In this document: positions 1-64,000 of the stretch, in pieces | Numbering within the stretch: the first letter of the stretch is position 1 | Layout: every line of letters starts with the position of its first letter | Assembly: GCA_965215185.1 (NCBI GenBank) | Contig: OZ244034.1 | Coordinates: 1,056,001 to 1,120,000 of the forward strand | Direction: 5' to 3' | Source of the DNA: Acidimicrobiia bacterium | Lineage (GTDB): Bacteria > Actinomycetota > Acidimicrobiia > Spongiisociales > ZC4RG35 | DNA length: 64,000 nucleotides | Translations under genes and position numbers: made by a program | The notes under the pieces: generated by a model | Seen by the model: only the letters and a program-made list of their open reading frames with translations | Database searches by the model: none | What the model was told of the DNA's origin: nothing

Positions 1-654
1 TCATCGCAGCCGGGGCATCGTAGACGTCGATTTCTCCCTGGGCGGCACCACGGGGATGGGGTTGAGACCATCGAGGGCACGCTGGCCGATCTAACTGAGG
101 TGGTTATCCGATCGTGCTGCTGACACAATGGTCAGTGTTTTCAATGAGCTTGCCCCAGAAGGCGACATGCTGTTGAAGGGTGGGTAGCTGTTCTGTACAT
201 GGGACAGGCGACTTCTCCCGGATAAATCCTGGTCGTTGATGATGCGGACGTGGTCCCCCAGCGAACCGGGCGGTGGCCCACGTCGCTCAAATGGCCAGGC
301 GTTCAGATAGAGAATACATGCAGATCGGTCTTCTGAACGCCTTAGAACCTATTGTCGCCGGCGTCTGGAAACCCACCCCGTTTCCATGGCCTGTTTGGCG
401 AAGCCGCCCATGATCCTTCGGGGAAGCTCCAGGGTGCCCCGGAACAGCGCTCCACCCACCATCACAACCAAACGAGGGTCACCTCAAAGCTCAAGGCCCA
501 GGCACCGCGTCAGGTTGCACAGAGGGCGCAACGGCAAGTACCCTAAACGCCACATAAAGCCTCCGCATTCCCTGGCGGTGCCGGTTGTTATCATCAACGA
601 CGGAGGCCGTCTTCTCGCCAGGGCGGTCCACCCAATTAGAAAGGAAGAACATTC

Positions 655-990
655 ATGGACGTTACCAGCCAGCGCACAGATGCGGCGTTGATTGTTTCGG
701 CCGAGGGTCGAGTCGATGGCGCCAATGCCCGCAAATTCCAAAAGGCTGTGGAGAATGTCATCAACGATGGCGACCGCGCCGTAGTCCTGGATATGGCAGG
801 CCTGAACTACATCAGCAGCGCCGGCCTCCGCTCGATACTGCTCATCGCCAAGGGGCTTCAAAAGCGGAACTCTCAGTTCGCGGTGTGCTCGCTGCAGGAT
901 CCCATCCGTGAGGTCTTCCGGATCGTCGGTTTCGACAAGATCGTGTCAATCTACGATTCGCAAGGTGAGGCAATCGACTCCCTCAGCTGA
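655..990 (+). CDS. STAS-domain anti-sigma factor antagonist (RsbV/SpoIIAA-like)
   Basis: 111 aa; EGRVD and LDMAGLNYISSAGLR with the phosphorylatable Ser; AGGAAG RBS upstream. Confidence 0.9.
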   Translation: MDVTSQRTDAALIVSAEGRVDGANARKFQKAVENVINDGDRAVVLDMAGLNYISSAGLRSILLIAKGLQKRNSQFAVCSLQDPIREVFRIVGFDKIVSIYDSQGEAIDSLS

Positions 991-1013
991 CAGTCAACAC
1001 AGGCGGCAAGACA

Positions 1014-2174
1014 GTGAACCGTCCACACAAGATCCTGGTTGTAGATGACGAGCCGGATCTTGAGCCGCTCATGCTCCAACGTATGCGCCGCCATATTCGA
1101 AAGGGCCTGTACACCTTTGTCTTCGCCCGCAATGGTGTGGAGGCTCTTGAAAAACTGAACGCGGATAAAGACATCGACATGGTGCTCTCCGATATCAACA
1201 TGCCTCAGATGGACGGGCTAACCCTGCTTGAACAGATCCCCAAGGTTGCCCCCAACATTCGAGCAGTGATTATCTCCGCATACGGAGATATGAAGAATAT
1301 CCGCACGGCTATGAACCGCGGCGCCTTTGACTTCATCACCAAACCCGTGGACTTCAAGGATCTGCAGATCACCATCGAAAGAACCCTGACGCACATGAAG
1401 GAATGGCGAAAGGCCCTTTCCTACCGGGACAAACTGGTTTCCATACAAAACGAGCTGGAGGTCGCCAGCCGCATTCAGCAATCCATTCTGCCGTCGGAAT
1501 TTCCCGAGGATCCCCGTTTTCAGGTGTTCGGCAACATGGAGCCGGCTCGGGATGTCGGGGGCGATTTCTTCGATATTCTGGACATTGACGGAGATCGCCT
1601 CGGCTTGGCCATTGCCGACGTCTCCGACAAAGGCGTACCAGCCGCGCTCTTCATGATGTCCTGTCGCACACTCTTGAAAGGGGTTGCCATCGGCCTGTCC
1701 GAACCGGGACCGGTCCTAAAAGAGGTCAACGAAATATTGCACAACGACAATGAGACGTTCCTGTTCGTCACCGTACTCTACGCCGTGTATGACCCTTCCA
1801 ACGGGCTTTTCACCTACGCAAGCGGCGGGCATGACGCGCCTCTGTTGGTCCGCGCCGACGGGACCGCCAGCCTCCTACCTCTTACCGGCGGCATAGCTTT
1901 GGGAGTGGTGCCTTCTTGGGAATTCGAACAGAAGACCATCGTACTTGAGCCGGGGGACACCCTTGTTCTCTACACAGACGGGGTTACAGAGGCTCAAAAC
2001 ACCAGTGATCAAGCTTTTGAAGTTGCGGGACTACATAAAATTTTCTCGGGAACCCTTGCCTCCCTTAATGCCAAAGAAGCGACTAACACCGTATTTGAAA
2101 CTGTTAGGACCTTTATGGGAGAGGCTCCCCAGTTTGACGACATCACTTGCCTGACCCTTCATCGAGACAAATAG
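1014..2174 (+). CDS. Response regulator receiver fused to a SpoIIE/PP2C phosphatase (RsbU/RsbP-like)
   Basis: Receiver motifs LVVDDE, SDINMP and FITKP; PP2C motifs VGGDFFD, IADVSDKG, LYTDGVTEA and DDIT. Confidence 0.92.
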   Translation: MNRPHKILVVDDEPDLEPLMLQRMRRHIRKGLYTFVFARNGVEALEKLNADKDIDMVLSDINMPQMDGLTLLEQIPKVAPNIRAVIISAYGDMKNIRTAMNRGAFDFITKPVDFKDLQITIERTLTHMKEWRKALSYRDKLVSIQNELEVASRIQQSILPSEFPEDPRFQVFGNMEPARDVGGDFFDILDIDGDRLGLAIADVSDKGVPAALFMMSCRTLLKGVAIGLSEPGPVLKEVNEILHNDNETFLFVTVLYAVYDPSNGLFTYASGGHDAPLLVRADGTASLLPLTGGIALGVVPSWEFEQKTIVLEPGDTLVLYTDGVTEAQNTSDQAFEVAGLHKIFSGTLASLNAKEATNTVFETVRTFMGEAPQFDDITCLTLHRDK

Positions 2175-2184
2175 GCGGGCCGTT

Positions 2185-2601
2185 TTGAAGATATCCAAAA
2201 TAATCAGGATGAACCCCGACACCGCGGCACTCGAGACGGTGTTCGCTGAGGTGGAAGGGTTTGCGATGGAGGCTGAATGGCCTGCCGACGCAGTTTTCCA
2301 GGTGAAACTGATTCTGGAGGAATTAGTTGTCAATGTTATCAACTACGGGGCTCCCGGTGGTACCACTCCCATCGACATCAAGCTACAGTCTGATGGAGAA
2401 ACCATAACCATCGAGATACAAGATGTTGGCCAGCCTTTTGATCCATTGAGAGATGCTCCCTCTCCTGACCTTTCGCTCGGGCTGGAAGAGCGGCCGATAG
2501 GTGGTCTAGGCCTTTACCTGGTACGTACCATGGTGGATGAGATGCACTACCGGTGGGAGGGCGGCTTTAATCACCTTACGTTGATCACCCGCAGAACTTG
2601 A
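2185..2601 (+). CDS. RsbW-like anti-sigma factor Ser/Thr kinase (HATPase_c_2)
   Basis: LEELVVNVINY, DVGQPFDP, GGLGLYLV; start may be the ATG at about 2209. Confidence 0.88.
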   Translation: MKISKIIRMNPDTAALETVFAEVEGFAMEAEWPADAVFQVKLILEELVVNVINYGAPGGTTPIDIKLQSDGETITIEIQDVGQPFDPLRDAPSPDLSLGLEERPIGGLGLYLVRTMVDEMHYRWEGGFNHLTLITRRT

Positions 2602-3959
2602 TAGGAGAGGTTCGTCTGCCCAAAGACCGAACGTCGGCGCTGAGACTGGGAGTGACAATAGCACTTGTGGCTACGTTGTTTCTGGTTGCCTGCTCAACGT
2701 CGGAACCCGCTGATTTGGCCCCGGCGCCTCCGGCTTCCGATCCCTTGGTTCTAGCCGACATCGAGGAACAAATTGAACTGCTTTTCTCCGACGGTTCGTC
2801 CACTACCACCACTTCAGCTGAAACTCTCAGTACAGACCCCCCAGACCCTGTCGTAGAACAAGGGACACCGGGGGTGACCGCGGACCGAATTCTTTTCGGC
2901 CAGTCTGCAGCCTTTTCAGGACCCGCCGAAGCACTGGGCATCAATATGCGGTATGGAATTGAAGCAGCCTTTGCGGAAGTGAACGATCGGGGTGGTGTCT
3001 ACGGCCGACGACTGGATTTGGTCTCCTTCGACGACGCCTACGAACCCGAAGAGGCCATTGTCAACTCGCAGCGCCTGATTCAGGATGAGCAGGTGTTTGC
3101 GCTGATCGGGGCGGTCGGCACTCCGACTTCACGGTCTGCCACTCCTGTTGCCGCAGAATCCGGAGTTCCATACATCGCGCCTTTCACTGGTGCAGCTTTC
3201 CTGCGAGGGGAGGAGTTGCATGGAACAGTGGTGAACCTACGCGCCTCCTATAACCAGGAGACCGAGGAAATGGTCAAAGGACTGATCGAAGATTTGGGCA
3301 TCACCCAGATTGCCGTACTGTTCCAAGACGATTCCTTCGGCAGGGCCGGATACAACGGAATCCTGGCCGCTCTGAATCGTCGCGGCATGGAACCGGCGGC
3401 AGTAGGTTCCTACACCCGCAATACCACCGCCGTCAAAACCGCCATGTTGGACATCCAGGTCAGCGATCCGGACGCTGTAATCATCATTGGCGCCTACGAA
3501 CCAGCCGCAAGCATGATCTCCTGGTCAAGGTTCACCAACTTCAATCCTGTCTTCATCAACATTTCGTTCGTCGGAAGCAATGCTCTGGCTCAAGAACTCG
3601 GCGCATATGGCTTCGGTGTTTACGTGACTCAAGTAGTTCCGTTTCCAACCGATGACAGCATCCCCGTAGTGGCTGATTATCTCGCTGCATTAAATACTTA
3701 CGTCCCTACGGCGACTCCCGGATTTGTTTCGCTGGAAGGGTATTTAGCTGGACGTCTGGCCGTTGCCGCCCTGGAACGATGCGGACCGGAAGTCAGCCGG
3801 GAGTGCCTTACTGAACGCCTTCGCCAAGAGGGCACCTTTGATCTGGGTGGGTTCCAACTCAGCTACGGGGAAAGCGACAATCAGGGTTCAGACTCAGTGT
3901 TTTGGACAGTTCTTCGCGCCGATGGACGTTATTACCCCATAGAGAGAGTGGGACAATGA
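2598..3959 (+). CDS. Lipoprotein periplasmic binding protein (LIV/PBP1 family)
   Basis: Lipobox LVAC; GQSAAFSGP, DDAYEP and GAVGTPTS motifs. Confidence 0.85.
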   Translation: MIGEVRLPKDRTSALRLGVTIALVATLFLVACSTSEPADLAPAPPASDPLVLADIEEQIELLFSDGSSTTTTSAETLSTDPPDPVVEQGTPGVTADRILFGQSAAFSGPAEALGINMRYGIEAAFAEVNDRGGVYGRRLDLVSFDDAYEPEEAIVNSQRLIQDEQVFALIGAVGTPTSRSATPVAAESGVPYIAPFTGAAFLRGEELHGTVVNLRASYNQETEEMVKGLIEDLGITQIAVLFQDDSFGRAGYNGILAALNRRGMEPAAVGSYTRNTTAVKTAMLDIQVSDPDAVIIIGAYEPAASMISWSRFTNFNPVFINISFVGSNALAQELGAYGFGVYVTQVVPFPTDDSIPVVADYLAALNTYVPTATPGFVSLEGYLAGRLAVAALERCGPEVSRECLTERLRQEGTFDLGGFQLSYGESDNQGSDSVFWTVLRADGRYYPIERVGQ

Positions 3960-3963
3960 GGCG

Positions 3964-6138
3964 ATGATGAACTTCCTCAGGCGCCTGTTGGAGAGTCGTT
4001 TCCGTATCTCCACCCAACTCTATTCGGGCATTTGGGGGGCGGTGGCTCTCACGGTGGGAGCGGGTTTAATCGGTTGGTTCTCCTTCAACCAGGTGGGGGA
4101 GGCCCAAAGCGTGGTGAACGAAGACACGGTTCCGGAGTTGGTGACTGCTTTTGGGATAGCTCAGTACAGCAGCAATCTGGTGGACGCTGCCCCGCGCCTG
4201 ACGACCGCAGCCTCCACGGAGGAACTGGAGTCGATCGCCGCCGGCATTCAGGAAACCAACGTCGCATTCGTCGAACAAGTGGGCTTGTTGTCCCAGGTGG
4301 GAACGGGCAGCGAACGGTTGGAGCTACTCCGAACCTACGCGGATTCACTAATAGCCAACATTGATGCCATTTACCTCGCCGAGCAGGAAATTTCCCGACT
4401 CGCGACGCAAAGAGGGGCTCTTCGGGCCGAACTCGACACGCTCGGCAGCCAATTGTCTGTGATAGTGGTCCCAGCTCTGGATGACCAGTTCTTTTTCGGT
4501 ATGACCGGCTATCGCAGACTTGGCCAGTTACCGATTCCCAGAGAGGAATACCTGACGGAGGAGCAGTTGCTCATCTACCGCCACCTGTCGGAGATACAGG
4601 CCAACAGCAACATCGCCACCCAACTCCTGGCTACCGCGTTCAGTCTCTCCGACGCCTCTCAGGTCGAACCGCTGAGGGAACGTTTCGAGGGCGCCGCCGG
4701 TCAGATAGAGACGAGCCTGGCGATTCTGACCGAAAGCGATTTCCACACAGAGCTGTCTCAAGTCTTCTCTCAACTCTTCTTGAGAGGTCTGGGAGAGGGC
4801 GGGGCATTCGATCTGGCTACCCGAGAGTTGCGCCTGCTGGCCGATCAGGGTGACCTCCTGGAGAGCAACCGGCTTCTAGCGGTGGATCTTCTGAGTGAAG
4901 TGGACGGTTTGGTCAACGCGGCCCGGATACGAGCGGAAGAAGCCACCCTAGCTTCCGAGCAAGCGATTCTGACCGGTCGAAGGCTGCTGTTGGCGATCAG
5001 CATCTTGAGCGTCACCGGCGCCATTCTCATGGCATGGCTGTTTGTAGGCCGGGTGCTGCTCCGTCGGCTCAGCCAGCTTTCCGATTGGATGCTACGGATG
5101 GCCGAGGGAGACCTGGAAAGCCGGATCGAGATCAAAGGGCGCGACGAAGTGGCCGATATGGCTGCCGCCTTGGAGGTATTTCGTATCAATGCCTTGGAGG
5201 TGCAACGCCTCAACCTGGTGGAAAAACTGGCCGGGGAACTGGGGGAAAAGAACGCCGAGTTGGAAAAGGTGCTGGATGACCTGCAACGGGCCCAGGAACG
5301 GATCGTCACACAGCAAAAACTGGCGGCCCTTGGTGAGTTGACCGCTGGGGTGGCGCACGAGATTCGCAATCCGTTGAACTTCGTGAAGAACTTCGCCGAA
5401 GCATCCGAGGAGTTACTGGAAGAACTGCAGAAAATCCTGGAGGAGGCAACTCAAGATGTGGAAGAAGAAGACCAGGGGTACATTCTGGAGATCACAGGGG
5501 ACCTGAACGACAATCTCCAACGCATCCAGTCCCATACACATCGCGCCAACAATATTGTCGAAGACATGCTGAGGATGGGACGGGATTCGGGGGAAATTCG
5601 GGCCGCAAATGTGAACAACTTGGTGCAGGAGCACATGAAGCTGGCCTATCACAGCGCCCGCGCCAGGGATCCTGATTTCAATCTCACCATCCGCGAGGAG
5701 TACGACCCGAATGTGGGGGAGATGGAAGTCGTTCCCCAGGACCTGGGCCGAGTATTCCTCAATCTGGTAAGCAACGCCTGCTATGCAACAGATGAACGAC
5801 GGCGCAAACTGGAAGAAGCCGGCGAACGGGGGGACTTCATGCCGGAGCTAGGGATCAGCACCCACCGTGAGGAGGACCGAGTAGTCGTCCGCGTCGGGGA
5901 TAACGGCGGCGGCATCCCCGACGACGTCGTGGAAAAAATCTTCAATCCGTTCTTTACCACCAAGCCCACCGACCAGGGCACCGGACTCGGTCTGGCGCTC
6001 TCCAGCGACATAGCCCGGCAGCACGGCGGCCTTATCCGCGTCGAGACAACCCCCGGCGAATCCACCACCATGATCATCGAACTCCCCCTCTCAGCCGCCC
6101 ACCCCATAACCGCGTTCGCAGCTGGCGCCGACAGCTGA
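3964..6138 (+). CDS. Membrane sensor histidine kinase with a TorS-like helical extracellular domain, HAMP, HisKA and HATPase
   Basis: Two TM segments; RDEVADMAAALEVF (HAMP); AGVAHEIRNPLN H-box; NLVSNA, DNGGG, PFFTTK and GTGLGL. Confidence 0.9.
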   Translation: MMNFLRRLLESRFRISTQLYSGIWGAVALTVGAGLIGWFSFNQVGEAQSVVNEDTVPELVTAFGIAQYSSNLVDAAPRLTTAASTEELESIAAGIQETNVAFVEQVGLLSQVGTGSERLELLRTYADSLIANIDAIYLAEQEISRLATQRGALRAELDTLGSQLSVIVVPALDDQFFFGMTGYRRLGQLPIPREEYLTEEQLLIYRHLSEIQANSNIATQLLATAFSLSDASQVEPLRERFEGAAGQIETSLAILTESDFHTELSQVFSQLFLRGLGEGGAFDLATRELRLLADQGDLLESNRLLAVDLLSEVDGLVNAARIRAEEATLASEQAILTGRRLLLAISILSVTGAILMAWLFVGRVLLRRLSQLSDWMLRMAEGDLESRIEIKGRDEVADMAAALEVFRINALEVQRLNLVEKLAGELGEKNAELEKVLDDLQRAQERIVTQQKLAALGELTAGVAHEIRNPLNFVKNFAEASEELLEELQKILEEATQDVEEEDQGYILEITGDLNDNLQRIQSHTHRANNIVEDMLRMGRDSGEIRAANVNNLVQEHMKLAYHSARARDPDFNLTIREEYDPNVGEMEVVPQDLGRVFLNLVSNACYATDERRRKLEEAGERGDFMPELGISTHREEDRVVVRVGDNGGGIPDDVVEKIFNPFFTTKPTDQGTGLGLALSSDIARQHGGLIRVETTPGESTTMIIELPLSAAHPITAFAAGADS

Positions 6139-6402
6139 TTCGAGCCTACGGCATCCACAAACAAAGCCAGCGTTTGCAATCTCCATCGCAAGCAGAAAGT
6201 GCTCGACGGCCCGCCTCAAACAGTCTTTTGAAGATGAGTTTGCCCGACTTTCTAAGGCAGGAAAGACGCAGCCGCTTAATACAGGATTACGCAATGTTCC
6301 AGGGTGATCTCGTTTTCATGGCAATGTGTCCGTCTCATCAATGGACTCGTGGTCCAAGTATGGGTTTGCCCCAATGCGAAGAGGGGATTGTGACATCAGT
6401 GA

Positions 6403-7392
6403 GTGGCGGTATTGTGGCAGAAGATGGTTGAAGAACAGAGGCAGTCCGATGCGGTGGTGGTGGACGGGTGCGCGCCTTTGCTGTCCAAGCCAGGTGCTTG
6501 GGAGGGGTGGTTGGTGGGCGGGGTGGACTTGGCGATTCCCACTGTGGCCACCCATGAGGGTCCGGATGAGGCGTTGCCACGGGTCAAAAAGTGGAGGCGT
6601 TGGCTGGAAGAGAACGAACGACTCTCTCATGTGACATCTCCTGCGGACCTGGACCGGTTGGGCGACGGGCGGCTGGGCGTGACGTTCCACTTCCAGAACG
6701 CCACGCCGCTCGGTGAGGACTTGGAGCATTTGGAGCAATACCATCGGTTGGGCGTTCGGATGATCCAGCTCACCTATAACCATCGGAACGCGGTGGGGGA
6801 TGGGTGCATGGAACCCGAGGACGCCGGGCTCACGGGTTTCGGACGGGATCTTTTGAGCGAGATGAACCGCCTGGGAATTGTGATCGACTTGTCCCACACC
6901 GGATACCGCACCACTTTGGAGGCCATCGAAGCTTCTTCGGTTCCAACGGTCTTTTCTCATTCCAACGCCAAGCGGGTATTCGATCACCCCCGCAACATCA
7001 CCGATGGACAGATCCGGGCGGTGGCCGAGCGGGGTGGACTGGTGGGGGTGAACGCGGTCTCGTCCTTCCTCCGTACCGACGGAGTGGGCGCCAACCTTTC
7101 GGACCTGTTGGACCACATCGAGTATTTGGTGGAAATGATCGGTCCGGATCAAGTCTGCCTGGGACTTGACTTCTGGGCGGATGGCGAGATCGACTTCGCG
7201 GAGTGGACCCGTACCGGCCGGTGGACCACCGACGATCTTTCGAAGATGGTCAACTGGCCGCAGGACATTACCGGCCCCGGGCACATTCCCTGTTTGGTGG
7301 AAGGCTTGGTGGAACGGGGCTATTCGGAGACGGCAATCGCCTCCATCATGGGAAATAACTGGGTACGGCTCTTCCGCCAACTCTGGATCTGA
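6403..7392 (+). CDS. Membrane dipeptidase (peptidase M19)
   Basis: GVRMIQLTYN, IDLSH, FSHSN, RNITD and LGLDF motifs; true start uncertain. Confidence 0.85.
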   Translation: MAVLWQKMVEEQRQSDAVVVDGCAPLLSKPGAWEGWLVGGVDLAIPTVATHEGPDEALPRVKKWRRWLEENERLSHVTSPADLDRLGDGRLGVTFHFQNATPLGEDLEHLEQYHRLGVRMIQLTYNHRNAVGDGCMEPEDAGLTGFGRDLLSEMNRLGIVIDLSHTGYRTTLEAIEASSVPTVFSHSNAKRVFDHPRNITDGQIRAVAERGGLVGVNAVSSFLRTDGVGANLSDLLDHIEYLVEMIGPDQVCLGLDFWADGEIDFAEWTRTGRWTTDDLSKMVNWPQDITGPGHIPCLVEGLVERGYSETAIASIMGNNWVRLFRQLWI

Positions 7393-7396
7393 TCGC

Positions 7397-8392
7397 CTAC
7401 AGCGCCAGTCGGGCCCCCTCTACCCTCTCGATCAGGAATCCTCCCAACCGTTCCAACACCTGCGTGGTCTCATCGCTGGGCAACCGCGCCAGGGTCTGGG
7501 AGGCGACCTCGGCATGTCCCAGGGCCACCGAAAGCGCCCTGTCCACGTATTCTCCCTCGACCACCAGGGAGATCACTTCCTCCACTGCCTCCTCGGGATA
7601 GGGTGGGGGATGGGCCAGCAGGTCCCGCACCCGGTGGCCGTTGCCCCCGCGGGCAGCCAGCAGCACCGGGAGGGTGAAGGTTCCTTCCCGGATATCGGCG
7701 CCGGCCGGTTTCCCCAACAGGTCGGTTGTGGCCACCAGATCCAGCGCGTCGTCGGCGATTTGGAACACTCTGCCCAACTCAAAAGCCCAGAGACTGAGAG
7801 CATCCACCACCGGAGGTGGGGCGTCGCCGGCCCGGGCGCCTACGTGAACCGAGGTGCGAATCAGGCTGGCGGTCTTTAGATCGATCACCCGGTGGTAGTT
7901 GGAGATGTCCTGGTCGAGGTGGCCTATCAGTCGGAATTCGAGGGTTTGGCCCTCCACGAGTTCGGTATAGGTTATGGCCAGCATGCGCACCGACTCGATG
8001 TCCAGATAGGTGGAAGCCAACTCGGAGGCCCGAGAGATCAGAAAGTCCCCGGCCAGCACCGCCAGAGTGTTGGTCCAGTTGGCGTTCACCGAAGGACCGC
8101 CCCTGCGGGTGTCCGACTCGTCGATCACATCGTCGTGATACAGACTTCCCACATGAATCAGTTCCACCGCCGCTGCTGCCTCCACCGCCCTTCGATCATG
8201 AGCAGACCCCAAATTGGCCGCTAGCAGGGCCAACAGTGGACGAAGGCGTTTTCCTCCCGCCCGTAGAAGATGCTGGGAGATTTGAGTCATGTAGGGGTCC
8301 AAGGAGGTGCTCACCTCCAGGAGCCGTCCTTCTACCTCTTCGAGCCGGCGCCAAATCTCAGGGACATCGACGAGATGGCGAAAGTCATCCAT
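7397..8392 (-). CDS. Polyprenyl diphosphate synthase
   Basis: GGKRLRP, HDDVID...RRG and FQIADD motifs; start taken at MDDFRHL. Confidence 0.9.
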   Translation of the reverse strand: MDDFRHLVDVPEIWRRLEEVEGRLLEVSTSLDPYMTQISQHLLRAGGKRLRPLLALLAANLGSAHDRRAVEAAAAVELIHVGSLYHDDVIDESDTRRGGPSVNANWTNTLAVLAGDFLISRASELASTYLDIESVRMLAITYTELVEGQTLEFRLIGHLDQDISNYHRVIDLKTASLIRTSVHVGARAGDAPPPVVDALSLWAFELGRVFQIADDALDLVATTDLLGKPAGADIREGTFTLPVLLAARGGNGHRVRDLLAHPPPYPEEAVEEVISLVVEGEYVDRALSVALGHAEVASQTLARLPSDETTQVLERLGGFLIERVEGARLAL

Positions 8393-8526
8393 TGGAATGG
8401 AAAACGTGAAACATATGGTGGAGTTGGCTTTATACTTTCCAGAGAAGGAACCCAAAAGGGTCCTATGGGTGTTATAGACTAGGAACCCCCGGCTGCACCG
8501 GGGAAGTAACGCAGTAAGGAGAGCCT

Positions 8527-11025
8527 TTGTTCGAGCGATTTACGGACCGGGCCCGGCGAGTGGTCGTCATGGCGCAGGAAGAAGCGCGCAAGATGAACCA
8601 TAAATACATAGGCACCGAACACTTGCTGTTGGGCCTTTTGGCGGAAGGAGAGGGCGTCGCCGCCAAGTCGTTGGGGAGCCTCGGCATCGATCTGAACAGC
8701 ACCCGGGAGACGGTGATCCAGACAGTGGGTGTCGGACATCAGGCCCCCACCGGTCACATACCCTTCACCCCCCGGGCCAAGAAGGTGCTGGAGTTGGCGC
8801 TGCGCGAAGCTCTGCAGTTGGGCCACAACTACATTGGCACCGAACACATTCTTTTGGGCCTGATCCGAGAAGGAGAGGGCGTCGCTGCCCAGGTACTCGG
8901 ACAGGCCGAAGCCGGACTGCAGAAAATTCGCCAGACGGTCCTGACGGAACTGTCGGGCTCCGGGGGAGAGGCCGGGAGAGCCAAGGGCCAGCCTCCCCCG
9001 CAGTCGGCTCGGACCGGGGCAGCACGGGAAAGCCACCGCTCGGGATCGAGCATCCTTGACCAGTTCGGACGCAACCTGACCCAGGCGGCACAGGAGAAGA
9101 TTCTCGATCCGGTGATCGGACGGTCGAGGGAGATCGATCGGATGATGCAGATATTGGCGCGCCGCACCAAGAACAACCCGGTGCTGATCGGAGAGCCGGG
9201 GGTAGGCAAGAGCGCCATCGTAGAAGGGTTGGCGCAGCGGATTGTGGCCGGAGAGGTCCCCCGCTCACTCAGCAACCAGATCCTCTACACCATCGACCTG
9301 GGAGCGATGGTGGCTGGCACCCGATACCGGGGAGACTTCGAGGAGCGGATGAAGAAGGTGCTGAAGGAGATCAAAAAGCGCGGCAACGTGATCATCTTTT
9401 TGGACGAGATCCACACCGTGGTGGGCGCTGGCGCCGCCGAGGGGGCCATTGATGCGGCCTCCATCCTCAAGCCCATGCTGGCGAGGGGCGAGTTACAGAC
9501 GATCGGCGCCACCACCCTGGAGGAGTATCGCAAGCATTTTGAGCGTGATTCGGCGCTGGCTCGGCGGTTCCAGCCAGTGAAGGTGGACGAGCCTTCCATC
9601 GCCGACGCGGTCGAGATCCTGATGGGACTCAAGGACCGTTATGAGAGCTTTCATCAGGTGATGTTCACCGATGAGGCGATCATCAGCGCTGTCCATCTGG
9701 CCGACCGCTATGTCTCGGATCGGTTCCTGCCCGACAAGGCCATCGATCTGATGGACGAAGCCGGCAGCCGCAAGAAGCTTTATAGCATGTCACCTCTTCC
9801 TGAAGTGGAGGAGTTGAACATCAAGCTCACCGATCTGCGGATTAAGAAGAGGGATGCCATCGAATCCGACGAGTTCGAGAAAGCCGCCGAATTCCGCGAT
9901 CAGGAAAAGGGGGTTCTCAAAGAACTCGACAAGGCTATCGCCAGGGGGGGAGTGGTGGACAGCAGCTCCTCGGTCATCGACGAGGAGGAGATCGCCGAGG
10001 TGTTGGCCCAGTGGACGGGCATCCCCGTTCAACGCCTCACCGAAGAGGAAACCGCCCGACTGGTGAATATGGAGGAAGAACTCCACCGTCGCATAGTCGG
10101 CCAACACGACGCCATCGCCGCGGTCAGCCGGGCCATCCGACGCACCAGGGCCGGGTTGAAGGATCCCAAGCGTCCCGCTGGTTCGTTCATTTTTCTGGGA
10201 CCTTCAGGAGTGGGCAAGACCGAGTCAGCCAAGGCGCTCACCGAGTTTCTGTTCGGCAACGAGGACTCTTTGATCCAGATCGACATGTCCGAGTACATGG
10301 AGAAGCACGCGGTGAGCCGGCTGATCGGATCACCTCCCGGATACGTGGGCTATGACGAGGGAGGACAACTCACCGAGGCCGTCCGGCGGCGTCCGTTCTC
10401 GGTGGTGCTTTTCGACGAGGTTGAAAAAGCCCACCCCGACGTCTTCAACATTCTCCTTCAGATTCTGGAGGATGGGCGGCTGACCGATTCCCACGGCAAG
10501 TCGGTGGACTTCAAGAACGTGGTGATCATCATGACCTCCAACCTGGGCACCAAGGGAATTCGCAAGAAGTCTGTTGGATTCCACACCGATTCGACCGACG
10601 CGAGCTACGAGCAGATGCGCAACAAGCTGTTCGATGAACTCAAGCGTCACTTCCGGCCCGAGTTTCTGAACCGGATCGATGAGATCATCGTCTTTCGAGA
10701 GCTGACTTTCGACGAGATCAAGGAAATCATCGATCTACTCATGGAACGCGTCAAGAATCAGCTTCGTAACCAACGCCTGGAGTTGGTGCTCGCTGATTCG
10801 GCCAAAGGATACCTGGCCAAGGTGGGTTATGACCCCGACTTGGGCGCCCGGCCTCTGCGGAGGGCGATCCAGCGTTACGTGGAGGATCCTCTGTCGGAGA
10901 AGGTTCTGGTGGGAGAATTCACAGCCGGCACCACCATCCTGGTCAGCCTTGATGAGGAAAACGACGAGTTGGTGCTGGAAGGCTTCGATGTCTCCACCCA
11001 GGTCGAGCCCGCTTCCTCGGGCTGA
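8527..11025 (+). CDS. clpC: ATP-dependent Clp protease ATP-binding subunit ClpC
   Basis: [14 protein letters not shown]-domain repeats; two Walker A motifs ([16 protein letters not shown]); UVR coiled coil. Confidence 0.97.
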
Positions 11026-11043
11026 TCTGCCCCCGCATCCGAT

Positions 11044-11990
11044 TCAATAGTCCAAGGTGACGGTCCGGTGGTGTTCGCCCATGCGGGAAGCCTCTGATCC
11101 CAGCACAGCCTCCGACCACAGGAAATAGTCGAGTCGGGGAGCGGTCACCGGCACTCCGACACGGTTGAGTTCCTCCACCAACCGATGACCGACATGGACC
11201 GTCGCCCAACGGATGGCGACTTCTTGTTGGGAGTGGCGGGGAATCTCGATCCGGGAGTCAACCGCTTCGGCCAGCGTTGATGAATATCGCAAAATCCCCA
11301 GATGGCGGAGAAACCGGGGGAGCATGTAGTCGGGATAGACCGGAAAAGAATCCATGCCCGACCAGGAGACCGAAGAGCGGGACGCCATGACGGCCGCCGC
11401 CAGATGGGCCAGTTTTCGGAAACGCAGGTGATATCCGCCCACTGAGACCTGATCCTCGAATCCGGGAACGGTGGAGGCCAACAACTCCACCAACCGTGGT
11501 CCGTCCCATCCCGCCTCTTCCACCAGATGCAAAACGGCGCCGTCCCAACGTTCCAACAGCGAAGCGGCCACGGCGGCCAGCCGGGCGCCTCTCTGGGAAA
11601 CCATCTGCAAAACGCCCTGGCCAGCGAACAGTCGATCGGCGTCGGCCGCGGTGAACTCCGCAAAGCGTTCCAGCACCTGCCCGGGCACCTGGCCCACCCA
11701 TCTGGTGAAGGCTGCGAACAGGGCCGGGGCGTCGGTGAGTCTTTGGCCCTGGTATTGGATGGACCACATTTGCTCGCCCTCGGGCGGCCATAGGCACGCC
11801 AGCACCGACACCGCCAGAGTTGAGTAGTCGAACCAGGCGCGGTCCCGGAGGCGGGCGGGCGGCCCCGGATAGTTGAACTTCGCAGCCGGGAATTGACGGC
11901 TGCCCCAGTGTCCGATCACCGCGGCGAAGGAGTCCTCCACCACTTCCACTCCCCACCCGGCAGGCGGCGGAGGCAAACGCGGATCGTTGA
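11044..11990 (-). CDS. Queuosine salvage protein (Qng1/DUF2419 family), 5' end uncertain or truncated
   Basis: FRKLAHL, YPDYMLPRFLRHLGILRYS, EVAIRWATV and LDYFLW motifs; the first ~210 aa of the track ORF 11044..12630 is antisense shadow of the ABC ATPase. Confidence 0.75.
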
Positions 11991-13069
11991 AGAAGCAACG
12001 GGTGGAAATCGCCAAAGTGCTATTCCGAGGAGCGCGGATTCTCATTCTGGACGAGCCCACCGCGGTGTTGGTGCCCCAGGAAGTGGAAGATCTCTTCGTG
12101 TCCCTACGGGAGTTAAGAGCCAGAGGGGTGACCATCATCTTCATCTCCCACAAACTCGACGAGGTGCTCAACATAGCCGATGCGATAACCGTCATCCGGG
12201 CGGGCCGGACGGTGGCCACCGCCGACCCGAAAAACACCACCACTCGGGAACTGGCCGAACTCATGGTCGGCGCCGAACTGCCGACTCCCGACACCCGAGA
12301 GTCCACCGTCACCTCGCAGGTTCTATTTGAAGCAGAAGGCCTGGGCACACTTTCCGAAGATGGGGACCGGTGGCTGATCGAAGATGTCGGCTTCAAAATC
12401 CACCGCGGGGAAGTGCTGGGCATAGCCGGGGTGGAGGGAAACGGGCAGGGAGAACTTGTGGAACTGCTGGTCGGAATGCGGTCCGCAGACTCGGGATGGG
12501 TGAAACTCAACGGGAATAACATCAAGTCTCTGTCCACCCTGCGTCGCAGAGAAGCCGGAATCGGGCTTATCCCCGCTGATCGGCACCACCAGGGCTTGCT
12601 GTTGGAGTCGCCCCTGTGGGAAAACGCCATGCTGGGTTATCAAAGCCGTGTGCCTTTCACCCGGGGCCCGCTGGTGGATCGCAAAGGCGCCCGTCAGCGG
12701 ACCGAAGAAGTAGTGGAGAGTTACGATGTCCGCACTCCGGGAGTGGAGGTCAAGATCCACGCCCTGTCGGGTGGCAATCAGCAAAAGTTGTTAGTGGGAA
12801 AGGAGATGCTGGGCAGTCCCCAGGTGCTGTTGGCCTCCCATCCTACCCGGGGCGTCGACGTGGGCGCCCAGGCTGCGATTTGGGAGAGCATCCGCGAGGC
12901 CCGCGCCCAAGGTCTGGCAGTGCTGCTGATCTCAGCCGACCTCGATGAGTTGATCGGCCTCTCCGACACCCTGATGGTGATTCTCCGAGGAAAGCTGGTT
13001 GCCACTCTTGATCCCCAGGATGTCACTCCCGCCGAGTTGGGCTCCTATATGACCGGAGCGGCGCAATGA
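11987..13069 (+). pseudogene. Nucleoside/sugar ABC transporter ATP-binding protein lacking its N-terminal part
   Basis: Begins at KQRVEIAKVL...LILDEPT, after the signature of NBD1, with no Walker A; second NBD LSGGNQQK is intact. Confidence 0.8.
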
Positions 13070-14199
13070 AAGCCAACCGCCGCCTTATGTACGCGATTGT
13101 TTCTTCCGGTTTGGCGATCCTCTTCGCACTGGCGCTCTCGGGTGTGATCCTGGCAGTTTCAGGCAACAACCCCTTCGAGGCCTACGGGCAGATGTTCGAA
13201 TATGGAGCACGGATCGATTCGCTCGCCTCGGCGGTTAACCGAGCGGTACCCCTGTACTTCTCGGCCATGGCGGTGGCGGTGGGGTTCAAGATGGGACTTT
13301 TCAACATCGGCGTGGAAGGCCAGTACCGGATCGCCGTGCTGATCGCGGCGGCGGTGGGAGCGGCCATCACACTTCCCGGCCCGCTGCATGTGCTGGTGAT
13401 CATGCTCACGGCCATGGCGGTGGGCGCGGTCTGGTCGGGTTTCGCCGGGTATCTGAAGGTGAAACGGGGAGTGCACGAAGTGATCTCCACCATCATGTTG
13501 AACTACGTCGCCACCGGCTTGGGCGCGTTTTTGTTGGCCAACTGGCTGCGCCAGGAGAATCCCGCTGGCGATCTGGTGATCAAGACCCCCGAAATCCCGG
13601 ATTCGGGCCGGCTCCCCTCCCTGAACTGGGTGCTGGAGTTGGTGGGATTGGATCCGGGCCGAGTAGATCTCTATGGAATGGTGGTATTGGCGGTGTTGGC
13701 GGGGATTGGTTTCCATGTGCTGGTCAACCACACTCGCTTCGGGTTTGAGTTGCGCGCCTCAGGCGCCAGCCCGGGAGCGTCTCGGGCAGCCGGTATAGAT
13801 CCCAACCGGATGGTGGTGCTGACCATGGTGATCAGCGGAGCCATCGCCGGTCTGGTGGGGATGGCCCATCTGCTGGGATTCTTCCATCGCTACACAATCG
13901 ACTTCCCCACCATGCTGGGATTCACCGGCATCGCGGTGGCGCTGTTGGGCCGCAACCATCCGGTGGGAATGGCGGCAGGCGCGCTGCTGTTTGGGTGGTT
14001 CGACCGGGCCACCCAAATCCTCGACCTGCGGGGAATCCCCAAGGAGATCGTGTTCATTCTCCAGGGAGTGATCCTCTTGTCGGTGGTGGTTGCCTACGCG
14101 GTGGTGGAGGTGCGTACCAAGGCGGCTGAGAGCCGCGCGGTCACCGGCGCTCTCCAGACCGGCCAATCGCCCAGGGATGGAGAGGAGGGAGAATCATGA
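13066..14199 (+). CDS. ABC transporter permease (nucleoside, NupB/BPD_transp_2-like)
   Basis: GLFNIGVEGQ, HEVISTIMLNY, GFTGIAVALLGRNHP. Confidence 0.9.
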   Translation: MKANRRLMYAIVSSGLAILFALALSGVILAVSGNNPFEAYGQMFEYGARIDSLASAVNRAVPLYFSAMAVAVGFKMGLFNIGVEGQYRIAVLIAAAVGAAITLPGPLHVLVIMLTAMAVGAVWSGFAGYLKVKRGVHEVISTIMLNYVATGLGAFLLANWLRQENPAGDLVIKTPEIPDSGRLPSLNWVLELVGLDPGRVDLYGMVVLAVLAGIGFHVLVNHTRFGFELRASGASPGASRAAGIDPNRMVVLTMVISGAIAGLVGMAHLLGFFHRYTIDFPTMLGFTGIAVALLGRNHPVGMAAGALLFGWFDRATQILDLRGIPKEIVFILQGVILLSVVVAYAVVEVRTKAAESRAVTGALQTGQSPRDGEEGES

Positions 14200-15461
14200 C
14201 CAGTCTTTTGTCTCCCCGCGCTCAGATGATGCGGACCAACCGCTGGCTGTGGCTGGCCCTGGGAGTGGTGGCCACGCTCGCCATCACCCGGACGCTGGCC
14301 GACACTCCCGACCTCACCTCCAGCGGCACTTTCGGCTCCGCATTGCGACTGGGGACTCCCATATTCCTGGCCGGGCTGGGCGGGGTCTACGCCGAACGGG
14401 TCGGAATTGTGAACATTGGACTGGAGGGAATGATGATCCTCGGCACCTGGTTCGGGGCCTGGGCAGGATGGCTCTGGGGGCCGTGGACGGGACTGGCGGT
14501 CGGAGTGCTAGCCGGGGCGTTGGGCGGGTTGCTTCATGCCCTCGCCACCGTCACGTTCAATGTTGATCACATCGTTTCGGGAGTAGCCATCAACATCCTG
14601 GCCTTCGGCGGGATGAGGTTTTTGTCGGTGGTTAGCTATGGGGGTGACAGCGGGGGAGGCGCCACCCAGTCGCCCCCCATCGCCGGGGTAATAGGCAAGG
14701 TTTCGCTTCCCGTCCTCTCCGGTGGGCAGGTCCTGGGATGGGAAAGCCCCGATTGGCTGGGGACCCTGGAATCCCAACACTGGTTCTTACTCTCCGATTT
14801 AGCCGGGTTGATGCGAGGGCTGACCGTAGATGTTTCATGGGCGGTAATCTTGGCGGTCGTGCTGGTACCCGCCTCTTGGTGGTTTCTGTGGAAGACCCCA
14901 CTGGGACTGCGGATGCGTTCGGTGGGAGAGCATCCCGTGGCCGCCGAGTCCCTGGGAGTGAATGTCTATCGGATGAAGTATCTGGGAGTGATGCTTTCGG
15001 GGGGAATGGCCGGACTGGGCGGCGCCATGCTGGTGACAGAATTTGCTCGGATCTATCGAGAGGGACAGACCGGCGGGAGAGGGTTCATCGGCCTGGCCTC
15101 CATGATCATGGGCAATTGGCGACCGGGAGGGGCCGCTGCTGCCGGAGGGTTGTTCGGGTTCACCTTCGCATTGGAACTGCGGGACGAGCCGGCTGTTCAC
15201 GCCCTGCTGCTGCTGATCGCCATCGTCGGCATCGGGATGGGCATCTGGCTGGGATACCGGAAGAGGTGGATTCCCGCCGTCTGGCTGGTGGGCACCGCTG
15301 CGGCTGCTCTGTTGGTGTTCCTCTCCACCGATTCCGTACCCCGCGAGTTCGTGTTTATAGCTCCCTATGTGACCACCCTGGTGGTGATGTCCCTGGCCTC
15401 CCAACATCTGCGGATGCCGGCCGCCGATGGCCGTCCCTACCGGCGTGGCCAGCAGTTGTGA
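14196..15461 (+). CDS. ABC transporter permease (nucleoside, NupC-like)
   Basis: ERVGIVNIGLEGMM, GLRMRSVGEHP, GRGFIGLA. Confidence 0.9.
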   Translation: MTSLLSPRAQMMRTNRWLWLALGVVATLAITRTLADTPDLTSSGTFGSALRLGTPIFLAGLGGVYAERVGIVNIGLEGMMILGTWFGAWAGWLWGPWTGLAVGVLAGALGGLLHALATVTFNVDHIVSGVAINILAFGGMRFLSVVSYGGDSGGGATQSPPIAGVIGKVSLPVLSGGQVLGWESPDWLGTLESQHWFLLSDLAGLMRGLTVDVSWAVILAVVLVPASWWFLWKTPLGLRMRSVGEHPVAAESLGVNVYRMKYLGVMLSGGMAGLGGAMLVTEFARIYREGQTGGRGFIGLASMIMGNWRPGGAAAAGGLFGFTFALELRDEPAVHALLLLIAIVGIGMGIWLGYRKRWIPAVWLVGTAAAALLVFLSTDSVPREFVFIAPYVTTLVVMSLASQHLRMPAADGRPYRRGQQL

Positions 15462-16690
15462 CGGACGGGTTCGACCCTTACCACCCCGATTTCATCTCCA
15501 ACCCGTACCCTGCTTATGCCTGGCTGCGGCGCAACCGCCCTATCTTCTACGACGAGAACTGGAATCTCACGTTCTTCGCCCGCCATTCTGATGTCGAACG
15601 CATCCTACGGGATCGTCGCTTCGGGCGGGACATCCGCCACGCCCCAGACGCCCTTGCCCGGGTGGATGCGCAGGTGTATGAGCGGATCTATCCACCGGAA
15701 TATCCGGTTTGGACCCGCCTGATCAGAGACTCGTTCATAGATCTGGAGCCCCCCCGACACACCCGCATCCGTCGATTGGTGCAATGGGCGTTCACTCGCC
15801 GCGCCTCGCAGAGCTACCGGGAGCGGATGGAAGCTGAGGCGCACCGACACCTCGACCTGGTGGCCGAAACCGGACAGATGGAAGCCATAGCCGATTACGC
15901 CACTCCCATACCGCTGGTGATGATCGCCGAACTGATGGGCGTGCCTGCTGCTGATCAGCCCCGACTGGTGGAGTGGTCGCATCGCATTGTGCGTCTGTTC
16001 GAGCAAGGTTGCACGCCAACCGAAGGGGAGGCCGGGGAGCGAGCCATTATCGACTTTCGGGACTACATGCGAGACCTGAACGCCGCCCAGCGGGGAAGGG
16101 AAGGTGACGACCTGCTGTCGCACCTGATCCGCTCCGAATATCAGGGAGACGTCCTGAGCGAAGAGGAACTGATCTCCACCGCCATCCTGGTCCTCAACGC
16201 CGGCCATGAGGCGACCGTGCAGGCCATCGGCAACGGGCTGATGGCGCTTTGTTCCTTTCCTGATCAGTGGCGGCGCTGGCGAGCGAATCCCCGGCTCAGT
16301 GCCACTGCGGTTGAAGAACTACTCCGCTACGACACCCCCCTGCAGATGTTCGAGCGATGGGTCACCGAAGACCTGGATTGGCAAGGGATGAAGCTGCAGG
16401 CAGGATCGAAAGTGGGGTTGCTTTTCGGGTCCGCCAACCACGACGAGGATGTCTTCTCCGACTCTCAGCGTCTGGACCTAGGACGAATCCCCAATCCCCA
16501 CGTCTCATTCGGTGGGGGAGTCCACTACTGCGTGGGTGTGGCGCTGGCGAGGGAAGAGTTGAAGGTGGCCTTCGAGGTGCTGCGGGACCGAGTTCGCTCC
16601 TTTGAGCTCCTGGACGGTGATCGCGACCGAATCCCCAGCCTGGTGTTTCGGGGCGTGCAGACACTCCCGCTTGGGTTGGAGTTCGTCTAA
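15458..16690 (+). CDS. Cytochrome P450
   Basis: AGHEAT I-helix, EELLRYD (ExxR), FGGGVHYCVG heme motif; GTG start overlaps the upstream stop (GTGA). Confidence 0.93.
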   Translation: MTDGFDPYHPDFISNPYPAYAWLRRNRPIFYDENWNLTFFARHSDVERILRDRRFGRDIRHAPDALARVDAQVYERIYPPEYPVWTRLIRDSFIDLEPPRHTRIRRLVQWAFTRRASQSYRERMEAEAHRHLDLVAETGQMEAIADYATPIPLVMIAELMGVPAADQPRLVEWSHRIVRLFEQGCTPTEGEAGERAIIDFRDYMRDLNAAQRGREGDDLLSHLIRSEYQGDVLSEEELISTAILVLNAGHEATVQAIGNGLMALCSFPDQWRRWRANPRLSATAVEELLRYDTPLQMFERWVTEDLDWQGMKLQAGSKVGLLFGSANHDEDVFSDSQRLDLGRIPNPHVSFGGGVHYCVGVALAREELKVAFEVLRDRVRSFELLDGDRDRIPSLVFRGVQTLPLGLEFV

Positions 16691-17619
16691 GAGGCGGCCA
16701 CGGTAGTGGTCGTCGACTCCACGCTGACCGGGGCGGCCGCATAGCCTATCACGTTCATGCCTTGCACCGCCAACTCCTTGTATACCGTTCCATTGCGCAC
16801 CTCCGCGTCATAGACGGTGGTAATGGTCAAGGTGAGTTGGTTGGTACGCATTATGGCTAGGTCCAGGATCTGCGATCCGGGACGATCCACCAGGTTCAGG
16901 GGAACAGCCACACCGCTGTCACTTCCGGCCTCCATGGTTCGCACCCGGAAATTCTGAGAGAAGCGGGTCTCGTCACTGAGATTCACCCACTCCAATCGTC
17001 TCACTGTGATGGGCTGCTCGAAAACCATGTTGATGCTCACCTGGGTGCCGGGGGTTATGTCGGTCCATCGGATCTGCCATTCCCCGCTTTTTCCGTTGAT
17101 CAAATTGTCGCAGGAGAAATTGGCGCCCAACCCCTCCGGAGAGCACTGGACGCTCAGCACCCCCTGAGTGGTGGGAATCGGTGGGGGGGCGGTGGTGCTG
17201 GTGGTCTCATCGGAGGCCAGCGTGGTCTGCGAGGCCTCCCCCTCATCCTCCGAACCACCTGTAAAGAGGTTGAAGAGCAGGGCGAAAACTGCCACCGCCA
17301 GGATGGTCGTGCCGGTGGCGATCACCGCTCGGACCCGAGCATTGGTCCGGATAGCAGGCCGGGGAGCCAGAGGCATGTCGGAGTGGCTGAGCCGTATATG
17401 GCACTGTTCACAGTTTTGTCTGGAAGGTGGGTTGCGGTGCCCACACAGGGAGCATGCAATCAGGTTGGGCGCTGATGGTTGGTGGGTGGAAGAGGAATCG
17501 GTTGGAGTGGCCTCTTCACTAAGGGTGGAAGGGGCGACTCTTTCTAGAAGGGCGCCGCAAGAGGAACAAAAATCAGCGTCGCCGACATCGGCGCCGCATC
17601 GGCCACAAATTTGTCTCAT
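16687..17619 (-). CDS. Double zinc-ribbon membrane protein with an extracellular galactose-binding/discoidin-like domain
   Basis: CGRCG, CSSCG, CSLCG and CEQC; one TM; Thr-rich linker; beta-rich C-terminus. Confidence 0.65.
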   Translation of the reverse strand: MRQICGRCGADVGDADFCSSCGALLERVAPSTLSEEATPTDSSSTHQPSAPNLIACSLCGHRNPPSRQNCEQCHIRLSHSDMPLAPRPAIRTNARVRAVIATGTTILAVAVFALLFNLFTGGSEDEGEASQTTLASDETTSTTAPPPIPTTQGVLSVQCSPEGLGANFSCDNLINGKSGEWQIRWTDITPGTQVSINMVFEQPITVRRLEWVNLSDETRFSQNFRVRTMEAGSDSGVAVPLNLVDRPGSQILDLAIMRTNQLTLTITTVYDAEVRNGTVYKELAVQGMNVIGYAAAPVSVESTTTTVAAS

Positions 17620-17769
17620 AGATGATCTATTCTGGCACAACCGAGAAAGATCCCGGTTGATTTCCTGAGTCGCTGAAGTATTAAGGCACCCACTGCTGGG
17701 ATAGTACTTCGGACAAACTCCACGATATTTTTTACCAAGGCTGTTTTCTGTCTTGCTACCCTGAAAGCT

Positions 17770-18843
17770 GTGGCGGGTGAGCACTTCTCCCAGGAAGTAG
17801 TGGAAAGACTATTCGCACATCGCCCCATAAGGGACGGACTGGAAAGAATCTTGCAATCGCGGGAGGGGGCGTTGATCGTCCTAGGGACCAATATGGAGTT
17901 GGGGAGCATCAACGTCGACGGTTTGCATTTGAGCGCAGCCTCCTTGGACGCGGCCCGCTTGGCTGAAGTCGCAAAGATGGATGGGGCCATCATTTTGGAT
18001 AACGATTGGAATTTCATTCTCGCCGCCAACGCCCATCTGGCGCCACCACCCAATGTTCCCACCACCGAATCGGGATCCCGCCATCGCACCGCCCAGCGGG
18101 CAGCCCAAATAACCGGACTACCGGTGGTGACGGTGAGCAAGGATCGGGCGGTGGTCACTCTCTACATCCACACCGAACAAGTTGATCTAACCCCCCGGTG
18201 GACCATTCGCGAGCGGATCTTTCAGCATCTTCAGATTCTGGTGGAAATCCGCGGACGGTTCGATAAGGCGGACGAGCGCCTGCTGCGGATGGAATTGTTG
18301 GGTCTGGTCACGGCTAGGGAAGTGACCCACATGGTCCGCATGGGTGAGATGGTGGATAGGGCCGCCTCTGTCATCAAAGCCATGCTCGCCGACTCCGTCG
18401 AAGACCCTTCCACCGTCGAGGCGCTCTTGACTGATCGGGTATTCGAGGTCGAGCGGCTCGTGCAGATGACCCTTAAGGATTATCTAGGCGAAGACGCCGA
18501 AGCTGCTCGCCAAAGGCTGTCCAAACTTCCGAACCACCAACTGGCCCACACCTGGGCGGTTGCGTCGGAGATCGGCCTGGAACAATTGGAGGACGGTTTC
18601 GTACCCAGGGGCAACCGGCTTCTCTACCAGGCCGGCATTACGTCCAAATACATGAGAGGGCTGCTGTTCAATGCCTATCCTGACGCCCAAGCCATGCTCC
18701 ATGCCTCCCTTGAGGGATTCATGGCAGTGAAAGGAATCGGAGTTAAGAGCGCCACCCGTTTGCGGCTGTGTTTCGACCGGCTGCTGGCCGCGGTTCACCC
18801 CATCGGACAACGTGTGTTGACCGACAAGAGTTCTACCGTATAA
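17770..18843 (+). CDS. disA: Diadenylate cyclase, DNA integrity scanning protein DisA
   Basis: KMDGAIIL and GSRHRTA catalytic motifs; C-terminal HhH (VKGIG). Confidence 0.85.
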   Translation: MAGEHFSQEVVERLFAHRPIRDGLERILQSREGALIVLGTNMELGSINVDGLHLSAASLDAARLAEVAKMDGAIILDNDWNFILAANAHLAPPPNVPTTESGSRHRTAQRAAQITGLPVVTVSKDRAVVTLYIHTEQVDLTPRWTIRERIFQHLQILVEIRGRFDKADERLLRMELLGLVTAREVTHMVRMGEMVDRAASVIKAMLADSVEDPSTVEALLTDRVFEVERLVQMTLKDYLGEDAEAARQRLSKLPNHQLAHTWAVASEIGLEQLEDGFVPRGNRLLYQAGITSKYMRGLLFNAYPDAQAMLHASLEGFMAVKGIGVKSATRLRLCFDRLLAAVHPIGQRVLTDKSSTV

Positions 18844-18844
18844 T
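18839..18844 (+). promoter_or_regulatory. Consensus -10 box upstream of carD (possibly a near-leaderless transcript)
   Basis: TATAAT 8 nt before the ATG at 18853. Confidence 0.5.
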
Positions 18845-18852
18845 CGTTTCGC

Positions 18853-19521
18853 ATGGCTAAGAGTCCCTCAACCGATAAAAAGCCACCTGTGGGTGGGAAA
18901 AAGTCGACCAGTACAAGAGTGCGACGGGCCAAGGCGCCAGGCCGTAAGGGTAAACCCAAGACGATGCCGCGATACGCACGTGGTGGGGGAATTGCGGAGA
19001 AAGTTGCCACCGAGGAGCCCAATTACAAAAAAGGCGACTATGTTGTCCACATTCAACACGGTGTGGCGCACATCTCAGATATCCAGGTAAAAAGCGATTT
19101 CGGCGAGACGCAAAAGTATTTCGTCCTGAACTTCCCCACCGAAGAAATGGTGATCAGCGTTCCGACCAACAAGACTCTTTACACCATTCGTCCCCTGATT
19201 AACAAGGCAGAGGCCGCCGACGTCATCGAAAAGCTCAAGGAACAGCCAGCAGAGTCTGGCGCCAACTGGAGTCGTTGGTACAAAGTTCTGCAAGAAAAGA
19301 TGTACTCGGGAGACATTTTCCAGGTGGCGGAGGTGGTCAGGGACTTAAGCTATTCCAATCAGACCAAGGGCATCTCTCCCGCTCTCAAAAAGATGCTCAA
19401 CCGCGCCCAGCATGCGCTGATAACCGAAGTGCGTTTCTCTTTGGGCATAGACGCCGAGGAGGCTGAGGCCAATATCAATCGAGCGTTGCCCACCTTCGAG
19501 CCTATCGCCCGCAAGAAATGA
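18853..19521 (+). CDS. carD: CarD family transcriptional regulator with a basic N-terminal extension
   Basis: YKKGDYVVHIQHGVAHI, NWSRWYK, SGDIFQVAEVVRDL. Confidence 0.88.
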   Translation: MAKSPSTDKKPPVGGKKSTSTRVRRAKAPGRKGKPKTMPRYARGGGIAEKVATEEPNYKKGDYVVHIQHGVAHISDIQVKSDFGETQKYFVLNFPTEEMVISVPTNKTLYTIRPLINKAEAADVIEKLKEQPAESGANWSRWYKVLQEKMYSGDIFQVAEVVRDLSYSNQTKGISPALKKMLNRAQHALITEVRFSLGIDAEEAEANINRALPTFEPIARKK

Positions 19522-20024
19522 GCGAACCTCACCCGGGAGTGCGGGTGGGATGGGGTATGGATGCCCATCGATTGGGTGCAAACCCTCCCGTAATCCTGGC
19601 CGGGGTGGAGGTGGACAGACTAAGAGGGGTGTTCGCCACCTCCGATGGAGATGTTGTTGCCCATGCGGTGGCTGATGCGCTGTTGGGAGCTGCTGCGCTG
19701 GGAGACATAGGTGCGTACTTCCCGCCATCGGATCCACAGTGGAAAGATGCCAATAGCATGGATTTACTGGCCCAAGTGTTGGAGAGGGTCGAGCACACTG
19801 ATTGGCGACCCGCATTCTGCGACGTGACGGTGATCTCCCAATCGGTTCGGGTTTCACCCCATCGCCAAGCGGTGAGAGCAGCCCTGGCAAAAGTGCTGAA
19901 ATTACAGGAGTGCCAAATATCGATTAAGGCCACCACCACCGACGGACTGGGCTGGCTGGGCCGTGATGAAGGAATCGCGGCCATGGCGGCGGTGACGCTT
20001 ACCAAGTTCCAAAAGCCTTTGTGA
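19518..20024 (+). CDS. ispF: 2-C-methyl-D-erythritol 2,4-cyclodiphosphate synthase
   Basis: RVGWGMDAH, SDGDVVAHAVADALLGA, GDIG, KATTTDGLG. Confidence 0.95.
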   Translation: MSEPHPGVRVGWGMDAHRLGANPPVILAGVEVDRLRGVFATSDGDVVAHAVADALLGAAALGDIGAYFPPSDPQWKDANSMDLLAQVLERVEHTDWRPAFCDVTVISQSVRVSPHRQAVRAALAKVLKLQECQISIKATTTDGLGWLGRDEGIAAMAAVTLTKFQKPL

Positions 20025-20094
20025 CAACGCTATGGCCAGCAGGCAGTTCCCCTAGCAAGGTCGATCCTATCTGTTCTTTAACATCTGCGATGCC

Positions 20095-21484
<1,390 letters not shown>

Positions 21485-21510
<26 letters not shown>

Positions 21511-22225
21511 GGTCGAAGGGCTTCCGGCCGTCGAGGCAGCCCTGGCTGCAGGCCGGGTCCTCAAACTCCGAGTCGCCCGCACTTCCACGTCTTCTCCCCG
21601 GGTAACCGAGTTGATCCGAACCGCCCAAGGGAGAGGAATCGAAATCGAGACAGTGCCTAGCCTGGAAGGAATCGCTGCCACCTCCTCACCGCAGGGAGTG
21701 GTGGCGGACTGTCAGAAGCTGCGAACCGTGCCCTTGAAACAATTGGTGTCCGAGGCCGAGCCGGCCGCGCTGTTGATTGTCGATCACATCTCCGATCCCC
21801 GCAATCTGGGAGCCATTGCCCGCAACGCCGTGGCGGCGGGAACCCCTCGCCTGGTGATACCTACCCACCGGGCCTCACCGCTAACTCCTGCGGCTTTCAA
21901 AGCAGCGGCGGGGGCTCTGGAGTCGACACGGGTTTGTCTGGTTTCATCCATAGCGGACACCCTTCGACAATTATCGGGTATGGATGTGTGGACCGTGGGA
22001 CTGACGGCGAAGGCCCCCACGTCTCTATTCGGGCTGGATCTGCTCATTGAACCGGTGGCGGTGGTGGTGGGCGGCGAGCATCGGGGGTTGTCCCGGTTGG
22101 TCGCAGAGCGGGTGGATCAGTTGGCTTCGATACCCATGGCCCCGCAGACCGAAAGCCTCAACGTTTCGGTGGCGGCCGGGCTCGCCCTCTTCGAATTGGC
22201 CCGCATGCGCGACTACTTTGGGTGA
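21485..22225 (+). CDS. rlmB: 23S rRNA Gm2251 methyltransferase (RlmB/TrmH family)
   Basis: DPRNLGAIAR, VGGEHRGL and ESLNVSVA SPOUT motifs; follows cysS. Confidence 0.85.
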
Positions 22226-22275
22226 AACCCAGCAACAACTCGGCGCGGCAGTGCTACGATTCTCGTCGCAGCCCG

Positions 22276-22349
22276 GCTGGCGTAGCTCAGACGGCCAGAG
22301 CAGCTGATTTGTAATCAGCAGGTCGTGGGTTCGAGTCCCACCGCCAGCT
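22276..22349 (+). tRNA. tRNA-Thr(TGT)
   Basis: Acceptor GCTGGCG/CGCCAGC; anticodon arm GCTGA-TTTGTAA-TCAGC; GGTTCGAGTCC T-arm; TGnTACGAT extended -10 at about 22252-22260. Confidence 0.96.
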
Positions 22350-22489
22350 CCGGACTGGGACTTTGGAACAAAAGAACCTTTTAGTGGTCGAGCGCCGATA
22401 TCCTTTCGGTGGGATGCGTAACTCTGTGTTTACCGACTTTTCGGAGCCGATGCGACCCTTGGTCATTGGAATGCCGGGGTCAACTGCGT

Positions 22490-23101
22490 ATGAAAGGTAG
22501 GCACACCGCGGGGGGATGGTCGCCTTTCTGGCGGGACATCCTGCTGCGATCCATCCTGGTTTTGCTGCTAATCGCCATGGCCGCCTTCATATGGTGGCTC
22601 TTCTCCGAAGACGACCTGTTTACTGAAGCTGTTCCCAGCACCTCGGAAGGGGTCACAACCGCCACGGCCGAAGCAGGCACCACCACCCCCGCAAGCGAAG
22701 TGGACACCACCACCCTCATCACAGCCGAAACCACCAGCACCTCAACAACATCTGCGGTAACCACCACGACCACCTCCGCACCCATCACCTCCACCACCAG
22801 CACCATCCCGCCACCACTGGCCCCAGACGAATTGGTGATCAAAGTGTTCAACGCCAACGGCGTCTCCGGTGTGGCGGGCAGAACCACCGCCCTGCTGGAA
22901 GAAGCGGGATATGGGGTGGAGTCGCCCGACAATCATCCACAGTTGCTGGACATCTCCCGGGTGTGGTACCGAGGCGACCTGAACAGGGAAGCTCAACAGA
23001 TTAAAGAGACGCTGCTACCCGACGCGTTGGTGGAACCCGTTCCACAGGAGCAGGAAGGGATAGACATTATGGTGGTCTTGGGACGCTCCTTCCAGGAGTG
23101 A
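22490..23101 (+). CDS. LytR C-terminal domain membrane protein
   Basis: One TM; Thr-rich linker; VFNANGVSGVAG...L.EAGY and DIMVVLG. Confidence 0.8.
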   Translation: MKGRHTAGGWSPFWRDILLRSILVLLLIAMAAFIWWLFSEDDLFTEAVPSTSEGVTTATAEAGTTTPASEVDTTTLITAETTSTSTTSAVTTTTTSAPITSTTSTIPPPLAPDELVIKVFNANGVSGVAGRTTALLEEAGYGVESPDNHPQLLDISRVWYRGDLNREAQQIKETLLPDALVEPVPQEQEGIDIMVVLGRSFQE

Positions 23102-24006
23102 CCCACCCAGGGGGACGCTCCGACCATAGGGTGGGTGCCTGGCGGCTGAATGGCTCAGTGATAGCCGTCCTGCTACTCGGGGTGGCGATTCGCCTTCTAT
23201 CACCTGCAATCTTTTTGGACATAGTGTCCTTGTGGCCGATCGCCGTGGTACTTGTGGCTTTGGGGTGGGTGGTGCAGCGAATATGGGCGGGCAGCCGACT
23301 AACCGCCGCTCCGATATTGCCGCTGTTGGTTTTTTCCTGGTTGGTGTTCTCAGCCTCGTTTTATTTTGCCGGTCTACCCAACCTGCCCTCACACAGCGCC
23401 AATCTGAGAGGCCCCCCGGTCGATCAAAGCGACTTCAGCACCCTTGCGGTGGAGATGAAAACGGGGCGTCTACTCCTGTCGCGGGGAGACGGACCCTCGG
23501 CATACCGCGTGAATGTGATCCGCCGCGGGGGTAGCGCGGGAGTGCCGGTGGCTGTGGAGAGCCGAGGAGAAAACGGCGGAGAGGTCTCGATTGTCGACGC
23601 CAGGGTACCTCTTCCCCTCGACCTCAATTCGATGGTCAAAGACAACGCTTGGCTGCGCTTTGCAGGATGGCAGGTGGGCTTGCATCCCCAAACCTTCTGG
23701 AACCTGACCCTTTCGTCTCCCGACCTTTCTGCCGATCTGCGACAGCTTCAAGTAGTTGGTCTGGTGGCAAACGGCGGGGGTACCATCAAAGTGGGTGAAC
23801 CGACCGGCCCGATGGGGATCCTGATCAACGGAGTTTTCACCATCGAAGTCCCCGACCAGGCTCCCGTGGAGGTGGCCGGAGTGGCAGTGGTCCCCGAAGA
23901 CTGGATGGTAGAAGATGATATGGCCTGGTTTGGAGAGCGAGGGGCCGGGTGGCACATCGAGATTTCCGAAGGTGGGTCGGCCCAGATCATCACCAGTACC
24001 CAATAG
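23098..24006 (+). CDS. Hypothetical membrane protein (LiaF-like N-terminal TMs, beta-rich C-domain)
   Basis: Coupled ORF (GTGA overlap); LWPIAVV TM motif. Confidence 0.6.
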   Translation: MTHPGGRSDHRVGAWRLNGSVIAVLLLGVAIRLLSPAIFLDIVSLWPIAVVLVALGWVVQRIWAGSRLTAAPILPLLVFSWLVFSASFYFAGLPNLPSHSANLRGPPVDQSDFSTLAVEMKTGRLLLSRGDGPSAYRVNVIRRGGSAGVPVAVESRGENGGEVSIVDARVPLPLDLNSMVKDNAWLRFAGWQVGLHPQTFWNLTLSSPDLSADLRQLQVVGLVANGGGTIKVGEPTGPMGILINGVFTIEVPDQAPVEVAGVAVVPEDWMVEDDMAWFGERGAGWHIEISEGGSAQIITSTQ

Positions 24007-24327
24007 CAGGGCATCCCCACAAATCAAATACCCGACACGCTAAAGCCGCACAAACATCCCTCTGACCTAACTCCACGCCACCTTCCCTGCCAAGAATCCT
24101 CGGGCAAGCTTGCTGCTTTCCGGCAGTGGCCGCCCCCCACCACTCTGTTGGCCAAAACGCCCTTAAGCACGCCTCCTAGAACACCTTTTTGGGAGCAACA
24201 CCGACTCTAACCACCCCGAACGACTCGTCGGATTAGATAGGGGGGTTCTCAGCTACAGGTCAAAAAAGAAGACTAAGGGGAAGGGCTCAAGCTGCTTCGA
24301 AACCTTTCGCCAACCTGGGGTGTCTGT

Positions 24328-25104
24328 TCACGGCAGAGGAGTGACATAGGAGGCGGTCAAACCTCCGTCCACCATGAAATCGGCGCCGGTGACAAACGAG
24401 GATTCGTCGGACGCCAGCCACAGAGCGGCCTGGGCTACCTCTGCTGCCTCCCCGAACCTGCCCATTGGGATATGGATCAGCCTGCGTTGTTTCTTCTCGT
24501 CAGTGTCGAGATACTGCATGAGCAACTCGGTGTGCAGCGGTCCCGGACAAAGTGCGTTCACTCTGATGTTCTCCTGGGCGTGGACCACCGCCAGTTCCCT
24601 GGTCAGCGAGAGCACCGCTCCTTTCGAGGCGGTATAGGCCAACTGCGGCGTGGCTGCTCCCACTTTTGCCACAAACGAGGCGGTGTTGATGATTGAACCG
24701 CCGCCGGAACGTCGCAGAGCAGGAATTCCGTACTTGCAGCCCAGGAACACTCCCTTTACGTTGACCGAGAAGGTGAAGTCCCATATTTCCTCGGTGGTCT
24801 CCACCGCATCCGAATCCTCGGGGTGGCTGACACCGGCATTGTTGAACAGCACATGCAAACCTCCGAAAGCCTCCTCAGTCTTCTGCACCATGGACCGGCA
24901 ATCGGCGTCCCGGCCGACATCGGCACGAACCGCCACCGCCCGGCCACCTGCTACGGTGATGGCCGCCACCGTCTCGGCCACCGTTTCTTCGTCGATGTCC
25001 ACTGCGGTCACCGCCGCTCCTTCCGAAGCGAACAGGCAAGCCGCCCGGCGGCCGATACCAGATCCGGCTCCGGTTATGAGAGCTACTTTGCCACTAAGCC
25101 GCAT
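24328..25104 (-). CDS. Short-chain dehydrogenase/reductase
   Basis: TGAGSGIG, NNAG, YTASKG and NALCPG. Confidence 0.92.
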   Translation of the reverse strand: MRLSGKVALITGAGSGIGRRAACLFASEGAAVTAVDIDEETVAETVAAITVAGGRAVAVRADVGRDADCRSMVQKTEEAFGGLHVLFNNAGVSHPEDSDAVETTEEIWDFTFSVNVKGVFLGCKYGIPALRRSGGGSIINTASFVAKVGAATPQLAYTASKGAVLSLTRELAVVHAQENIRVNALCPGPLHTELLMQYLDTDEKKQRRLIHIPMGRFGEAAEVAQAALWLASDESSFVTGADFMVDGGLTASYVTPLP

Positions 25105-25138
25105 AGATCCACAGGTTATCCGGTTATAGTCCCAGCTA

Positions 25139-25810
25139 ATGACGATTCCCGATTTCACCCTCGACGACCAGGCGGGACAACCCTGGCGGTTGGGCGAGCA
25201 TCTGGATGCGGGGGTGGTGTTGGTTTTCCTGCGGGGTGATTGGTGACCCTACTGCAATGGCCAGTTGGCCAGCCTGGCCCAACGCCACGAACAGATCTTG
25301 GCCGCCGGATTCCGAGTGGCAGTGATCGATATCGACAGCCCCGCCCGCCACGCCGCCATGGTCGAGAAGCTGAACCTGCCCTTTCCGATGCTGTCCGACC
25401 CCGACCGCGGCGGGGCCATCGTCCCCTACGGGGTTGCCGACTACCAAGATCCACGCAGTTTGGCTCGCCCCGCCCTCGTGGCGGCAACTCCGGGAGGAAC
25501 CGAGGTTTATCGATTCGTGGCCCGGGACTATGCGGATCGCCTTCCCGAAGACGATCTGGTGGAAGTGCTCAACACGCAGGGGCTGGTGGCCACCACCCAG
25601 GCCCGGCCCACTCCGGGCGAACCATCTCCGGGCCCCCGGGCCATGCCGGTCAGAGCCATGATCCCCTACTTTCGGGGCGGTCGTTTCGCGGCGTTGGCCC
25701 TGGGGCTGCGACATCGGCATGTATCGGAGGAATTCAAAGCGGATGCCAAAGCCTTTGTGGCCGAGATGGATCGCTACGCGGATGCAATCAAGAAGCTGAG
25801 ATCGCCCTGA
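25139..25810 (+). CDS. Peroxiredoxin-like (AhpC/TSA) selenoprotein, UxxC motif
   Basis: MTIPDFTLDDQAG...VLVFLRGDW-[TGA 25244-25246]-PYCNGQL continues in frame into ORF 25265..25810 (LPFPMLSDP). Confidence 0.8.
25258..25280 (+). promoter_or_regulatory. Candidate bacterial SECIS hairpin
   Basis: GGCCAG-TTGGCCAGC-CTGGCC stem-loop starting about 12 nt after the in-frame UGA. Confidence 0.5.
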
Positions 25811-25883
25811 GAGACAAGGCGACCCAGTCAGACCGCTCGGTATTCAAAACACCGAACCGCCGCAGGTACCCTAGAGGTTTCTG

Positions 25884-27107
25884 ATGCCCACTATCACCGA
25901 CGGCACACGTCTCAATCGGATAGTGGTGACAATCTGGGGGACCATCGGCACCCTGATTTTGACGGGCTTCGTGGTATGGATGGCGAGGGAGGTACGCATC
26001 ATTTGGCTGCCTCTGGTATTCGCCATCGGTATCGTCGTAATCCTCAACCCGGTGGTAAGTGTGTTGCATCGGCTGCGGTTACCCCGACTGGTCGGGGCAG
26101 CAACCGCCTACCTGCTCTCCCTGGTGGTGCTGGTCGGCCTTGGGTCGGCGTTGAGTGTGACGGTGGTGCAGCAGGCCGAAGAGCTGGCCGACCAGCTACC
26201 GGAGATCTATCAGGCCATCTATAGCCAGGTGAACGCGGTGGCCGACCGGCTGGGACTGGCCATCAGCATGCCCGAAAGCGCCGAGCAGATTAGCGAATGG
26301 CTGCGTAGCAACCTGGGGGGACTCGCCGACTCCCTGGGCGGCGAAGGAAACGGTGATTTAGGCGGTTTCTTTTGGCGTCTGCTGGGTGGAGTGGCCGAGG
26401 CGGTGGCGGTGATAGTCCTCGCTCCGGTGTTGGCCTTCTATCTTCTCATCGATCTGCCGCGGCTGCGATCACTGCTCTTGAGTCTCACACCCCACCGACA
26501 CAAGGAAGAACTGGTATACCTGATTGGTGCCATCAGCTCCACTGTCAGCCGGTTCGCCCGGGGACAGCTATTGGTGGCGACCATCGTGGCAATCCTGGGG
26601 AGCCTGGTGATGTGGGGCCTGAGTCTGCCCTTCTGGCTGATCGTGGGGGTGCTTTCGGGGGTGCTGAATCTCATTCCCTTCGCCGGTCCGGTAGCCGGCG
26701 CCGCCCTGGCCTTTTTGATGTCGCTTCTAGTGGGAAAACCGTTCACTGGCCTGGTGGCCATCCTTCTGTTCACCGCCATCCAACAGTTCGATAACCATCT
26801 CATCACCCCGCTTGTCCAGAAGTCCCGGGTTAAGCTCTCAGCCTTCACAATTGTGTTGGCCCTGGTGGTGGGCGCCTCGGTGGCAGGTTTTCTGGGGGTG
26901 CTGACCGCGGTTCCCGCTGTCGGCCTGTTCCGTCTGTTGGCTGGCCATTTCTGGCGCACTCGCGTCTTGGGTGAGGATTGGCATCAGGCCCGGGAGTCGA
27001 TCATCACCGACATCCGTCCACCGGCATGGTGGAGTAGAAGAGGCAAGCGGAAACCAGAAGAAAAGAGCGCCGGGCCTCCTTCGGAAGATCCCGACAGCGC
27101 AGCCTAA
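25884..27107 (+). CDS. AI-2E family transporter (PerM-like)
   Basis: Multi-TM; FARGQL, NLIPFAGP, QQFDNHLITP. Confidence 0.88.
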   Translation: MPTITDGTRLNRIVVTIWGTIGTLILTGFVVWMAREVRIIWLPLVFAIGIVVILNPVVSVLHRLRLPRLVGAATAYLLSLVVLVGLGSALSVTVVQQAEELADQLPEIYQAIYSQVNAVADRLGLAISMPESAEQISEWLRSNLGGLADSLGGEGNGDLGGFFWRLLGGVAEAVAVIVLAPVLAFYLLIDLPRLRSLLLSLTPHRHKEELVYLIGAISSTVSRFARGQLLVATIVAILGSLVMWGLSLPFWLIVGVLSGVLNLIPFAGPVAGAALAFLMSLLVGKPFTGLVAILLFTAIQQFDNHLITPLVQKSRVKLSAFTIVLALVVGASVAGFLGVLTAVPAVGLFRLLAGHFWRTRVLGEDWHQARESIITDIRPPAWWSRRGKRKPEEKSAGPPSEDPDSAA

Positions 27108-28291
27108 ATCTGATCCACCGTCCTCTTCACAAAGCGTCGGTTGACCGAAAAGGGAGACTCATCCAGACGGGCGGTCAGCAGATCGGCCAGTATTCGCCCA
27201 GCGGCCGGGGACCCCATGATTCCGTGTCCCGAGTAGCCGGTGTTGACCCACAGTCCCTCCACCGAGGTCTCTCCGATCAGCGGCCTATGGTCGGGAGTCA
27301 TCATGTACTGACCGGAATGAACCATCCACCGCAGTTCCCCTCGCCACCAGGCCTCGGCCCAGAAGGGACTGATTCGAGCAACCGACTCCGCACGGGAAGG
27401 GTCTAACACCCCAAACGCTATGTCGGAGTCGGGGGGGACATCTTCCACCGGTTCAATGCTCGCCCCGCGGGGGGCAGCATCCAACGCGTAGGCTCCCCGA
27501 AGCGCCGGTCGCCAGTGTGCGCCGGTGTCGTCATCAATGGTCATGGGAGCATCAGGCGGCACGCGGTCCAAGTGCGGAACCACCACCTTATGCCGGGGTT
27601 TCACCTCTACGGGCAGTTCCACGCCCAACATCTGGGCCAGTTTCCCCGAAAAGGGGCCCGCGGCGATTACCACCTGATCGGCTAAAAAAGTGCCCCGGTT
27701 GGTATCGATTGTGAAACCACCCGAAGCCACAGCCTGCATCGACACCACCCGGCAGGAGGTGTGGAGGGGAGCCTGTGAGGCTCTCAGCAACCCCAGGGTC
27801 AAAGCCTGCGGATCGACGAATCCGTCACCTGCCCGGTAACGGGCATGCACCACCTCGTAGCTCAGATAGGGGAACCTACGGCGGGCCTCCCGGCCAGTCA
27901 GCGTCTCGATGTCGGTTTGTCCCCAGGAGTGCTGAAGAGCCACCAGTCGGCGTTGCTCCTCGGCTCGTTCAGCCGAGGTGGTGGCCCACAAATACCCGGG
28001 CTGACGGATCGCCAACGGGCCGGAATCCTGCCCGGTGACCTCGGTGAAGTTGAGTATCAGTTCCACCGATTCCCGCACCAACTCGGTCTCCTCCAGGTTG
28101 TCGAATTGCAACCGGAAGGCGCCGGTGGAAGCCGGGGTGGTGAGAGAGGCCGCGGCAGGGCGAGCTTCCAGCACCACGGCAGACATTCCGGCCCGCGCTG
28201 CCCAAAAAGCCGTAGAGGCACCCACAACACCCGCGCCTATCACCACCAGTTCCGCTCCGGAGGGAAGCGGATCGGTCGAGGAGGTTCCCAT
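27104..28291 (-). CDS. FAD-dependent oxidoreductase (DAO/sarcosine oxidase beta-like)
   Basis: VIGAGVVG, TPDHRPLIG, GYSGHGIM. Confidence 0.88.
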   Translation of the reverse strand: MGTSSTDPLPSGAELVVIGAGVVGASTAFWAARAGMSAVVLEARPAAASLTTPASTGAFRLQFDNLEETELVRESVELILNFTEVTGQDSGPLAIRQPGYLWATTSAERAEEQRRLVALQHSWGQTDIETLTGREARRRFPYLSYEVVHARYRAGDGFVDPQALTLGLLRASQAPLHTSCRVVSMQAVASGGFTIDTNRGTFLADQVVIAAGPFSGKLAQMLGVELPVEVKPRHKVVVPHLDRVPPDAPMTIDDDTGAHWRPALRGAYALDAAPRGASIEPVEDVPPDSDIAFGVLDPSRAESVARISPFWAEAWWRGELRWMVHSGQYMMTPDHRPLIGETSVEGLWVNTGYSGHGIMGSPAAGRILADLLTARLDESPFSVNRRFVKRTVDQI

Positions 28292-28359
28292 CGTCAGAAA
28301 ACTAGCCGATGAGATGGCAAAGACACAAAGAACCCGCCGCGCAGTTAGCCTTGTCTGGC

Positions 28360-29091
28360 ATGAGTCGCGGAGGAGTCGCCCCCACCGAAGAGTTGGCCGC
28401 GCATGACGCCTATTTGGTGAGCGCAGAGGGGGTGATTCGGGAAGTCGTGGAAGAAGGAGTGGTACTCGACCGAACGCCCTTTTACGTCCGAGGAGGAGGG
28501 CAACCGGGCGATACCGGGGTAATCAGATGGCATGAGGGGGAGACGCAAGTCACCAACACCATCCGCCGAGGGGGAAGGGTAATCCATGTGGTACCCGAAC
28601 CGGGTTTGCTGGAGCCTGGCGTCCCGGTTGAGTCCACCATCGACTGGGAGCGTCGTTACACGATCATGCGCACTCACACCGCCCTCCATGCGCTGTCGGG
28701 AATAGTGTGGCGTGATTACAGAGCGAAGGTGACCGGCGGCGACATGAAAGAGGGGACTGCCCGGATGGACTTTGAGTTGGAGGGGATCTCCCAGGAGTTC
28801 GGGCGCGAAGTCCAAAAACGCCTCAACGCCGAACTGGTCAAGGGATATCCCGCCGAAGTGTTATGGATGGCTCGCGCCGAAGCGTTGCGCGATCCTGATC
28901 TGATCCGCACCAAAGTCAACCTGATTCCCGAATGGGTACAGGACATCCGGGTGATAGACATAGTGGGGCTCGACCGACAGGCTGACGGCGGAACTCATGT
29001 CCGCTCCACCTTGGAGGTAGGGGAGGTGGCAGTCGTCAAAACGGAAAGTAAAGGTCGGGCCAACAAACGCATGCGCATCGCCCTCGTCTAG
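28360..29091 (+). CDS. Alanyl-tRNA editing protein AlaX
   Basis: LDRTPFY..GGGQPGD, MRTHTALH, QADGGTHV. Confidence 0.9.
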   Translation: MSRGGVAPTEELAAHDAYLVSAEGVIREVVEEGVVLDRTPFYVRGGGQPGDTGVIRWHEGETQVTNTIRRGGRVIHVVPEPGLLEPGVPVESTIDWERRYTIMRTHTALHALSGIVWRDYRAKVTGGDMKEGTARMDFELEGISQEFGREVQKRLNAELVKGYPAEVLWMARAEALRDPDLIRTKVNLIPEWVQDIRVIDIVGLDRQADGGTHVRSTLEVGEVAVVKTESKGRANKRMRIALV

Positions 29092-29661
29092 ATGTTTGAT
29101 CTGATCGTATTGGCGGCCGGGGGCCTGTTGGCCCTGCGGGGCTGGCGGCGTGGACTGCTTCGCCAATTGGCCACGCTGCTCCCTTTTGCTCTCGGCTTGC
29201 TGATTGTGGTAAGGCTGACTCCTAGTTGGGCGACGGTGGTCGAGGAATGGCTGGGCATTCCCTACGGAGCCGCTCTGTTTCTGGTAGGGGTGGCACTGCT
29301 CGCCGCGGTGGGAATCGGGGGATGGATGGTGCTTCATGCCTTGGCGAGGGTGGCCAGATTCCCCGGCTTGAACACCGCCGATCGGGTGGCCGGCGCCATC
29401 CTGGGGGTGGTATGGCTGGTGATAGGGATCATGGCGCTGACATGGTTCGCATCGTTTCTGTCCCTTCCCGACAACGTGACGTCGATGCTGTCAGAATCGA
29501 GCGCAGTGGAACGCATTGCGGAACCCGACAGCCTGCCGCGCCGGGTTCTCGATGCCCTCACCAAGAACAGTTGGGGGCAGATGTTGCTCAAGGTGGAAGA
29601 TTTGTCCGGATCAGTCGACGACCTTCTCAAGGACCTGTTGGGGGAACAAACGCCCACCTGA
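29092..29661 (+). CDS. CvpA family protein
   Basis: MFDLIVL...GWRRGLLRQL and DRVAGAILG. Confidence 0.8.
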   Translation: MFDLIVLAAGGLLALRGWRRGLLRQLATLLPFALGLLIVVRLTPSWATVVEEWLGIPYGAALFLVGVALLAAVGIGGWMVLHALARVARFPGLNTADRVAGAILGVVWLVIGIMALTWFASFLSLPDNVTSMLSESSAVERIAEPDSLPRRVLDALTKNSWGQMLLKVEDLSGSVDDLLKDLLGEQTPT

Positions 29662-29662
29662 T

Positions 29663-30352
29663 ATGAGCGAACTTGCCAGGAACATGGAGGAAGCGATCGT
29701 GGAGGTCTTTTCATCCCATCGTGATCCCTGCCGAGCGGAGGGGATGAGCGCCTACATGAAACACCGCTTTCCCTTCTTGGGTATCTCCTCTCCCGAACGC
29801 CGTCGCCTGGCCCAGATCGCCCTTGCCGGCATGCCGCGACCCCAGGAGCGCGACTTGGCAGAATTCGCCCATTCCTGCTGGCGGCGCCCCGAACGAGAAT
29901 ATCAATATGCGGCGATCGACCAATTGCGCAAGGCAACCAAACGCCTACCCGAGGATTTTTTGACCGAACTGCGCTGGATGATTGTCACCAAACCCTGGTG
30001 GGATTCCTGCGATCCTCTCTCCAGCACGGTAGTGGGGGGGATAGTGAAACGTTTCCCCGCCTCGGCCGCGATGATGGAGGAATGGATTCGTGACGAGGAC
30101 CTTTGGCTTCGCCGGGCTGCGCTGTTGCATCAACTCAAATGGAGGGAAACCTGCGATCAGGACAGATTGTTCCGATTCTGCTTGTCGGCCATGGAAGAAA
30201 AGGATTTTTTCATTCGCAAGGCAATCGGATGGGCGCTCCGCCAACACGCACGCGTCGCACCCGAGCCAGTAATCCGGTTTCTGACCACTAACCGCTCCCG
30301 GATGTCGGGGCTCTCCTTTCGGGAAGCCGCCAAGCATCTGGACCTATCCTGA
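29663..30352 (+). CDS. DNA alkylation repair protein (AlkD-like)
   Basis: AYMK...FLGI, EREYQY, WWDSCD, FFIRKAIGWALR. Confidence 0.9.
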   Translation: MSELARNMEEAIVEVFSSHRDPCRAEGMSAYMKHRFPFLGISSPERRRLAQIALAGMPRPQERDLAEFAHSCWRRPEREYQYAAIDQLRKATKRLPEDFLTELRWMIVTKPWWDSCDPLSSTVVGGIVKRFPASAAMMEEWIRDEDLWLRRAALLHQLKWRETCDQDRLFRFCLSAMEEKDFFIRKAIGWALRQHARVAPEPVIRFLTTNRSRMSGLSFREAAKHLDLS

Positions 30353-30353
30353 C

Positions 30354-30950
30354 ATGTCTTCAGTGGGACCAGGGAGCGCCGACTGGGACGACATCTATCT
30401 TGGCGACGGCAGTGACACCGAACCTTTCGACGACCAGTTGCTGGCCGACGCCTTGGAACTGATACCGGGTAGAGCCCTGGACCTGGGATGCGGTGGAGGA
30501 GGAAACGCTATCGGCCTGGCGCAGCGGGGTTGGAACACCACGGGAGTGGACTCGGCGACCAATGCCATCCGGTCCGCTCGGATCAGCGCCGAAGCCGCTC
30601 ATGTCGAGGTGCGGTTTGCCGTGGCGGACATGACCAGCTGGCCACCCGACGGACTCTACGATCTGGTGGTCTGTTCTTACTCCTTGCCTCCCCGAGGCAG
30701 AGACCGGCAAGCTCTGCTGGCTACGGCCGTCCAGGCTCTGGCTCCCGGCGGTGTACTGGTAGTGGGGGAGTGGGAAGCATCCGGTGGCCCTCCCGACCAC
30801 TTCCCCACCCTCTCGGAGTTGACCGACGCCCTTTCGGATCTTGAGATCATCAGGGCCGAGTCGGTGAACTCCGACCCTCATCTGGTCCTCGGTACATCTG
30901 CAGCCGGGTCATGGCCTTCGGTGGTGGTGACGGCCCGCCGACCTGCTTAG
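30354..30950 (+). CDS. Class I SAM-dependent methyltransferase
   Basis: ALDLGCGGG...LAQRGW.TTGVD. Confidence 0.85.
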   Translation: MSSVGPGSADWDDIYLGDGSDTEPFDDQLLADALELIPGRALDLGCGGGGNAIGLAQRGWNTTGVDSATNAIRSARISAEAAHVEVRFAVADMTSWPPDGLYDLVVCSYSLPPRGRDRQALLATAVQALAPGGVLVVGEWEASGGPPDHFPTLSELTDALSDLEIIRAESVNSDPHLVLGTSAAGSWPSVVVTARRPA

Positions 30951-31549
30951 GGACGGGGAATGCTGCGAGGACCACGGCTGGCCCACCAAGCGGCCACCAC
31001 CGCACCCAGCAAATTGGCGATCAAATCCTGCATGTTGTTGGCATAGTCGCCCACTCTGGCTTCCGAGACAGCCAAGGTGGCCAGATACTCACCAATCTCA
31101 ATCAGGGCCCCCACCGCATTGGCGCCCAGGAAAGCCACCAACGCCGCCTTCTTGCCGCTGCTGGCTTTGAGCATCCAAGCAGTCGCCTCCCAAACGGCCA
31201 GCCCTGCAGTGCCCAGTCCCAAGAAATGCACTACGTGGTCATATCCGATTCCCCGCCAGGATTGCTCGTAGAGCAACAGGTCGTCGATTACCACGTTGCC
31301 TCCCACCAGGTGACCGAAGCCGGAGACCGACAGCAACACCAGCACGTGGGTGGAGAGACGGACCCGACCATCCACATACATCACTATGGCCCCAACAGAG
31401 AGCATCCACACCAGATAGGGAAAGGCCAGCTTGGAACCTGTGCTCAGACCGTAGACCGTCCATGCCGCCACATAGATGCCCGATACCACAACAATCCACG
31501 GATGCCGACCCACACTGGTGCCGATCCGCGTTCTGCTTGGATTCATCAA
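30947..31549 (-). CDS. Membrane protein (DUF2238/YjdF-like)
   Basis: H..GG, YDHVVHF, EIGEY and DL.ANLLG motifs. Confidence 0.65.
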   Translation of the reverse strand: MMNPSRTRIGTSVGRHPWIVVVSGIYVAAWTVYGLSTGSKLAFPYLVWMLSVGAIVMYVDGRVRLSTHVLVLLSVSGFGHLVGGNVVIDDLLLYEQSWRGIGYDHVVHFLGLGTAGLAVWEATAWMLKASSGKKAALVAFLGANAVGALIEIGEYLATLAVSEARVGDYANNMQDLIANLLGAVVAAWWASRGPRSIPRP

Positions 31550-31550
31550 G

Positions 31551-31623
<73 letters not shown>

Positions 31624-31669
31624 GGTGGTGGCGGGAAACTCGGCGCGAAACTGGATGGGTTTAGGGTTT

Positions 31670-31675
31670 ATGGTA
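31670..31675 (-). promoter_or_regulatory. Outward-facing -10 box (TACCAT) in the element left end, upstream of tRNA-Arg
   Basis: TTATGGTAGTTGG is conserved in all four left-end copies (about 31668, 37113, 37427, 52852). Confidence 0.5.
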
Positions 31676-31789
31676 GTTGGGGTGGGGAGTGGGGGGTTGG
31701 TTGTTGTGCGGGTGAGGTTTGAAGTGGTGGGGGTGCTGGTTTTGGGTGTGTGGGCCGTGGTGGTCTAGGGCGGGGTGTTTTTTGGGGTG

Positions 31790-33457
31790 TTAGGCGGCTT
31801 TTTCGAGGGGTCCGGCTCGGGCGTTGGGGAAGTGGTTGCCGTGCCAGCGGGTCATGTCTTTGCCGGTGCGTGCGTGGTGGGCGACTAGGGCAGTGTTGGT
31901 CTGGTACAGGCTGTAGGCGATCCAGTTGAGTTTCAGGCTGTTTTTGTCTTGGGTGCGGAGCCGGTCGTAGTCCAGTTGTCTTTTGTAGGTCGCGAAGTGC
32001 GATTCGATGTCTTGTCGGATTCCATACAAGGGTTCGAAGAGGGGATCTGTTTCGGGGATGGGTCGCAGGGCGCGGGTTCGGCGGGTGTGTCGTTTGGCTT
32101 GGCGTTCTTGGGGGGTGCTGTTGTTTCGGATCCAGGTGATGGCTCCGATCATGTGTGGTGGCGCGACGGGGTGGTCGGGGATTTCCCATTGGGTGTAGAC
32201 GATGTGTTTGCGGGTTCGTTTCCCGGGTTTTTTGATTTGGGTGCGGGTTCGTCGGAGGGGCTGGTAGTAGGGGTGTCCGGTTCCGTCGAAGACGAGGATG
32301 GTGGGGGTGCCGTTGAGCGCGACGATGTTTTCTTCGAACTCGCCGTGTGCGGTTTTGAAGGTGCCGGGTCCCAGGTTGACTGCTGCGGTTTTGCCTTGGC
32401 TGGTGCGGGGTGTTTTGCTTATTGGCAGGATGCCTTGGTCCATGAGACGGTCACAGTCGGCGGAGCGCATGGCCATGTCGTAGGTGACGGCGCGTATTCC
32501 TTGGGTGAGGTGGGGAAAGTCTTTGCACATTTGGATGATCTTTTTGGTGAACAGGTTGGAGTCGGACTGTCCGGGTTGGTCGAGGATTTCCGCGAATAGA
32601 GGGATGCGTTCCTGCCGGTGGGGTCCGCGTACCACGGCGGCTACAACACAGTAGCAGTAGCCTTTTTCTTCGCCGGGCATGGGACGAACGTCGGGGTCGC
32701 AGCGATGCTTGGGTTTGTGGCCGGGCTTGCCGGGTGGTGGGTTCTTGAAGGCGGCGAGTGTAAAGGTGCCGTCACCGGCGACTATCTGGGTGGGATCGGG
32801 ACGGCTGATGGAACCGGTGGTGGGGTCTAGCAGGTCTATGAATCGGGCGGCTTCCAGGGAGGCGCCGGTGGCTGCTTTTTGCAAACGGTTGATGACCCAC
32901 GGATTCATGTAGGTTGTTCGAAAATAGTACTCGTTGTCACGGGTGGGCGGCTCTTCGGACAGTCTCCGGTTGGGATGGTCGGGCCACGCTTGTTCGGCGA
33001 CTTTTCTGAGCATGTTCCATTTTTTCTGTTCGGTGGGGAACTTCCAGTTGCGGTTGATGGTGTTCAGGTTCCTGTTCGTTGACCGTAACGAGCCGTAGAT
33101 GAAAACCGCCACTTGGAACAGGAGCCATTCGGCAGCGGTGTGCTTGCGGGGCCTGCCGCTTTTCCGGCGGTCTCCGAACACGGCCCGGATAGCGTTTTCT
33201 ATCAGTTCGCTTAGTTCCCATAGAAGCGAGTTGGACACTAGGGATGACAGGTTCTCGTCGTCTCCCCACCCGAGACCCTCCCCTTTGACGTTCCGTTCGC
33301 TGTTGCTTCCCGGAGTGTCGGACCTTTTCAATACCAGAGGTGTGTCTTCCCGTTCCTGGTAGGTGGGGTCTTCCCAAACCAAGTCGACCTGGTCTGCTCG
33401 TATCGGGTCCAGGTTGTCGTTGAACACCCGGGGACGGGCACCCTTTTTCTTACCCAC
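31790..33457 (-). CDS. Large DDE transposase (IS4-superfamily-like, about 555 aa)
   Basis: IVAGDGTF (D), AVTYDMAM (D), YGIRQDIESHFATYK = Y-2-R-3-E-6-K; GTG start at 33457 after GGAGG overlaps the upstream stop. Confidence 0.8.
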   Translation of the reverse strand: MGKKKGARPRVFNDNLDPIRADQVDLVWEDPTYQEREDTPLVLKRSDTPGSNSERNVKGEGLGWGDDENLSSLVSNSLLWELSELIENAIRAVFGDRRKSGRPRKHTAAEWLLFQVAVFIYGSLRSTNRNLNTINRNWKFPTEQKKWNMLRKVAEQAWPDHPNRRLSEEPPTRDNEYYFRTTYMNPWVINRLQKAATGASLEAARFIDLLDPTTGSISRPDPTQIVAGDGTFTLAAFKNPPPGKPGHKPKHRCDPDVRPMPGEEKGYCYCVVAAVVRGPHRQERIPLFAEILDQPGQSDSNLFTKKIIQMCKDFPHLTQGIRAVTYDMAMRSADCDRLMDQGILPISKTPRTSQGKTAAVNLGPGTFKTAHGEFEENIVALNGTPTILVFDGTGHPYYQPLRRTRTQIKKPGKRTRKHIVYTQWEIPDHPVAPPHMIGAITWIRNNSTPQERQAKRHTRRTRALRPIPETDPLFEPLYGIRQDIESHFATYKRQLDYDRLRTQDKNSLKLNWIAYSLYQTNTALVAHHARTGKDMTRWHGNHFPNARAGPLEKAA

Positions 33458-34371
33458 TCTGCCCCTCCATGAACACTTCAAGTCGTGCTTGCCCAACCTG
33501 TTTCCAGTCGTATCCCAATGCTTTGATCACGCTGGTCAGCGAGTCGGAACCGAGGAACCGGGCAGCGGCCTCCAACCCAAGACAGTCAAGAATCTGTTTG
33601 GCGGTATGGAGGCGAACTGACCGGGCCGAAACCTCCGGCCGTTCCCCTCAGCCCGGCGTCGCTGATCACTTCGCCCAGCCGGACAGTCACCGCGTGTCCT
33701 CTCCGATCCGTCTCGATCTGCTCGCTCACTGCTAACAGCCTCTTCTCGTCAATCAGCGGACGGATCTGCAGGAACTGGCGGATCGTTTGCTGTCCCCACT
33801 CGCACAAGGGGTTCCGCCGCCCGCCGATCCAAACTCGCCTGTTCGGAAGGTCAAGATCGCTCTTGCGGACCTTGGCTATCTCTGAGGATGTGCCCCCGGC
33901 AAACGCCAACGCAACGATCGTCGCCCGCCGGGAGAACAACTGTCCCCGGTCCGCGAAACCCCTCACCCGTTTGGCTTCTTCCTCGGTCAACGGTCGGGTG
34001 GTCAACGAATCGTGGCAACGAGGGATGCGCTCCCCGGCTAGGCGACGTCCATCGGCCACCAGCCCCAATGTTTCGGCGGCTTCGAACACCGCCATCGCCG
34101 CCCACTGACGGTTACGGGCCGTGGACACCGAAGGCCGAGCATGCTCGCCGCCCGGTGTTTGCCGAGCAGCCCAACACCATGACAACACCACCTCCGACGT
34201 GACGTCCCCCCATCGTCTTATCCCCGCTGTGCGCAGATAACGAAAGAGTCTTTCCGCTTCGCCTGTTAGCTTCGCTGCGGTGCGGACATTGGCACGGTAC
34301 CTTTCTGCTACCAGATCAATGACTCTGGTAATAGCGGGTTCAATGAGCAGAAGTACAGGGGTCACGGTCAT
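33450..34371 (-). CDS. Tyrosine-recombinase-fold protein with a degenerate active site; one frameshift near 33645
   Basis: RPLTEEE, ALAFAGGTSSEIAKVRKSDLDL; after a shift in the G-run it continues VSARSVRLHTA...LEAAARFLGSDSL...LGYDW to TAA at 33450-33452. Confidence 0.7.
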
Positions 34372-34378
34372 TTCTGCC

Positions 34379-34672
34379 TTACAAGATCCCACAACGATTA
34401 CAAAAACCGTTTTTGGGAGGCCCGGTTGGCGATACCCACAAAAGGTGTTCTTTCACTCCCAATACCATATACGCGCGCGCGACGCTAAAAAGGGAACTGC
34501 GCGGCGGATCCTTTTCGGGGCTATGGGATCCTGCCAGCCCGGTGGGGCGCCATGGAACGACCTGCCGGCCCTTCTGCCGAGATGTTGGACACGTCGCCCC
34601 AGCACAACACCAATGTCGGCATTGCGGACAGATTCTCTTGCCGCGACGGAACCTGCTGCCGGGATCGGACAT
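34379..34672 (-). CDS. Possible small Cys-rich (Zn-binding) protein
   Basis: CPQCRHWCC....C and CNRC; stop lies 7 nt before the recombinase-fold ATG. Confidence 0.3.
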   Translation of the reverse strand: MSDPGSRFRRGKRICPQCRHWCCAGATCPTSRQKGRQVVPWRPTGLAGSHSPEKDPPRSSLFSVARAYMVLGVKEHLLWVSPTGPPKNGFCNRCGIL

Positions 34673-35339
34673 GGCAGCACTGCGCATCTACCAAAGTCCA
34701 CACCTGTAACAATGATTTCACTATCTGCCACTCCCGCCACATAGCCGGCTCGTTGTAACACCAACATGAACCGCAGCACTATCGCTCCAAATACGGTGTT
34801 TCATAACTGATCATCCCCCCCATCATAAAACCCCCCTGTGACACTCTTCGAAGAGAGAACACGATCTACAAGAGGATCACACAAAACTTATCGATCACCG
34901 CACCTGTCGACCAAAAGACACCAAACACCCCGCCAATCACTAAGCGACAGCACCCTGACAACACCCGAACCAAGACACCCCGACCATCGCCCCACGCCTT
35001 CCCCAACCAACATCTGACAGGCCCCCGGACAACCCCTTCCTGAAGGCACTGCGCCAAACCTCTGCTACTAATGTCGACCGACCCACCCCCCGGATTAGCC
35101 GCAGGGCTCTGTTTTGGGGGTCGCGTGTGGTTTCGTTGGGGAAATCATCCGGTAGTTGGGGTGTGAGGTCGTTGGGTTCGCTACCGGTGTGTCCGTTCCG
35201 AGCGGCTTTTCGGCGTTGCTGTCCGAGCGTACAGATAGAAACGAGGGTGCCTCACGGCGGCCTGTCGCTTGGATGGTGGCTGGAGCTTTCACGTCCAGTT
35301 CGCCCAACTGGGCGTAGACACCGGCAAAGGCGGAGAGTG

Positions 35340-35587
35340 GCGTTCGAACGAGCCGCTCACCCGCCTGGAAATGGCCGAGTGGCTGACCAGCATGTTCGAC
35401 CACATCAGCGCTGTCGCCGCCCCGCAGAGCCTGTTCTCTGACATCGACCCGGCTCCGGTCGGTCGTGGAGGGCCTCTACCAAACCGGGGTGACCCGCGGA
35501 TGCTCGGCCACGCCTTTGTTGTACTGCCCGGACGCTCCGGTCCCCCGGGCGCAAATGGCGTCGTTCATCATCAGGGCCATCCAATAA
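35340..35587 (+). pseudogene. S-layer homology (SLH) domain fragment
   Basis: PLTRLEMA...LFSDI, frameshift, then EGLYQTGVTRGC...YCPDAPVPRAQMASFIIRA. Confidence 0.7.
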
Positions 35588-35656
35588 CCACGCCGCCGCA
35601 ACGTTCAAGAAATCGTTCTCGGCCGATCCGGAAAAGACCGGTACGATTCCCCCTAT

Positions 35657-36778
35657 ATGAAACCTCTCGATGCTTTGTCGCTGGTTCCCACCGTGGAGGA
35701 CTCCAGGCGGGTAGCGGACGCCCTGCCCGGCAGCGTGGTCCTTTTCGGCAGCGTTGCCCGCGGTGACGCCGATCACGACTCCGACATCGATCTGCTGGTG
35801 ATTGTCGATCACGTAGACCGCGACAACCCTTGGGAACATCACCGCTTGTTATGCGACTTGGCAGAAAAGGCCGAGTCGGTAGACGCCCGCGCCGAGTTAG
35901 TGGTGGTGGACTGGCCCGAGTGGATGTCCCGCCGGCAGGTACCGGGACGGGTCGAGCATGCTGCCGACACCCAGGGAACGTGGCTTCGCAGGCACAGTCC
36001 CGGCTCGGAAGTAAAATGGGAAAAACTGATGAACCCGAGAGATGTCGCCACCGCTTCGGTCATAGCAGCGTTGCGTAACGCCACGGTGCGTTTAGAAGGC
36101 GCCGGTTCCTCTATGGTTCCCCACAGAAAGGAAATCAGGCTGGCCAGCGCAGGGGAAGAAAATCTGTATTGGTCGGCATGGCAAAGCAGGCTTGCGCGCA
36201 TCAACGGCGACCTGCACGATGGGTTGGAAGAACTGTTCCGAGCCTTGCGGTTGCTGACGGGGGTTTCTTACAACAAACGGGCCAAACACACCCTAGTGGG
36301 GCCCTTCGACGAGTTTCCCGGTCCGGTACAGGATGCCCTAAGCCAACACTTGACCGTAACGGACATGCAGTGGATTCAAATATGGCACTCGGCTTCTTTT
36401 TACGAAAAAGGCGCCCGGCTTAGCGTCTCCCCTGAGACCACCCGCCAGTTGGGGTATGTCGCCTCGGACGTGGCAGCGTACATTCATAACGTCACGGGTG
36501 TGGCGGCGGGTTTGGCTGTCTATTGCTCATCCACTATAAAAATCAGCCAGGCTGTTATAGCGCTGATACAGGAGGAAGCCTCTAACGGCGACGGCCCAGT
36601 AAAAGCAACCGCTGATCTGGAAACCGTGTTGAAGGACCTGTGGATCACCGTAGATTGGTTGAGGGAAGAACTGGACACCTCGCTGTGGCTGTACCCAGAC
36701 GGAACGCCCCCCAACGGTTGGACACAGCCCACACCCGCCGAGCTTCAAGGCAGACTCCCTCCGTGGAGCGGCCACTAG
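35657..36778 (+). CDS. Minimal nucleotidyltransferase (MNT) fused to a helical, possibly HEPN-like domain
   Basis: VLFGSVARGDADHDSDIDLLVIV; helical C-half containing KRAKHTL. Confidence 0.75.
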   Translation: MKPLDALSLVPTVEDSRRVADALPGSVVLFGSVARGDADHDSDIDLLVIVDHVDRDNPWEHHRLLCDLAEKAESVDARAELVVVDWPEWMSRRQVPGRVEHAADTQGTWLRRHSPGSEVKWEKLMNPRDVATASVIAALRNATVRLEGAGSSMVPHRKEIRLASAGEENLYWSAWQSRLARINGDLHDGLEELFRALRLLTGVSYNKRAKHTLVGPFDEFPGPVQDALSQHLTVTDMQWIQIWHSASFYEKGARLSVSPETTRQLGYVASDVAAYIHNVTGVAAGLAVYCSSTIKISQAVIALIQEEASNGDGPVKATADLETVLKDLWITVDWLREELDTSLWLYPDGTPPNGWTQPTPAELQGRLPPWSGH

Positions 36779-37065
36779 GAATAGCCATTGAGGGCGCAAC
36801 GCCTTGCGGGCGTTCTCGCTCCGCCGGGCGGAAAAACAGAGGCGGTCCCGATGTTTAGCGAGCCCGGTCGGCGGTTTCGTTGAGGGCATGCCCGAAGCGG
36901 TTCGCATATTCCGCTCTGCGTAGTTTGCGGGCAACCTGTCGGCAGGGGAGAGGATTAAGCCGCGCCAACCTTCACTCGGAGATTGTGAAGCTCTGGCAAC
37001 ACAGTGGGACGGGGCGGTTCGAAATGGCGCTCTAATGCCTCGCCGAGATTGTCAAGTGCCTCCCA

Positions 37066-37140
37066 GTCGGGGTTGGCGCGTTATGTGGCGCGAAACTGTT
37101 GCGGTTTCTATGTTTATGGTAGTTGGGAGGGGCAGTGAGG
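37066..37140. repeat. Extra internal left-end copy of the element
   Basis: GTCGGGGTTGGCGCG...TGGCGCGAAACTGTTG...TTATGGTAGTTGGG, closest to the copy at 52816. Confidence 0.7.
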
Positions 37141-37268
37141 GGTGGGGTGTTGCGCGTGGCAGGAACACATGGCGGAGATCGGTGTCACCGAGGCCATCCA
37201 AAGAGCACTACCCGCAGCTCGGTTCGGTAAACACACCGAGGATTAGGTGCAGTTGCCGGGCCGAGAAC

Positions 37269-37374
37269 GGTTTCGAAATCCGGTACAACCAGTTTCAGAA
37301 TTGGACGAAAGTGGTTTCACCGCTCTGTTCGCCCGATGCTGTGACCTGGGGTTGTGGGGTTTCGCGCCAGCGCC
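37269..37374. repeat. Element right end with about 22-bp periodic GTTTC repeats (copies at 39514-39619, 52706-52811, partial 49977-50009)
   Basis: GGTTTCRGAATTGGCYRRAAGT-type units, then GATGCTGTGACCTGGGG...GTTTCGCGCCAGCGCC. Confidence 0.85.
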
Positions 37375-37551
37375 ACAAGGGCGGTGGTGGCGCGAAACTC
37401 GGCGCGAAACTGGATGGGTTTAGGGTTTATGGTAGTTGGAGTGGGGAGTGGGGGGTGGGTTGTTGTGCGGGTGAGGTTTGGTGGGGGTGGGGGTGAGGGT
37501 TTTGGGCGTGTGGGCCGCGGTGGTCTAGGGCGGGGGTGTCTTTTGGGGGGT

Positions 37552-38414
37552 TTAGGCGGCTTTTTCGAGGGGTCCGGCTCGAGCGTTGGGGAAGTGGTTG
37601 CCGTGCCAGCGGGTCATGTCTTTGCCGGTGCGTGCGTGGTGGGCGACTAGGGCAGTGTTGGTCTGGTACAGGCAGTAGGCGATCCAGTTGAGTTTGAGGC
37701 TGGTTTTGTCTTGGGTGCGGAGCCGGTCGTAGTCCAGTTGTCTTTTGTAGGTCGCGAAGTGCGATTCGATGTCTTGTCGGATTCCATACAAGGATTCGAA
37801 GAGGGGATCTGTTTCTGGTACGGGTCGCAGGGCGCGGGTTCAGCGGGTGTGGCGTTTGGCTTGGCGTTCTTGGGGGGTGCTGTTGTTTCGGATCCAGGTG
37901 ATGGCTCCGATCATGTGCTGTGGCACCACGGGATGGTCGGGTATCTCCCATTGGGTGTACACGATGTGCTTGCGGGTCCGTTTCCCGGGTTTTTTGATTT
38001 GGGTGCGGGTTCGTCGGAGGGGCTGGTAGTAGGGGTGTCCGGTTCCGTCGAAGACGAGGATGGTGGGGGTGCCGTTGAGCGCGACGATGTTTTCTTCGAA
38101 CTCGCCGTGTGCGGTTTTGAAGGTGCCGGGTCCCAGGTTGACTGCTGCGGTTTTGCCTTGGCTGGTGCGGGGTGTTTTGCTTATTGGCAGGATGCCTTGG
38201 TCCATGAGGCGGTCACAGTCGGCGGAGCGCATGGCCATGTCGTAGGTGACGGCGCGTATTCCTTGGGTGAGGTGGGGAAAGTCTTGGCGCATTTGGATGA
38301 TCTTTTGGGTGAACAGGTTGGCGTCGGACTGTCCGGGTTCGTCGAGGATTTCCGCGAAAAGAGGGATGCGTTCCTGCCGGTGGGGTCCGCGTACCACGGC
38401 GGCTACCACACAGT
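37552..38414 (-). pseudogene. Truncated second copy of the DDE transposase
   Basis: Near-identical to the E1 C-terminal half; nonsense TGA at about 37840; 5' half replaced at 38415. Confidence 0.9.
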
Positions 38415-38610
38415 TGTTGGCGATCATCGAAATTCCCCACTTCCTGGGGCTAATACCCGTTGTTGGGTAGGGCTCTCTCCAAGCTGCTGATTGAAGCAAA
38501 GTCGGCAGCTGTGGAGAGGAGCCCTGGCCCTTATGTTGGCATTGGAGGAATACGTGGAAGTTCATGCTTTGAGAAGGCGGGGATGGTCGATATCGGCTAT
38601 AGTGGCATAG
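38415..38610 (+). mobile_element. IS21-family left end and istA N-terminal fragment
   Basis: TGTTGGCGATCATCGAAATTCCCCAC end; MLALEEYVEVHALRRRGWSISAI from 38533. Confidence 0.7.
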
Positions 38611-38961
38611 CCGGAGGGTCGGTTTCGTAAGAAACCCCGACCCCCGGGTGTTCGTAGTAGGCGCGCAGATGGTTGGCGTCAGTGAAAAGCATCGGGCGCG
38701 GTCATGGCCGGTGAGGCTCAGCTGAAGATCCAGGGGCGGGCTTGTTTGTTGGAGAGGATGTCGTCGTTTGGTGATTTTGGACTCGATCTTGATGGCGAAC
38801 GGCGCGTCGGCTGCGGGGTTATAGAGTTCCTTGAAGTGGTCGTGGATCACATCAAGGTGCTGTCTCAGTTGAACCATCTGGGCGTCGCTCATGAGTAGCT
38901 CGCCGCGTCGCACTAGGTTGGAGAGCGAGAGTACCTCGTGCCGGTATATACTGATCGCTTT

Positions 38962-39156
38962 ATGAGACCTGATCCAAACATCGCCTTGATCCTCTCAATC
39001 TTTTTGGGTGGACTGGGAATTGATCGCATGTACGTTGGCCAAATCGGGCTGGGTGTGCTGAAGCTCCTCACCGCTGGGGGGCTGGGCATCTGGTGGCTGG
39101 TCGATTTGTTCCTGATCCGCGGGATAGCCCGGAAAGCCCAGCAAGAAGGCACTTAG
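38962..39156 (+). CDS. TM2-domain small membrane protein (copy 1)
   Basis: ALILSIFLGGLGIDRMYVGQIGLGVLKLLTAGGLGIWWLVD. Confidence 0.88.
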   Translation: MRPDPNIALILSIFLGGLGIDRMYVGQIGLGVLKLLTAGGLGIWWLVDLFLIRGIARKAQQEGT

Positions 39157-39840
39157 CACCCTGAGCGAGGGTTAAGGTGCAGACCGTCCTTCCCTCGGGG
39201 GACATGTCAAGTGCCCGACCTCACCTAAAGGCCGTGGCTGTCCGGTAACCGCTATTCCCAAAGGCGGATAGCGAGGGAACCGAGAAGGTTTGTGGGGGAC
39301 TTTTCTGATCAGTTGTGGGGTAGTTGCTAACTGTCTAGGTTCCGTCATCGGTTCCTTCGCCGGTGGAGCCTGGTATTCGGAGTCTGATTACGGTGCATTA
39401 GTCGCTGCCCAGGCAGCCGGTTCCATCAGTTTCGATAACGAACTCAGGGCCGAACTGTCCGGCGCAACGATCCCCGACCGCAAGTGGATGAATCTCAAAA
39501 CGGGACCGGTAGCGGTTTCGGAATTGGCCAGAAGTGGTTTCAGAATTTGCTGAAAGTGGTTTCACCGGCCTGTTCGCGCGATGCTGTGACCTGGGGCGTT
39601 GTGGTTTCGCGCCAGCGCCGACCCAACAGGGCCTCTCACACGATCACAGAATACGTGTCCGCCAAACCGGGGGAACTCCATTACCACTCCACCCTTTCAA
39701 ATAGGCGGTTCAACCGCAAGCTCCTTCTTTGCAGCCCAACCCTACGGTAGTTGATCCTTTCGGGGTGGTTCCGGTGCGTTGGTGGTGTGATGTGAGTGCG
39801 GTGGTCAATTACTGAGGTTCCCCTAAGTCTCTACCAAACC

Positions 39841-39971
39841 CACTCATACTGATAGGGGTCCCTTGGCCGGGGCGGGTCTGACCCATACCAAACCTGGCTT
39901 TTGCCTTTGCCCGATCTGTCGGCCTGTTTCCGGCTGAGGGATTGTTCACCGACCCGTGGGCGGATGTGACC
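39841..39971 (+). ncRNA. IS110 left end A, truncated bridge-RNA-like leader (target-binding loop only)
   Basis: Inverted homologue of 42800-42933; cut at 39972 by an IS3-type IR. Confidence 0.65.
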
Positions 39972-40025
39972 TGAACCGTGCCGATGCTCCTAGGATGCTC
40001 CTATTTTTGTCAAATCGAGAGCATC

Positions 40026-41252
40026 CTAGATATTCGCAGGGTTTTGTTGGGTGAGCCATTGTTGGTATTGGGTGGCGAGGTGGTGGTTGTGGTATAGGCC
40101 TCGTTCGAGTTGGGAGATGCGGTTGGGGTGGGTTTGGAGGGCGGTGGCGGCGTGGGTGAGGGTGGTCTGTGTGTGGTGGCGTTGGGTGCGTAGGAGGGCG
40201 CCGTTGGGTGTTGGTGGTGGGTTGGTGAGCAGGTGGTAGATCTCTCGGGCGATGTGGCGTTTTAGGCAGCGGATGATCTCCCGGCGGGTTTTGCTCTCGG
40301 TTTGGCGGCGGTGGGTGTATTCGATGGTGGGTTGATGGCAGCGCATCCGGGTGGTGGCGATACGCCATAAGGCGTTGTTGGCTTGGCGGTCGCCGCCTCT
40401 GTTGAGCCGGTGGCGTATGGTCTGCCCGGAGGAGGCCTGGACGGGACTGGCGCCGCATAATGCTGCGAAAGACGCTTCGGTGGTCAGGCGTTTGGGGTTG
40501 TCTCCTGCTGTGACCAGCAAAGCGGCGGCCGTGTCAGGACCGACACCCGGGGCGGAGAGCAGCGCCGGGTTGGCTCGGGAACAAAGACGAGTGATCTCTT
40601 TGTCGAGTTCTTTGATCTCGGTGGTGAGCGCCTGGCAGCGGCGCGCCAGATAGCGCAGTGTTTTCTTGGCGACCGTGGTGGTGGTATCGGCTGTGCCGGG
40701 ACGAAACCCGGCACAGGCTCGGATCCGGGCTTTGGTCGACAGTCCCCGGAGTTGGTGTTTGACCTGCTCGGGAGCGGTGACCACTAGGGCGTGGAGTTGG
40801 TTGATGGCCTGGGTGCGGGCTTTGATTGCGGAACGGCGGACTACCCGCAACATCCTGATTCCCTCGACCAGTCCGTCGGCGGTTTTGGGTCGGGCGGTGG
40901 CTTCACCGTTGAGAGCGGCCCGCCCGGCGGCTTGGGCGTCGGTGGTGTCGGTTTTTCCCAGTCGGCGGCGCAGCTGACGGTTGGGACGGTTGACTTCTAC
41001 CACCTCGATACCGATCCCGGTGAGATAGCGGGTCAGGCCGGCGCCGTAGCTGCCGGTGCCTTCCACCCCAACCCGCACCACACGACCCTGGGATCTCAAC
41101 CAGCCGCCCAGTTCCTCAAAGCCGGTTGCATCGGCCGGGAACGGAGCGGTTCCCAGGACTCGACCGGCGGTGTCCACTGCCGCCGCGACATGACAATCGC
41201 GATGGGTGTCCACCCCGCCAAACACCTCGACCAGGCTCTCTTTTTGTGACAT
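40026..41252 (-). CDS. IS110 family recombinase with a C-terminal HTH extension
   Basis: GGVDTH, GVEGTGSYG, KTDTTDA (DEDD); SSG...RHRLNRGGDRQAN. Confidence 0.95.
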   Translation of the reverse strand: MSQKESLVEVFGGVDTHRDCHVAAAVDTAGRVLGTAPFPADATGFEELGGWLRSQGRVVRVGVEGTGSYGAGLTRYLTGIGIEVVEVNRPNRQLRRRLGKTDTTDAQAAGRAALNGEATARPKTADGLVEGIRMLRVVRRSAIKARTQAINQLHALVVTAPEQVKHQLRGLSTKARIRACAGFRPGTADTTTTVAKKTLRYLARRCQALTTEIKELDKEITRLCSRANPALLSAPGVGPDTAAALLVTAGDNPKRLTTEASFAALCGASPVQASSGQTIRHRLNRGGDRQANNALWRIATTRMRCHQPTIEYTHRRQTESKTRREIIRCLKRHIAREIYHLLTNPPPTPNGALLRTQRHHTQTTLTHAATALQTHPNRISQLERGLYHNHHLATQYQQWLTQQNPANI

Positions 41253-41484
41253 GAATGTCTTCTTCTTCCTTGGATAGACTCGCGGGTATCACCGGACCGG
41301 AAGCGGTGGACAGAACACTCATGATGGTGTGGAGAAGCAAGGCTCCTATAAGGTCACATCCGCTCCCGGGTCGGGGAGTGTCCCCAGGCCGAAAGCAGGC
41401 CGACAGATCATAGATAAGGCACAAACGGCCAGTTTGTCAAGGGGTCAGACCCGCCCCGACCAAGGGACCCCACCATTATGAGTG
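41253..41484 (-). ncRNA. IS110 C leader, putative bridge RNA
   Basis: Target-loop segments TTGACAAAC and TCTATG; donor-loop segments ATAGGAGC and ATGAGTG. Confidence 0.7.
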
Positions 41485-41488
41485 TTTG

Positions 41489-42703
41489 TCAAATCGAGTT
41501 TTGTGTGGTGATCCATTGTTGGTATCGGGTGGCGAGTTGATGGTTGTGGTATTGGCCTCGCTCGAGTTGTGATAGGCGTATTGGGTAGGTGTGGAGGGCC
41601 TCGGCGGCGTGAGCGAGGGTTGTTCGCGTGTTTTTGCGTAGACAGCGCAGATGGGCGCCGTCGGGTGTGTCCGGTGGGTTGGTGAGCAGCCTGTGGATCT
41701 CTCGGGCGATGTGACGTTTGAGGCAGCGGATGATCTCGCGACGGTTTTTGCCTTCTGTTTGTCTTTTTTGGACATAGGCGATGGTTGGCTGGTGGCGGCG
41801 CATGCGGGTGGTGGCGATCCGCCACAGGGCCTGGTTGGCCTGGCGGTTCCCGCCGCGGTTGAGACGGTGCCGGACGGTACGTCCCGAGGACGCTTGGACA
41901 GGGCTTACGCCGCACAGAGCAGCGAAAGAGGATTCTGAGTGCATGCGTTCGGGGTTGTCGCCTGCTGCGACCAATAACACCGCGGCGGTGTCGGCGCCGA
42001 TCCCGGGGGCGGCCAACAGTGCCGGGTTGACCTGGGCGCAGAGATGGTTGATCTGGGTGGTGAGTTCTCCGATCTCTGCGGTGAGGGTCTGGTATCGGCG
42101 GGCCAGGGAACGCAACGCCGCTTTGGCGTATCTGATGGTGGTGTCGGCTGTGCCTGGGCGGAAACCGGCGCAGGTCTTTACGCGGGCTTTGGGAGAAAGT
42201 CCTCCAAGTTGGTGTCTGACCTGGTCGGGAGCGGTAACAATCAGGGCGTGCAGCTGGTTGATGGCCTGGGTTCGGGCTTTGGTCGCCGAACGGCGGGCCA
42301 CCGTGAGCATCCGTATTGCTTCTACTGGACCGTTACCGCTTTTGGGCACTGCGGTGGCCTGTCCGCTGAGAACCGCCCGAGCCGCGGCTTGGGCATCGGC
42401 GGTGTCAGTCTTGCCCAACCGGCGGCGCAACTGACGGTTTGCACGGTTCACTTCCACCGCCTCCATGCCGATACTGGTGAGGTGGCGGGCCAGACCGGCG
42501 CCGTAGCTGCCGGTGCCCTCCACCCCGACTCGGACCACCCTGCCGTGGGACTGTAGCCAATCGCCCAGTTGCTCATAACCGGCCGTGTCGACCGCGAAAG
42601 GGGCTGTTCCCAGGACTCGACCGGTGCTGTCCACCACCGCTGCCACATGAACATCCCGATGGGTGTCCACCCCACCAAACACATCTACCTGACCTACTGA
42701 CAT
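41489..42703 (-). CDS. IS110 family recombinase with a C-terminal HTH extension
   Basis: Same motifs as 40026..41252; a diverged paralogue. Confidence 0.95.
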   Translation of the reverse strand: MSVGQVDVFGGVDTHRDVHVAAVVDSTGRVLGTAPFAVDTAGYEQLGDWLQSHGRVVRVGVEGTGSYGAGLARHLTSIGMEAVEVNRANRQLRRRLGKTDTADAQAAARAVLSGQATAVPKSGNGPVEAIRMLTVARRSATKARTQAINQLHALIVTAPDQVRHQLGGLSPKARVKTCAGFRPGTADTTIRYAKAALRSLARRYQTLTAEIGELTTQINHLCAQVNPALLAAPGIGADTAAVLLVAAGDNPERMHSESSFAALCGVSPVQASSGRTVRHRLNRGGNRQANQALWRIATTRMRRHQPTIAYVQKRQTEGKNRREIIRCLKRHIAREIHRLLTNPPDTPDGAHLRCLRKNTRTTLAHAAEALHTYPIRLSQLERGQYHNHQLATRYQQWITTQNSI

Positions 42704-42933
42704 GATTCCTCCTACTCGGAATATAATTCGGGCTGTTCACCAGACCCGCTGGCGGATGGACAACACACTCATGGTGGTGGAGAAGCAAGGCTCCTATCAG
42801 GTCACATCCGCCCACGGGTCGGTGAACAATCCCCCAGCCGGAAAACAGGTCGACAGATCGGCACCAAGGCACAAAACCAGGTTTCATAAGGGTCAGACCC
42901 GCCCCGGCCAAGGGACCCCTATCAGTATGAGTG
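42704..42933 (-). ncRNA. IS110 B leader, putative bridge RNA
   Basis: Target-loop segments TATGAAACC and GTGCCG; donor-loop segments ATAGGAGC and ATGAGTG. Confidence 0.72.
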
Positions 42934-43150
42934 GGTTTCATAGAGGGTTGGTTGTTTGTGTAATTGGGGGTTTGATCGGGTTGGTTTGATGGTAGTTGGT
43001 TTCGTGTTCGGCGGGGGTGGTGTAGGTGGTATCTGGGGTGATTCCGCGAGGGTGGCGAAGGTGGTGTGGTCAAGGTCTCGCCAGGGTCCCCGGTTGCGGA
43101 TCAGTTCAGTTTTGTATAGACCGATGGTGGTCTCTGCCAGGGCATTGTCA
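42934..43150 (-). mobile_element. IS3-family (IS6110-like) 3' remnant whose IR is split by IS110 B
   Basis: DNALAETTIGLYKTELIRNRGPW; other half of the IR at 39972-39982. Confidence 0.75.
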
Positions 43151-43529
43151 AAGCCTCTATGAGTTTTCTCAGGTCAACAACCACGAAATGGGTGTGCTGG
43201 TTGACAGGAGTCAGTCCAGGGACCTGTACATGCAGATCTACGACGAGGCGATGAGGATTGTACGCCTGAGCGACGAAATCCGGGTCAAGGTTGCCCGAGT
43301 ACCGAAAGCACCCGTCGAGGATCCCCGACCCGGTGAGGCTCCCACCTGTCCAAAGTGCAACGAGACCATGGTCGTTCGCACAGCCAGGAAAGGCGCCAAC
43401 AAGGGCGAAACCTTTTGGGGGTGCTCCACCTTCCCCAAGTGCTGGGGCATGAGGCCTCTTGAAACTGCCCAAGCTGCCCCAAAGACCCCTTCCCGACGTG
43501 GGTTCCGTTCCCGACGGAAACGTTCTTAG
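43151..43529 (+). pseudogene. C-terminal fragment: PLD-like nuclease tail plus topoisomerase C4 zinc ribbon
   Basis: LYEFSQVNNHEMGVL; CPKCNETMVVRTARKG...FWGCSTFPKC; 5' part lost at the IS3 remnant. Confidence 0.65.
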
Positions 43530-43596
43530 CGATCACCCTAAGTACTCGCTGGCTTAGTCCTTAGGGGGTCGGTCGGTTAGTGAGGCTGGACCAGAG

Positions 43597-44041
43597 CTAT
43601 AGGTTTGGTCCAGTCGTTTGGCCACGATCCTGCCCGAGTCCGGCCAGACAGTCGGCCATGTCGTTCAAGGCGTGTCCGGAATGGCTTTTCACCTTCTCCC
43701 AGCGGATGTCCCGTCCGTTGAGCAGCCCGGCGATGGTTTCGATCAGTTCTCTGTGCGCCACCGGTTTACCCCCGGATCTCCGCATGTTGCGCTCGCGCCA
43801 ACCGGGAAGCCATTTGGTGAACGTTTTGATGACATATCTGCTGTCCGCTTGGATCAACAGCGGCTGGTCCGGTGGGAGAGACACCTAGAGTCTCGAGGAG
43901 GGCGGTCAGTTCCATGGCTTGGTGCGTTGTGTTGGGGTCACTGCCCCATTGGTACCGGCCGTCTTCGGTGGCCCATCCCCAGCCACCGGCGCCGCCCCTA
44001 ATTTCGCCAGACCCGTCAGTAGCGACAGTCAATCTTCTCAT
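43597..44041 (-). pseudogene. Ribonuclease HI, frameshifted near 43885
   Basis: VATDGS...GGWGW...MELTA, then in another frame ADSRYV, WEKVKSHSGHALNDMAD. Confidence 0.85.
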
Positions 44042-44263
44042 TTTGTTCACTGGCCTGTAATCCTAAGAGGAATCGTTGCAGTTCCTGATCACCTTACCGG
44101 GAATGGTCGAAAGGACTTGGGCCGAGCGGCAACAGCCCACCTCCGCTCCATTCTGCACTCCAAGTAGAAGGACCGGTCGGACAACTCCGGGTGCTGGCCG
44201 CCCGTCCTCAAGGCCATCATGGCAGGTCTGCGGTTCGGCTGATGAGCCGGGTTTCTTGGGCGT

Positions 44264-45082
44264 TTAGTCGGCATCAGGGTTTTGGGTCCTACTAGTTAGG
44301 TGTTCCTGTATCTGTCCTAACGAAGCTTCGATGCGTTCTTGGCGCTGTTCAAGAGACCTCAGTCGGTTAACGAGGTCGGACTCTTGGTCTGATTCAACGA
44401 AGTATGCGGCTATGTTGGCGGTAATGAAGGACACCACCCCGATCCCGGCCAGCATCAATACCACCGCGGTTGCCCGGCCTCCCGTAGTGACCGGGGAGAA
44501 ATCTCCGTAACCGACGGTGGTGAGGGTCACCACCGTCCACCATAGGCCATCAACTAGCGAGTGTCCCTCGAATAAAGCGAACAGCCCCCCGGTTGCCAAC
44601 GCTATGAGAACGAAGGCGGCGGTTGCGTAGCCGAGTCCCCGCTTTCGGAGAACGCGACGCAGATGCGTCAAACCCCGGGCGGAAGCCGCCGCTAAACCCG
44701 CCAACCGGAGAAGGCGAAGAACCCGGACAAGGCGAGACAATCGCGCAAGCCGGGTGAGAGCGAACAGTTCGCCCAGCAGTGGAAAAGAGACAAGAATGAC
44801 CAGAAGGTCCAGCCAGGCCTTCCTGGCATAAGCAAGACGGTCGTCGGTCAGGAGAATCACCACCGCGAATTCCACAGTGAACGCTGCCCAGATAAGCCAA
44901 TTGACTATCTCGAAAACAGTCTCCCACCCACCGACGGCGATCTGTTCGCCTATTACTACCGGGAGAACCGCCAGCGCCGCAACCATCACCGGTATCTCGA
45001 ACTGTTGACGAACCTTCGCAGCCCGCGGGTTCAGCACATCGTCGATAGTCCGGTGATCCCTCACAAATCCCAAAGAGTACAC
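44264..45082 (-). CDS. Potassium channel / ion transporter (6TM)
   Basis: S4-like RLARLSRLVRVLRLLRL; TTVGYGD selectivity filter. Confidence 0.9.
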   Translation of the reverse strand: MYSLGFVRDHRTIDDVLNPRAAKVRQQFEIPVMVAALAVLPVVIGEQIAVGGWETVFEIVNWLIWAAFTVEFAVVILLTDDRLAYARKAWLDLLVILVSFPLLGELFALTRLARLSRLVRVLRLLRLAGLAAASARGLTHLRRVLRKRGLGYATAAFVLIALATGGLFALFEGHSLVDGLWWTVVTLTTVGYGDFSPVTTGGRATAVVLMLAGIGVVSFITANIAAYFVESDQESDLVNRLRSLEQRQERIEASLGQIQEHLTSRTQNPDAD

Positions 45083-45209
45083 ACGGCGACTCGGCTAGAG
45101 CACTTGCGCAAGAACCGGCGAGTACCAGGGTTCGCAACTAGGCGGCTCGGCCACAATATGCCCGCCGTTGGCGATCGTTAGCCTCCCCAAAACGAGGAAG
45201 GAGACTCCA

Positions 45210-45567
45210 ATGATCGAAACGTTAGAACAGGTCGCTTGCACCGTCTGGAACGAACTGGGCTATGGATACCGAGAAGATGTCTACGAAAAACGCCATGGCC
45301 CACGAAATGCGCACCACCCATCCAAACATGGTGTTCAATGTCGAAGCCTACGTGGAAATCCTGTACAAAGGCGTAGCGGTGGGATTGCAGCGTCTGGATT
45401 TCATAATCGATGACGAGCTGGCTGTCGAACTCAAAACGGGCGCAAAAATAGCACCAGCCCACCGGGCACAAAGGGAAGCGTATCTACGGACCACGCGCCT
45501 CGAGAAAGGCCTAATTGTCTGCTTTACCCCCACAGGCGTGGAATGTGAGCCAATAACCAGCTCGTGA
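45210..45567 (+). pseudogene. GxxExxY protein (PD-(D/E)xK-like), frameshifted in the A-run near 45288
   Basis: LGYGYREDVYE, then RLDFII...VELK...HRAQ..AYL...GLIVCF. Confidence 0.82.
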
Positions 45568-45617
45568 GACAGGCCTCAACAGTTCCAAACCGCCTCACTA
45601 CCCAACCGTCACTGATC

Positions 45618-46845
45618 GAGGCTTCGCGATATGTTGGGATTCGGGTAGGGAGGGGGTCGTTGGATAGGGGTTGAGGCCTCGCTGGAATTGGTGGTGTAAG
45701 CATTGCCTATCCAGGAGGCCTCAATGAGTTTCGATGTTATGAGGGTGCGGTTGCACCTGCCCACGTGTGACCGGTGTGGTGGTGGACACCCCCGCAGAGT
45801 TGGTGGTGGGGGTTCAATGTCAGGAAGTTGTCATCGTGTCCGTTTTGTGGGCTTTCTTGCCAGCAGGTGCATGACCGTCGCCGGCGGGAGATCCGCGATC
45901 TGGAGCACGGCGGCCGCTCGACGGTGTTGTTATCCCAGCGGCGGTTCGTGTGCGGTGCTTGTGGGAAACGGCACATGGAAAACCATCCCCAGTTCGAAGG
46001 CAGTATTACCCGGCGGCTGGCCCGGCGGCTGGTCCGGGACGCTCAGGTGATGCCGATCAGTGCGGTGTCCCGACATCATGGGGTGGGGTGGCATCTGGTC
46101 ATGGGACGTCTGGTGACTGGTCCGGGCTGGTCGGAGATCATCGTCGCAAACAGATGATTGATGAGACATCGATCCGCAAACGGCATCGGTATGTGACCGT
46201 GATCCTCAACGGCGACACCGGAGAGATGTTGGACATGATCGAAGGACGGTCCAAAGCGCTCAAGGTTTTTCATTGAGCAAGGACCCCGATGGTGTCAGAA
46301 CGTAGTCACCGACGGTTCCCACTCCTACCGGGCAGCTATTCACTATCTTCCCGGAGCCCGTCACGTCCTGGACCGCTTCCAGTCCGATGGTCGCCCAAGG
46401 ACTACCCTGGTACGCAGAGAACTGACGCCGCCAACCGCCCGGTGTGAAACCCGCCTCGAACCGGACCTGTTCCGCGCCCGGTTCGCTCTCCTGAAAAGAC
46501 ACGACCGTCTCGGACCGGAAAAATTCGGCCCATCCGCGTCTTCGGGTCGCCTTTACAAGAGCTCTACAGCCTCTATCAGGCCGACGACCTCCAAGGCGCC
46601 CTCGACGCTCTCCAACGCTTCGCCGACCTCTACGAAACCGGCCAGATTCCCGAGTACCACAACACCGTGACACCATCCTCAACTGGTCAGACGAAATCCT
46701 CAACTGGCACCACAGCCGCCGTTCCAACGGACCCCTCGAAGGCACCAACAACCTAATCCAAACCCTCCGCAGAACCGCCCACGGCTTCACAAACAGGCCT
46801 CAACAGTTCCAAAGCCGACCACAATCCCACGAATTCCGAAGGGCC
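45618..46845 (+). mobile_element. Degenerate ISL3 family element
   Basis: CPFCG...RRFVCGAC Zn finger; IDETSIRKRHRYVTV; SNGPLEGTNN; multiple frameshifts; 8-bp direct repeat CACTGATC on both sides. Confidence 0.8.
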
Positions 46846-46889
46846 CACTGATCCAAGTGAGCTGACTCCACAAAACCAGGAGACCATCA
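46846..46889 (+). repeat. Solo IS3 right end
   Basis: CACTGATCCAAGTGAGCTGACTCCACAAAACCAGGAGACCATCA, near-identical to 54134-54177. Confidence 0.8.
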
Positions 46890-47190
46890 CAAGAGATATT
46901 ACGATATTGGCACCATATCTATCCTGGCCAATCGACGGGGAATAGAAAGATAAAGTCTACACGTTCAGTTCCCAGATGAGTGCCTCCAATCTGCATTAGT
47001 GTCTGGGACTAGAACGGCGAGCCGGTGACTATCGAGAAGTGGCTGACTGACTACAATCGGACCGTCTTTAAGGATCGATAACATTATTGGAGTACAAATA
47101 AGACATGCAGAGGAACATCCGATTACAGGCAGTCTGATTCTTGGGGGCAGAGTCAGTGCGCCACCTGGCTGGTAGCAGAGGAGACCTGCA

Positions 47191-49680
47191 TTGGGCAGAA
47201 TCGTCGACGCCTTAAGCCGACTGGTTACGGCCCGTCCTATGGTGACGCTTGCCGCTCTATTCGTTACGACGATCTTCTTCGCCGCGGGAAGTGCTCAGCT
47301 TGCGCCACAGTCGACCAATGAGTCGTTCTTGCCCCAAGACAGCGAGATCACGAAGACATTGGAGGACCTAGAGGCTCTCTTCAGTGACTCCGCATCGGTA
47401 ACCCTCATGACATTAATCTTCCGAGGGGAGGCTCTCACTCCCGAAGGGCTCGCGCAGATGGAACGTGTTATTGAGGGGGTGCTCACGGACCCAGAAGTCG
47501 CCGACAACTTGGCGCCGAAGGATGCGGTCGTATCGCCTTCTCGGTTGGTAGCCGCCACGCTGCGGGTGACCAGTTTTGAAGGAATCACCCAAGCTCAGAT
47601 TGACGGGGCGATGAACGCCATTCGCAACACGCCGGAACTCGCACAGGTCCGGAGGGCGCTGGATGGGCTGACCGGAACCGATGACGACGGTACCCCCATT
47701 GCGGTCGCCAGTGTACGGCTGTTTGACATAGATGGGGCGGGCACCGCAGGCGACGCCGAACTCAGGATTAGCGAGTTGGTCAAACAGGAGAAGGGACCAC
47801 TCTCGGTTCGCAGCCTCTCGCAAGCTGTCATCGACGAAGCCCAAAGGGAAGCTACGGGTCCAAGGGGGCAGCGATTGTTGGGTCTGGCGCTGGTCGTTAT
47901 CGCGGCGATGACATTCCTCTTTATGCGCACGATATCCGATTTGTTGCTCACCCTAGGAGGTCTGGCTCTCGCGCTTATCTGGACGGTAGGCGCGCAGGGT
48001 TGGCTCGGACCGAACGCCCTCGGCCTCATCGGTCCGCCCAGCTCACTGGCATCGGTCGTACCATTAATTGTGATCGGACTTGCCGTCGACTATTCGATCC
48101 AAACCGTCGCTCTCTACCGTGAGCAAACGAATTCGGGTGAATCAGTAGCAAACGGAGTTCGCATAGGCCTGCGAAACGCGATCGTCCCTTTGTCGCTTGC
48201 GGCTATCACAACGATCATTAGCTTTTTCACAACGCTACTGTCGCCGTTCCCTGCGATCTCCGACTTCGGTGTCGTTACCGGCTTGGGAGTGGGTTTGAGC
48301 TTGATCGCGATGCTCACCCTGGTCCCTTCCGTCCGGGCAATAATCGACAGAAGGCGGGAGGACCGAGGTAACTTCGTTCCTGCTTATCCGATTGCAGAAG
48401 CAATTCCGGGCGTCAAAAGAGCAGCAGAGAAGCTTGGTGTGGTATTGGCACGCAGGCCGACCCTCTTTTTGTTGCTTGTGGTTTTGGTGACAATAGGGCT
48501 TGGGTATGAGGCTACTCGGATCGACACTGAATTCGGCAGGCAAGATTTGTTACCTCGGGATAGTGAAGTGATTGAGGACCTCACGACACTCGAAGCTGCC
48601 CTGGGCGGTTCGACAGAAATGGTAAATGTACTCATATCTGCTGAATTGACGGATACCCGAACAGTCCTGAACCTTTGGGATTTCATGACAGCGTTCCAGG
48701 ATGAAGGACAGCGACCGGCAGGCGTAGAGGGCAATATCAGTCTCTCGTTCGGTCACATCGCGTTTGACTGGATCACAGATGACGGCAGTCTGGAAGACAA
48801 GTACGACCCCGAGTTGGCAAGGCTTTTTCAGGAGGCGACCGCAGGCCTGCACGTTGACGCAAGACTCGTGCAGGAATTCATTGACAAACTGGAATCCAAG
48901 GAACCCGAAGTTGTACGGCAGGTCCTGGTCAACAACCCGGAAGGCATTGACACGATGCTGATTCAGTTCCAGGCACTTACCGACAACCCGGGGCGCACGG
49001 TGGACATGACCGAAGAAACCAAGCGACTGTGGTTGGGAAACAACCGCGAGATCACACCGACGTCCCAATCCATCGTAAGCATTGAGATCTCGAAAGTGGT
49101 TACAGAGACTCAAAGAAGGGCGATCATCACAACTATCGCTGCTGCCCTCGGCATACTCATCCTCTTCTGGGCATCCGTCCGCCAACCTGCCCTTGCCTTT
49201 ATAGCAGTCGGTCCTATCGTCCTGGCACTTGTATGTGCCCTGGGCACGATGTCTCTTCTCAACATCCCCTATACACCGGTGACCTCGATTATCACGGCAC
49301 TTTCGGTGGGAATTGGCGTGGACTACACAATTCATATGATCCACCGCTACCGAGAAGAATTCGCAAAGGAGCGCGACCCAGAAACCGCTGCAATACGGAC
49401 TCTTGCCACCACCGGTGCAGCCCTGCTGGGCTCGGCCCTCACGACAGCGGTGGGATTTGGAGTACTGACAATTTCGTCTATCCCCTCGTTCCAGCAATTG
49501 GGGCTCACCGCTGCCATCACAATCGCATACTCGCTGATCGTCTCCACCTTAGTTGTACCGCCGGCCTTGACTGTATGGGGCGTTTATCAAAATGCGCGGT
49601 TACGCTCCAAGGTGAGACACTTTTGGGATGATCTCGACGTCACCATAGACAACATTCATCAGCGCTACGAGGCTGACTGA
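47191..49680 (+). CDS. MMPL/RND family transporter
   Basis: Two repeats with IGLAVDYSI and GIGVDYTIH; about 12 TMs. Confidence 0.9.
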   Translation: MGRIVDALSRLVTARPMVTLAALFVTTIFFAAGSAQLAPQSTNESFLPQDSEITKTLEDLEALFSDSASVTLMTLIFRGEALTPEGLAQMERVIEGVLTDPEVADNLAPKDAVVSPSRLVAATLRVTSFEGITQAQIDGAMNAIRNTPELAQVRRALDGLTGTDDDGTPIAVASVRLFDIDGAGTAGDAELRISELVKQEKGPLSVRSLSQAVIDEAQREATGPRGQRLLGLALVVIAAMTFLFMRTISDLLLTLGGLALALIWTVGAQGWLGPNALGLIGPPSSLASVVPLIVIGLAVDYSIQTVALYREQTNSGESVANGVRIGLRNAIVPLSLAAITTIISFFTTLLSPFPAISDFGVVTGLGVGLSLIAMLTLVPSVRAIIDRRREDRGNFVPAYPIAEAIPGVKRAAEKLGVVLARRPTLFLLLVVLVTIGLGYEATRIDTEFGRQDLLPRDSEVIEDLTTLEAALGGSTEMVNVLISAELTDTRTVLNLWDFMTAFQDEGQRPAGVEGNISLSFGHIAFDWITDDGSLEDKYDPELARLFQEATAGLHVDARLVQEFIDKLESKEPEVVRQVLVNNPEGIDTMLIQFQALTDNPGRTVDMTEETKRLWLGNNREITPTSQSIVSIEISKVVTETQRRAIITTIAAALGILILFWASVRQPALAFIAVGPIVLALVCALGTMSLLNIPYTPVTSIITALSVGIGVDYTIHMIHRYREEFAKERDPETAAIRTLATTGAALLGSALTTAVGFGVLTISSIPSFQQLGLTAAITIAYSLIVSTLVVPPALTVWGVYQNARLRSKVRHFWDDLDVTIDNIHQRYEAD

Positions 49681-49699
49681 GACCATCAGGCGTATCCAT

Positions 49700-49976
49700 G
49701 CTCATTTCCGTGTACATACGGTTCCTCTTCGGGTTTGGGCTGAGCTAGGGACGGTATGGGATTTCGGGTAGGCCTCAACCGAGTGGAGCGTCTGATGACT
49801 CCACCATGTATACCAGGCGTCACCTGCCAAAAGACCTCCCATCGTCGCAAACGTCGAGTGACTGGCGAGGTACCTGCTGATTTGGTTGGGCGGCGGTTTG
49901 AACCGCTCCGAGTTTTCCGGAGGATTTGGTGGTACCCCACTTTGGTGGAGTTGGGATATTTGAATTAGTGGTGTGC
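49700..49976 (+). mobile_element. IS3 orfB fragment followed by two stacked IS3-type left IRs (49899, 49927)
   Basis: GFRVGLNRVERLM...PADLVGRRF; TGAACCGCTCCG and TGGTGGTACCCCACTTTGGTGGAG. Confidence 0.65.
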
Positions 49977-50248
49977 TGACCTGGGGTGTTGTGGTTTCGC
50001 TCCAGCGCCACCTCAACCAGGATGTTTACACCATCTATCTGGTGCGGGTCGGGGCGGACGGTGACTGGGACACGGTGAAAGAACTCCACGATGTGTACCT
50101 TGAAGCCAGGCGGGACAACCATCAGGCAATGCAAGACGGACTCGACGGGCTGCTATCGGATTTCGTTGGGCATGGGGACTACTCGGGGGAGTGGCAATAA
50201 ACCCACCGGCCACGAGTGGTTAGTGGCACGCTCGGTCTGTCAGGTCGG

Positions 50249-52015
50249 TTAGAACGCCCACAGGCGGGGAATAAAGACGACGGACAGGACCCAGAAGATT
50301 AGGTTGAGCGGCACGCCGGCGCGTAGGAAATCGGTGTACTTGTAGCCCCCCGGGTTGTAAATCATCGTGTTGGTCTGGTACCCGACCGGCGTGGAAAACC
50401 CAGTGGAAGCGGCGAAGGTGATGGCCATCAGGAAAGGCCGGGGATCCACTCCGATCTGCTCGGCGGTGGATATGGCTATTGGGGCTAGAAGCACCGCCGC
50501 TGCTGCGTTGCTCATGGTTTCGGTCATGACCGCTGCCAGCAAGTAGATGGCCGCTAGGACAGCCACTGGTCCCAGGTGTCCGACCATCCCCACGGCGTGT
50601 TCGGCGATGAAACCCGACGCTCCGCTGGTGTGCATGGCGACACCCAAGGGAAGTATTCCGGCGAGGAGGAAAATGACCTGCCAGTTGATAGACCTGTAAA
50701 CGTCTTCGGGTTTGAGGATGCGGGTCATTACCAGGGCCACGCAACCGAGCAGAGCAGAAACCAGGATAGGTACGACATCGAAAGCGGCTAGACCCACGAC
50801 CGCTACGAGTATTCCGACGGCCAGTGGGGCTTTGCGTCGCAGGGCCGTGCCGGGGAGCTCGTTGAGGACTATGAAGTCGCTGCTGCGACGCAGAGACTGC
50901 ATTTCCCTCACATGCGTTTGGATCAGCAGCGAGTCTCCCACGACAAGTTTGATCCCGCTGAGTTTCTCGTGAACCGTTTCGCCTCGGCGTTGCATGGCCA
51001 GCACCAGGGCCTTGTAGCGGTTGCGGAAATCGGTTTCTTTGAGGGTACGCCCGACGAGTTTAGAACCGGGAGCCACCAGGGACTGAACGAGACGCAGATC
51101 CTCGTTTTGCAGGGCCTCGTCCCGGAGTTCGAAATCGGCGTTGATTCGGAGACCCATCGTCCCTCGGAGGCGTATCAGGTCGGGCAGGGAACCATGCACC
51201 AGCAGCACGTCGTCGGGTTGAAGCACCCGTCTCAGCGGCGCCCAACCATTTTCTTCGTCGGTGAGTACCCGTATGACGGTTATGTCGTGATCCTCTCCGA
51301 GTCTGCTTTCCACCACCGATTTGCCGACTAGGGGAGACTTGGCGCGTACTCGCAGTTCGGTCACGTATTCGCCCAAGTGGTAGGTGGTCGCCAACCGCCC
51401 CTGCTGGCGGTCCGGCAACAACCACCGTCCGAACAGCAAGAAAAACGCTACTCCGGCAACGAAAAGAATCAAGCCCATCCGGGTGAACTCGAACATGCTG
51501 AACGCCCCATACCCAGCATCCGCGCTGATCGCACTGACCAGCAGGTTGGTGGAAGTGCCGATGAGGGTGCATACCCCGCCGAACTGCGAGGCGTAAGAAA
51601 GGGGAATCAGGAGCTTCGAGGCGGATATATTCCGTCTGGTGGCGAGGATTGTAACCAGGGGAATGAACACGGCAACCGCGGCGGTGTTGTTCACAAAAGC
51701 CGACATGACGGTGATCGTCACCATGATCACCACCAGAGCGGTGAAATGGTTCCGGCTGAACCGGATCATGAGCCTGCCCACCACACTGGTGGCACCCGTT
51801 TTTTGCAGCCCGGCGCCGAGGACAAACATAGCGGCTACAGTCAAAGTGGCGTGGTTGCTAAAACCGGAAAACCCTTCTTTGGGTGTGACCAACCCGAGGA
51901 TCAGCAGCACACCCAAACCCAGCATGGCGACGATATCCAGAGGATATTTTTCGGAGGTGAACAGCACCACGATCCCCACGAGGATCGCCAACACGGCGAG
52001 GCCTTCGCCGGTCAT
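50249..52015 (-). CDS. SLC13/CitMHS family permease with two TrkA-C domains
   Basis: SAFVNNTA, LIGTSTNL, TPVGYQTNTM. Confidence 0.9.
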   Translation of the reverse strand: MTGEGLAVLAILVGIVVLFTSEKYPLDIVAMLGLGVLLILGLVTPKEGFSGFSNHATLTVAAMFVLGAGLQKTGATSVVGRLMIRFSRNHFTALVVIMVTITVMSAFVNNTAAVAVFIPLVTILATRRNISASKLLIPLSYASQFGGVCTLIGTSTNLLVSAISADAGYGAFSMFEFTRMGLILFVAGVAFFLLFGRWLLPDRQQGRLATTYHLGEYVTELRVRAKSPLVGKSVVESRLGEDHDITVIRVLTDEENGWAPLRRVLQPDDVLLVHGSLPDLIRLRGTMGLRINADFELRDEALQNEDLRLVQSLVAPGSKLVGRTLKETDFRNRYKALVLAMQRRGETVHEKLSGIKLVVGDSLLIQTHVREMQSLRRSSDFIVLNELPGTALRRKAPLAVGILVAVVGLAAFDVVPILVSALLGCVALVMTRILKPEDVYRSINWQVIFLLAGILPLGVAMHTSGASGFIAEHAVGMVGHLGPVAVLAAIYLLAAVMTETMSNAAAAVLLAPIAISTAEQIGVDPRPFLMAITFAASTGFSTPVGYQTNTMIYNPGGYKYTDFLRAGVPLNLIFWVLSVVFIPRLWAF

Positions 52016-52906
52016 TCGGCCCGGTCCACGATCAAACCGGGTGTCCACCGGCAATACCCGAGTCCACGGTTGGGTGTCCACGGTTCGGTTCTTGTGATCA
52101 TTTTCGCTCCGGTATGCGCCCGCTGGTCACGGTTTGAACGTGACCCATACACCTAAACCTTGTTTCCCGGTGTTGATCCCCGGATGTTGCGGGCCTGTAG
52201 AGGCGGTGACTAGATGGTTGGAGACCCGAGGCGTATTTGATGGGAGCCTACCCGCATCCCCATAAAACCTTCGCTTGTTACGCCCCTGTCCGCTATTCGA
52301 CCGGGATCCAAGACATTGGTCTACGCTTAGGTACCCACTGTGAAAAACGACATGGCCACCACCAGCACTGATGATCTTTGGCGGCTGGCATGGTCCGCCG
52401 CTCCCGCTGGTGCCTTAACGACTTCGCCGTTCAGTGCTTCCGACTTGATCTGGTCAAGGAGCGACTTACCCAACGTGGTCTCCAGTGGGTAGGCAATCAC
52501 CTAGCGAAACCGCGTTAACGGACACAACCATCGATGCATTGGCAGGACGAGCGGCCCCAGTGGAATGCGACCCAGCCGAACCCGCTATGTAGGACATCCT
52601 TCAATCTTAAGAGGACGACCGCTGCAAGGGAGGTAACTACAAGAGCGGCTTGGAGGTGCGTGACCGAGAATTCCACGGGGCGCAACTTTGAGGACATGCG
52701 GCAGCCGTTTCAGGAATAGCCAAAACTGGTTTCGGAATTGGCTGAAAGTGATTTCAGCGTCCTGTTTGCGGGATGCTGTGACCTGGGGTGTTTTGGTTTC
52801 GCGCCAGCGCCCAAGGGCGGGGTTGGCGCGAAACTGTTGGGGTTTCTGTGCTTATGGTAGTTGGGGCGGAGAGTGGGGTGAACCGCGCCGGGTTTGGTAG
52901 AGGGTT

Positions 52907-54177
52907 TGGTGGTACCCGACTTTGGTGGAGTCGGGTTATTTGAATTGGTGGTGTGACTGACCCGGAAGGAGTCTTCATGCCTTATCGATATCCACCCGAG
53001 TTCCGTCGCAGGGTGCTGGATCTGCTGGCAGTTGGCAGGTCGGTAGCGTCGTTGTCAGCGGATCTTGGGGTGTCTGATCAGACGATCTACAACTGGCGGC
53101 GCCAAGACCGAATCGACCGCGGTCTACAACCGGGTGCCACTTCGGAGGAACAGGCCGAACTGTGGGCCGCTCGCTGTCGGATCGTCGAGCTGGAAACCGA
53201 ACTGGCCGTGACCAAGCGGGCTATTGAACTGCTGGGAGACCAGGTGGTGCACCTCAAAGACGCTACCAGGCGATCCGGACCATGAGAACCGAAGGGCTTC
53301 CCAGGTGGCGTGTCGAGTGCTCGAGGTGTCACAGTCCGGGTTCTACGCCAGGGTGGTCCCGGCCGCCGTCAGCCCGCTTGCATCCGCCACGCCTGGTTGA
53401 CCGACGTCATCTGTCACATCCATGAACAGTCACGCGGCACCTATGGGGCGCGGCGGGTGCACGCCGAACTGCGGTTGGGTCATGGAATAACCGTCGGACA
53501 CAACGCAGTAGCGATGCTGATGCGCAGAGCCGGTCTAGCTGGTCTTAGTAGGTGACCGAAGTCCCAGACGGCGGACCCGCCCGGTGGACACGCCCGGTGG
53601 ACCTGGTCGACCGTAACTTCGCCCGTTTCGAACCGGACCAACTGTGGGTGACCGATATCACAGAGCATCCCACCCGGCAAGCGCAAGGTGTACTGCGCGG
53701 TGGTGCTGGACGTGTACGGGCCGCCGGGTCGTCGGCTGGTCGATCGACAACACGGCCACCTCCGGACTGGTCACCTCCGCGTTAGGTATGGCAATCGGGA
53801 ACCGCCAACCCGACCCCGGCACGGTCATACATTCGGACCAGGGCACCCAATTCACCTCCTGGGCGTTCACCCAACGGGCCCTCGAATCCGGTCTGGTTCC
53901 GTCCATGGGAACCGTCGGGGACTGTTTCGATAACGCCACCATGGAATCGTTTTGGGCTCGTATGCAGGTCGAGCTGTTGGACCGCAGGAGGTGGAGGACC
54001 CGTATCGAACTCGCCAACGCTATCTTCGAGTACCTAGAGATCTTCCACAACCGCCACCGGCGCCACACCGCACTGGAAATGCGCACCCCCATCGAATACG
54101 AAAGAAACCACAACAACAACCTAACCATCGCACCACTGATCCAAGTGAGCTGACTCCACAAAACCGGGGGACCATCA
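52907..54177 (+). mobile_element. IS3 family element (1271 bp, frameshifted orfA/orfB) enclosed by a second IS3-type IR pair (52879-52906, 54178-54201)
   Basis: IRs TGGTGGTACCCGACTTTGGTGGAGTC and GACTCCACAAAACCGGGGGACCATCA; orfA MPYRYPPEFRR; WVTDIT, HSDQG and DNATMES. Confidence 0.9.
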
Positions 54178-54342
54178 CTCTATGAATCCCGGTACGGTTC
54201 AGGGGGTTGGTTGTGGCGCGGGTGGGGTTTATGTGAGGTTTTGAGGGGCTGGATCTAGGGGTTTTGGAGTGTGGGCCGCGGTGATCCAGGGCTTTTGGGT
54301 GTTTGGCCCGCGGTGATCTGGGGCGGGGTGGTTTTGGGGTGT

Positions 54343-54815
54343 TCAGGCGACTTGTTCGAGGGGTCCGGCTCTGGTGTCGGGGAAGTGGCTGCCGAACCAG
54401 CGGCTGATGTCTTTCCCGGTTCGTTTATGGTGGGCGACTAGGGCGGTGTTGATTTGGAATAGGTTGTAGTTGAGTTGTCGCTTGTAGGTACTGAAGTGCG
54501 ATTCGATGTCTTGCCGGGGTCCGTACAGCGGTTTGAAGGAGGGGTCTGTTTCGGGTATGGGCCGCAAACCGCGGGTTCGGCGGGTGTGGCGTTTGGCTTG
54601 GCGTTCTTGGGGGGTGCTGTTGTTACGGATCCTGGTAGTGGCTCCGACCATGTGCGGTGGGACGAGAGGTTTGTCGGGTATTTGCCATAGGGTGTAGACG
54701 ATGCTTTTCGGGTTCGGGGTCCGGGTTTTTTGATTTGGGTACGGACCCGGCGAAGGGGCTGGTAGTGGGGGTGGCCGTCTCCGTCCCTAACGGCGATGGT
54801 GGGGGTGCCGTTGAG
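54343..54815 (-). pseudogene. Third copy of the DDE transposase, C-terminal remnant
   Basis: LNGTPTI...YQPLRRVRTQ; YGPRQDIESHFSTYKRQL; RAGPLEQVA; frameshift and deletion. Confidence 0.88.
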
Positions 54816-55211
54816 GAGTGCTGTTGTGACGTATGAGGGTGGTGGCACCAACGAGGTCAGTGGGGACGAGTGGTTTGTCGGGGATAGCCCAGGTGCCGTA
54901 CATCATGTTGCGATGGAGCACAACCGAAGCGAAGTTGAAAAACCATCTACATCAAGACCGGACCGAACGGCCAACAACTTGCTCCGGTGGAGGGCTGTCT
55001 GGTAACTGCCATAACCGGAAACAACCCCGGCCGTGGGGGGGGTCAGGAACCAAGCTGACCGAAGTCCGGTCCCAGTGAGTTGGCTGCCGTACCGCGGCAA
55101 GGACTGCGACCTTCGAATGCTGCCCGCGCATAGACCATACCAGTTCGGCGGAGGGTAGGGGTGGTCATCGGACGCTCACTCCAGGGATGATTGGTGTATA
55201 CTGATCGCTTT

Positions 55212-55406
55212 ATGAGACCTGATCCAAACATCGCCTTGATCCTCTCAATCTTTTTGGGTGGACTGGGTATTGATCGCATGTACGTTGGCCAAATCGGACT
55301 GGGTGTACTGAAGCTCCTCACCGCTGGGGGGCTGGGCATCTGGTGGCTGGTCGATTTGTTCCTGATCCGCGGGATAGCCCGGAAAGCCCAGCAAGAAGGC
55401 ACTTAG
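55212..55406 (+). CDS. TM2-domain small membrane protein (copy 2)
   Basis: Protein identical to 38962..39156; differences within the CDS are synonymous. Confidence 0.88.
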   Translation: MRPDPNIALILSIFLGGLGIDRMYVGQIGLGVLKLLTAGGLGIWWLVDLFLIRGIARKAQQEGT

Positions 55407-55727
55407 CCCCCTGAGCAAGGTTTAAGGTGCAGACCGTCCTTCCCTCGGGGGAGATGTCAATGCCCGACCTCGCCTAAGGGGCGTGGCTGTCCGGTAACCG
55501 CTATTTCCAAAGGCGGATAGCAGGGAAAATCGGGAAGGTTTGTGGGGGACTTTTCTGAACCAGTTGTGGGGTATGTTGGTAACTGTCCAGGTTCCGTCAT
55601 CGGTGGAGTCCGACTCCTGTGCATTAGTCGTTGCCCAGGCAGCCAGGTCCAACGGGTTCGATAACGAACTTAGGGCCGCATTGTCCGGCGCAGCGATCCC
55701 CTCGACATGGGTGGAGATCCGGCTCAG

Positions 55728-55835
55728 ATGATCACACATAGGGAAGACGTGAGATTCACGCGCTGAGGACACAGGGGTGGTCGATCTCGGAAATCGCGCG
55801 GCATGTGGGCGCTGACGGCAAAACGGTGCGCGCCC
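55728..55835 (+). pseudogene. IS21 istA N-terminal HTH fragment
   Basis: MITHREDV/EIHALRTQGWSISEIARHVGADGKTVRA. Confidence 0.65.
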
Positions 55836-55957
55836 GCTGGTATCTATTTCGATGGAACCTCTCGGCCCTCAGTGCATCGTAAATGTCCATTCGGTAACAT
55901 GGCCGATCCGCACTCTTGAAGGTTGGGATTTTTGTCTGTTCACCCACACCAGAGGGG

Positions 55958-56605
55958 TCAGGTTCCGAAACGCTCCTCCAGAACTCTGATCACCTCCGAG
56001 GGGGCGATCTTCCGTTCGGCAGCCAAAACCAGCATGTGATAGAGAAGGTCAGCCATCTCCTCGGCTACTCGCCGGTTGGGTTCCTGTCCCTGAGCATGCT
56101 CTTTGGCAGCCATCAGCACTTCCGTGGCCTCTTCCACCACCTTGCGGGCACTCATATTCACGCCGCCTTCCAACAACCGGGTTGTGTAGGAGCCCGAGGG
56201 CCGCTGGGCGGCGCGGGAAGCGATCACTTCCCATAACCGCTCCAACCACTGGAACCCCTCCCCACGGGGACCGTCGGCGAAACAGGTAACGGTGTTACGG
56301 TGACAGGCGGGACCAGCCGGCCGGGCGGTGATCAATAGCGTGTCGGCATCACAGTCGGATTCGATCTTTACCACCTCAAGAAGGGAGCCGCTCGTGGCGC
56401 CTTTTAACCACAGTTCACCACGCGACCTCGACCAGAAGTGCACATAGCCGCTCTCCAAGGTGAGTAGGTAGGACTCTCGGTTGAGATAGGCCACCATCAG
56501 AACCTGACCTGTCCTGGCGTCTTGCACAACGCCCGGGATGAGACCTTGCGAGTCCCAGCGAAGCTCGTCGGGCGGGGGAGTGGCGGTTAGAGAAGACTTG
56601 GTCAT
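55958..56605 (-). CDS. hisIE: Bifunctional phosphoribosyl-AMP cyclohydrolase / phosphoribosyl-ATP pyrophosphatase
   Basis: [24 protein letters not shown]...CF; [14 protein letters not shown]. Confidence 0.95.
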
Positions 56606-57363
56606 GTCAGACGAACCGGTACGCCGGCCCGAGCCATGGCCAGCTTGACCTCATGGATCTCGATCTCTCGGCGATGAAATATGGAGGCAGCCAGCACTGC
56701 TTCGGCCCCGGCCTTCTGGCACACTTCGACGCAATGCTCGGTAGTACCCGCGCCACCGGAAGCGATCACCGGGACCTCCACAGCTTCAGTCACCGCGGCG
56801 GTCAGTTCCAGGTCATAACCGATCTTGGTTCCGTCCCGATCCATGGAGGTCAGCAGAATCTCCCCGGCGCCCAGTTCCACCCCCCGCTGCGCCCACTCCA
56901 CCGCATCCCAGCCCACCGGCTTTCGGCCTCCCACCACCACCACCTCGAAGCCACCCTGAGGAAGCCGCCGGGCATCGATGGCCAGCACCACACATTGGCG
57001 TCCAAAACGGAGGCGGCATTCGCTTAGAAGCTGCGGACGACGCACAGCTGCGGTGTTGATGCTCACCTTGTCGGCGCCGGCCCGAAGCGCCGATTTCATA
57101 TCCTCCGGAGACCGTATGCCCCCACCAACCGTGAGGGGAACGAACACCTCCGAAGCAGTCTGCCTGACCACATCCCACATGGTGTCCCGTTTTTCGGGGG
57201 CAGCCGCGATGTCCAGAAAACAGATCTCGTCGGCGCCTTCGGCCGCATACCGGCTTGCCAATTCCGTGGGATCCCCCTCGTCGGTCAGGTTGACGAAGTT
57301 GACCCCTTTCACCACTCGGCCGGCCGCAACGTCCAGGCAGGGAATGATTCTCTTGCGAAGCAT
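56602..57363 (-). CDS. hisF: Imidazole glycerol phosphate synthase subunit HisF
   Basis: [18 protein letters not shown]; TSMDRDGT. Confidence 0.97.
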
Positions 57364-57995
57364 CAGCCGCCACCGTTTCCCTGCTCGTCCGCCCAGGTGC
57401 GACAATCGGAGAGAAAGTTGGACAGTACCTTAAGCCCGTTGGCGCCGGAACGCTCGGGGTGGAACTGGACGCCCACGCGGTGGCCGTCTCGAACCGCCAC
57501 GCAGAACCGACGCCCGTATTGGGCTTCACCTGTCACCACCCCCGGGTCGGTGGGCGCCGGGGCGTAGGAGTGCAGGAAATAGAAGGTGGGATCGGGAGGA
57601 AGGCCCTCCCAAAGAGGATCGTCTGCAGTCATCAGAAGATCGTTCCATCCGATATGGGGAAGTCGGGGCGTTTCCTGTAACCGCTCCACCCGACCATCCA
57701 TTAATCCCAGACAGGTGCTGTCGTCCTCCGAACTTCCCTCGAAGAACAGCTGTAAACCCACGCAGATCCCCAATAGCGGGCCCGACCATGCGGTTAGAGG
57801 CTCCACTAACTCGGCCTTTCGCAACCGCTGCATGGCGGTGCCGGTGTTGCCCACTCCGGGTAGTACCACTCCATCTGTTCCCTCAAGCTGTCGTGGTTCG
57901 GTGACAAGTACCGTCTCGGCGCCCACCTTTTCCAAGCCCTGGGTGATGGAGACCAGATTCCCAGCGCCGTGATCTACTACGGCAATGGTGGTCAA
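57363..57995 (-). CDS. hisH: Imidazole glycerol phosphate synthase subunit HisH
   Basis: LPGVG, GICVGLQ, QFHPERS. Confidence 0.96.
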
Positions 57996-58579
57996 CCCAC
58001 CCCCTTGGTGGAAGCCACTCCCTCTCGGCGCGGGTCGCGCTCCACTGCTTGACGCAAAGCCCGGGCCAGAGCCTTGATGGCGGCCTCCGCCTGATGGTGA
58101 TCATTGAGGCCGCGGGAACTGAGGTGAAGAGAAAAGCCCGCCGTACGCGCCATCGCCTCCAGTGCGTGGGGGAGGTTCTGGGTGGTGAGGTTGCCGATGG
58201 TGGGGTTTTGCAGAGGAAGGTCGATCACCGCATAGGGTCTGCCGCCTACATCCACGGCGGCGCTGCCCAACGCTTCGTCCATGGGGACGGCCGCGTCTCC
58301 AAAGCGGTTGATGCCCGACCGGTCACCCAGCGCCTCAGCCATAGCCGATCCCAACACCAAGGCGGTGTCTTCGACGGTGTGATGGTCGTCAACAATCAGG
58401 TCGCCCCGGGTGGTGATACTCAGATCGAAAAGAGCATGGTGTGCCAGCGAGGTGAGCAGGTGATCGAAAAAACCGACTCCAGTGGATATCTCGGCCTGCC
58501 CGGATCCATCCAGGTTCAGGCTGATTTCCACCGAGGTCTCCCGGGTGTCCCGGGTTATGTGTGCGGTTCTATCTGGCAT
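57992..58579 (-). CDS. hisB: Imidazoleglycerol-phosphate dehydratase
   Basis: DDHHTVED, PMDEAL, NDHHQAEA. Confidence 0.96.
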   Translation of the reverse strand: MPDRTAHITRDTRETSVEISLNLDGSGQAEISTGVGFFDHLLTSLAHHALFDLSITTRGDLIVDDHHTVEDTALVLGSAMAEALGDRSGINRFGDAAVPMDEALGSAAVDVGGRPYAVIDLPLQNPTIGNLTTQNLPHALEAMARTAGFSLHLSSRGLNDHHQAEAAIKALARALRQAVERDPRREGVASTKGVG

Positions 58580-59891
58580 ATCTGTGGTCACGCTCCTTTG
58601 CGGTAAACCGTAACTCGGCGGCCCGTCGGTGGGCGGTGAAACCTTCCACATCGGCTAGGCGGGTGATTATCGGAAGAATCTTGGCCAAGCCCTCCCGGGT
58701 GAGACGTTGCTCTTGGCGCCAAGAGCCGAAATCCTCCACCGAGAGGGGACCGTAACAGGCGGCCAGGCCACCGGTGGGGAGGACATGGTTGGCGCCGGTG
58801 GCGTAGTCACCGGCCGACTCCGGCGACCACCTGCCCACATAGACCGAGCCGGCCGCGGTGACCGCCTTGGCATGTGTATCCGTGTCGGAGGTGAGCAGGG
58901 AAACGTGCTCGGGCGCGTATCGATTGGCGAATGCGATTGCGGCAGCCATGTCAGGGGCAATCACCGTCATCCCGTGATTGGCCAGGGCCTCGGCCAGGAT
59001 ATCCCGGCGTTCCAGGGTGGAAAGTTGCTCTTCCAGGGCGGCTTCCACTTGGTGGGGAAGGTCAGGGTCGGTGGTGACCAATACCGCCGGGGAGTCCGGC
59101 CCATGTTCGGCCTGACAGAGCAGGTCCGCCGCCACCAACACGGGATCTGCACAATGATCGGCCAGCACCAAGACTTCCGAGGGCCCGGCGGGCAGATCTA
59201 TACCGCAGTCCCCGAACACCGCCAGCTTGGCGGCGGTCACCCATTGGCTGCCGGGGCCCACCACCTTCTGGACCCGCCGGATCTGCTCGGTCCCATAGGC
59301 GAAGGCGGCCACTGCTCCCGCCCCTCCCATCGCCCACACCTCATCAGCACCGGCCACCTGACAAGCGGCCAGAGTGGCCGGGTGGACGGTTCCATTCGGG
59401 CCGGCGGGAGTGGCCACCGCCACCTGCTTCACCCCGGCTACCTTGGCAGGGGTGACCGTCATCAAAGCGGTGGACGGATAGGCAGCCTTGCCGCCGGGCA
59501 CATAGGCGCCCACCCTCCTCAGGGGAGACCAGCGGCGGGTGATGAAGACCCCTGGGATGTTCTCGGTGTGAAGGTCCGAGGGAATCTGACGCCGGTGAAA
59601 GTCGGCGATGTGGTCACGGGCACTTTCCAGGGCCTCCACTATCTGCGGCATGGCCCGTACAGCCGCTTCAAGTTCAGAGCGCGATACCCGAAAATATCCG
59701 CCTCCATGCCGCTTCGACAACCGGTGCATGGCTTGGTCGCCCTCCAATCTCACCTCTTCGCAGATGGTCTGAGCAATTCTTCGAACCTCGGGGTCGGGAA
59801 CCGCGGTGCGCCGGCATAGCCGGGTCAGCTCAAGCTCGGTCAACTCCGCAAGCCGTATCCGGCGCAGCCGGGGTGGGGAAGAGCCCATCAT
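58569..59891 (-). CDS. hisD: Histidinol dehydrogenase
   Basis: YVPGG, AGPSE, QAEH, APEH, GANHVLPT. Confidence 0.96.
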   Translation of the reverse strand: MMGSSPPRLRRIRLAELTELELTRLCRRTAVPDPEVRRIAQTICEEVRLEGDQAMHRLSKRHGGGYFRVSRSELEAAVRAMPQIVEALESARDHIADFHRRQIPSDLHTENIPGVFITRRWSPLRRVGAYVPGGKAAYPSTALMTVTPAKVAGVKQVAVATPAGPNGTVHPATLAACQVAGADEVWAMGGAGAVAAFAYGTEQIRRVQKVVGPGSQWVTAAKLAVFGDCGIDLPAGPSEVLVLADHCADPVLVAADLLCQAEHGPDSPAVLVTTDPDLPHQVEAALEEQLSTLERRDILAEALANHGMTVIAPDMAAAIAFANRYAPEHVSLLTSDTDTHAKAVTAAGSVYVGRWSPESAGDYATGANHVLPTGGLAACYGPLSVEDFGSWRQEQRLTREGLAKILPIITRLADVEGFTAHRRAAELRFTAKERDHRYAR

Positions 59892-60751
59892 GGGATCAGC
59901 TGTCCAATTTCGAGCACCAGTATCCCTTTGGCGCCCGCTTGTTCCAGACGGGGCAGCAGTTCCCACAGATCGGAGGCGTCCACCACCGAGTGCATCGCCA
60001 CCATCTGAGATTCGGCCAGGGGAACGATGGTGGGCGCGGTGAGCCCGGGAATGATCCGGCTAATCGTGTCGATGTTGTCAAATGAAGTGTTCAGAAGGAC
60101 ATAACGTTTGCGACGCCCGGCGGTGACCGCTCCCACCGCGGTTATCAGTTTCCGGACCAGTGGAAGGTTCTTCTTCTCGGGAAGTCCGGCCAAGACGGCT
60201 TGTGATTCCACCAGCACGCCGATCTCCCTCAGTCCGTTGAGGCGCAGGGTGGATCCGGTGGAAACCAGGTCCACCACCGCGTCTGCCAAAGCGATCTTGG
60301 TGGCTGCCTCCACCGACCCCTTCAAGGCCACCACCGAGGCTGAAATGGAGTGATCGGCGAAGAACCGGGCGGTGGTACGGGGATGGGAAGTGGCGATCCG
60401 CAAACCCTTCAGGTCGGCCACAGAGTGGACTGGGGAAGAAGTCGGTACGGCCGCGGCCAGTCGACAGAAGCCGTAATCCAGTTTGGCAAGGGGCTCGAGG
60501 CTCGAATCCCCATTGGCCTCTTCCATAAGGTCCAGCCCGGTGATGCCGACATCCGCCACACCCTCGATGAGCATCCCCGGTATGTCCTCGGTGCGTACCA
60601 ACACCAGATCCAACTCGACATTGCGGACCCGCAGGGAAAGCACCCGGTCGGTGATTTCAAAGGACATTCCGGCGCTCTTGAGGAGCCGCAGCGACGGCTC
60701 TCGCAGTCGGCCCTTGTTGGGCACCGCCAGAGTGAGAGCCTTCTTGTTCAT
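59888..60751 (-). CDS. hisG: ATP phosphoribosyltransferase (long form)
   Basis: AVPNKGRL, DLVSTGSTL; C-terminal regulatory domain. Confidence 0.95.
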   Translation of the reverse strand: MNKKALTLAVPNKGRLREPSLRLLKSAGMSFEITDRVLSLRVRNVELDLVLVRTEDIPGMLIEGVADVGITGLDLMEEANGDSSLEPLAKLDYGFCRLAAAVPTSSPVHSVADLKGLRIATSHPRTTARFFADHSISASVVALKGSVEAATKIALADAVVDLVSTGSTLRLNGLREIGVLVESQAVLAGLPEKKNLPLVRKLITAVGAVTAGRRKRYVLLNTSFDNIDTISRIIPGLTAPTIVPLAESQMVAMHSVVDASDLWELLPRLEQAGAKGILVLEIGQLIP

Positions 60752-61065
60752 TGGGTTTCTTCCGATTCGGCTTTTGACTTCATTCGGGCGAGAGCCAGCC
60801 GGTAACCCCCCGTCCCATGACGTAACCACTGGTTAATCCGGGTAATGGTGGCAGTGGCGGCGCCGGTGATCGACGAGATCTCTCGATAGGAGAGGCCACG
60901 ATCCAGTTGCCGTACCACCGCCCACCGCTGGCTCAGGTCAGCCAACTCCTTGAGGGTGCACAGGTCCCGGAAGAACAGAGCCGCCTCATCCGCTGTCTCC
61001 AAGGACAGCATCGTGGAGAACAGAGCCTTGGTGTCCTGATTTCGCCATGTTCCGTCGAGAGTCAT
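60748..61065 (-). CDS. TrpR-like (YerC/YecD) repressor, probable HisR
   Basis: FFRDLCT..EL..LSQRW; SYREIS..TGAATATITRI; first gene of the his operon. Confidence 0.88.
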   Translation of the reverse strand: MTLDGTWRNQDTKALFSTMLSLETADEAALFFRDLCTLKELADLSQRWAVVRQLDRGLSYREISSITGAATATITRINQWLRHGTGGYRLALARMKSKAESEETQ

Positions 61066-61094
61066 ACCATTTCGGTTTCGTTTTGCTTTTCGCT

Positions 61095-61136
61095 TACTGC
61101 CCTAATGTGATAGTATGTTAGCACGCTATTACAGTA
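61095..61136. promoter_or_regulatory. Candidate tandem HisR operator in the divergent his promoter
   Basis: TACTG...CAGTA outer palindrome enclosing two TA-N6-TA units (CTAATGTGATAG, TTAGCACGCTAT). Confidence 0.5.
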
Positions 61137-61192
61137 GAACAATCCCAGGAAATGATAGTGGCGACAACAGGCCCGATTGAAGGGGTTACAAA

Positions 61193-61894
61193 ATGCAGAT
61201 AATCCCCGCAGTCGACATCTTGGAGGGCCGGGTGGTCAGGTTGTTGCACGGCGACTACGGTCGGGTCACCCCCTACTCCGATCACCCGGTGCAAGTGGCG
61301 GGACGCTGGCTGGAGCAGGGCGCCCAACTGGTCCATGTGGTGGATTTGTCAGGTGCACGGTCCGGAGAGCCCGACCAACAGATATGGAGGGACATGACCC
61401 GGGCGGGGATTCCCTTCCAAGTGGGCGGTGGGATCCGCGCCCCCGCCACGGCCCGGGCAGCACTTGAGGCAGGTGCCCAACGGGTGGTGATGGGAACCGC
61501 GGCAGTGTGGAACCCGGCGGCTTTGCGAGAGGTGGGAGAATTGGAGCGGGTGGTGGCGGCGCTTGACATCCGAGCCGGCCGAGCCAGGGGAGCGGGATGG
61601 CTCGATGAAGGGCGCTCGGTCACCGAAACAGTAAGGGGTCTGCGAGAGGCAGGGGTAGTGAGGCTGTTGGTCACCGGAATCGAGCGAGATGGCGCCATGC
61701 AGGGACCAGACCTGAACCTGCTCCGAGAAGTCGGGTCACTATCCGACATGGCGATAATCGCCTCGGGCGGGGTAGGGAACCTCGCCGACCTCGAGGCGGT
61801 GGCAACCCTGGAATGCGAGGCGGCAATAGTAGGACGGGCCCTTTATGAAAGCCGTTTCACTCTAGCCCAGGCTATTGCCGTCACCGGCAGCTAG
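61193..61894 (+). CDS. hisA: ProFAR isomerase HisA
   Basis: IIPAVDI..GRVVRL, HVVDL, QVGGGIR, IASGGV, GRALY. Confidence 0.93.
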   Translation: MQIIPAVDILEGRVVRLLHGDYGRVTPYSDHPVQVAGRWLEQGAQLVHVVDLSGARSGEPDQQIWRDMTRAGIPFQVGGGIRAPATARAALEAGAQRVVMGTAAVWNPAALREVGELERVVAALDIRAGRARGAGWLDEGRSVTETVRGLREAGVVRLLVTGIERDGAMQGPDLNLLREVGSLSDMAIIASGGVGNLADLEAVATLECEAAIVGRALYESRFTLAQAIAVTGS

Positions 61895-62709
61895 CCCTCC
61901 GATCTCTGGCGACGGGCCTCGAACAGCACCACTGCCGCCGCCGCGCCGGCATTGAGAGAGTCGACGGTACCCGACATGGGAATCTGCACCTTTACGTCAG
62001 CCCCCTCCAACCACAAATCGGACAATCCGTATTGTTCGGAGCCAATCACCACGGCCGCTCCGCCAGCCAGATCGGCTCTCCAGGACGGTACGGCGGCCGC
62101 CGGGCTGGTGGCGATCACCAGCAGACCTTTCTCTTTTAGCCATTCCAACGCAGCGTGGCTATCCGCTACTGCCAGTGGCACGGTGAACAGCGACCCCAGG
62201 GAAGCGCGCACCACATTGGGGTTGAAAACATCGGTGGTCGGATCGGCCACCACCACCGCATCTGCTCCCGCCGCCTCGGCGGTCCGGATCATGGCACCCA
62301 GGTTGCCGGGCTTCTCCACCGACTCCACCACCAACACCAGGGAATCAGAACCGACCTGAAGCCCGGAGAGGGGAAGCGACGGCTGCCGCAGCACTGCTAG
62401 CAACCCTTCCGGGCGATCCCGATAGGAAACCTTGCGGAAGGCCGGTTCGGACATCTCCACCACCGGCGCCACCTGCCCGATCTCTGCCAGAAGTTTCTCC
62501 TCGTTTCCCCCCAGATAGAGGGGAGGACAACAAAAGACAGACAGTATCTGCGACTTCCAAGCCAGTGCCCGTTGCATTTCCCGGTACCCCTCCACCAAGA
62601 AGGCACCGGTTCTTTGCCTCTCTCGGCGGTTGCGAAGTCGCACCAGCGACTTCACGCGCGGGTTCTGAGGAGAGGTAATGGGATCACGCACGAGATACGC
62701 CTGAGGCAT
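61891..62709 (-). CDS. TrmH family RNA methyltransferase
   Basis: EKPGNLGAMIR, IGSEQYGL, DSLNA. Confidence 0.9.
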   Translation of the reverse strand: MPQAYLVRDPITSPQNPRVKSLVRLRNRRERQRTGAFLVEGYREMQRALAWKSQILSVFCCPPLYLGGNEEKLLAEIGQVAPVVEMSEPAFRKVSYRDRPEGLLAVLRQPSLPLSGLQVGSDSLVLVVESVEKPGNLGAMIRTAEAAGADAVVVADPTTDVFNPNVVRASLGSLFTVPLAVADSHAALEWLKEKGLLVIATSPAAAVPSWRADLAGGAAVVIGSEQYGLSDLWLEGADVKVQIPMSGTVDSLNAGAAAAVVLFEARRQRSEG

Positions 62710-63698
62710 CAGGAGCCCCTCCGTTGAGCCTTCCATCGAGGTCGATACAGAAACTCCCGTAGCGCCACCACAATCACCACCGCCAACAGGGGAGCGAAGG
62801 GCGCAAATGCCTGCGTTACCGATCCAGTCGCCGCCGACAACCCCGATACGATCACAAAGGCCCCCAGCAATAATCTGGCCATTCCCACCCGATCGGAGGA
62901 GATGGTGCGATCGGCATGATCGGTGGGAGATTTCACATCTGTGCCGATTGCGCCCAGCGCCAAGGCAAACACCAGACCGGCGCCAACTAGGAGATAAATC
63001 CCCAAGGAACCGTCCTGCACACCGTCACCCGCCAACCTCTCAAACATTCTGGCGAAGGCCGGCAGGCCGGCTATGGACAAAGCGATGATCAATCCCTTCC
63101 GGACCCCCAGCCTCCCGTACACCAAAATCAGACTCGCCGCCGACACCGCGGCCAGGTGAGCCCACCACCACGAATCAACCTCGCCCAGGAACAAATAGAA
63201 CAACGATGCGCCCACCGCTACCCCTCCGGCAATCCACCGGTGCGAAGCCGAGGCGACCGGGGGAATACAGGTATCGAGAAACAGGGCGGCGGCCATCACA
63301 GCCCCCGCCCACCACCCGGTTTGGGTGCCGGAGAAGACCACGGCGCCCAGACCCAATAATCCTGCTTCCCAACGGGCCGGCGCCAATCCACTACTGCCCA
63401 CCATCACTTTGATGACCAGCAGCATTACGAACAAAACCCCGGCGTGACTGTCCAGCCACAAGGCCAAGCCGCCTCCCGCCAATGCCGCCAGGTTGGCGGA
63501 AACCGGGTAGTCGGGGTCTATCTCCCGGGACAATGCCCAGCACAGGTAGGCGGCCAGACCCGACTCGACTCCCTCGGCCCATCCTCCCCACAGGTAGCCT
63601 GCCGCACCGAACACAAACAGCGATGCCAGCGCCAAGCGGTCCGAGAAGCGCTGGAGGTCCAAGGGACGGGTGACGCTTACCCGATAGGCCGGTATCAC
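62709..63698 (-). CDS. Hypothetical multi-pass membrane protein
   Basis: Hydrophobic ORF with WALSREIDPD, overlapping both neighbours. Confidence 0.65.
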   Translation of the reverse strand: MIPAYRVSVTRPLDLQRFSDRLALASLFVFGAAGYLWGGWAEGVESGLAAYLCWALSREIDPDYPVSANLAALAGGGLALWLDSHAGVLFVMLLVIKVMVGSSGLAPARWEAGLLGLGAVVFSGTQTGWWAGAVMAAALFLDTCIPPVASASHRWIAGGVAVGASLFYLFLGEVDSWWWAHLAAVSAASLILVYGRLGVRKGLIIALSIAGLPAFARMFERLAGDGVQDGSLGIYLLVGAGLVFALALGAIGTDVKSPTDHADRTISSDRVGMARLLLGAFVIVSGLSAATGSVTQAFAPFAPLLAVVIVVALREFLYRPRWKAQRRGS

Positions 63699-64000
63699 AC
63701 AAACCTCTGGGGAGCCAGTACCGCCGGATTGAGACCAAGGTCGACCAGCCGAGGTGAGACCTTGGAATCCAGAATCAAGGAGGCGGTCAGTTCACCCGCG
63801 CCGGGGGCGGTCTGAATCCCCGTGCCTCCCTGGCCCACCAGCCAGAAGAACCCTTCCGCCCGGGGATCGAAGCCGATCACCATCTCCCGATCGGGAGCGA
63901 AGGTGCGCAGTCCCGTCCACGAGGAACGGACCGAGCGAATCCCCAGGGTGGTGGCCTGGTTGATCCGTTCAATGGCCAAGGCGATATCGAGCGGTTCGGG
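63695..64000 (-). CDS. FAD-dependent oxidoreductase (DAO family), partial at the window edge
   Basis: WTGLRTFAPDR..VIG, GQGGTGIQTAP. Confidence 0.85.
   Translation of the reverse strand, partial: PEPLDIALAIERINQATTLGIRSVRSSWTGLRTFAPDREMVIGFDPRAEGFFWLVGQGGTGIQTAPGAGELTASLILDSKVSPRLVDLGLNPAVLAPQRFV

Follow-up and report, generated by a model that had tools for sequence, protein, structure and literature searches.

The window, as the whole 64,000-nucleotide stretch of Acidimicrobiia DNA analysed here is called, contains a tRNA-Arg(CCT) gene whose 5' end (31623) adjoins the terminus of a transposon (31624) with no gap. It is the single Arg-CCT gene among the 49 tRNAs of this genome. As seen in Table 1, both ends of the adjoining transposon are present, and it is followed by further copies and fragments of the same kind. 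Between the ends of the first copy lie the transposase gene, a recombinase-like gene, small ORFs and, as cargo, a nucleotidyltransferase-domain gene (35657-36778; Pfam NTP_transf_2 and Polbeta), which is possibly one half of a toxin-antitoxin-like pair.

Table 1. Coordinates of the tRNA gene, the transposon copies and their parts in the window
Feature	Position	Strand	Remarks
tRNA-Arg(CCT)	31550-31623	-	ARAGORN; Rfam RF00005, 71.1 bits, model 1-71 of 71; intact
ACAAGGGC, left copy (tRNA nt 1-8)	31616-31623		exact repeat of 37375-37382
Element copy 1, 5751 bp	31624-37374		flanked by ACAAGGGC on both sides
tRNA-proximal transposon end	31624-31789	-	sequence; 28 copies compared in 18 genomes or contigs
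Terminal inverted repeat of tRNA-proximal end	31624-31639
GGCG(G/C)GAAACT repeats in tRNA-proximal end	31630-31640 and 31642-31652
TACCAT, candidate -10 hexamer, tRNA-facing	31670-31675	-	plus strand ATGGTA
Transposase, 555 aa, Tn5-like DDE fold	31790-33457	-	no named family
Tyrosine-recombinase-like partner gene	33586-34392	-	weak Phage_integrase or SAM-like matches
Degenerate extra end copy	37069-37156	-	left flank CCCAGTC; begins at GGGG without ACAAGGGC
Far ("right") end of element copy 1	37262-37374	+	repeat family D7; pattern search; nhmmer; terminal GGTTTCGCGCCAGCGCC at 37358-37374
ACAAGGGC, right copy	37375-37382		directly after terminal GGTTTCGCGCCAGCGCC
Second, defective element copy, tandem	37383-39619	-	far (right) end 39507-39619
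Right-end fragment, CAAGGGC, fourth end copy	52699-52811, 52812-52818, 52819-52878
hisI	55958-56605	-	Pfam PRA-CH and PRA-PH; first conserved host gene past the island

Organization of the element and the island

The tRNA-proximal end, named the left end in an earlier note on this DNA, is the right end by the convention used for insertion sequences, because the transposase gene reads toward it. Its terminus is GGTGGTGGCGGGAAAC, and the terminus of the far end, read as the reverse complement, is GGCGCTGGCGCGAAAC. Since 13 of the 16 positions agree, the two are regarded as inverted-repeat ends. When metagenomes were scanned with the far terminus, GTTTCGCGCCAGCGCC, none of the 80 loci examined out of 120 stretches had the context of a far end; three loci passed loose filters, and all were chance matches.

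In the second copy, positions 37372-38414 are 96% identical to 31613-32652 of the first, the same TACCAT box is present at 37429-37434, and the transposase is reduced to a remnant with one internal TGA stop. The 113-nt repeat that ends in GGTTTCGCGCCAGCGCC is found at the three far ends of Table 1 and as a fragment at 49977-50009, and the fourth end copy is interrupted at 52879 by an IS3-type insertion. In two relatives, hisI lies only 143-470 nt from the tRNA, and the flanks of two relatives (G016 and G001) align with the window from 55967 onward. These distances, together with the stacked copies, indicate that mobile DNA has piled up into an island that extends from 31624 to about 55957. No 8-mer directly follows the far ends at 39619 and 50009, so the original native Arg promoter of the locus was not recovered.

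Other mobile sequences can be observed in the island. Another insertion sequence, located in G006 at a distance of 1.2 kb from the tRNA, has a terminal part that matches positions 39620-39690, right after the second far end, at 90%. Two tandem IS110-family transposase genes on the minus strand (40026-41252 and 41489-42703), about 76% identical over 1.4 kb, form a pair (39829-42945) bracketed by inverted repeats of 73 nt and 48 nt (39829-39974 versus 42797-42945). The IS3-type element inside the fourth end (52879-54178) carries a helix-turn-helix ORF followed by an rve integrase-core ORF (53644-54153), with apparent frame breaks. At 49899-49984, next to a right-end fragment, its end is present again as an 87-nt copy.

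The transposase and its partner protein

Against Pfam DDE_Tnp_1 the transposase of the window scored 21.4 bits, below the gathering cut-off of 23. Of 20 family members, 5 match this model at E values up to 0.01 (best 0.00023) and 2 match NCBIfam NF033551, the IS1182 family (best 0.00016); the window protein gave no match to the latter. A search of PDB sequences with the transposase profile returned nothing meaningful (best E 0.27). The AlphaFold model, with a pLDDT of 82.5 when built from 20 sequences and 43.9 when built from 7, has Tn5 transposase as its top five PDB matches in Foldseek (E 1.7e-6), at a TM of only 0.31-0.37. Residues D229, D327 and E485 are invariant in 20 transposase sequences of 21-82% identity and presumably represent the catalytic triad. 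Where the IS4/Tn5-type signature, Y-(2)-R-(3)-E-(6)-K, would be expected, the window protein reads YGIRQDIESHFATYK. R481 and E485 are invariant among the 20 sequences, and the Y and K of the signature are outside the invariant and near-invariant columns.

The recombinase-like partner gene is directly upstream of the transposase gene in 25 of 29 distant loci. The catalytic motif of tyrosine recombinases consists of Arg-His-Arg and a tyrosine nucleophile. Mapped by eye onto the partner, the candidate catalytic Tyr column contains Y in 5 of 22 sequences, and about half of the sequences have the candidate first Arg; the only invariant residues are R87, A153, E163, R184 and G273. Matches to Pfam Phage_integrase never reached the cut-off (best 18.0 bits versus 27.1), and the N-terminal SAM-like domain exceeded its own in 1 of 20 sequences (24.0 versus 22.3). 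The partner is probably a DNA-binding relic, a degenerate recombinase. The window copy has 268 residues as compared with 305-306 in two related contigs (L044, L045); about the last 50 residues are missing in the alignment, apparently by a frameshift. The truncated partner and the broken second copy suggest that the elements of the window may no longer move unaided. Homologues of both proteins are called "hypothetical protein" wherever a source names them, and the rest are nameless.

Duplication of the first eight bases of the tRNA

According to the earlier note, no native remnant of the upstream side of the tRNA was found at the far end of the island. This was mistaken, as ACAAGGGC, identical to tRNA nt 1-8, occurs at 37375-37382 directly after GGTTTCGCGCCAGCGCC. 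As an 8-mer it is not rare (4 matches versus 2.7 expected), and its significance is its placement flush between inverted-repeat ends, not its rarity. Junctions composed of a far end, ACAAGGGC and a tRNA-proximal end were found 9 times in 7 genomes: twice each in the window and G011, and once each in G002, G005, G013, G015 and contig L045. The equivalent position between the right-end fragment and the fourth end copy is occupied by CAAGGGC.

End copies with other left flanks (window 37069 and G015 4550) start precisely at GGGG, without ACAAGGGC, and in L046 two tRNA-proximal ends face each other with the 8-mer between them. It follows from these two arrangements that the 8-mer is target DNA and not part of the element. 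The proposal that the element both disrupts the tRNA and supplies its missing nucleotides is therefore not upheld: the tRNA is intact over the full Rfam model, and the eight bases are a target-site duplication that is lacking from the GGGG-start ends. Elsewhere, G042 has a second Arg 8-mer 11.5 kb from the first, where it follows a perfect inverted repeat. The window, G042 and G368 thus all have 8-bp repeats. The 16-nt ends agree at 13-14 of 16 positions. No second 8-mer was found beside a far end within 12 kb in L199-L204, L206 and L207, where the far ends are more distant or decayed.

A pair of genomes from one genus, G368 and G374, offers the occupied and the empty form of a single site, and this is the one element for which a clean target duplication can be compared with an empty-site control. 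In G368 the element is located on tRNA-Ala(TGC). Its inverted-repeat far end lies about 9.4 kb away and is followed by ACGTCCCC (strand as read here), which repeats the first 8 bases of that tRNA, and then by a sequence ending in TACGAT plus 10 nt. In G374 the tRNA-Ala is uninterrupted, and TACGAT plus 10 nt is found directly upstream of it. Taken together, the two genomes reveal that the 8 bp of tRNA nt 1-8 were duplicated and that the native promoter was displaced by about 9.4 kb. The gene flanked by the element is the only tRNA-Ala(TGC) found in G368, the other Ala genes being GGC and CGC, in an assembly that is 85% complete.

The same tRNA-Ala(TGC) also bears a trace of another kind. In G374, a 46-nt exact copy of its 3' part is located 4.7 kb downstream of the gene (C4 1054725-1054770). 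A copy of this sort is what an integrase-type island usually leaves at the 3' end of a tRNA, and the transposon family targets this very tRNA at its 5' end.

A tRNA-facing hexamer in the transposon end

A TAnnnT hexamer alone is the main -10 signal of actinobacteria, and the term occurs in papers on transcription start sites of Streptomyces and Mycobacterium. In the present genome, TAnnnT starts at -36 to -11 in 30 of the 37 tRNA genes that are first in their unit, and it is the usual mark upstream of tRNA genes here. At tRNA-Arg(CCT), the only TAnnnT in the same survey starts at -52. This is the TACCAT of the transposon's terminal part, the sole TAnnnT within 110 nt upstream; its last T is 47 nt from the first base of the tRNA, as the earlier note had placed it. 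The invariance that the note described around the box is also confirmed, as TTATGGTAGTTGG is identical in all four end copies of the window (near 31668, 37113, 37427 and 52852) while adjacent bases vary.

Conservation across homologous ends, proposed by the note as a check, extends well beyond the window. All 28 close end copies have a TAnnnT in the tRNA sense (minus strand), as compared with failures on the opposite (plus) strand in 4 of the 28, and the distance from box to terminus ranges from 31 to 82 nt among these copies, within one genus. At distant tRNA-adjacent loci, a sense TAnnnT at -85 to -45 was found in 21 of 26 and an antisense one in 0 of 26, against a mean of 4.9 and a maximum of 12 in shuffled controls of the distant set. 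In the remaining 5 loci the box is at about -105 or -15. The distant hexamers include TACAAT, TAGATT, TAGGAT, TATCCT, TACGAT and others, and T-A-n-n-n-T is constant. A -10 element should show just this pattern of fixed T, A and T with freely varying inner letters, whereas a fixed protein site should not.

Searches for additional signals gave negative results. Rfam models matched nothing in the transposon end other than the tRNA, and the fold of the leader RNA was not above chance (z -0.04). A scan for two-hexamer consensus promoters, with the -35 hexamer at 16-18 nt, gave 0 sites in 31400-32000, and an anchored alignment of end copies, in which a -35 was sought, had no conserved block past a C-rich run. 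Of the outward promoter claimed for the element, the -10 part is supported by comparison, with a conserved tRNA-facing box and a displaced native promoter in the G368/G374 pair, and no recognizable -35 accompanies it. No terminator is predicted between the transposase gene and the tRNA, so that read-through could contribute to transcription of the tRNA.

Distribution in the genus and the class

Sixteen genomes of the same genus were compared, of which 15 could be assessed (the contig of G010 ends before the tRNA). In 15 of 15 the tRNA-proximal end is flush on the first base of tRNA-Arg(CCT) and carries the box, and a substantial transposase is beside the tRNA in only 4 of these (G007, G008, G011 and G015). 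In G016, a 143-nt remnant is everything between the tRNA and hisI. As no site lacking the end exists among them, the native Arg promoter of the genus is not seen; outside the genus, two of three Arg-CCT loci without an element have TACAAT or TAGTCT 10-13 nt upstream, as judged by eye.

In the class, transposase profile matches were found in 48 of 401 sampled genomes, representing 33 of 177 genera. Of the 29 transposase loci returned, 25 adjoin the 5' end of a tRNA. An intact, co-oriented tRNA is located just downstream in 21 (18 Arg-CCT and one each of Arg-CCG, Lys-TTT and Ala-TGC), and in 4 only the 5' part of a tRNA is present, cut by the contig end or by other DNA. The other 4 loci (L169, L192, L194 and L195) have no adjoining tRNA. 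A second copy in G182 is on Thr-TGT. Acidimicrobiia is named in one homologue record. Two unpublished genomes, G027 and G038, are the basis of none of the claims made here.

It was also considered whether the end sequence is simply the native upstream region of the tRNA in this genus. This was rejected, as the sequence is found in unrelated lineages too, next to transposases of 33% identity, and at places distant from any tRNA.

Several further features were observed among the distant loci. In L178 and L182 (G191 and G340), the tRNA at the transposon end stops past the anticodon region, with unrelated DNA beyond; it seems that a second event hit the same tRNA gene from the opposite side. Many distant elements (L170-L197) share the motif (C)AGCGCGC, which closely follows the transposase stop codon at about 130-150 nt upstream of the tRNA and is absent from the clade of the window. 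In addition, a contig labelled as a Bifidobacterium breve MAG (L047) has an element end that agrees with the one in G330 (L171) at every one of the 150 nt compared. G330 belongs to the class of the window; the label may be a binning error.

Proposed mechanism and alternative explanations

The explanation that we consider probable is that a DDE transposon targets nt 1-8 of tRNA genes and duplicates them, and that its end supplies a -10 box driving the tRNA. A Tn5-like DDE transposon of an unnamed family would insert in the first eight base pairs of a tRNA gene, and a staggered cut followed by repair would duplicate tRNA nt 1-8, giving the two copies of ACAAGGGC. The duplication would keep the tRNA gene whole and at the same time part it from its own promoter. 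The inserted end would bring an outward sigma-A-type -10 hexamer, TACCAT, at a variable distance inside the terminal transposase-site repeats. From this hexamer the pre-tRNA would most likely start near 31663 (31662-31664), with a leader of about 40 nt to be removed by RNase P, and the host would then depend on the promoter of the element. The comparisons show the element ends, the 8-bp duplication, the targeting of tRNAs across the class, a displaced native promoter in a related case and a TAnnnT conserved on one strand, and they support donation of a promoter by the transposon end well. Activity of the box, dependence of the tRNA on it and the position of the transcript start are points that we infer. 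Since a tRNA-Arg(TCT) is present, tRNA-Arg(CCT) may be dispensable, and dependence weighs less here than for the tRNA-Ala of G368.

The same box could instead serve mainly the element, by transcribing across a circle or tandem junction into the recombinase-like and transposase genes of the next copy, with the tRNA as a by-product. Copy-out-paste-in insertion sequences have junction promoters, and in the present family both genes read from the far end toward the tRNA-side end, the 9 end-to-end junctions with the 8-mer in 7 genomes provide such a context, and the box is kept in 8 of 8 junction copies scored. This account leaves unexplained why the 11 of 15 relatives that have lost the transposase beside the tRNA still keep end and box there, and the Tn5-like enzymes are known for cut-and-paste, not for circles. 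As the main purpose of the box it is considered unlikely, although the two roles are compatible and may both hold. It is more improbable still that the box is a binding site of the transposase or the partner and that the tRNA is transcribed by read-through from the element genes or elsewhere. The box does lie in the subterminal region where transposase sites are expected, and the lack of a visible -35 and of a predicted terminator before the tRNA would agree with read-through. A protein site is hard to reconcile with the retention of only T, A and T, with drifting inner letters, across proteins 21-43% identical, or with a spacing to the terminus of 31-82 nt in one genus. Moreover, the box is strand-specific, it is absent from the other element end (alignment by eye), and remnants with no upstream element gene, such as that of G016, keep it.

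The version of the earlier note, recast here as site-specific recombination in which the recombinase-like protein integrates a circle by crossover in an 8-bp core between inverted binding sites, and ACAAGGGC, leader and promoter are all element-borne replacements, ranks as the least probable of the accounts. Inverted repeats around an 8-bp spacer are also the layout of a tyrosine-recombinase core site, a recombinase-like gene belongs to the conserved module, and tandem arrays in the same orientation are typical of integrases. Against this, the candidate catalytic Y is found in 5 of 22 partner sequences, the first catalytic Arg is not invariant (by eye), and the catalytic-domain scores in Pfam are never at the cut-off, whereas the D, D and E of the transposase are invariant. 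Ends with unrelated flanks start exactly at the inverted repeat, and the ends facing across the 8-mer in L046 fit insertion in either orientation.

Comparison with known systems

Insertion by a DDE transposase into tRNA nt 1-8, the reading preferred here, invites comparison with several known systems. The family resembles Tn5/IS50 and other IS4-type elements in its transposase fold, invariant D, D and E, terminal inverted repeats and short duplication, which is 8 bp here; that of Tn5 is 9 bp. It differs from them in falling below the family sequence cut-offs, in needing or keeping a recombinase-like partner gene, in its strict targeting of tRNA 5' ends, and in having cargo (elements of 5.7-11.5 kb) and a promoter-bearing end. 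An outward -10-type element near an end is likewise known from insertion sequences whose promoters activate adjacent genes, such as IS10 with pOUT and ISAba1. Activation by these is an accident of landing, whereas here the putative promoter comes together with a fixed target and takes the place of one just removed, and the host keeps it after the transposase has decayed.

Integrase-type islands and prophages share with this family the use of tRNA landing sites, tandem arrays with short direct repeats, and a target gene kept functional. Integrase elements, in an account attributed to Williams in 2002, reportedly rely on an active tyrosine integrase with crossover in the 3' half of the tRNA, carry a copy of the tRNA 3' part and leave the promoter untouched. 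The present element enters at tRNA nt 1-8, duplicates only 8 bp and must replace the promoter. Repeats equal to the 3' part of the tRNA, with the promoter side intact, characterize an integrase island; the repeat found here is nt 1-8, and the promoter in G368 is displaced. Tn7 and Tn7-like elements are similar in being DDE transposons that seek out a conserved host gene, insert at a set distance from it and spare it, possibly with a separate DNA-binding target selector. The conserved core here is two genes, with no sign of genes of the TnsA/B/C/TniQ type. Tn7 inserts downstream of its target gene, and the present element inserts inside the 5' end of the tRNA.

In one paper (PMC8869645), Dada elements are described as eukaryotic DDE transposons at fixed positions within tRNA genes, with 6-7-bp duplications; many families target tRNA nt 8-13 (TAGCTC), a site that adjoins the nt 1-8 duplicated here. 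Dada is described there as interrupting multicopy tRNA genes and relying on redundancy, in contrast to the family here, which occupies single-copy tRNA genes of bacteria, does not break them up and brings its own candidate promoter. On that description, Dada is the nearest analogue. Tn5-like transposases, outward promoters and tRNA targets are each of a kind already known; searches of the literature yielded neither their combination nor a description of such a bacterial element.

Significance of the proposed promoter-bearing transposon end

Integrase-type islands classically land in tRNA genes and enter them from the 3' side, and the accepted reason is that the promoter thereby stays attached. 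The opposite solution would apply here, with entry at the 5' end and a promoter brought by the element. A broader picture, which is offered tentatively and to which we give somewhat less than even weight, is that of a widespread bacterial family, as yet unannotated, in which an enzymatically dead recombinase-like selector reads the TAGCTCA conserved in tRNA genes, a Tn5-like transposase cuts at nt 1-8, and the end carries the replacement promoter. The single-copy tRNA-Arg(CCT) would then run on transposon DNA throughout the genus, even after decay of the element, and the family would represent a bacterial counterpart of the tRNA-targeting eukaryotic elements that, unlike these, mends the damage it causes.

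If transcript mapping confirms the proposed start, this locus would be a clear case in which the expression signal of a host gene is mobile DNA fixed across a genus. It would also define a new site-specific transposon family, present in 48 of the 401 class genomes sampled, whose proteins are now nameless or listed as "hypothetical protein". The possible use of a degenerate recombinase fold as the DNA-reading partner of a DDE transposase would be of mechanistic interest. Such a family would, in addition, provide a compact two-protein system that places 5-11 kb of cargo at a precise and harmless chromosomal position.

What the first reader, a model, noticed from the sequence alone, without database searches (positions are those of the whole stretch)
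31790..34371. DDE transposase translationally coupled to a catalytically degenerate tyrosine-recombinase-fold protein: candidate target selector
Seen: the upstream gene has integrase-like architecture, but the box I Arg is replaced (AGGTSSEIA where G.R.SE is expected), HxxR reads RSVR and LGH reads LGS. When one frameshift is corrected, its stop (33450-33452) overlaps the GGAGG-preceded GTG of the transposase. Established: some Tn7-like elements use TnsF, a target selector built from inactive tyrosine recombinase domains. Inference: this protein recognises the tRNA gene or the element ends and directs the DDE enzyme. No TnsC-like ATPase is visible, so this would be a minimal two-component targeted transposition system.
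Basis: partly seen in the sequence, partly recalled or inferred. Interest (0 to 1): 0.85.

Follow-up and report, generated by a model that had tools for sequence, protein, structure and literature searches.

The report
tRNA-gene-targeting transposon with dead recombinase partner
A mobile DNA element sits exactly at the start of a transfer-RNA gene and carries a cut-and-paste enzyme tightly paired with a recombinase-like protein that has lost its catalytic residues, a pairing that recurs in many bacteria at the starts of four different tRNA genes and may be a very simple natural system for inserting DNA at a chosen site.

Summary
The upstream gene (33450-34371, minus strand) has a full tyrosine-recombinase fold. 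It lacks five of the six catalytic residues in all 49 close homologues, and the tyrosine column holds Tyr in 25 of 49. Its stop overlaps the transposase start by 8 nt, and 19 of 19 examined pairs overlap.

The frameshift is one extra G at 33632/33633. It is missing from every covering contig in four public runs, so the gene is probably intact in nature.

The real unit is larger than the finding. It is a 5,751-bp transposon (31624-37374) with imperfect terminal inverted repeats and an exact 8-bp duplication equal to nucleotides 1-8 of tRNA-Arg(CCT). Two older truncated copies lie beyond it.

The gene pair is linked in 21 of 21 genome loci, and in 14 of 15 phylum-wide loci. Those elements always abut position +1 of a tRNA gene: Arg, Lys, Ala or Phe.

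The transposase is Tn5-like and matches no curated IS family. That the dead recombinase selects the target is likely but not shown (complex prediction weak: 0.46 against 0.00). "Two-component" is only partly right, because most relatives also carry a small HTH gene. I found no description in print.

The parts
31550..31623 (-). tRNA-Arg(CCT) gene, intact. This is the target of the element.
   Evidence: ARAGORN; Rfam tRNA 71.1 bits.
31616..31623 (.). Target-site duplication, copy 1. ACAAGGGC on the + strand is tRNA nucleotides 1-8 (GCCCTTGT).
   Evidence: Exact 8-bp repeat of 37375-37382.
31624..31789 (-). Right end (RE) of the element. It holds the terminal inverted repeat at 31624-31641 and two GAAAC subterminal repeats at 31635 and 31647. 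It abuts tRNA position +1.
   Evidence: Homologous ends abut tRNA +1 in 15 related loci and in 12 distant loci.
31790..33457 (-). Tn5-like DDE transposase, 555 aa, intact. D229, D327 and E485 are invariant, together with R481 and K492 (R-x3-E-x6-K).
   Evidence: AF2 model pLDDT 84.8. Best PDB fold match is Tn5 transposase 1muh, E 1.5e-6. Pfam DDE_Tnp_1 scores 21.4 bits, below its cut-off of 23. No NCBIfam IS family matches the window protein.
33450..34371 (-). Catalytically degenerate tyrosine-recombinase-fold protein, 306 aa when read through. The window sequence carries one extra G at 33632/33633 that splits the frame. Its stop overlaps the transposase GTG by 8 nt.
34372..37261 (.). Interior, or cargo, of the element. 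The only recognisable gene is a nucleotidyltransferase-domain protein at 35657-36778 (+). The HTH gene conserved in relatives is absent here.
   Evidence: Pfam NTP_transf_2 E 3.8e-9. PADLOC candidate PDC-S09 E 5.2e-10. No tblastn hit for the HTH family in the window.
37262..37374 (-). Left end (LE) of the element. The terminal 18 nt (37357-37374) are an inverted copy of the RE tip, matching at 15 of 18. Four GTTTC repeats lie at 37270, 37292, 37314 and 37359.
   Evidence: (family D7).
37375..37382 (.). Target-site duplication, copy 2 (ACAAGGGC).
37383..39619 (-). Older, truncated copy of the element, displaced by the newer insertion. From low to high coordinates it holds the RE, a fragment encoding transposase residues 283-555, a region with a TM2-domain gene (38938-39156, +), and an LE-like repeat at 39507-39619.
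   Evidence: blastn: 37372-38414 is 95.8% identical to 31613-32652. Also.
52699..55701 (-). Third, decayed copy. It holds an LE-like repeat (52699-52811), then CAAGGGC and an RE tip (52819-52836). An IS3-family element (orfA 52953-53285, orfB remnant 53644-54153) interrupts it. A transposase C-terminal fragment follows (54293-54815), then a region repeated from copy 2 (55193-55701).

Best explanation
Window 31624-37374 is a site-specific cut-and-paste transposon.

Shown:
- It carries a Tn5-like DDE transposase with an intact D-D-E triad.
- It has imperfect terminal inverted repeats. The ends are asymmetric and multi-repeat, with two GAAAC sites at the right end and four at the left.
- An exact 8-bp direct repeat flanks it, and that repeat equals nucleotides 1-8 of tRNA-Arg(CCT). 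The tRNA gene is therefore regenerated, and the element's right end abuts tRNA position +1 in a fixed orientation.
- Relatives across Actinomycetota keep the same geometry at tRNA-Arg, tRNA-Lys, tRNA-Ala or tRNA-Phe genes.
- Tandem arrays show repeated insertion at the identical position.
- The transposase is always preceded by a gene for a protein with a complete tyrosine-recombinase fold that lacks the catalytic residues, and its start overlaps that gene's stop.

Inferred:
- The dead recombinase is a DNA-binding subunit that recognises the tRNA gene body downstream of the insertion point.
- It docks the transpososome in one orientation, so that strand transfer is staggered across tRNA nucleotides 1-8.
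- No AAA+ adaptor is involved.
- The overlapping stop and start keep the two proteins co-expressed.
- The right end then supplies the transcription signal for the tRNA.
- In most Acidimicrobiia relatives a divergent Cro/C1-type HTH protein probably regulates the operon.
For: Fold and dead active site:
- AF2 model pLDDT 89.6. Foldseek gives XerA, Tn1549 Int, lambda Int, Cre and XerH at prob 1.00 over about 300 columns. The profile hits XerA at E 1e-4.
- In 49 homologues: Arg I 0 of 49, Lys-beta 0 of 49, His II 0 of 49, His/Trp III 0 of 49, Arg II 48 of 49, Tyr column Y in 25 of 49.
- In 44 wider members: Arg I 2 of 44, Lys 0, His II 0, His/Trp III 0, Arg II 28, Tyr 10.

Linkage:
- A transposase lies immediately downstream in 21 of 21 genome-contig loci.
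- The same holds in 14 of 15 strong phylum loci, or 13 of 14 without the unpublished G298. The exception has two tandem copies of the recombinase-like gene, with the transposase after the second.
- It holds in 0 of 15 loci of ordinary XerC/D-like hits.
- Near-full-length transposases occur only in genomes that also have the partner, one case being cut by a contig end.
- The stop and start overlap in 19 of 19 pairs. Sixteen of these use the same 8-nt form.

Site specificity:
- tRNA-Arg(CCT) lies on the same strand, 150-250 nt after the transposase, in 15 of 21 loci.
- Four more loci (L011, L013, L019, L022) have RE + GCCCT(C/T)GT + an LE, so they are outer members of tandem arrays.
- IR plus an 8-bp repeat is found in the window, L017 and L024 (exact), in L029 (7 of 8), in L079, and in a tRNA-Lys element, L080, with an exact GGGCCTCT.
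- 12 of 13 distant loci abut a tRNA: Arg 5, Phe 3, Lys 2, Ala 2.
- Three other-family genomes have tRNA-Arg(CCT) without the end motif or a transposase.
- The partner family was found in 3 of 201 genomes of the order.
- The own genome has no copy outside this region.

Transposase:
- D229, D327, E485, R481 and K492 are invariant. The best fold match is Tn5.

Interaction:
- ipSAE 0.46, 0.48 and 0.34 in three runs, against a best control of 0.00. The verdict is "weak support". The mark was reached by 58 of 80 solved complexes and 2 of 110 mismatches, but scores of 0.60 or under were reached by only 7 of those 80 and by both passing mismatches. Runs agree in at least 97% of contacts, and the partner's pLDDT is at least 82.

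Divergence:
- At matched transposase identity, the partner is less conserved between elements with different targets. At 40-50% identity: 49.2% (n=8) against 38.5% (n=10). At 60% or more: 64.6% (n=7) against 41.5% (n=8).
Against: - No result here shows that the protein binds DNA, the tRNA gene or the transposase. The complex score is in the range where passes are more often wrong than right.
- The divergence signal is confounded by clade, and its pairs are not independent. An Arg-Lys pair (65.1% transposase, 49.7% partner) looks like an Arg-Arg pair (62.0%, 50.5%).
- The repeated GAAAC sites in both ends could be this protein's binding sites instead.
- The transposase's poorly conserved N-terminal 100 residues could carry target recognition.
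- All 10 same-genus genomes carry the end motif at this tRNA. Part of the recurrence is therefore vertical inheritance.
- An 8-bp flanking repeat is also what site-specific recombination would leave.
- The window's own copy has a frameshift in the assembly and lacks the HTH gene, so this copy may be defective.
- No sigma-70-type promoter was found in the right end by a simple consensus scan.
Confidence: 0.55

Rival explanations
1. The element is a tRNA-specific DDE transposon, but the dead recombinase is an end-binding, architectural subunit. It would bind the repeated GAAAC sites and bend or pair the asymmetric ends. The target would be read by the transposase itself.
For: - Both ends carry arrays of one short repeat: four at the LE with a 22-nt period and two at the RE, against a background of 0.2 per 135 nt.
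- The subterminal repeats co-vary between elements: CGCGCC, CGCACC, CGCGCA, TTTTCTGCC.
- Tyrosine recombinases are C-clamp DNA binders and benders. This rests on established knowledge and on the discussion of PMC10293859.
- The Arg-Lys pair shows no extra partner divergence compared with the Arg-Arg pair.
Against: - Tn5-type transposases bind their own ends (PDB 1muh, the best fold match).
- Partner divergence is on average greater between elements with different targets.
- Strict orientation at a gene-specific site is the hallmark of a dedicated selector, as in Tn7 (recalled).
Confidence: 0.25
2. The partner is a regulator or inhibitor of transposition, or a decaying relic of a former resolution system. 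On this view it is dispensable for both insertion and targeting.
For: - It is catalytically dead.
- The window copy is frameshifted in the assembly.
- A separate HTH regulator-like gene exists in relatives.
Against: - It stays full length with conserved motifs down to 22-30% identity, in a family with 601 representatives at E <= 1e-10.
- Its stop overlaps the transposase start in 19 of 19 pairs.
- No near-full-length transposase was seen without it.
- The frameshift is absent from public contigs.
Confidence: 0.08
3. Movement is by site-specific recombination. The abutted ends, IR-8 bp-IR, would act as an attP-like site that recombines with the tRNA 5' end through the shared 8-bp core. The recombinase-like protein would use an unconventional active site, and the DDE protein would be auxiliary.
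For: - The junctions in tandem arrays read LE-IR + 8 bp + RE-IR, which resembles a recombinase core site.
- Flanking identical 8-mers fit a crossover region.
- Arg II is kept in 48 of 49 homologues, and a Tyr or His sits at the nucleophile column.
Against: - Arg I, Lys, His II and His/Trp III are missing in 49 of 49. The Tyr column holds His in 19 and a gap in 5 of 49.
- The DDE triad is invariant at about 30% identity.
- The 8-bp repeat follows each host's own tRNA sequence, as expected of a duplication.
Confidence: 0.05
4. The gene pair is a domesticated, no longer mobile fixture upstream of a tRNA gene. It would be inherited vertically and kept because its end drives tRNA expression.
For: - All 10 same-genus genomes keep the end motif at the tRNA, even where the transposase is gone or reduced to remnants.
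Against: - Terminal IRs and 8-bp duplications are present.
- Tandem arrays contain different end subtypes.
- Distribution is patchy: 3 of 201 genomes in the order, with empty sites in three other families.
- Four different tRNA targets occur.
- Elements with different targets occur within one host family, f35.
Confidence: 0.05

Closest known systems
TnsF of Tn6022-like Tn7 elements (Faure et al. 2023, PMC10293859; passages read)
   Same: It is a tyrosine-recombinase-derived protein without catalytic capacity, encoded by a DDE transposon. In Tn6022 it is shown to select a single chromosomal gene as target. Its gene overlaps its partner's gene.
   Different: - TnsF is about 500 aa, with N-terminal zinc fingers, tandem CB domains and only a partial CAT domain.
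- It acts through TniQ, TnsC and TnsAB, and targets comM.
- The protein here is about 300 aa with one CB domain and a complete CAT domain. It is paired directly with a Tn5-like transposase.
- No TniQ, TnsC or TnsA was found among conserved neighbours.
- The target here is the first 8 nt of a tRNA gene.
- Sequence relatedness to TnsF was not tested.
Tn7 TnsD-attTn7 and tRNA-directed homing of CRISPR-associated Tn7-like elements
   Same: Insertion is orientation-specific, lies next to an essential conserved gene and does not inactivate it. The ends are asymmetric and carry multiple repeats (recalled for Tn7; the tRNA targets of CASTs are mentioned).
   Different: Tn7 inserts downstream of its recognition site and needs a heteromeric TnsAB transposase plus the AAA+ protein TnsC. 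Here insertion is at the 5' boundary of the tRNA gene and no ATPase is present.
Tn5/IS50 and the IS4 superfamily of DDE transposases
   Same: Tn5 transposase is the best structural match. The D-D-E triad with R-x3-E-x6-K is present. Terminal IRs are present, and the duplication is 8 bp against 9 bp for Tn5 (the Tn5 figure is recalled).
   Different: Tn5 has almost no target specificity, no partner protein and simple 19-bp ends (recalled). Pfam DDE_Tnp_1 scores below its threshold. No NCBIfam IS family model matches the window protein, and only IS1182 at E 0.026 appears in 3 of 14 members.
Tsy elements (active tyrosine recombinase + HTH + TnsF homologue; PMC10293859)
   Same: It combines a tyrosine-recombinase-type protein with a small HTH gene in a gene-specific mobile element.
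   Different: Tsy moves by an active tyrosine recombinase and has no DDE enzyme.
tRNA-gene-targeting eukaryotic elements (Ty3 and Dictyostelium TRE, recalled; Dada DNA transposons, PMC8869645, seen only in the search listing)
   Same: They use tRNA genes as safe, conserved landing sites.
   Different: The enzymes and hosts are unrelated, and Ty3 targets through transcription factors. No bacterial DDE element that inserts at tRNA position +1 was found in my searches.

Membership tests
Tyrosine recombinase superfamily (fold) | N-terminal core-binding helical domain plus C-terminal catalytic-domain fold | tested here: met
   The AF2 model (pLDDT 89.6) aligns over about 300 columns to XerA, Tn1549 Int, lambda Int, Cre and XerH at prob 1.00. 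The profile hits XerA at E 1e-4. The broad profile A4 also hits ordinary recombinase genes in most genomes at E 1e-14 to 1e-28.
Tyrosine recombinase superfamily (active enzyme) | Catalytic residues R-K-H-R-H/W-Y | tested here: not met
   In 49 homologues: Arg I 0 of 49 (T41, S5, N2, I1), Lys 0 of 49, His II 0 of 49 (R48, S1), Arg II 48 of 49, His/Trp III 0 of 49, Tyr column Y25, H19, gap 5. In 44 wider members: 2, 0, 0, 28, 0 and 10. The residue mapping rests on the HMM alignment to XerA.
TnsF (Tn6022-type target selector) | N-terminal zinc-finger region, tandem CB1-CB2 domains and a partial CAT domain | tested here: not met
   The protein is about 300 aa with one CB domain and a complete CAT domain. 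The TnsF architecture is taken from PMC10293859.
TnsF (Tn6022-type target selector) | Encoded with TniQ, TnsC and TnsA/TnsB, and acting through TniQ | tested here: not met
   The conserved neighbours are only the Tn5-like transposase and, in one subfamily, an HTH protein. No ATPase family was detected in the window's element.
TnsF (Tn6022-type target selector) | Sequence homology to TnsF | not tested
The supplements of PMC10293859 are closed.
IS4/Tn5-type DDE transposase | D-D-E triad with Y/x-R-E-K signature, and an RNase H fold with a beta-rich insertion domain | tested here: met
   D229, D327, E485, R481 and K492 are invariant in 24 sequences. Tn5 transposase is the top fold match at E 1.5e-6, although the TM-score is only 0.31-0.37.
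IS4/Tn5-type DDE transposase | Match to curated family models (Pfam DDE_Tnp_1, NCBIfam IS families) | tested here: inconclusive
   DDE_Tnp_1 scores 21.4 bits against a cut-off of 23. NCBIfam gives no hit for the window protein, and IS1182 at E 0.026 in 3 of 14 members.
DDE transposon or insertion sequence (structural definition) | Terminal inverted repeats and a target-site duplication | tested here: met
   The IR matches at 15 of 18. Four matches with up to 3 mismatches occur in the window against 0.2 expected, and 0 of 100 shuffles reach 4. The flanking 8-bp repeat is exact. The same geometry occurs in L017, L024, L029, L079 and L080.
Tn7-like transposons | TnsB-type transposase, TnsC AAA+ regulator and a TniQ/TnsD selector | tested here: not met
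   TnsB (7pik) ranks only 16th in the fold search, at E 0.069. No conserved ATPase or TniQ-like neighbour was found.

The most novel reading that the evidence does not exclude
A catalytically dead tyrosine recombinase alone reads a tRNA gene and directly recruits a Tn5-like transposase, with no AAA+ adaptor. This would be a natural two-protein system for orientation-specific insertion at a single site. Its specificity has been re-aimed several times in evolution, to tRNA-Arg, Lys, Ala and Phe genes. Its right end has become the host's transcription signal for a single-copy tRNA, which would make the host depend on the element.
Probability: 0.4. Interest if true: 0.9.

Novelty: new variant of a known kind. 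Interest (0 to 1): 0.8.

Why it matters
Targeted DDE transposition has so far been tied to the multi-protein Tn7 machinery of TnsA/B, TnsC and a selector.

Here a Tn5-type enzyme, the simplest and best-understood transposase, is found in strict partnership with one small DNA-binding-fold protein. It inserts at one nucleotide position of a tRNA gene.

If the partner is the selector, several things follow:
- This would be the smallest known protein-guided insertion system.
- It would be a second, independent recruitment of a dead tyrosine recombinase for target choice.
- The natural Arg, Lys, Ala and Phe variants would offer a ready-made test of how specificity is encoded.

The family also shows a way for a transposon to use an essential gene as a safe site from the 5' side. 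The 8-bp duplication rebuilds the gene, and the element's end replaces its upstream region.

The partner family has 601 representatives at E <= 1e-10 in a 1.84-billion-protein library, and no source gave any member more than the name "hypothetical protein".

Tried and rejected
- Terminal inverted repeats were first sought close to the two genes and none was convincing. The left end lies 2.9 kb further out.
- Pfam, NCBIfam and single-sequence PDB searches of the partner gave only sub-threshold hints. A profile and a fold search were needed.
- A profile of the transposase against PDB sequences gave nothing.
- The left end and duplication were not found for the Phe-targeting elements, or for L077, L081 and L087, within the DNA fetched.
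- The HTH family was not found by tblastn in the window or in the distant subfamilies. A non-homologous analogue is not excluded.
- A simple promoter and terminator scan of the right end found nothing. The idea that a conserved TACCAT/TACCCT is a -10 element rests on a recalled actinobacterial consensus and is untested.
- No RNA holder was listed among the sequencing runs, so expression could not be addressed.
- The complex prediction returned "weak support", and no interface was given.
- The careful tree of the transposase did not finish. The quick tree was used, and three rows shorter than 350 aa were left out: L015, L028 and L083.
- The pairwise test used 23 of 33 loci, those with a known target and long enough proteins.
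- Literature searches for a DDE transposase with an inactive tyrosine recombinase at tRNA genes found no such description. Subscription journals and ISfinder/TnPedia are not covered. The supplements of PMC10293859, which hold its TnsF survey tables, were closed and may list related systems.
- That some IS91-family elements carry an integrase-like ORF is recalled, not checked.


Full report
**What is at the coordinates**

On the minus strand the window holds four features in order. They are tRNA-Arg(CCT) at 31550-31623, a 166-nt spacer, a 555-aa ORF at 31790-33457 and an integrase-like ORF ending at 34371.

The integrase-like frame breaks at a TGA at 33586-33588. It resumes in the +1 frame down to a TAA at 33450-33452.

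So is the overlap GTGGGTAA, preceded by GGAGG.

**The frameshift**

The protein search returned 80 proteins at E <= 0.001, the window's own product among them; the full-length ones are 290-346 aa. The 12 whose sequences I read are in one frame, reading GLRGT[AP]GVSARSVRL across the break. The window therefore has one extra G in GCCGGAGGTTTCG.

I laid Logan contigs of four public runs (two studies) on 31450-35000. One letter is left out at 33632 in every contig that covers it (X1 9.32 of 9.32, X2 7.4 of 7.4, X4 7.43 of 7.43, X5 21.2 of 21.2). One X4 contig spans 33596-34035 with two other differences and this one gap.

Read through with X at the break, the product is 306 aa and aligns without gaps to P0004 at 81% identity.

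The frameshift is thus an assembly error or a private variant. Contigs drop rare variants, so the broken form in the source strain is not excluded.

**The partner protein**

An AF2 model of the close homologue P0007 has pLDDT 89.6. It matches XerA, Tn1549 integrase, lambda integrase, Cre and XerH at probability 1.00 over both domains. A family profile finds XerA (5hxy) at E 1e-4.

That alignment places T at Arg I, A at the beta-hairpin Lys, R at His II, R at Arg II and S at His/Trp III.

| Position | 49 homologues | 44 wider members, 22-56% identity |
|---|---|---|
| Arg I | 0 of 49 | 2 of 44 |
| Lys | 0 of 49 | 0 |
| His II | 0 of 49 | 0 |
| Arg II | 48 of 49 | 28 |
| His/Trp III | 0 of 49 | 0 |
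| Tyr column | Y 25, H 19, gap 5 | 10 |

The family is a conserved, catalytically dead branch of the tyrosine recombinases. It has 1,079 representatives at E <= 0.001 and 601 at E <= 1e-10. The one member to which a source gave a name is called only "hypothetical protein".

**The transposase**

- D229, D327, E485, R481 and K492 are invariant in 24 sequences at 28-82% identity to the window's protein.
- Its AF2 model (pLDDT 84.8) is closest to Tn5 transposase (1muh, E 1.5e-6). The TM-score is low, at 0.31-0.37. piggyBac comes next.
- Pfam DDE_Tnp_1 scores just under its threshold.
- No NCBIfam IS family fits.

**Linkage of the two genes**

- In genome contigs, 21 of 21 loci that encode the partner have a transposase homologue directly downstream on the same strand.
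- In a sample of 401 genomes of the phylum, 14 of the 15 strongest partner loci do. Without the unpublished G298 the count is 13 of 14. The exception has two tandem partner genes followed by the transposase.
- None of 15 loci with ordinary recombinase-level hits does.
- The converse also holds. The transposase profile matched 25 of 401 genomes. All near-full-length matches lie in genomes with the partner, one being cut by a contig end.
- The partner's stop overlaps the transposase start in 19 of 19 pairs. Sixteen use the same 8-nt RTGnnnTRR form.

**The element and its target**

The sequence just outside tRNA position +1 (31624-31641) recurs at 37383-37400. It also recurs, inverted with 3 mismatches, at 37357-37374. 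Four matches were found where 0.2 are expected.

The element is therefore 31624-37374, or 5,751 bp. It is flanked by an exact 8-bp repeat, ACAAGGGC, which is tRNA nucleotides 1-8.

Right after the second repeat begins the right end of an older copy. That copy keeps only the C-terminal transposase fragment (95.8% nucleotide identity). A third, more decayed copy, interrupted by an IS3-family element, lies at 52699-55701.

The ends are asymmetric. The right end has two GAAAC sites 12 nt apart. The left end has four, three of them at a 22-nt period.

**Relatives**

- tRNA-Arg(CCT) follows the transposase on the same strand in 15 of 21 loci. The element's C-rich tip abuts +1, and two subterminal direct repeats co-vary between genomes.
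- Four of the remaining loci have right end + GCCCT(C/T)GT + a left end. They are outer members of tandem arrays, and in L013 the two abutting ends are of different subtypes.
- IR plus 8-bp repeat geometry recurs in L017, L024, L029 (7 of 8) and L079.
- Of 13 distant loci from other classes and families, 12 abut a tRNA gene in the same way: Arg(CCT) 5, Phe(GAA) 3, Lys(TTT) 2 and Ala(TGC) 2.
- One Lys element has a candidate left end preceded by an exact GGGCCTCT, which is tRNA-Lys nucleotides 1-8.
- All 10 same-genus genomes carry the end motif at this tRNA. The transposase is complete, broken, reduced to remnants or undetected within 1.5 kb.
- Three genomes of other families have tRNA-Arg(CCT) with unrelated upstream DNA and no transposase.
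- The partner was found in 3 of 201 sampled genomes of the order.
- The own genome has no transposase copy outside the window. It has one broken partner fragment elsewhere, without a tRNA in the 3.3 kb read.

**Mechanism**

Shown: this is a DDE element with IRs and an 8-bp duplication. It inserts repeatedly at one nucleotide position of specific tRNA genes, in one orientation.

Re-insertion happens when the upstream flank is already another element's end. The recognition determinants must therefore lie in the tRNA gene itself.

Inferred: the dead recombinase is the DNA-reading subunit.

Support for this inference is indirect:
- The linkage is strict and the stop/start overlap is conserved, which suggests translational coupling.
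- TnsF is a precedent (passages of PMC10293859).
- The complex prediction passed weakly, with ipSAE 0.46, 0.48 and 0.34 against controls of 0.00. The tool states that passes at 0.60 or under are more often wrong than right.
- At equal transposase identity, partners of elements with different targets are more diverged.

That last test is confounded by clade and non-independence, and it is contradicted by one Arg-Lys pair.

In both trees the Phe and Ala elements are single clades, Lys falls in two places and Arg in several. Targets therefore switched more than once (one search is the quick tree).

**Third gene and cargo**

A Cro/C1-type HTH protein of about 105 aa lies divergently upstream of the partner in 20 of 21 loci. 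It is missing from the window and was not detected in the distant subfamilies.

The window's interior holds a nucleotidyltransferase-domain gene. "Two-component" is thus only partly right.

**Comparison and novelty**

The system works like a targeted transposon of the Tn7/TnsF kind but fails the membership tests for it. It has no TnsB, TnsC or TniQ, and the partner's architecture differs from that of TnsF.

The enzyme is Tn5-like yet fits no curated IS family.

Four literature searches found no description. These do not cover ISfinder or subscription journals, and the paper supplements were closed.

I rate it a new variant of a known kind, with high interest.

Noticed in passing
window 39829-42945: Two tandem IS110-family transposase genes lie at 40026-41252 and 41489-42703 on the minus strand, and are 78% identical over 300 nt. 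They are enclosed by a 73-nt inverted repeat, 92% complementary, with arms at 39829-39901 and 42873-42945.
   Followed up: partly
window 52953-54153: An IS3-family element sits inside the right end of the third copy of the tRNA-targeting element. Its orfA carries HTH_Tnp_1 and its orfB an rve core, and orfB appears split over frames.
   Followed up: partly
window 38938-39156 and 55191-55406: A small TM2-domain gene lies within a stretch of about 530 nt that is repeated at 97% identity behind both truncated element copies. It could be cargo of an older element variant or of a non-autonomous derivative.
   Followed up: partly
G000:C1:1316250-1316808 (loci L002-L004): A second, broken copy of the dead-recombinase gene (61-63% identity, split over three frames) lies elsewhere in the genome. 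No transposase homologue accompanies it, and no tRNA gene occurs in the 3.3 kb read.
   Followed up: partly
loci L032-L040 (same-genus genomes), next to tRNA-Arg(CCT): The element's right-end motif persists directly at tRNA +1 in all 10 genomes of the genus, even where the transposase is gone. This suggests the end is now kept as the tRNA's upstream control region.
   Followed up: partly
window 35657-36778: This is a 373-aa nucleotidyltransferase-domain protein carried inside the element on the opposite strand. Only its N-terminal NTase motif matches known families (Pfam NTP_transf_2; PADLOC candidate PDC-S09), and the remaining 300 or so residues are unassigned.
   Followed up: partly
proteins P0023, P0107, P0122, P0178: Some database proteins join part of the dead recombinase to a long further stretch. 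P0023 matched both the partner and the transposase. They could be deletion derivatives, read-through calls or true fusions.
   Followed up: no
locus L027, 8658-8731 and 9579-9652: Two tRNA-Arg(CCT) genes lie 920 nt apart downstream of one element, so the target gene itself seems to be duplicated there.
   Followed up: no

Follow-up and report, generated by a model that had tools for sequence, protein, structure and literature searches.

The locus considered here raises the question of whether the non-coding leaders of IS110-type elements carry the information that decides where each element inserts. It lies within a window of 64,000 nt from the genome of an Acidimicrobiia bacterium (GCA_965215185.1, OZ244034.1:1056001-1120000), in which the elements A, B and C are nested insertion sequences of IS110 type. 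The first-pass annotation described three IS110 leaders with different guide segments, each matching its own insertion site, and explained them by the target-loop/donor-loop logic of IS110 bridge RNAs. The strings it quoted are all in place, and all three leaders are present, although only B and C are whole and A is a relic. We consider it highly probable (roughly 0.88) that a two-loop bridge RNA, the guides of which would specify the insertion site, is encoded by the leader of about 230 nt that precedes each DEDD/Ser recombinase gene.

The features of the locus are listed in the table. In element A, the terminus of an IS3-like element (a type with 80-nt repeats and an rve ORF) truncates the leader at ~39971-39974, within the donor module's 5' stem and before the donor-guide segment, and the recombinase gene is absent downstream. 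In alignments, the similarity of A to B and C stops at ..GATGTGACC(TGA). The IS3-like copy that supplies 39972..39983 had inserted into A's leader; these 12 nt are identical to part of an unoccupied repeat end, TATGAAACC-C-GGCACGGTTCA, at positions 1954-1976 of L050. On the other side of B, 62 nt of the inner part of the IS3-like host are 87% identical to a paralogous repeat end (genome positions 911681-911742). An 83-aa fragment of this host has a weak BLASTP match (E 0.003) to the C-terminal region of an rve transposase (FDNA..E), and a Pfam search of the same fragment, which adjoins B, gave no match. Reconstructed across C, the right end of B extends 15 nt 3' of the stop codon. The left target of C overlaps both this stop codon (TGA, 41489-41491) and B's TTGACA box. 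The nesting records the sequence of insertions: A inserted first, into an IS3-like repeat, a second IS3-like copy then entered A's leader, B entered the repeat of this second copy, and C finally entered the right end of B.

Features of the nested elements, in order of position in the window
Feature	Position	Strand	Remark
Left target of A: TACCAAACC + core C (39841)	39832..39841	+	in IS3-like terminal inverted repeat remnant (..AAGTCTCTACCAAACC)
Element A, leader relic: 5' hairpin and entire target-binding loop	39842..~39971	+	alignment to B and C
A left guide	39886-39894	+	within leader relic
A right guide TTGCCCG	39907-39913	+	within leader relic
IS3-like terminal inverted repeat, outermost 12 nt (minus strand C-GGCACGGTTCA)	39972..39983	-	right target of B, core C 39983
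B right end, last 10 nt (CTAGGAGCAT)	39984..39993	-	split from rest of B by C insertion
Core C for C's right junction	39994	-	adjoins B's last 10 nt
Element C, 1489 bp, complete	39995..41483	-	nested in B
C right end, 31 nt after stop	39995-40025	-	contains TTGACA
C recombinase ORF, 408 aa	40026-41252	-	intact
C leader, 231 nt	41253-41483	-	donor guides ATAGGAGC and ATGAGTG
C right guide ATCTATG	41409-41415	-	
C left guide	41432-41440	-	
Left target of C: TTGACAAA + core C (41484)	41484..41492	-	inside B's right end
Element B, main part	41485..42932	-	complete element: 39984-39993 + 41485-42932
B recombinase ORF, 404 aa	41489-42703	-	intact
B leader, 229 nt	42704-42932	-	
B right donor guide ATGAGTG	42766-42772	-	
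B left donor guide ATAGGAGC	42788-42795	-	
B right guide GGTGCCG	42859-42865	-	
B left guide	42880-42888	-	
Core C (42933) + left target of B TATGAAACC (42934-42942)	42933..42942	-	in IS3-like inverted repeat
IS3-like element hosting B, inner part	42943..43160	-	truncated near 43160; paralogue match

The recombinases place these elements in the IS110 group of the IS110 family. Both intact proteins combine a DEDD RuvC-like domain (PF01548; E 1.9e-26 in B, 4e-23 in C) with a Tnp_20 domain (PF02371; E 6.4e-20 and 3.1e-20, respectively). In a comparison with the IS621 transposase (8wt6_A, E 1.7e-14), of which the protein is a homologue, the GxD, E, DxxD and SG positions line up; they include residues taken as catalytic in IS621, of which S241 is named in publications on that enzyme. 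The elements have a long non-coding left end, a short right end and no terminal inverted repeats, and they begin with ACTCAT.. and end with ..GGAGCAT.

Folding and aligning the leaders had been proposed as a check, and an alignment of 20 leaders upholds the common scaffold described in the first-pass annotation. These leaders fold as two stem/internal-loop modules with 41 consensus pairs, in which 95.2% of the 820 cells are paired and 10 pairs have changed on both sides, as expected of compensatory changes. Such values were reached by 0-1 of 500 shuffles, and slid controls pair at 38-57%. The helices occupy alignment columns 20-44/85-108, 58-60/69-71 and 129-142/188-200, and the predicted inner helix of the donor module has compensatory support at none of its six pairs. 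For the leader of B alone the fold has a z of -4.8, and none of 200 shuffles folds equally well. Given the many G-U pairs, the fold is specific to the sense-strand RNA. An Rfam scan of positions 38000-45000, with E up to 1, returned no matches.

Within the first module, the 9-nt segment that follows GGTCTGACCC-N equals the left flank on the top strand, and the 6-7 nt that precede GATCTGTCG are the reverse complement of the right flank. In A the left guide TACCAAACC is identical to its flank, as are TATGAAACC in B and TTGACAAAC in C, the latter two on the minus strand. GTGCCG, within the right guide of B, is the reverse complement of B's right flank CGGCAC (39978-39983). The second segment of C had been called imperfect, and ATCTATG predicts CATAGAT where the actual right flank is CCTAGGA (3/7 mismatches); the right guide of element I likewise has 3/7 mismatches to its right flank. 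The right guide of A predicts C-GGGCAA, whereas the repeat end as at A's site reads ..GTCTCTACCAAACC-C-GGCGCG in uninterrupted IS3-like copies; A's own right flank is lost.

Covariation between guide and target, which the first-pass annotation wished to see sought in a larger set of homologues, was found rather than its absence. We compared 24 distinct element/flank pairs with 21 guides, drawn from this genome and other Acidimicrobiia genomes. The left guide has at most one mismatch to its own flank in 20 of these pairs (12 with none, eight with one), and two, three and six mismatches occur in one, one and two pairs, respectively. The mean is 1.04 mismatches for own flanks against 4.5 for non-cognate ones, and none of 20,000 guide permutations reaches the observed mean. 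The right guides of 19 elements behave in the same manner, with a mean of 1.68 mismatches to their right flanks against 4.23 for non-cognate flanks (0/20,000 permutations). A chance origin of the match between guide and flank is excluded. Two of the 24, L002 and L034, sit in sites that fit neither guide, with 6/9 mismatches on the left and 4-5/6 on the right. The genome of L002 holds an element with a fitting guide, ACTGAAATC, although this element is a member of a more distant family whose left end differs (GCTCAT), and no guide fitting the site of L034 with three or fewer mismatches was found in the genome of L034.

The second loop matches the element's own ends: ATAGGAGC corresponds to the right end ATAGGAGCAT, and TGAGTG to CACTCA at the left end, where the elements read (C)ACTCAT. 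This loop had been described as invariant, which is true of ATAGGAGC and TGAGTG in all 20 leaders and not of the A that precedes TGAGTG, which varies. Unlike in IS621 and IS622, the right donor guide pairs contiguously with CACTCA, and the left donor guide matches right-end positions -10 to -3 and stops 2 nt before the core, not reaching the two bases that adjoin it. The pairing geometry is not simply that of IS621. In a second IS110 family, the right end is ATAGAAGCAT and the donor loop CAGAAGC, so that ends and loop covary, as seen in one copy only.

Judging from the IS621 mechanism and the anatomy seen here, each element would excise as a circle that joins its right end to its left end. The circle junction of C is predicted to read ..ATAGGAGCAT-C-ACTCATA.., and that of B with C inside it ..CTAGGAGCAT-C-ACTCATAC... 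TTGACA in the right end and CATAAT (in C) or CATACT (in B) in the left end would be separated by a 17-nt spacer over the predicted junction, forming a candidate promoter for the bridge RNA and the recombinase. In the right target guide, the AU behind the core-pairing G can pair with the AT that precedes the core in the donor and is a candidate handshake guide after strand exchange.

Neither a circle junction nor a usable transcript end was seen in the short assembled contigs of the public metagenome runs X1, X5, X6 and X19, which hold many relatives. A contig from X5 that joins 39992 to 41483, with 21 nt on the shorter side, resembles a precise empty site for C; its joint is that of a sibling right-end variant (TTGACAAAC-ATAGGAGCAT), not B's own end, and it was not counted. 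A contig from the X19 RNA library (depth 2.9) spans 41316-41496, across the left boundary of C, and may be due to read-through, DNA carry-over or a relative; it was given no weight.

The shared core had been read as a single C rather than the CT of IS621, and unoccupied paralogous sites of three target types bear this out. The unoccupied sites for B, for H and J, and for E and M have one C each, and filled copies have a C at both junctions. Both bases flanking this C differ from the donor CAT-C-ACT in the sites for B and H/J, and only the base before it differs in E's own site. The short shared core is one C, with no further target duplication and without the CT specific to IS621. The left guide occurs in two registers relative to this core. 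Of 27 elements, 14, including C, have a match that extends to the C before ACTCAT, and 11, including A and B, one that stops a base short of it; two elements fit neither register. The one-base offset of C's first segment relative to A and B that was pointed out in the first-pass annotation is genuine and recurs. No scaffold correlate of the two registers was found among the linker and stem lengths of the 20-leader alignment.

The single-C core and the registers could instead be artefacts of how the boundaries were drawn, if the crossover were truly two nucleotides as in IS621 (donor TC, target NC). IS621 and IS622 use a dinucleotide core (PMC11208158; 10.1101/2025.05.14.653916), and a wider overlap could absorb the matches that end one base before the C. 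We nevertheless regard this as improbable. A mismatched two-nucleotide overlap would leave a heteroduplex, and half of the progeny would then differ by one base, yet all of the right ends listed (~30) have CAT at their terminus, followed by C, and the left flanks retain the guide-specified base beside the C, perfectly matching the guide in 12 of 24 pairs. Moreover, the unoccupied sites have only the C in common with the donor, and the core-pairing G of the right guide is invariably followed by A, which faces T in none of the targets seen.

The sites themselves lie in other mobile elements. The IS3-like element has two different terminal inverted repeats, one fitted by the guides of A and the other by those of B. 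The guides of C, D and K match sibling IS110 copies at their right end, those of E and M a conserved Tnp_20 motif in the recombinase gene of the second IS110 family, and those of H and J an ISL3 transposase in its stop-codon region. Divergence among the lineages of this genome is confined to the target loop, and the sites for which they are programmed are in other mobile DNA. Purifying selection removes harmful insertions, and enrichment in transposons might accordingly reflect survival alone, insertions elsewhere having been lost; element F, which sits within an IS3-like body with 3/9 guide mismatches, looks like such a tolerated off-target insertion. Survival without programmed targeting is very improbable, however, because the guides of A, B, C, E, M, H, J and K spell transposon sequences on both sides with 0-1 mismatches. 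Selection may well account for the persistence of such guides, but the elements do sit at their programmed sites.

Even less credible is the idea that the leader is a mere 5' untranslated regulator whose flank matches arose by DNA-level events such as gene conversion or target capture: the two elements that mismatch their sites would suit it, but the matching segments are found 45 and 70 nt into the element, on the opposing strands of a single internal loop in a conserved fold that exists only as sense-strand RNA, one is in the flank's sense and the other its reverse complement, and the same layout was demonstrated biochemically and structurally for the homologous IS621 (PMC11208160; PMC11208158).

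Bridge-RNA logic, both target loop and donor loop, is supported, in that it is consistent with every sequence-level test run; recombinase homology, fold, guides, donor loop and unoccupied sites agree with what the first-pass annotation proposed. It is possible, although we find it doubtful, that these elements form a guild whose guides diversified specifically to home into other transposons, such that RNA-guided insertion would amount to interference between transposons. The insertion of C shifts the TTGACA box of B away from B's end, and B would then be unable to form its junction promoter. The guides of C, D and K would then be tuned to the TTGACA/stop-codon region of sibling right ends, and those of the second IS110 family to the donor-guide region of the first family's leader. 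The one-nucleotide core would tolerate a one-base slide of the left guide, with an invariant U wobbling on the core G. As the donor ends are common to the siblings, the RNA of one might also direct the circle of another, and this would account for L002 and L034 being in a sister's type of site. Many copies of the elements in the genome are frameshifted or fragmentary, and the elements may not be active today.

Like IS621 and IS622, with which they share sequence homology, the elements described here combine DEDD RuvC-like and Tnp_20 Ser domains with a long left end that would encode a two-module RNA. Also held in common are a left target guide of 9 nt with a U and a small stem-loop after it, a right target guide ending in a core-pairing base and then two donor-complementary bases (a candidate handshake guide), and a donor loop that matches the right-left end junction; a candidate -35 box in the right end and a candidate -10 box in the left correspond to those of IS621 and IS622. 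They differ from IS621 and IS622 in the single crossover C, the two left-guide registers, the lack of an Rfam match, the Acidimicrobiia host and their targets, which are other transposons rather than REP elements. IS1111-group elements reportedly target another transposon's terminal inverted repeat and do so in a single orientation, a habit resembling that of the elements here. That group has its guide RNA in a long right end and subterminal inverted repeats of 7-17 bp, a layout not found here: the structured guide region is in the left end, upstream of the gene, the right end has 15-31 nt, and the host element is IS3-like. ISPpu9 and ISPpu10, also of the IS110 family, are described as multi-copy elements that insert site-specifically into repeated non-essential DNA, in their case REP elements and here transposon ends or transposase genes. 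In ISEc21 (PMC11187229), the non-coding region 5' of the recombinase gene likewise sets the target and there is no target duplication; the host and targets differ.

A, B and C are a clean natural instance of a known mechanism, not a new system. The novelty claimed in the first-pass annotation was overstated, because natural covariation of guide and target over thousands of IS110s (Durrant 2024, PMC11208160) and 'natural re-programming' among relatives (the ISEc21 seekRNA paper, Siddiquee 2024, PMC11187229) were published in 2024. No paper that describes a one-nucleotide core, or IS110 elements nested within other insertion sequences, came up in literature searches on the two subjects, and the supplementary tables of Durrant 2024 and Siddiquee 2024 may hold cases of both.

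From the perspective of the family, one genome offers a compact natural series in which some dozen related leaders have nine or more different guides and several have unoccupied paralogous sites; it displays the bridge-RNA code without any experiment. To the IS621 model the series adds three testable variations, namely a single-C core, two registers of the left guide, and guides aimed at transposons, including siblings. A recombinase that needs one fixed crossover base would broaden the choice of target sites for engineering. The nested elements also suggest a way for RNA-guided transposons to persist, namely by residing in other transposons, which they may disable.

Two complete IS110-family elements, B and C, lie on the reverse strand of the region, and the stump of a third, A, on the forward strand. 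The elements are members of the IS110 group, and the B protein aligns with the IS621 transposase 8wt6_A (E 1.7e-14), including the GxD, E, DxxD and SG positions. The leaders of B and C are non-coding, 229-231 nt long, lie 5' of the gene and begin with (C)ACTCATA. Judged from these sequences, the elements are predicted to work like IS621. Most B-family recombinase genes in the genome are frameshifted or fragmentary; the only uninterrupted full-length matches are B, C, the further element J and an element at 2342472-2343680.

Coordinates of the elements, targets and remnants discussed in the text
Feature	Position	Strand	Description
A	window 39842 to ~39971	+	first ~130 nt of the leader only; no gene
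IS3-like repeat tip	window 39972-39983		12 nt between the A stump and the right end of B
C recombinase ORF	window 40026-41252	-	408 aa; DEDD_Tnp_IS110 + Transposase_20
B recombinase ORF	window 41489-42703	-	404 aa; DEDD_Tnp_IS110 + Transposase_20
Zinc-ribbon ORF	window 43026-43529	+	167 aa; topoisomerase-type C4 zinc ribbon (PF01396, E 3.2e-10)
IS3-like copy	window 52878-54201		full copy, 93.8% identical to the reference copy; both repeat ends unoccupied
Repeat end in that copy	window near 52899		TACCAAACC-C-GGCGCG; perfect match to the left guide of A
Repeat end in that copy	window near 54181		TATGAATCC-C-GGTACGG; one mismatch to the left guide of B
IS3-like reference copy	L050 656-1976		1321 bp; rve ORF
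Second-family IS110 copy	L040 4247-5653 (genome 2343746-2345152)		inserted in the leader of L, opposite orientation
E and M insertions	L041 1942-2199 and L049 (genome 979956-980798; 374094-374933)		same codon in two gene copies
Unoccupied H/J-type sites	L053 2242-2251, L052 near 2898 (genome 2519250, 2507897)		ISL3-family transposase stop codons
Other copy of the target of L	L052 near 1524 (genome 2506523)		sole other copy; G at core position; unoccupied
Stacked right-end remnants	genome 978221-978263, 370962-371004, 1000620-1000681		head-to-tail pairs
Third-family leaders	genome 255805 (N) and L051		more distant family

The first-pass annotation had proposed that the guides in these leaders match the insertion site of their own element, and each string it quoted was recovered in place. 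In A, B and C the 9 nt after GGTCTGACCC-N are identical to the 9 nt left of the element, and in B the right flank is matched in reverse complement by the 6 nt preceding GATCTGTCG. The second segment of C, which had been called imperfect, has three mismatches in 7 to the flank actually present on the right. Covariation among homologues, whose absence had been named as refuting the proposal, is present on both sides of the element. A profile built from the B and C leaders matched 13 places in the 3.12-Mb genome that contains the window. Species genomes scanned with a protein anchor yielded 39 loci, mostly from Acidimicrobiia MAGs, with 24 matches to the scaffold motif. The scanned and own-genome loci together gave 28 elements, and the left flank was readable in 27.

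Across 24 distinct left guide/flank pairs (21 different guides), 12 cognate pairs had no mismatch, eight had one, one had two, one had three and two had six, a mean of 1.04 against 4.5 for non-cognate pairs. When guides were shuffled among elements 20,000 times, the observed mean was never reached. The right side was scored in 19 elements, those with their own right end inside the fetched locus, a set that retains the near-duplicates H and J, and L010 and L024. It omits A, F, K, L and M (without a right end), L003 (whose flank is interrupted where the contig ends), L006b and L008 (right end beyond the locus) and L006a (twin of L001). Over six positions past the core, two elements had no mismatch, nine had one, four had two, two had three, one had four and one had five. 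The mean was 1.68, compared with 4.23 for non-cognate pairs, and 0 of 20,000 permutations were as good. The sites of L002 and L034, from other Acidimicrobiia genomes, match the guides of a sister lineage and neither of their own; L002 is ~80% identical to E over its length, yet it occupies an H/J-type site. Possibly the RNA of a co-resident element served as guide, or siblings exchanged target loops.

The leader RNA is predicted to fold into two modules. An alignment of 20 full leaders (235 columns) gave a first module in which a long stem (columns 20-44 with 85-108) closes an internal loop containing the left guide, a 3-bp inner hairpin and the right guide. In the second (stem 129-142 with 188-200), the loop carries ATAGGAGC on its 5' side and TGAGTG on its 3' side. 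This layout is that of the IS621 bridge RNA, described in PMC11208158 as stem, left guide, stem-loop and right guide, two times. Standard pairs fill 95.2% of 820 cells, both sides change in 10 of 41 pairs, and 0-1 of 500 shuffles do as well; with the partners shifted by 1-3 columns, pairing falls to 38-57%. The B leader alone folds at -99.4 kcal/mol (z -4.8). Because many pairs are G-U, the fold is confined to the sense strand, that of the recombinase gene. A predicted helix within the donor loop showed no compensatory changes in the 20-leader alignment, and no Rfam family matches the leader region.

The core was read from unoccupied paralogous copies of three target types in the same genome. 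The B site is TATGAAACC-C-GGCACGGTTCA when unoccupied, and ..AAACC-C-ACTCAT on the left and ..GCAT-C-GGCAC on the right when filled. The H/J site (ACTGAAATC-C-GATGAGCC) has a C at each junction when filled, and the E/M site, AACTCAAC-C-G(C/A)GCCC in its paralogues, has C on the left and C-AAGCCA on the right beside E. The core thus reads as one C, in the sense of a shared base, the cut stagger not being legible from sequence. At B and H/J the target bases on both sides of this C are unlike those of the donor, CAT-C-ACT; at the site of E only the base before it differs, since the base after it is A in donor and target alike. An overlap that was wider and contained mismatches should show up as variation in the element ends or in the final base of the left flank. 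Neither kind of variation was found, which counts against a wider overlap.

Donor right ends found in the genome read ..TTTGACAA..ATAGGAGCAT, then C, and left ends C, then ACTCATA. One invariant string of loop 2 is identical to the right-end ATAGGAGC, and the other is the reverse complement of CACTCA in the left end. Because the ends are invariant, donor-side covariation cannot be counted within the B family. In a copy of a second IS110 family, whose protein is about 45% identical to that of B and whose ends are ATAGAAGCAT on the right and TGTGAGTAT on the left, loop 2 is ..CAGAAGC.. and ..ACTCA(TC)ACAG.., shifting in step with its own ends in this one copy. A reconstructed circle junction places the right-end TTGACA 17 nt upstream of the left-end CATAAT (C) or CATACT (B), and integrated copies have no upstream -35 box of the TTGACA kind. 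Public runs, available as assembled contigs, contained neither a circle junction nor transcript ends. The third leader family has left end GCTCATAATGG and keeps the GGTCTGACCC-N-guide-TGG scaffold, with A(A/C)TTGAAATC-like guides.

Left guides occur in two registers. In one, found in 14 of 27 elements, the 9-nt match runs up to and includes the core C, as in IS621, whose left guide covers the core; in the other, found in 11, A and B among them, it stops one base shorter. In the short register, the invariant U after the guide faces the core G, with which it may form a wobble pair; the 20-leader alignment revealed no scaffold correlate of register. In all leaders AU follows the core-pairing G of the right guide, complementary to the AT preceding the donor core and not to the targets seen. 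The base after TGAGTG complements the last left-target base in most elements (exceptions B and L001): targets ending AA-C go with TT (C, L012, L014) and those ending C-C with G. These bases are arranged as PMC11208158 describes for IS621 handshake guides, and we infer that they may play that role.

Of the 12 B-family leaders in this genome, at least 10 are located within other mobile DNA. The DNA adjoining B is a terminal inverted repeat of an IS3-like element, which is present in the genome in at least six near-full copies, including one in the window; the 80-nt repeats of the reference copy are 78% complementary. One repeat, TACCAAACC-C-GGCGCG, carries the left guide of A, and the other, TATGAAACC-C-GGCACGG, agrees with both guides of B. 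The 12 nt between A and B form the tip of one of these repeats, which places the entry of an IS3-like copy into the A leader before the entry of B into that copy. The zinc-ribbon ORF starts within the truncated IS3-like remnant, where the junction near 43160 is the trace of another rearrangement. F, whose guide matches poorly, is in the body of an IS3-like element, and L lies within a two-copy repeat.

Siblings are also targets. C sits in the right end of B; its left target overlaps the B stop codon and TTGACA box, and the last 10 nt of B come after the right end of C. D and K, with the same guide as C or a similar one, are likewise in sibling right ends. The stacked remnants read ..ATAGAAGCAT-C-(A/G)A-TTTGACAA..ATAGGAGCAT and look like what is left of repeated insertion at another position in sibling right ends, namely the C of CTCGATTTGACA. 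E and M share one point in the recombinase gene of the second IS110 family, directly after the conserved ..RLNRRGDRQLN of the Tnp_20 domain. H and J occupy the region around the stop codon in an ISL3 transposase gene, and the unoccupied sites of their type are at the stop codon of ISL3-family transposase genes (443-aa ORF, DDE_Tnp_ISL3 E 1e-57). The left guide of the second-family copy in the leader of L, AGACCACTC, equals its own flank and is the reverse complement of the right-donor-guide region of L; the guide of one family thus targets the guide-RNA gene of the other.

Guide/target covariation over 5,511 natural IS110 pairs (PMC11208160) and natural re-programming among relatives (PMC11187229) are already published, and the central idea is therefore not new. 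In the literature available to us, the supplementary tables of the 2024 papers aside, we found no single-C core, two registers or transposon aiming. These elements may be new in having a core of one C, left guides in two registers and guides aimed systematically at other transposons, their own siblings included.

Follow-up and report, generated by a model that had tools for sequence, protein, structure and literature searches.

A four-layer stack of insertion sequences in an Acidimicrobiia bacterium, probably built by guide-directed insertion of IS110 elements into the ends of other elements

Architecture of the locus

The window, that is the whole 64,000-nucleotide stretch of DNA analysed here, contains a stack of four nested layers that are all directly visible in the sequence: a complete IS110 element (C) lies within a second one (B), B lies within the end of an IS3-family element, and this end in turn interrupts the leader of a third IS110 element (A). 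The nesting of three IS110 elements and one IS3 end, first described from the letters alone, is confirmed, and the coordinates of the features are compiled in Table 1.

Table 1. Features of the stack and of a comparison element in the window
Feature	Coordinates	Strand	Remarks
A left flank, CTCTACCAAACCC	39829..39841	+	identical to inner half of the IS3-family inverted repeat (IR) at window 52879
A: truncated IS110 leader (bridge-RNA 5' part)	39842..39971 (end approximate)	+	92% identical to the leader of B
A left target guide, ATACCAAACC	39885-39894
IS3-family terminal IR, outer 11 nt, TGAACCGTGCC on + strand	39972..39982	-	right half of B's target
B right-end (RE) tail, last 11 nt, CTAGGAGCATC	39983..39993	-	severed from the rest of B by C
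C: complete, intact IS110-group element	39994..41484	-	1491 nt
C RE	39994-40025		TTGACA at 40008-40013
C recombinase ORF	40026-41252	-	408 aa, intact
C leader	41253-41484	-	232 nt
C right donor guide	41316-41332
C left donor guide, TAGGAGCC	41341-41348
C right target guide, ATCTAT	41410-41415
C left target guide, CTTGACAAAC	41432-41441
B main part: IS110-group element	41485..42932	-	completed by the 11-nt tail at 39983-39993
B RE, left part		-	TTGACA at 41487-41492
B recombinase ORF	41489-42703	-	404 aa, intact
B leader	42704-42932	-	229 nt
B right donor guide	42766-42773
B left donor guide	42789-42796
B right target guide, GGTGCC	42860-42865
B left target guide, TTATGAAACC	42880-42889
IS3-family IR, inner 13 nt (GGGTTTCATAGAG, 42933-42945), with IS3 orfB-like 3' remnant (..FDNALAETTIGLYKTELI..)	42933..43152	-	remnant broken off near 43150
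Comparison IS3-family IS, degraded frames	52879..54201	+	left IR TGAACCGCGCCGGGTTTGGTAGAG, the target type of A

The layers can be peeled off one by one in silico. Excision of C joins TTGACAAAC to CTAGGAGCATC and restores the right end of B; exact removal of positions 39994-41484 leaves 19 nt, and the 20-nt RE string requires one terminal C that is common to the element C and its target. In this 20-nt form the RE of B has the same length and layout as that of other copies in the genome, CGATTTGACAAnnATAGGAGCATC. Excision of B joins TGAACCGTGCC to GGGTTTCATAGAG and yields a 24-mer IR of the IS3 type, in which B is inserted between bases 11 and 12. Because an uninterrupted copy of this 24-mer is present at genome position 1545673 on the minus strand, the empty site of B is known exactly. 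The 11-nt tail of B serves a double role, being both the stretch read by B's own donor guide and the right half of C's target. At the outermost layer, A and B diverge exactly at the TGA that opens the IS3 IR, and the break point of A carries a 3-nt ambiguity (TGA, 39972-39974). C and B are only ~75% identical in their DNA and are therefore siblings rather than duplicates.

Family membership of C and B

The recombinase ORFs of C and B both contain an N-terminal DEDD RuvC-like domain (PF01548) and a C-terminal Tnp domain (PF02371) at near full length (profile coverage 2-150 of 155 and 3-85 of 87, respectively), with E-values of 4e-23 and 3e-20 in C and of 2e-26 and 6e-20 in B. Their layout is that of the IS110 group, with a long non-coding leader 5' of the gene and a short RE, which in C comprises the 32 nt past the stop codon. 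None of the 21 inverted-repeat pairs within C connects its two ends, and both variable guides sit in the upstream leader, not 3' of the gene. The IS1111 group is described as having subterminal IRs and a seekRNA 3' of the gene (PMC11187229); C and B, with no subterminal IRs, guides upstream and an RE of only 32 nt, do not belong to it. At the crossover one C is common to both junctions, with no target duplication and no evident dinucleotide core of the IS621 kind, and one extra C stands between the guide match and the left end (LE) in B-type, A-type and some other flanks. A PDB sequence search with the C recombinase returned no match at E<=0.001, the solved IS621 chains included, and an Rfam scan of window positions 38000-45000 at E<=1 returned no family.

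Leaders, guides and flanks

Each leader has the two-loop layout of a bridge RNA. The first loop, which binds the target, contains a 10-nt left guide with the sequence of the DNA that adjoins the element on its left, and a right guide, matching over 5-6 nt, that is complementary to the DNA on its right. The second, the donor loop, matches the element's own RE (TAGGAGC) and LE (CACTCAT): the left donor guide TAGGAGCC matches ATAGGAGC in the RE, and CATGAGTG matches CACTCAT in the LE, a match that in the right donor guide of C extends to 17 nt at 88% complementarity. The structure is conserved, as across 19 diverse leaders 93.4% of the cells in the closing stems of both loops are paired, compared with 42-54% in slid-partner controls, and 9 of the 30 stem pairs in the consensus fold of these leaders show changes on both sides.

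In the stack itself, the left guide of B (TTATGAAACC) stands against the flank cTATGAAACC(c), and its right guide implies GGCAC, which is the flank found. The left guide of A (ATACCAAACC) stands against cTACCAAACC(c). That of C (CTTGACAAAC) stands against tTTGACAAAC, and the right guide of C implies ATAGA; the corresponding flank is CTAGG in the stack, a match to B's tail at only 3 of 5 positions, and ATAGG at a second C-type right junction. The correspondence is general when one junction is taken per distinct left guide, from the source genome and from loci in other genomes. Cognate left guides match their left flanks at a mean of 7.9 of 10 positions over 26 guide classes (4.4 when cross-paired), and cognate right guides match their right flanks at 4.2 of 5 positions over 18 classes (1.6 when cross-paired). 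The guides are predicted to act as a target-directing bridge RNA as in IS621. Two public RNA runs contained only 6-7% of the sampled words. A fixed-spacing leader pattern run on 60 relatives missed even the copies of the source genome because the spacer varies, and was replaced by shorter patterns and regular expressions.

Insertion into IS3-type inverted repeats

The first-pass annotation had proposed that A and B parasitise the IRs of IS3-type elements, and the guides in their own leaders, which match their flanks, support this. The guides of B spell the IS3 IR. The identification of A's target relies on 13 nt, and no IS3 similarity was found upstream of A beyond the left flank CTCTACCAAACCC. 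Three further IS110 REs adjoin ggt(a/g)cg(g/a)ttca in the position and orientation seen for B, and the insertion falls between bases 11 and 12 of the IS3 IR in 4/4 cases. In an element from another MAG (L062), guides and flanks likewise spell an IS3-type IR. The comparison element at 52879-54201 contains HTH_Tnp_1, HTH_21 and rve/rve_2/rve_3 domains and is bounded by TGAACCG.. IRs, closely similar to the IR that carries B. The sequence adjoining B (42933-43152) shares with IS3s only the IR, a short orfB-like tail and ~73% DNA similarity to the ends of such elements; its 80-aa remnant contains no Pfam domain and matches the rve ORF of the window's IS3 weakly by BLASTP (E 0.003). The IR, this weak match and the DNA similarity are the reasons for which we assign the remnant to IS3.

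Stacks of this kind could also form passively, if IS-rich regions tolerate insertions and nested elements survive by chance, with no targeting of IS features. The genome is indeed full of IS debris, and a repeat mosaic lies upstream of A. We nevertheless consider passive nesting hardly credible: the guide-flank matches lie far above the cross-paired controls, position and orientation recur to the base (bases 11/12 of the IS3 IR in every case, and the RE after ..AAAC), and an intact copy of B's target exists elsewhere in the genome.

Insertion into IS110 right ends

The guides of C read TTGACAAAC/ATAG, which is the sibling RE between the -35 box and the terminus; the cut lies 3 nt past the -35 hexamer and 11 nt before the terminus of an RE that is conserved in the IS110 clade. 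Because the guides spell this conserved RE, we think it probable from sequence that C is naturally programmed to land in the right ends of sibling IS110s. That C is aimed at the TTGACA-bearing RE of related IS110s had been suggested at the outset, and the match of its leader guide to its flank bears the suggestion out. None of the three other C-type or C-like junctions lies outside IS110 RE sequence. A C-type LE at genome position 2341231 (98.9% identical to C) is preceded by ..GCGATTTGCAAAAC, and upstream of it lies a different, decayed IS110, with a DEDD Pfam match, whose IS110-type C-terminus runs into the junction. A C-type RE at 1612692 (99.4%) is followed by ATAGGAGCGTC, and a C-like leader at 909139 (80%, guide TTTTGCAAAC) is preceded by ..CTCGATTTGCAAAAC. 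Agreement between the C-type left guide and the second site is limited to 7 of 10 positions (TTGCAAAAC versus TTGACAAAC). The three C-type loci may represent fewer than three independent events, and one rearranged copy could account for both the 5' piece (positions 1-447 of the element) and the 3' piece (1113-1491).

As a 9-mer, TTGACAAAC occurs 20 times in the genome; two of these occurrences are C-type guides, and only that in B lies within an RE, which is already occupied. An RE that fits the guides of C near-perfectly, TTGACAAACATAGGAGCATC, is found in 10 of 30 RE-yielding junction rows, all from other genomes. A second IS110 subfamily likewise bears an RE-directed guide, and the two subfamilies have inserted reciprocally into their transposase genes, at one and the same Pfam position. 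Outside the source genome, the C-type guide was found in none of 120 genomes of the family and in none of 400 of the class, which include two unpublished genomes (G295 and G422). A class-wide scan with a generic 23-nt pattern returned mostly chance or unrelated matches, forward counts being of the same order as control counts outside the source genome, and the one exact match to the C-type guide in metagenome contigs lies within a transporter-like gene and is a chance occurrence. Separately, in the stacked right ends at genome positions 370961-371690 the LEs and REs cannot be matched to each other any more, which means that deletions or recombination have occurred there.

A different route to the same arrangement would be donor-side or half-match recombination, in which B's RE is used for its resemblance to C's donor arm and a tandem IS110 locus results with no programming of the target loop. 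The sequence CTAGGAGCATC to the right of C is approximately a copy of C's own RE tail that C's donor guide could read, stacked right ends are present in the source genome, and a preprint reports tandem IS110 modules, reinsertion at occupied loci, half-match enrichment and no target immunity (10.64898/2026.08.14.744561). The crossover, however, lies 11 nt upstream of B's terminus at the boundary between C's left and right guides and not at the donor core, and TTGACAAAC, a sequence that the donor loop does not read, agrees with the left guide at 9-10 of 10 bases. The RE is cut at the identical internal position in the other C-type junctions, and the ~75% identity of B and C argues against duplication. 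We therefore judge the donor-side route very improbable, and retain target-loop programming as the reading of C.

C's own RE reads ..AAAAATAGG, with A in place of the crossover C. It may thereby escape C-type insertion. Immunity would fit this pattern, but the pattern does not count as evidence, since the same RE variant is also present in lineages with guides directed elsewhere than at REs (L021, L011).

Consequences for excision and for the junction promoter

The TTGACA hexamer stands at a distance of 14 nt from the end of the RE, and bases 4-9 of the LE read CATAAT in C and CATACT in B, giving a 17-nt spacer upon circularisation. For IS621, the published account describes an RE-LE junction that rebuilds the bridge-RNA promoter, and recombination that is abolished without the -35 unless the RNA is given in trans (PMC11208160). 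C breaks the 17-nt spacing from B's -35 to the -10 in B's LE, a spacing that circularisation would restore; the likelier effect of its insertion would be to part B's -35 box from its putative circle-junction promoter.

The stronger proposal, that C would block the excision of related IS110s, is not supported. B's RE is physically split by C and its -35 box has been moved off the terminus, but all four segments read by B's guides are intact and still paired at B's two outer junctions: on one side the LE with the left-flank sequence that the guide matches, on the other the final 11 nt of the RE, which hold TAGGAGC, with the right flank GGCAC. In the published excision model, the substrate consists of two half-junctions, one formed by the left flank and the LE and the other by the RE tail and the right flank, which are read across both RNA loops (PMC13626964). 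With the four segments intact, B::C as a composite therefore still qualifies formally as a substrate for excision, and C is able to leave scarlessly by its own ends, which together make a block to excision unlikely. B would then be excisable only as the B::C composite, whose circle could not rebuild B's junction promoter. No circle junction was seen in 4 public runs, in which Logan contigs are short and B and C cross-map extensively. In run X5, a single contig connects 39992 directly with 41483, so that 1490 nt are missing from it, and would represent a B-like RE without C, with the canonical ..AAACATAGG..; it has only 21 nt on its shorter side and may derive from a related element, and we give it no weight.

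Proposed history of the stack

From the nesting we infer the following order. IS110 A would first have entered an IS3-type IR, after which an IS3-family element would have landed in A's leader; IS110 B would then have entered the terminal IR of that IS3 between its 11th and 12th base, and finally IS110 C would have entered the right end of B. That the four-layer stack arose by successive site-specific, bridge-RNA-guided insertions is a reading to which we assign a probability of roughly 80%, and the observations that bear on it are the anatomy, the guide-flank matches with their recurrence at further loci, and the conservation of the RNA fold. On this reading, the stack is an example from nature of mobile elements that parasitise other mobile elements, a sibling among them.

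Comparison with known systems

The bridge RNA of IS621 and other IS110-group elements is described by Durrant et al. 2024 (PMC11208160) and Hiraizumi et al. 2026 (PMC13626964), and reportedly also by Hiraizumi et al. in 2024. Partridge and Hall are said to have found in 2003 that IS4321 and IS5075, of the IS1111 group, insert into the terminal IRs of Tn21-family transposons. The elements described here, known from sequence alone, share with IS621 and the IS110 group a recombinase with DEDD and serine domains, a long non-coding LE 5' of the gene, a short RE, the lack of terminal IRs and a putative split promoter, its -35 box lying within the RE and its -10 box within the LE, which circularisation would bring together. 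They also share two internal loops, in which each left guide is in sense with the left half of the target or donor and each right guide is complementary to the right half (PMC11208160, PMC13626964). They differ in that the natural target is another IS (an IS3 IR or an IS110 RE) in place of REP sequences, that the left guide is 10 nt long and that the crossover has a single common C where IS621 has a CT dinucleotide core.

The resemblance to IS4321/IS5075 on Tn21 IRs, which the first-pass annotation had drawn, stands as an analogy but not as membership. In both cases a DEDD-family IS is found within the terminal IR of another element, always at one position and in one orientation (here B and three further copies in IS3 IRs); the present elements, however, have no subterminal IRs, carry their guides upstream, and have as host an IS3-family IS or, for C, a sibling IS110. 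Expanded and tandem IS110 loci, as presented in the preprint by Hu et al. 2026 (10.64898/2026.08.14.744561), similarly show repeated insertion at occupied IS110 loci and stacked REs. Growth is ascribed there to flexible donor-arm half matches and tandem duplication, whereas here the target loop of C spells the resident RE and the elements are diverged siblings. The REP-targeting elements ISPpu9, ISPpu10 and IS621 likewise land in a short, largely neutral genomic repeat that is present in many copies (PMC12288879, PMC11208160), while in the present case the repeat has a function of its own in a competing element, as an IR, as the spacer of a junction promoter or as a coding motif of the recombinase. 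The extension of IS-end targeting of the IS4321/IS5075 kind to IS110 on IS110 is a new natural variant; full-text literature searches, covering the retrievable portions of the texts, found no report of target-loop-directed IS110-on-IS110 insertion, and supplementary target lists may hold cases.

Implications

Bridge recombinases are under development as programmable genome-writing tools, and their natural targets are known mainly as REP-type repeats. This genome represents a compact natural series of close leader relatives with differing guides, several of which are directed against functional parts of mobile elements, siblings included. It makes two questions testable: how guides are reprogrammed in nature, and whether such elements compete by disabling each other's ends or genes. 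For annotation it urges caution: what looks like random debris in a pile of IS110 fragments can be the product of guide-directed insertions in a definite order.

More tentatively, and as a possibility that we do not favour, the IS110 lineages of this genome might be fighting each other, as well as other IS families, by means of their RNA guides. Such guides would have evolved repeatedly against sequences that rivals cannot easily change, and attackers would have escaped insertion by elements of their own type because the crossover base in their RE is altered. The targets concerned would be the circle-junction promoter spacer within the RE, hit by three types of guide from two subfamilies, a conserved coding motif of the recombinase, where the two subfamilies interrupt each other at one Pfam position, the terminal IRs of IS3 elements and the 3' end of an ISL3 transposase gene. 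If this were true, programmable transposons would engage in hyperparasitism and an arms race that go beyond the use of safe landing pads.

Architecture of the nested stack

The stack lies within a 3.12-Mb genome represented by a single contig, and its components are listed below in the order in which they are read on the + strand. Both complete recombinase ORFs are intact (408 aa in C, 404 aa in B) and carry both IS110 Pfam domains; between the two elements, identity is 74% at the protein level and about 75% at the DNA level. The A leader is 92% identical to that of B, with the match ending at the TGA that opens the IS3 terminal inverted repeat (IR). Neither terminal nor subterminal IRs occur in C, which places these elements in the IS110 group rather than the IS1111 group. 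The DNA upstream of A (38900-39841) is a patchwork of short repeats with counterparts (80-93% identity) in at least 10 other places in the genome; the ~160 nt that directly adjoin A are unique.

Components of the stack at 39829-43152 (window coordinates)
Feature	Strand	Position
IS3-IR-like flank, 13 nt		from 39829
A, IS110 leader, first ~130 nt	+	39842 to ~39971
IS3-family IR, outer 11 nt		
B, last 11 nt	-	39983-39993
C, whole IS110 element	-	39994-41484
B, remainder	-	41485-42932
Inner 13 nt of the IR whose outer 11 nt stand left of B's tail		
IS3 orfB 3'-end remnant, ~200 nt		to 43152

Guides in the leaders

In an alignment of 12 leaders of this genome, two hypervariable patches stand out from an otherwise conserved scaffold, the first being the 10 nt after GGTCTGACCC and the second 5-6 nt bounded by TTGTGCCTT and GATCTGTCG. 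Patch 1 repeats the left flank of the element, and patch 2 reads as the reverse complement of its right flank.

Guides and flanks of three elements
Element	Left guide	Left flank	Right flank implied by right guide	Right flank
B	TTATGAAACC	cTATGAAACC	GGCAC	GGCAC
Copy at genome 979955	AAACTCAACC	cAACTCAACC	AAGCCA	AAGCCA
C	CTTGACAAAC	tTTGACAAAC	ATAGA	CTAGG

Loci from other genomes brought the set to 55 leaders, 40 of them distinct, which were scored with one row per distinct left guide. Left guides match their cognate flanks at a mean of 7.9/10 positions versus 4.4 when cross-paired (26 classes), and right guides at 4.2/5 versus 1.6 (18 classes); the classes are related elements and hence not independent, and the means include two classes at 3/10 and one at 1/5. 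An extra C separates the left-guide match from the left end (LE) in B-type, A-type and ISL3-directed elements (including window 42933 and 39841), and the diverged elements at loci L021 and L051 have one target in common, one with the extra C and the other without it.

In the RNAalifold consensus of 19 leaders, the two patches share an internal loop, which a 13-bp stem closes on the outer side and a 3-bp stem on the inner side. A second closed region is predicted around TAGGAGCC ... CATGAGTG, whose counterparts are TAGGAGC in the right end (RE) and CACTCAT in the LE; the LE complementarity of C is 17 nt long. On the consensus structure 93.4% of cells are paired versus 42-54% in slid controls, with both-sided changes in 9 of 30 pairs. 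The arrangement corresponds to the target and donor loops defined for IS621 (PMC11208160), and what is seen here is the known IS110 bridge-RNA system. IS621, however, has a CT dinucleotide core, whereas here a single C is shared by both junctions.

Restored target sites and a census of targets

Joining the outer flanks of B yields a 24-mer that is present uninterrupted at genome 1545673. There it forms one terminus of an element, and the ~25 nt that follow it are similar to the left end of an IS3-family element in the window (52879-54201; domains HTH_Tnp_1, HTH_21 and rve), which bears out the first-pass annotation in its claim that these flanks restore an IS3-type IR. The flanks of C join as TTGACAAAC + CTAGGAGCATC. 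A loose regular expression for right ends gave 40 matches in this genome, of which 27 were judged real and 13 chance, the real ones being laid out as ..GATTTGACAAnnATAGGAGCATC or a near variant. The restored end of B has this usual layout and is thus a normal RE. The claim that removing C restores it stands in that respect; the 20-nt string proposed is obtained only if one terminal C is common to element and target, exact removal of 39994-41484 leaving 19 nt. In X5, a public sequencing run, one short contig joins 39992 to 41483, skipping 1490 nt, and would correspond to a B-like right end without C; its shorter side is only 21 nt, so its origin is uncertain.

Neighbours of the ends were assigned by reading regular-expression and BLAST results. 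IS110-derived sequence adjoins 12 of the 27 right ends (8 supported by BLAST, 4 by an 11-12-nt RE tail only), the others adjoining IS3 IR halves (3), the ISL3-end motif (5) or other sequence (7); the corresponding numbers for 19 left ends are 7 for IS110, 3 for IS3, 2 for ISL3 and 7 for other sequence. The ISL3-directed elements, with guides AACTGAAATC and a right guide implying GATGA, are aimed at the sequence around the stop codon of a transposase gene of the ISL3 family (L094:716-2047, genome 2517915-2519246; DDE_Tnp_ISL3, E 1e-57). Intact ISL3-end sites occur at genome 2507888 and 2519241, and copies with this guide number two in this genome and several in a Spongiisociaceae MAG (L023, L026-L028, L049, L050). 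A related IS110 in a MAG of another genome (L062; left guide ACCGGGAAAC) has flanks, ctccggggaaac and cggggcggttc, that together spell an IS3-type terminal IR, so IS3-IR targeting is not limited to this genome. At genome 1005646 an IS110 leader has a seemingly IS3-IR-directed guide, TTACGAAACC, yet lies within an IS3 element, at the point corresponding to position ~320 of the IS3 copy in the window (flanks 97.8% identical); the guide matches at only 6/10, and the leader may be an off-target insertion.

Probable targeting of sibling right ends

Targeting by C was assessed from whether the other C-type copies in the genome sit in IS110 right ends or in unrelated sequence. Besides C, the genome contains two C-type pieces, 98.9% and 99.4% identical to C, and a C-like leader with 80% identity. 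The C-type LE at genome 2341231 is preceded by ..GCGATTTGCAAAAC, with the C-terminus of another IS110 recombinase upstream and a DEDD-domain ORF further up; the sequence after the C-type RE at genome 1612692, ATAGGAGCGTC, is an RE tail; and the C-like leader at genome 909139 (guide TTTTGCAAAC) is preceded by ..CTCGATTTGCAAAAC, where only a short RE remnant is left. With none of the three outside RE-like sequence, the proposal that C is aimed at the right ends of related IS110s is supported. The two C-type fragments might derive from one event, and the left guide matches only 7/10 at the second C-type site. B's tail matches the right guide of C at 3/5 positions. The commonest RE in relatives from other genomes, TTGACAAACATAGGAGCATC (10 of 30 junction rows that yielded an RE), fits 9-10/10 left and 4/5 right positions of C's guides. 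The 9-mer TTGACAAAC occurs 20 times in the genome: twice as a C-type guide, once in an RE, that of B, where it is occupied, and 17 times at other places, all of them empty.

Growth of IS110 loci by half matches or in tandem, as described in preprint 10.64898/2026.08.14.744561, is an improbable source of the nesting: it predicts crossover at the donor core, whereas the actual crossover lies 11 nt inside the RE, at the border between the two guides, and it has no need of a target guide spelling TTGACAAAC. Passive nesting is less probable still, leaving both the base-exact recurrence and the guide matches unaccounted for. IS4321/IS5075 are a precedent for elements that target the IR of another transposon. 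We found no report of a target loop aimed at a sibling IS110 RE or recombinase gene in literature searches or in the accessible parts of PMC11208160, PMC11187229, PMC13626964, 10.64898/2026.08.14.744561 and 10.1101/2025.10.25.684509. No C-type guide was found in 120 genomes of the family or in 400 of the class, among them G295 and G422, which are unpublished, and metagenome contigs gave one match, attributed to chance. Since IS copies are often missing from the assemblies of fragmented MAGs, these negative results do not show that such guides are absent.

Mutual nesting with a second subfamily

Beyond the window, this genome contains another IS110 subfamily, here called the second (LE TGTGAGTAT.., RE ..CATAGAAGCATC), represented by 7 leaders. 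In its member at genome 981096 the left guide is TAAATTTGAC and the right guide implies ATAGG, the left flank being ..AATTTGAC; judged by sequence, this guide is RE-directed, in a lineage other than that of C. The right flank now misfits the guide, which indicates that the locus is rearranged. The second-subfamily sites noted are L096 (genome 978100-981300), in which this member lies, and genome 1621752 and 1656975, and two second-subfamily right ends are followed by ATAGGAGCTCAC.

Each subfamily is inserted within recombinase genes of the other. First-subfamily copies at genome 979955 and 374093 lie inside the second subfamily's motif, directly after ..GDRQLN, and second-subfamily insertions at genome 373077 and 1613045, the latter within a C-type copy, lie between ..QANNA and LWRIA of the first. 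Locus L095 (genome 370800-375400) is a triple nest in which a second-subfamily IS110 contains a first-subfamily element that in turn contains a second-subfamily one; both interrupted ORFs break at position 66-67 of 87 of the PF02371 profile, and five IS110 right ends are piled up in 730 bp (370961-371690).

Predicted consequences for the interrupted elements

According to PMC13626964, excision in the IS110 family recombines two half-junctions, with each half being read by way of both loops of the RNA. All four segments read for B are preserved, with the TAGGAGC read by its donor guide still in the 11-nt tail right of C, so the sequence lends no support to the earlier suggestion that C blocks B excision. 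The 2.9-kb B::C composite should remain an excision substrate, and C can, as far as its ends indicate, leave on its own. Splitting of the IS3 IR at base 11/12 should disable that IS3 end. TTGACA lies 14 nt from the end of the RE and CATACT occupies bases 4-9 of the LE, so that joining of the ends leaves a 17-nt spacer between them; C is inserted 3 nt past the -35 box of B and would thereby abolish B's promoter geometry. In IS621 the bridge RNA is driven by the junction promoter, and deletion of the -35 abolished recombination unless RNA was supplied in trans (PMC11208160). By analogy, the most likely consequence of C insertion is that B would be unable to switch itself on after circularising.
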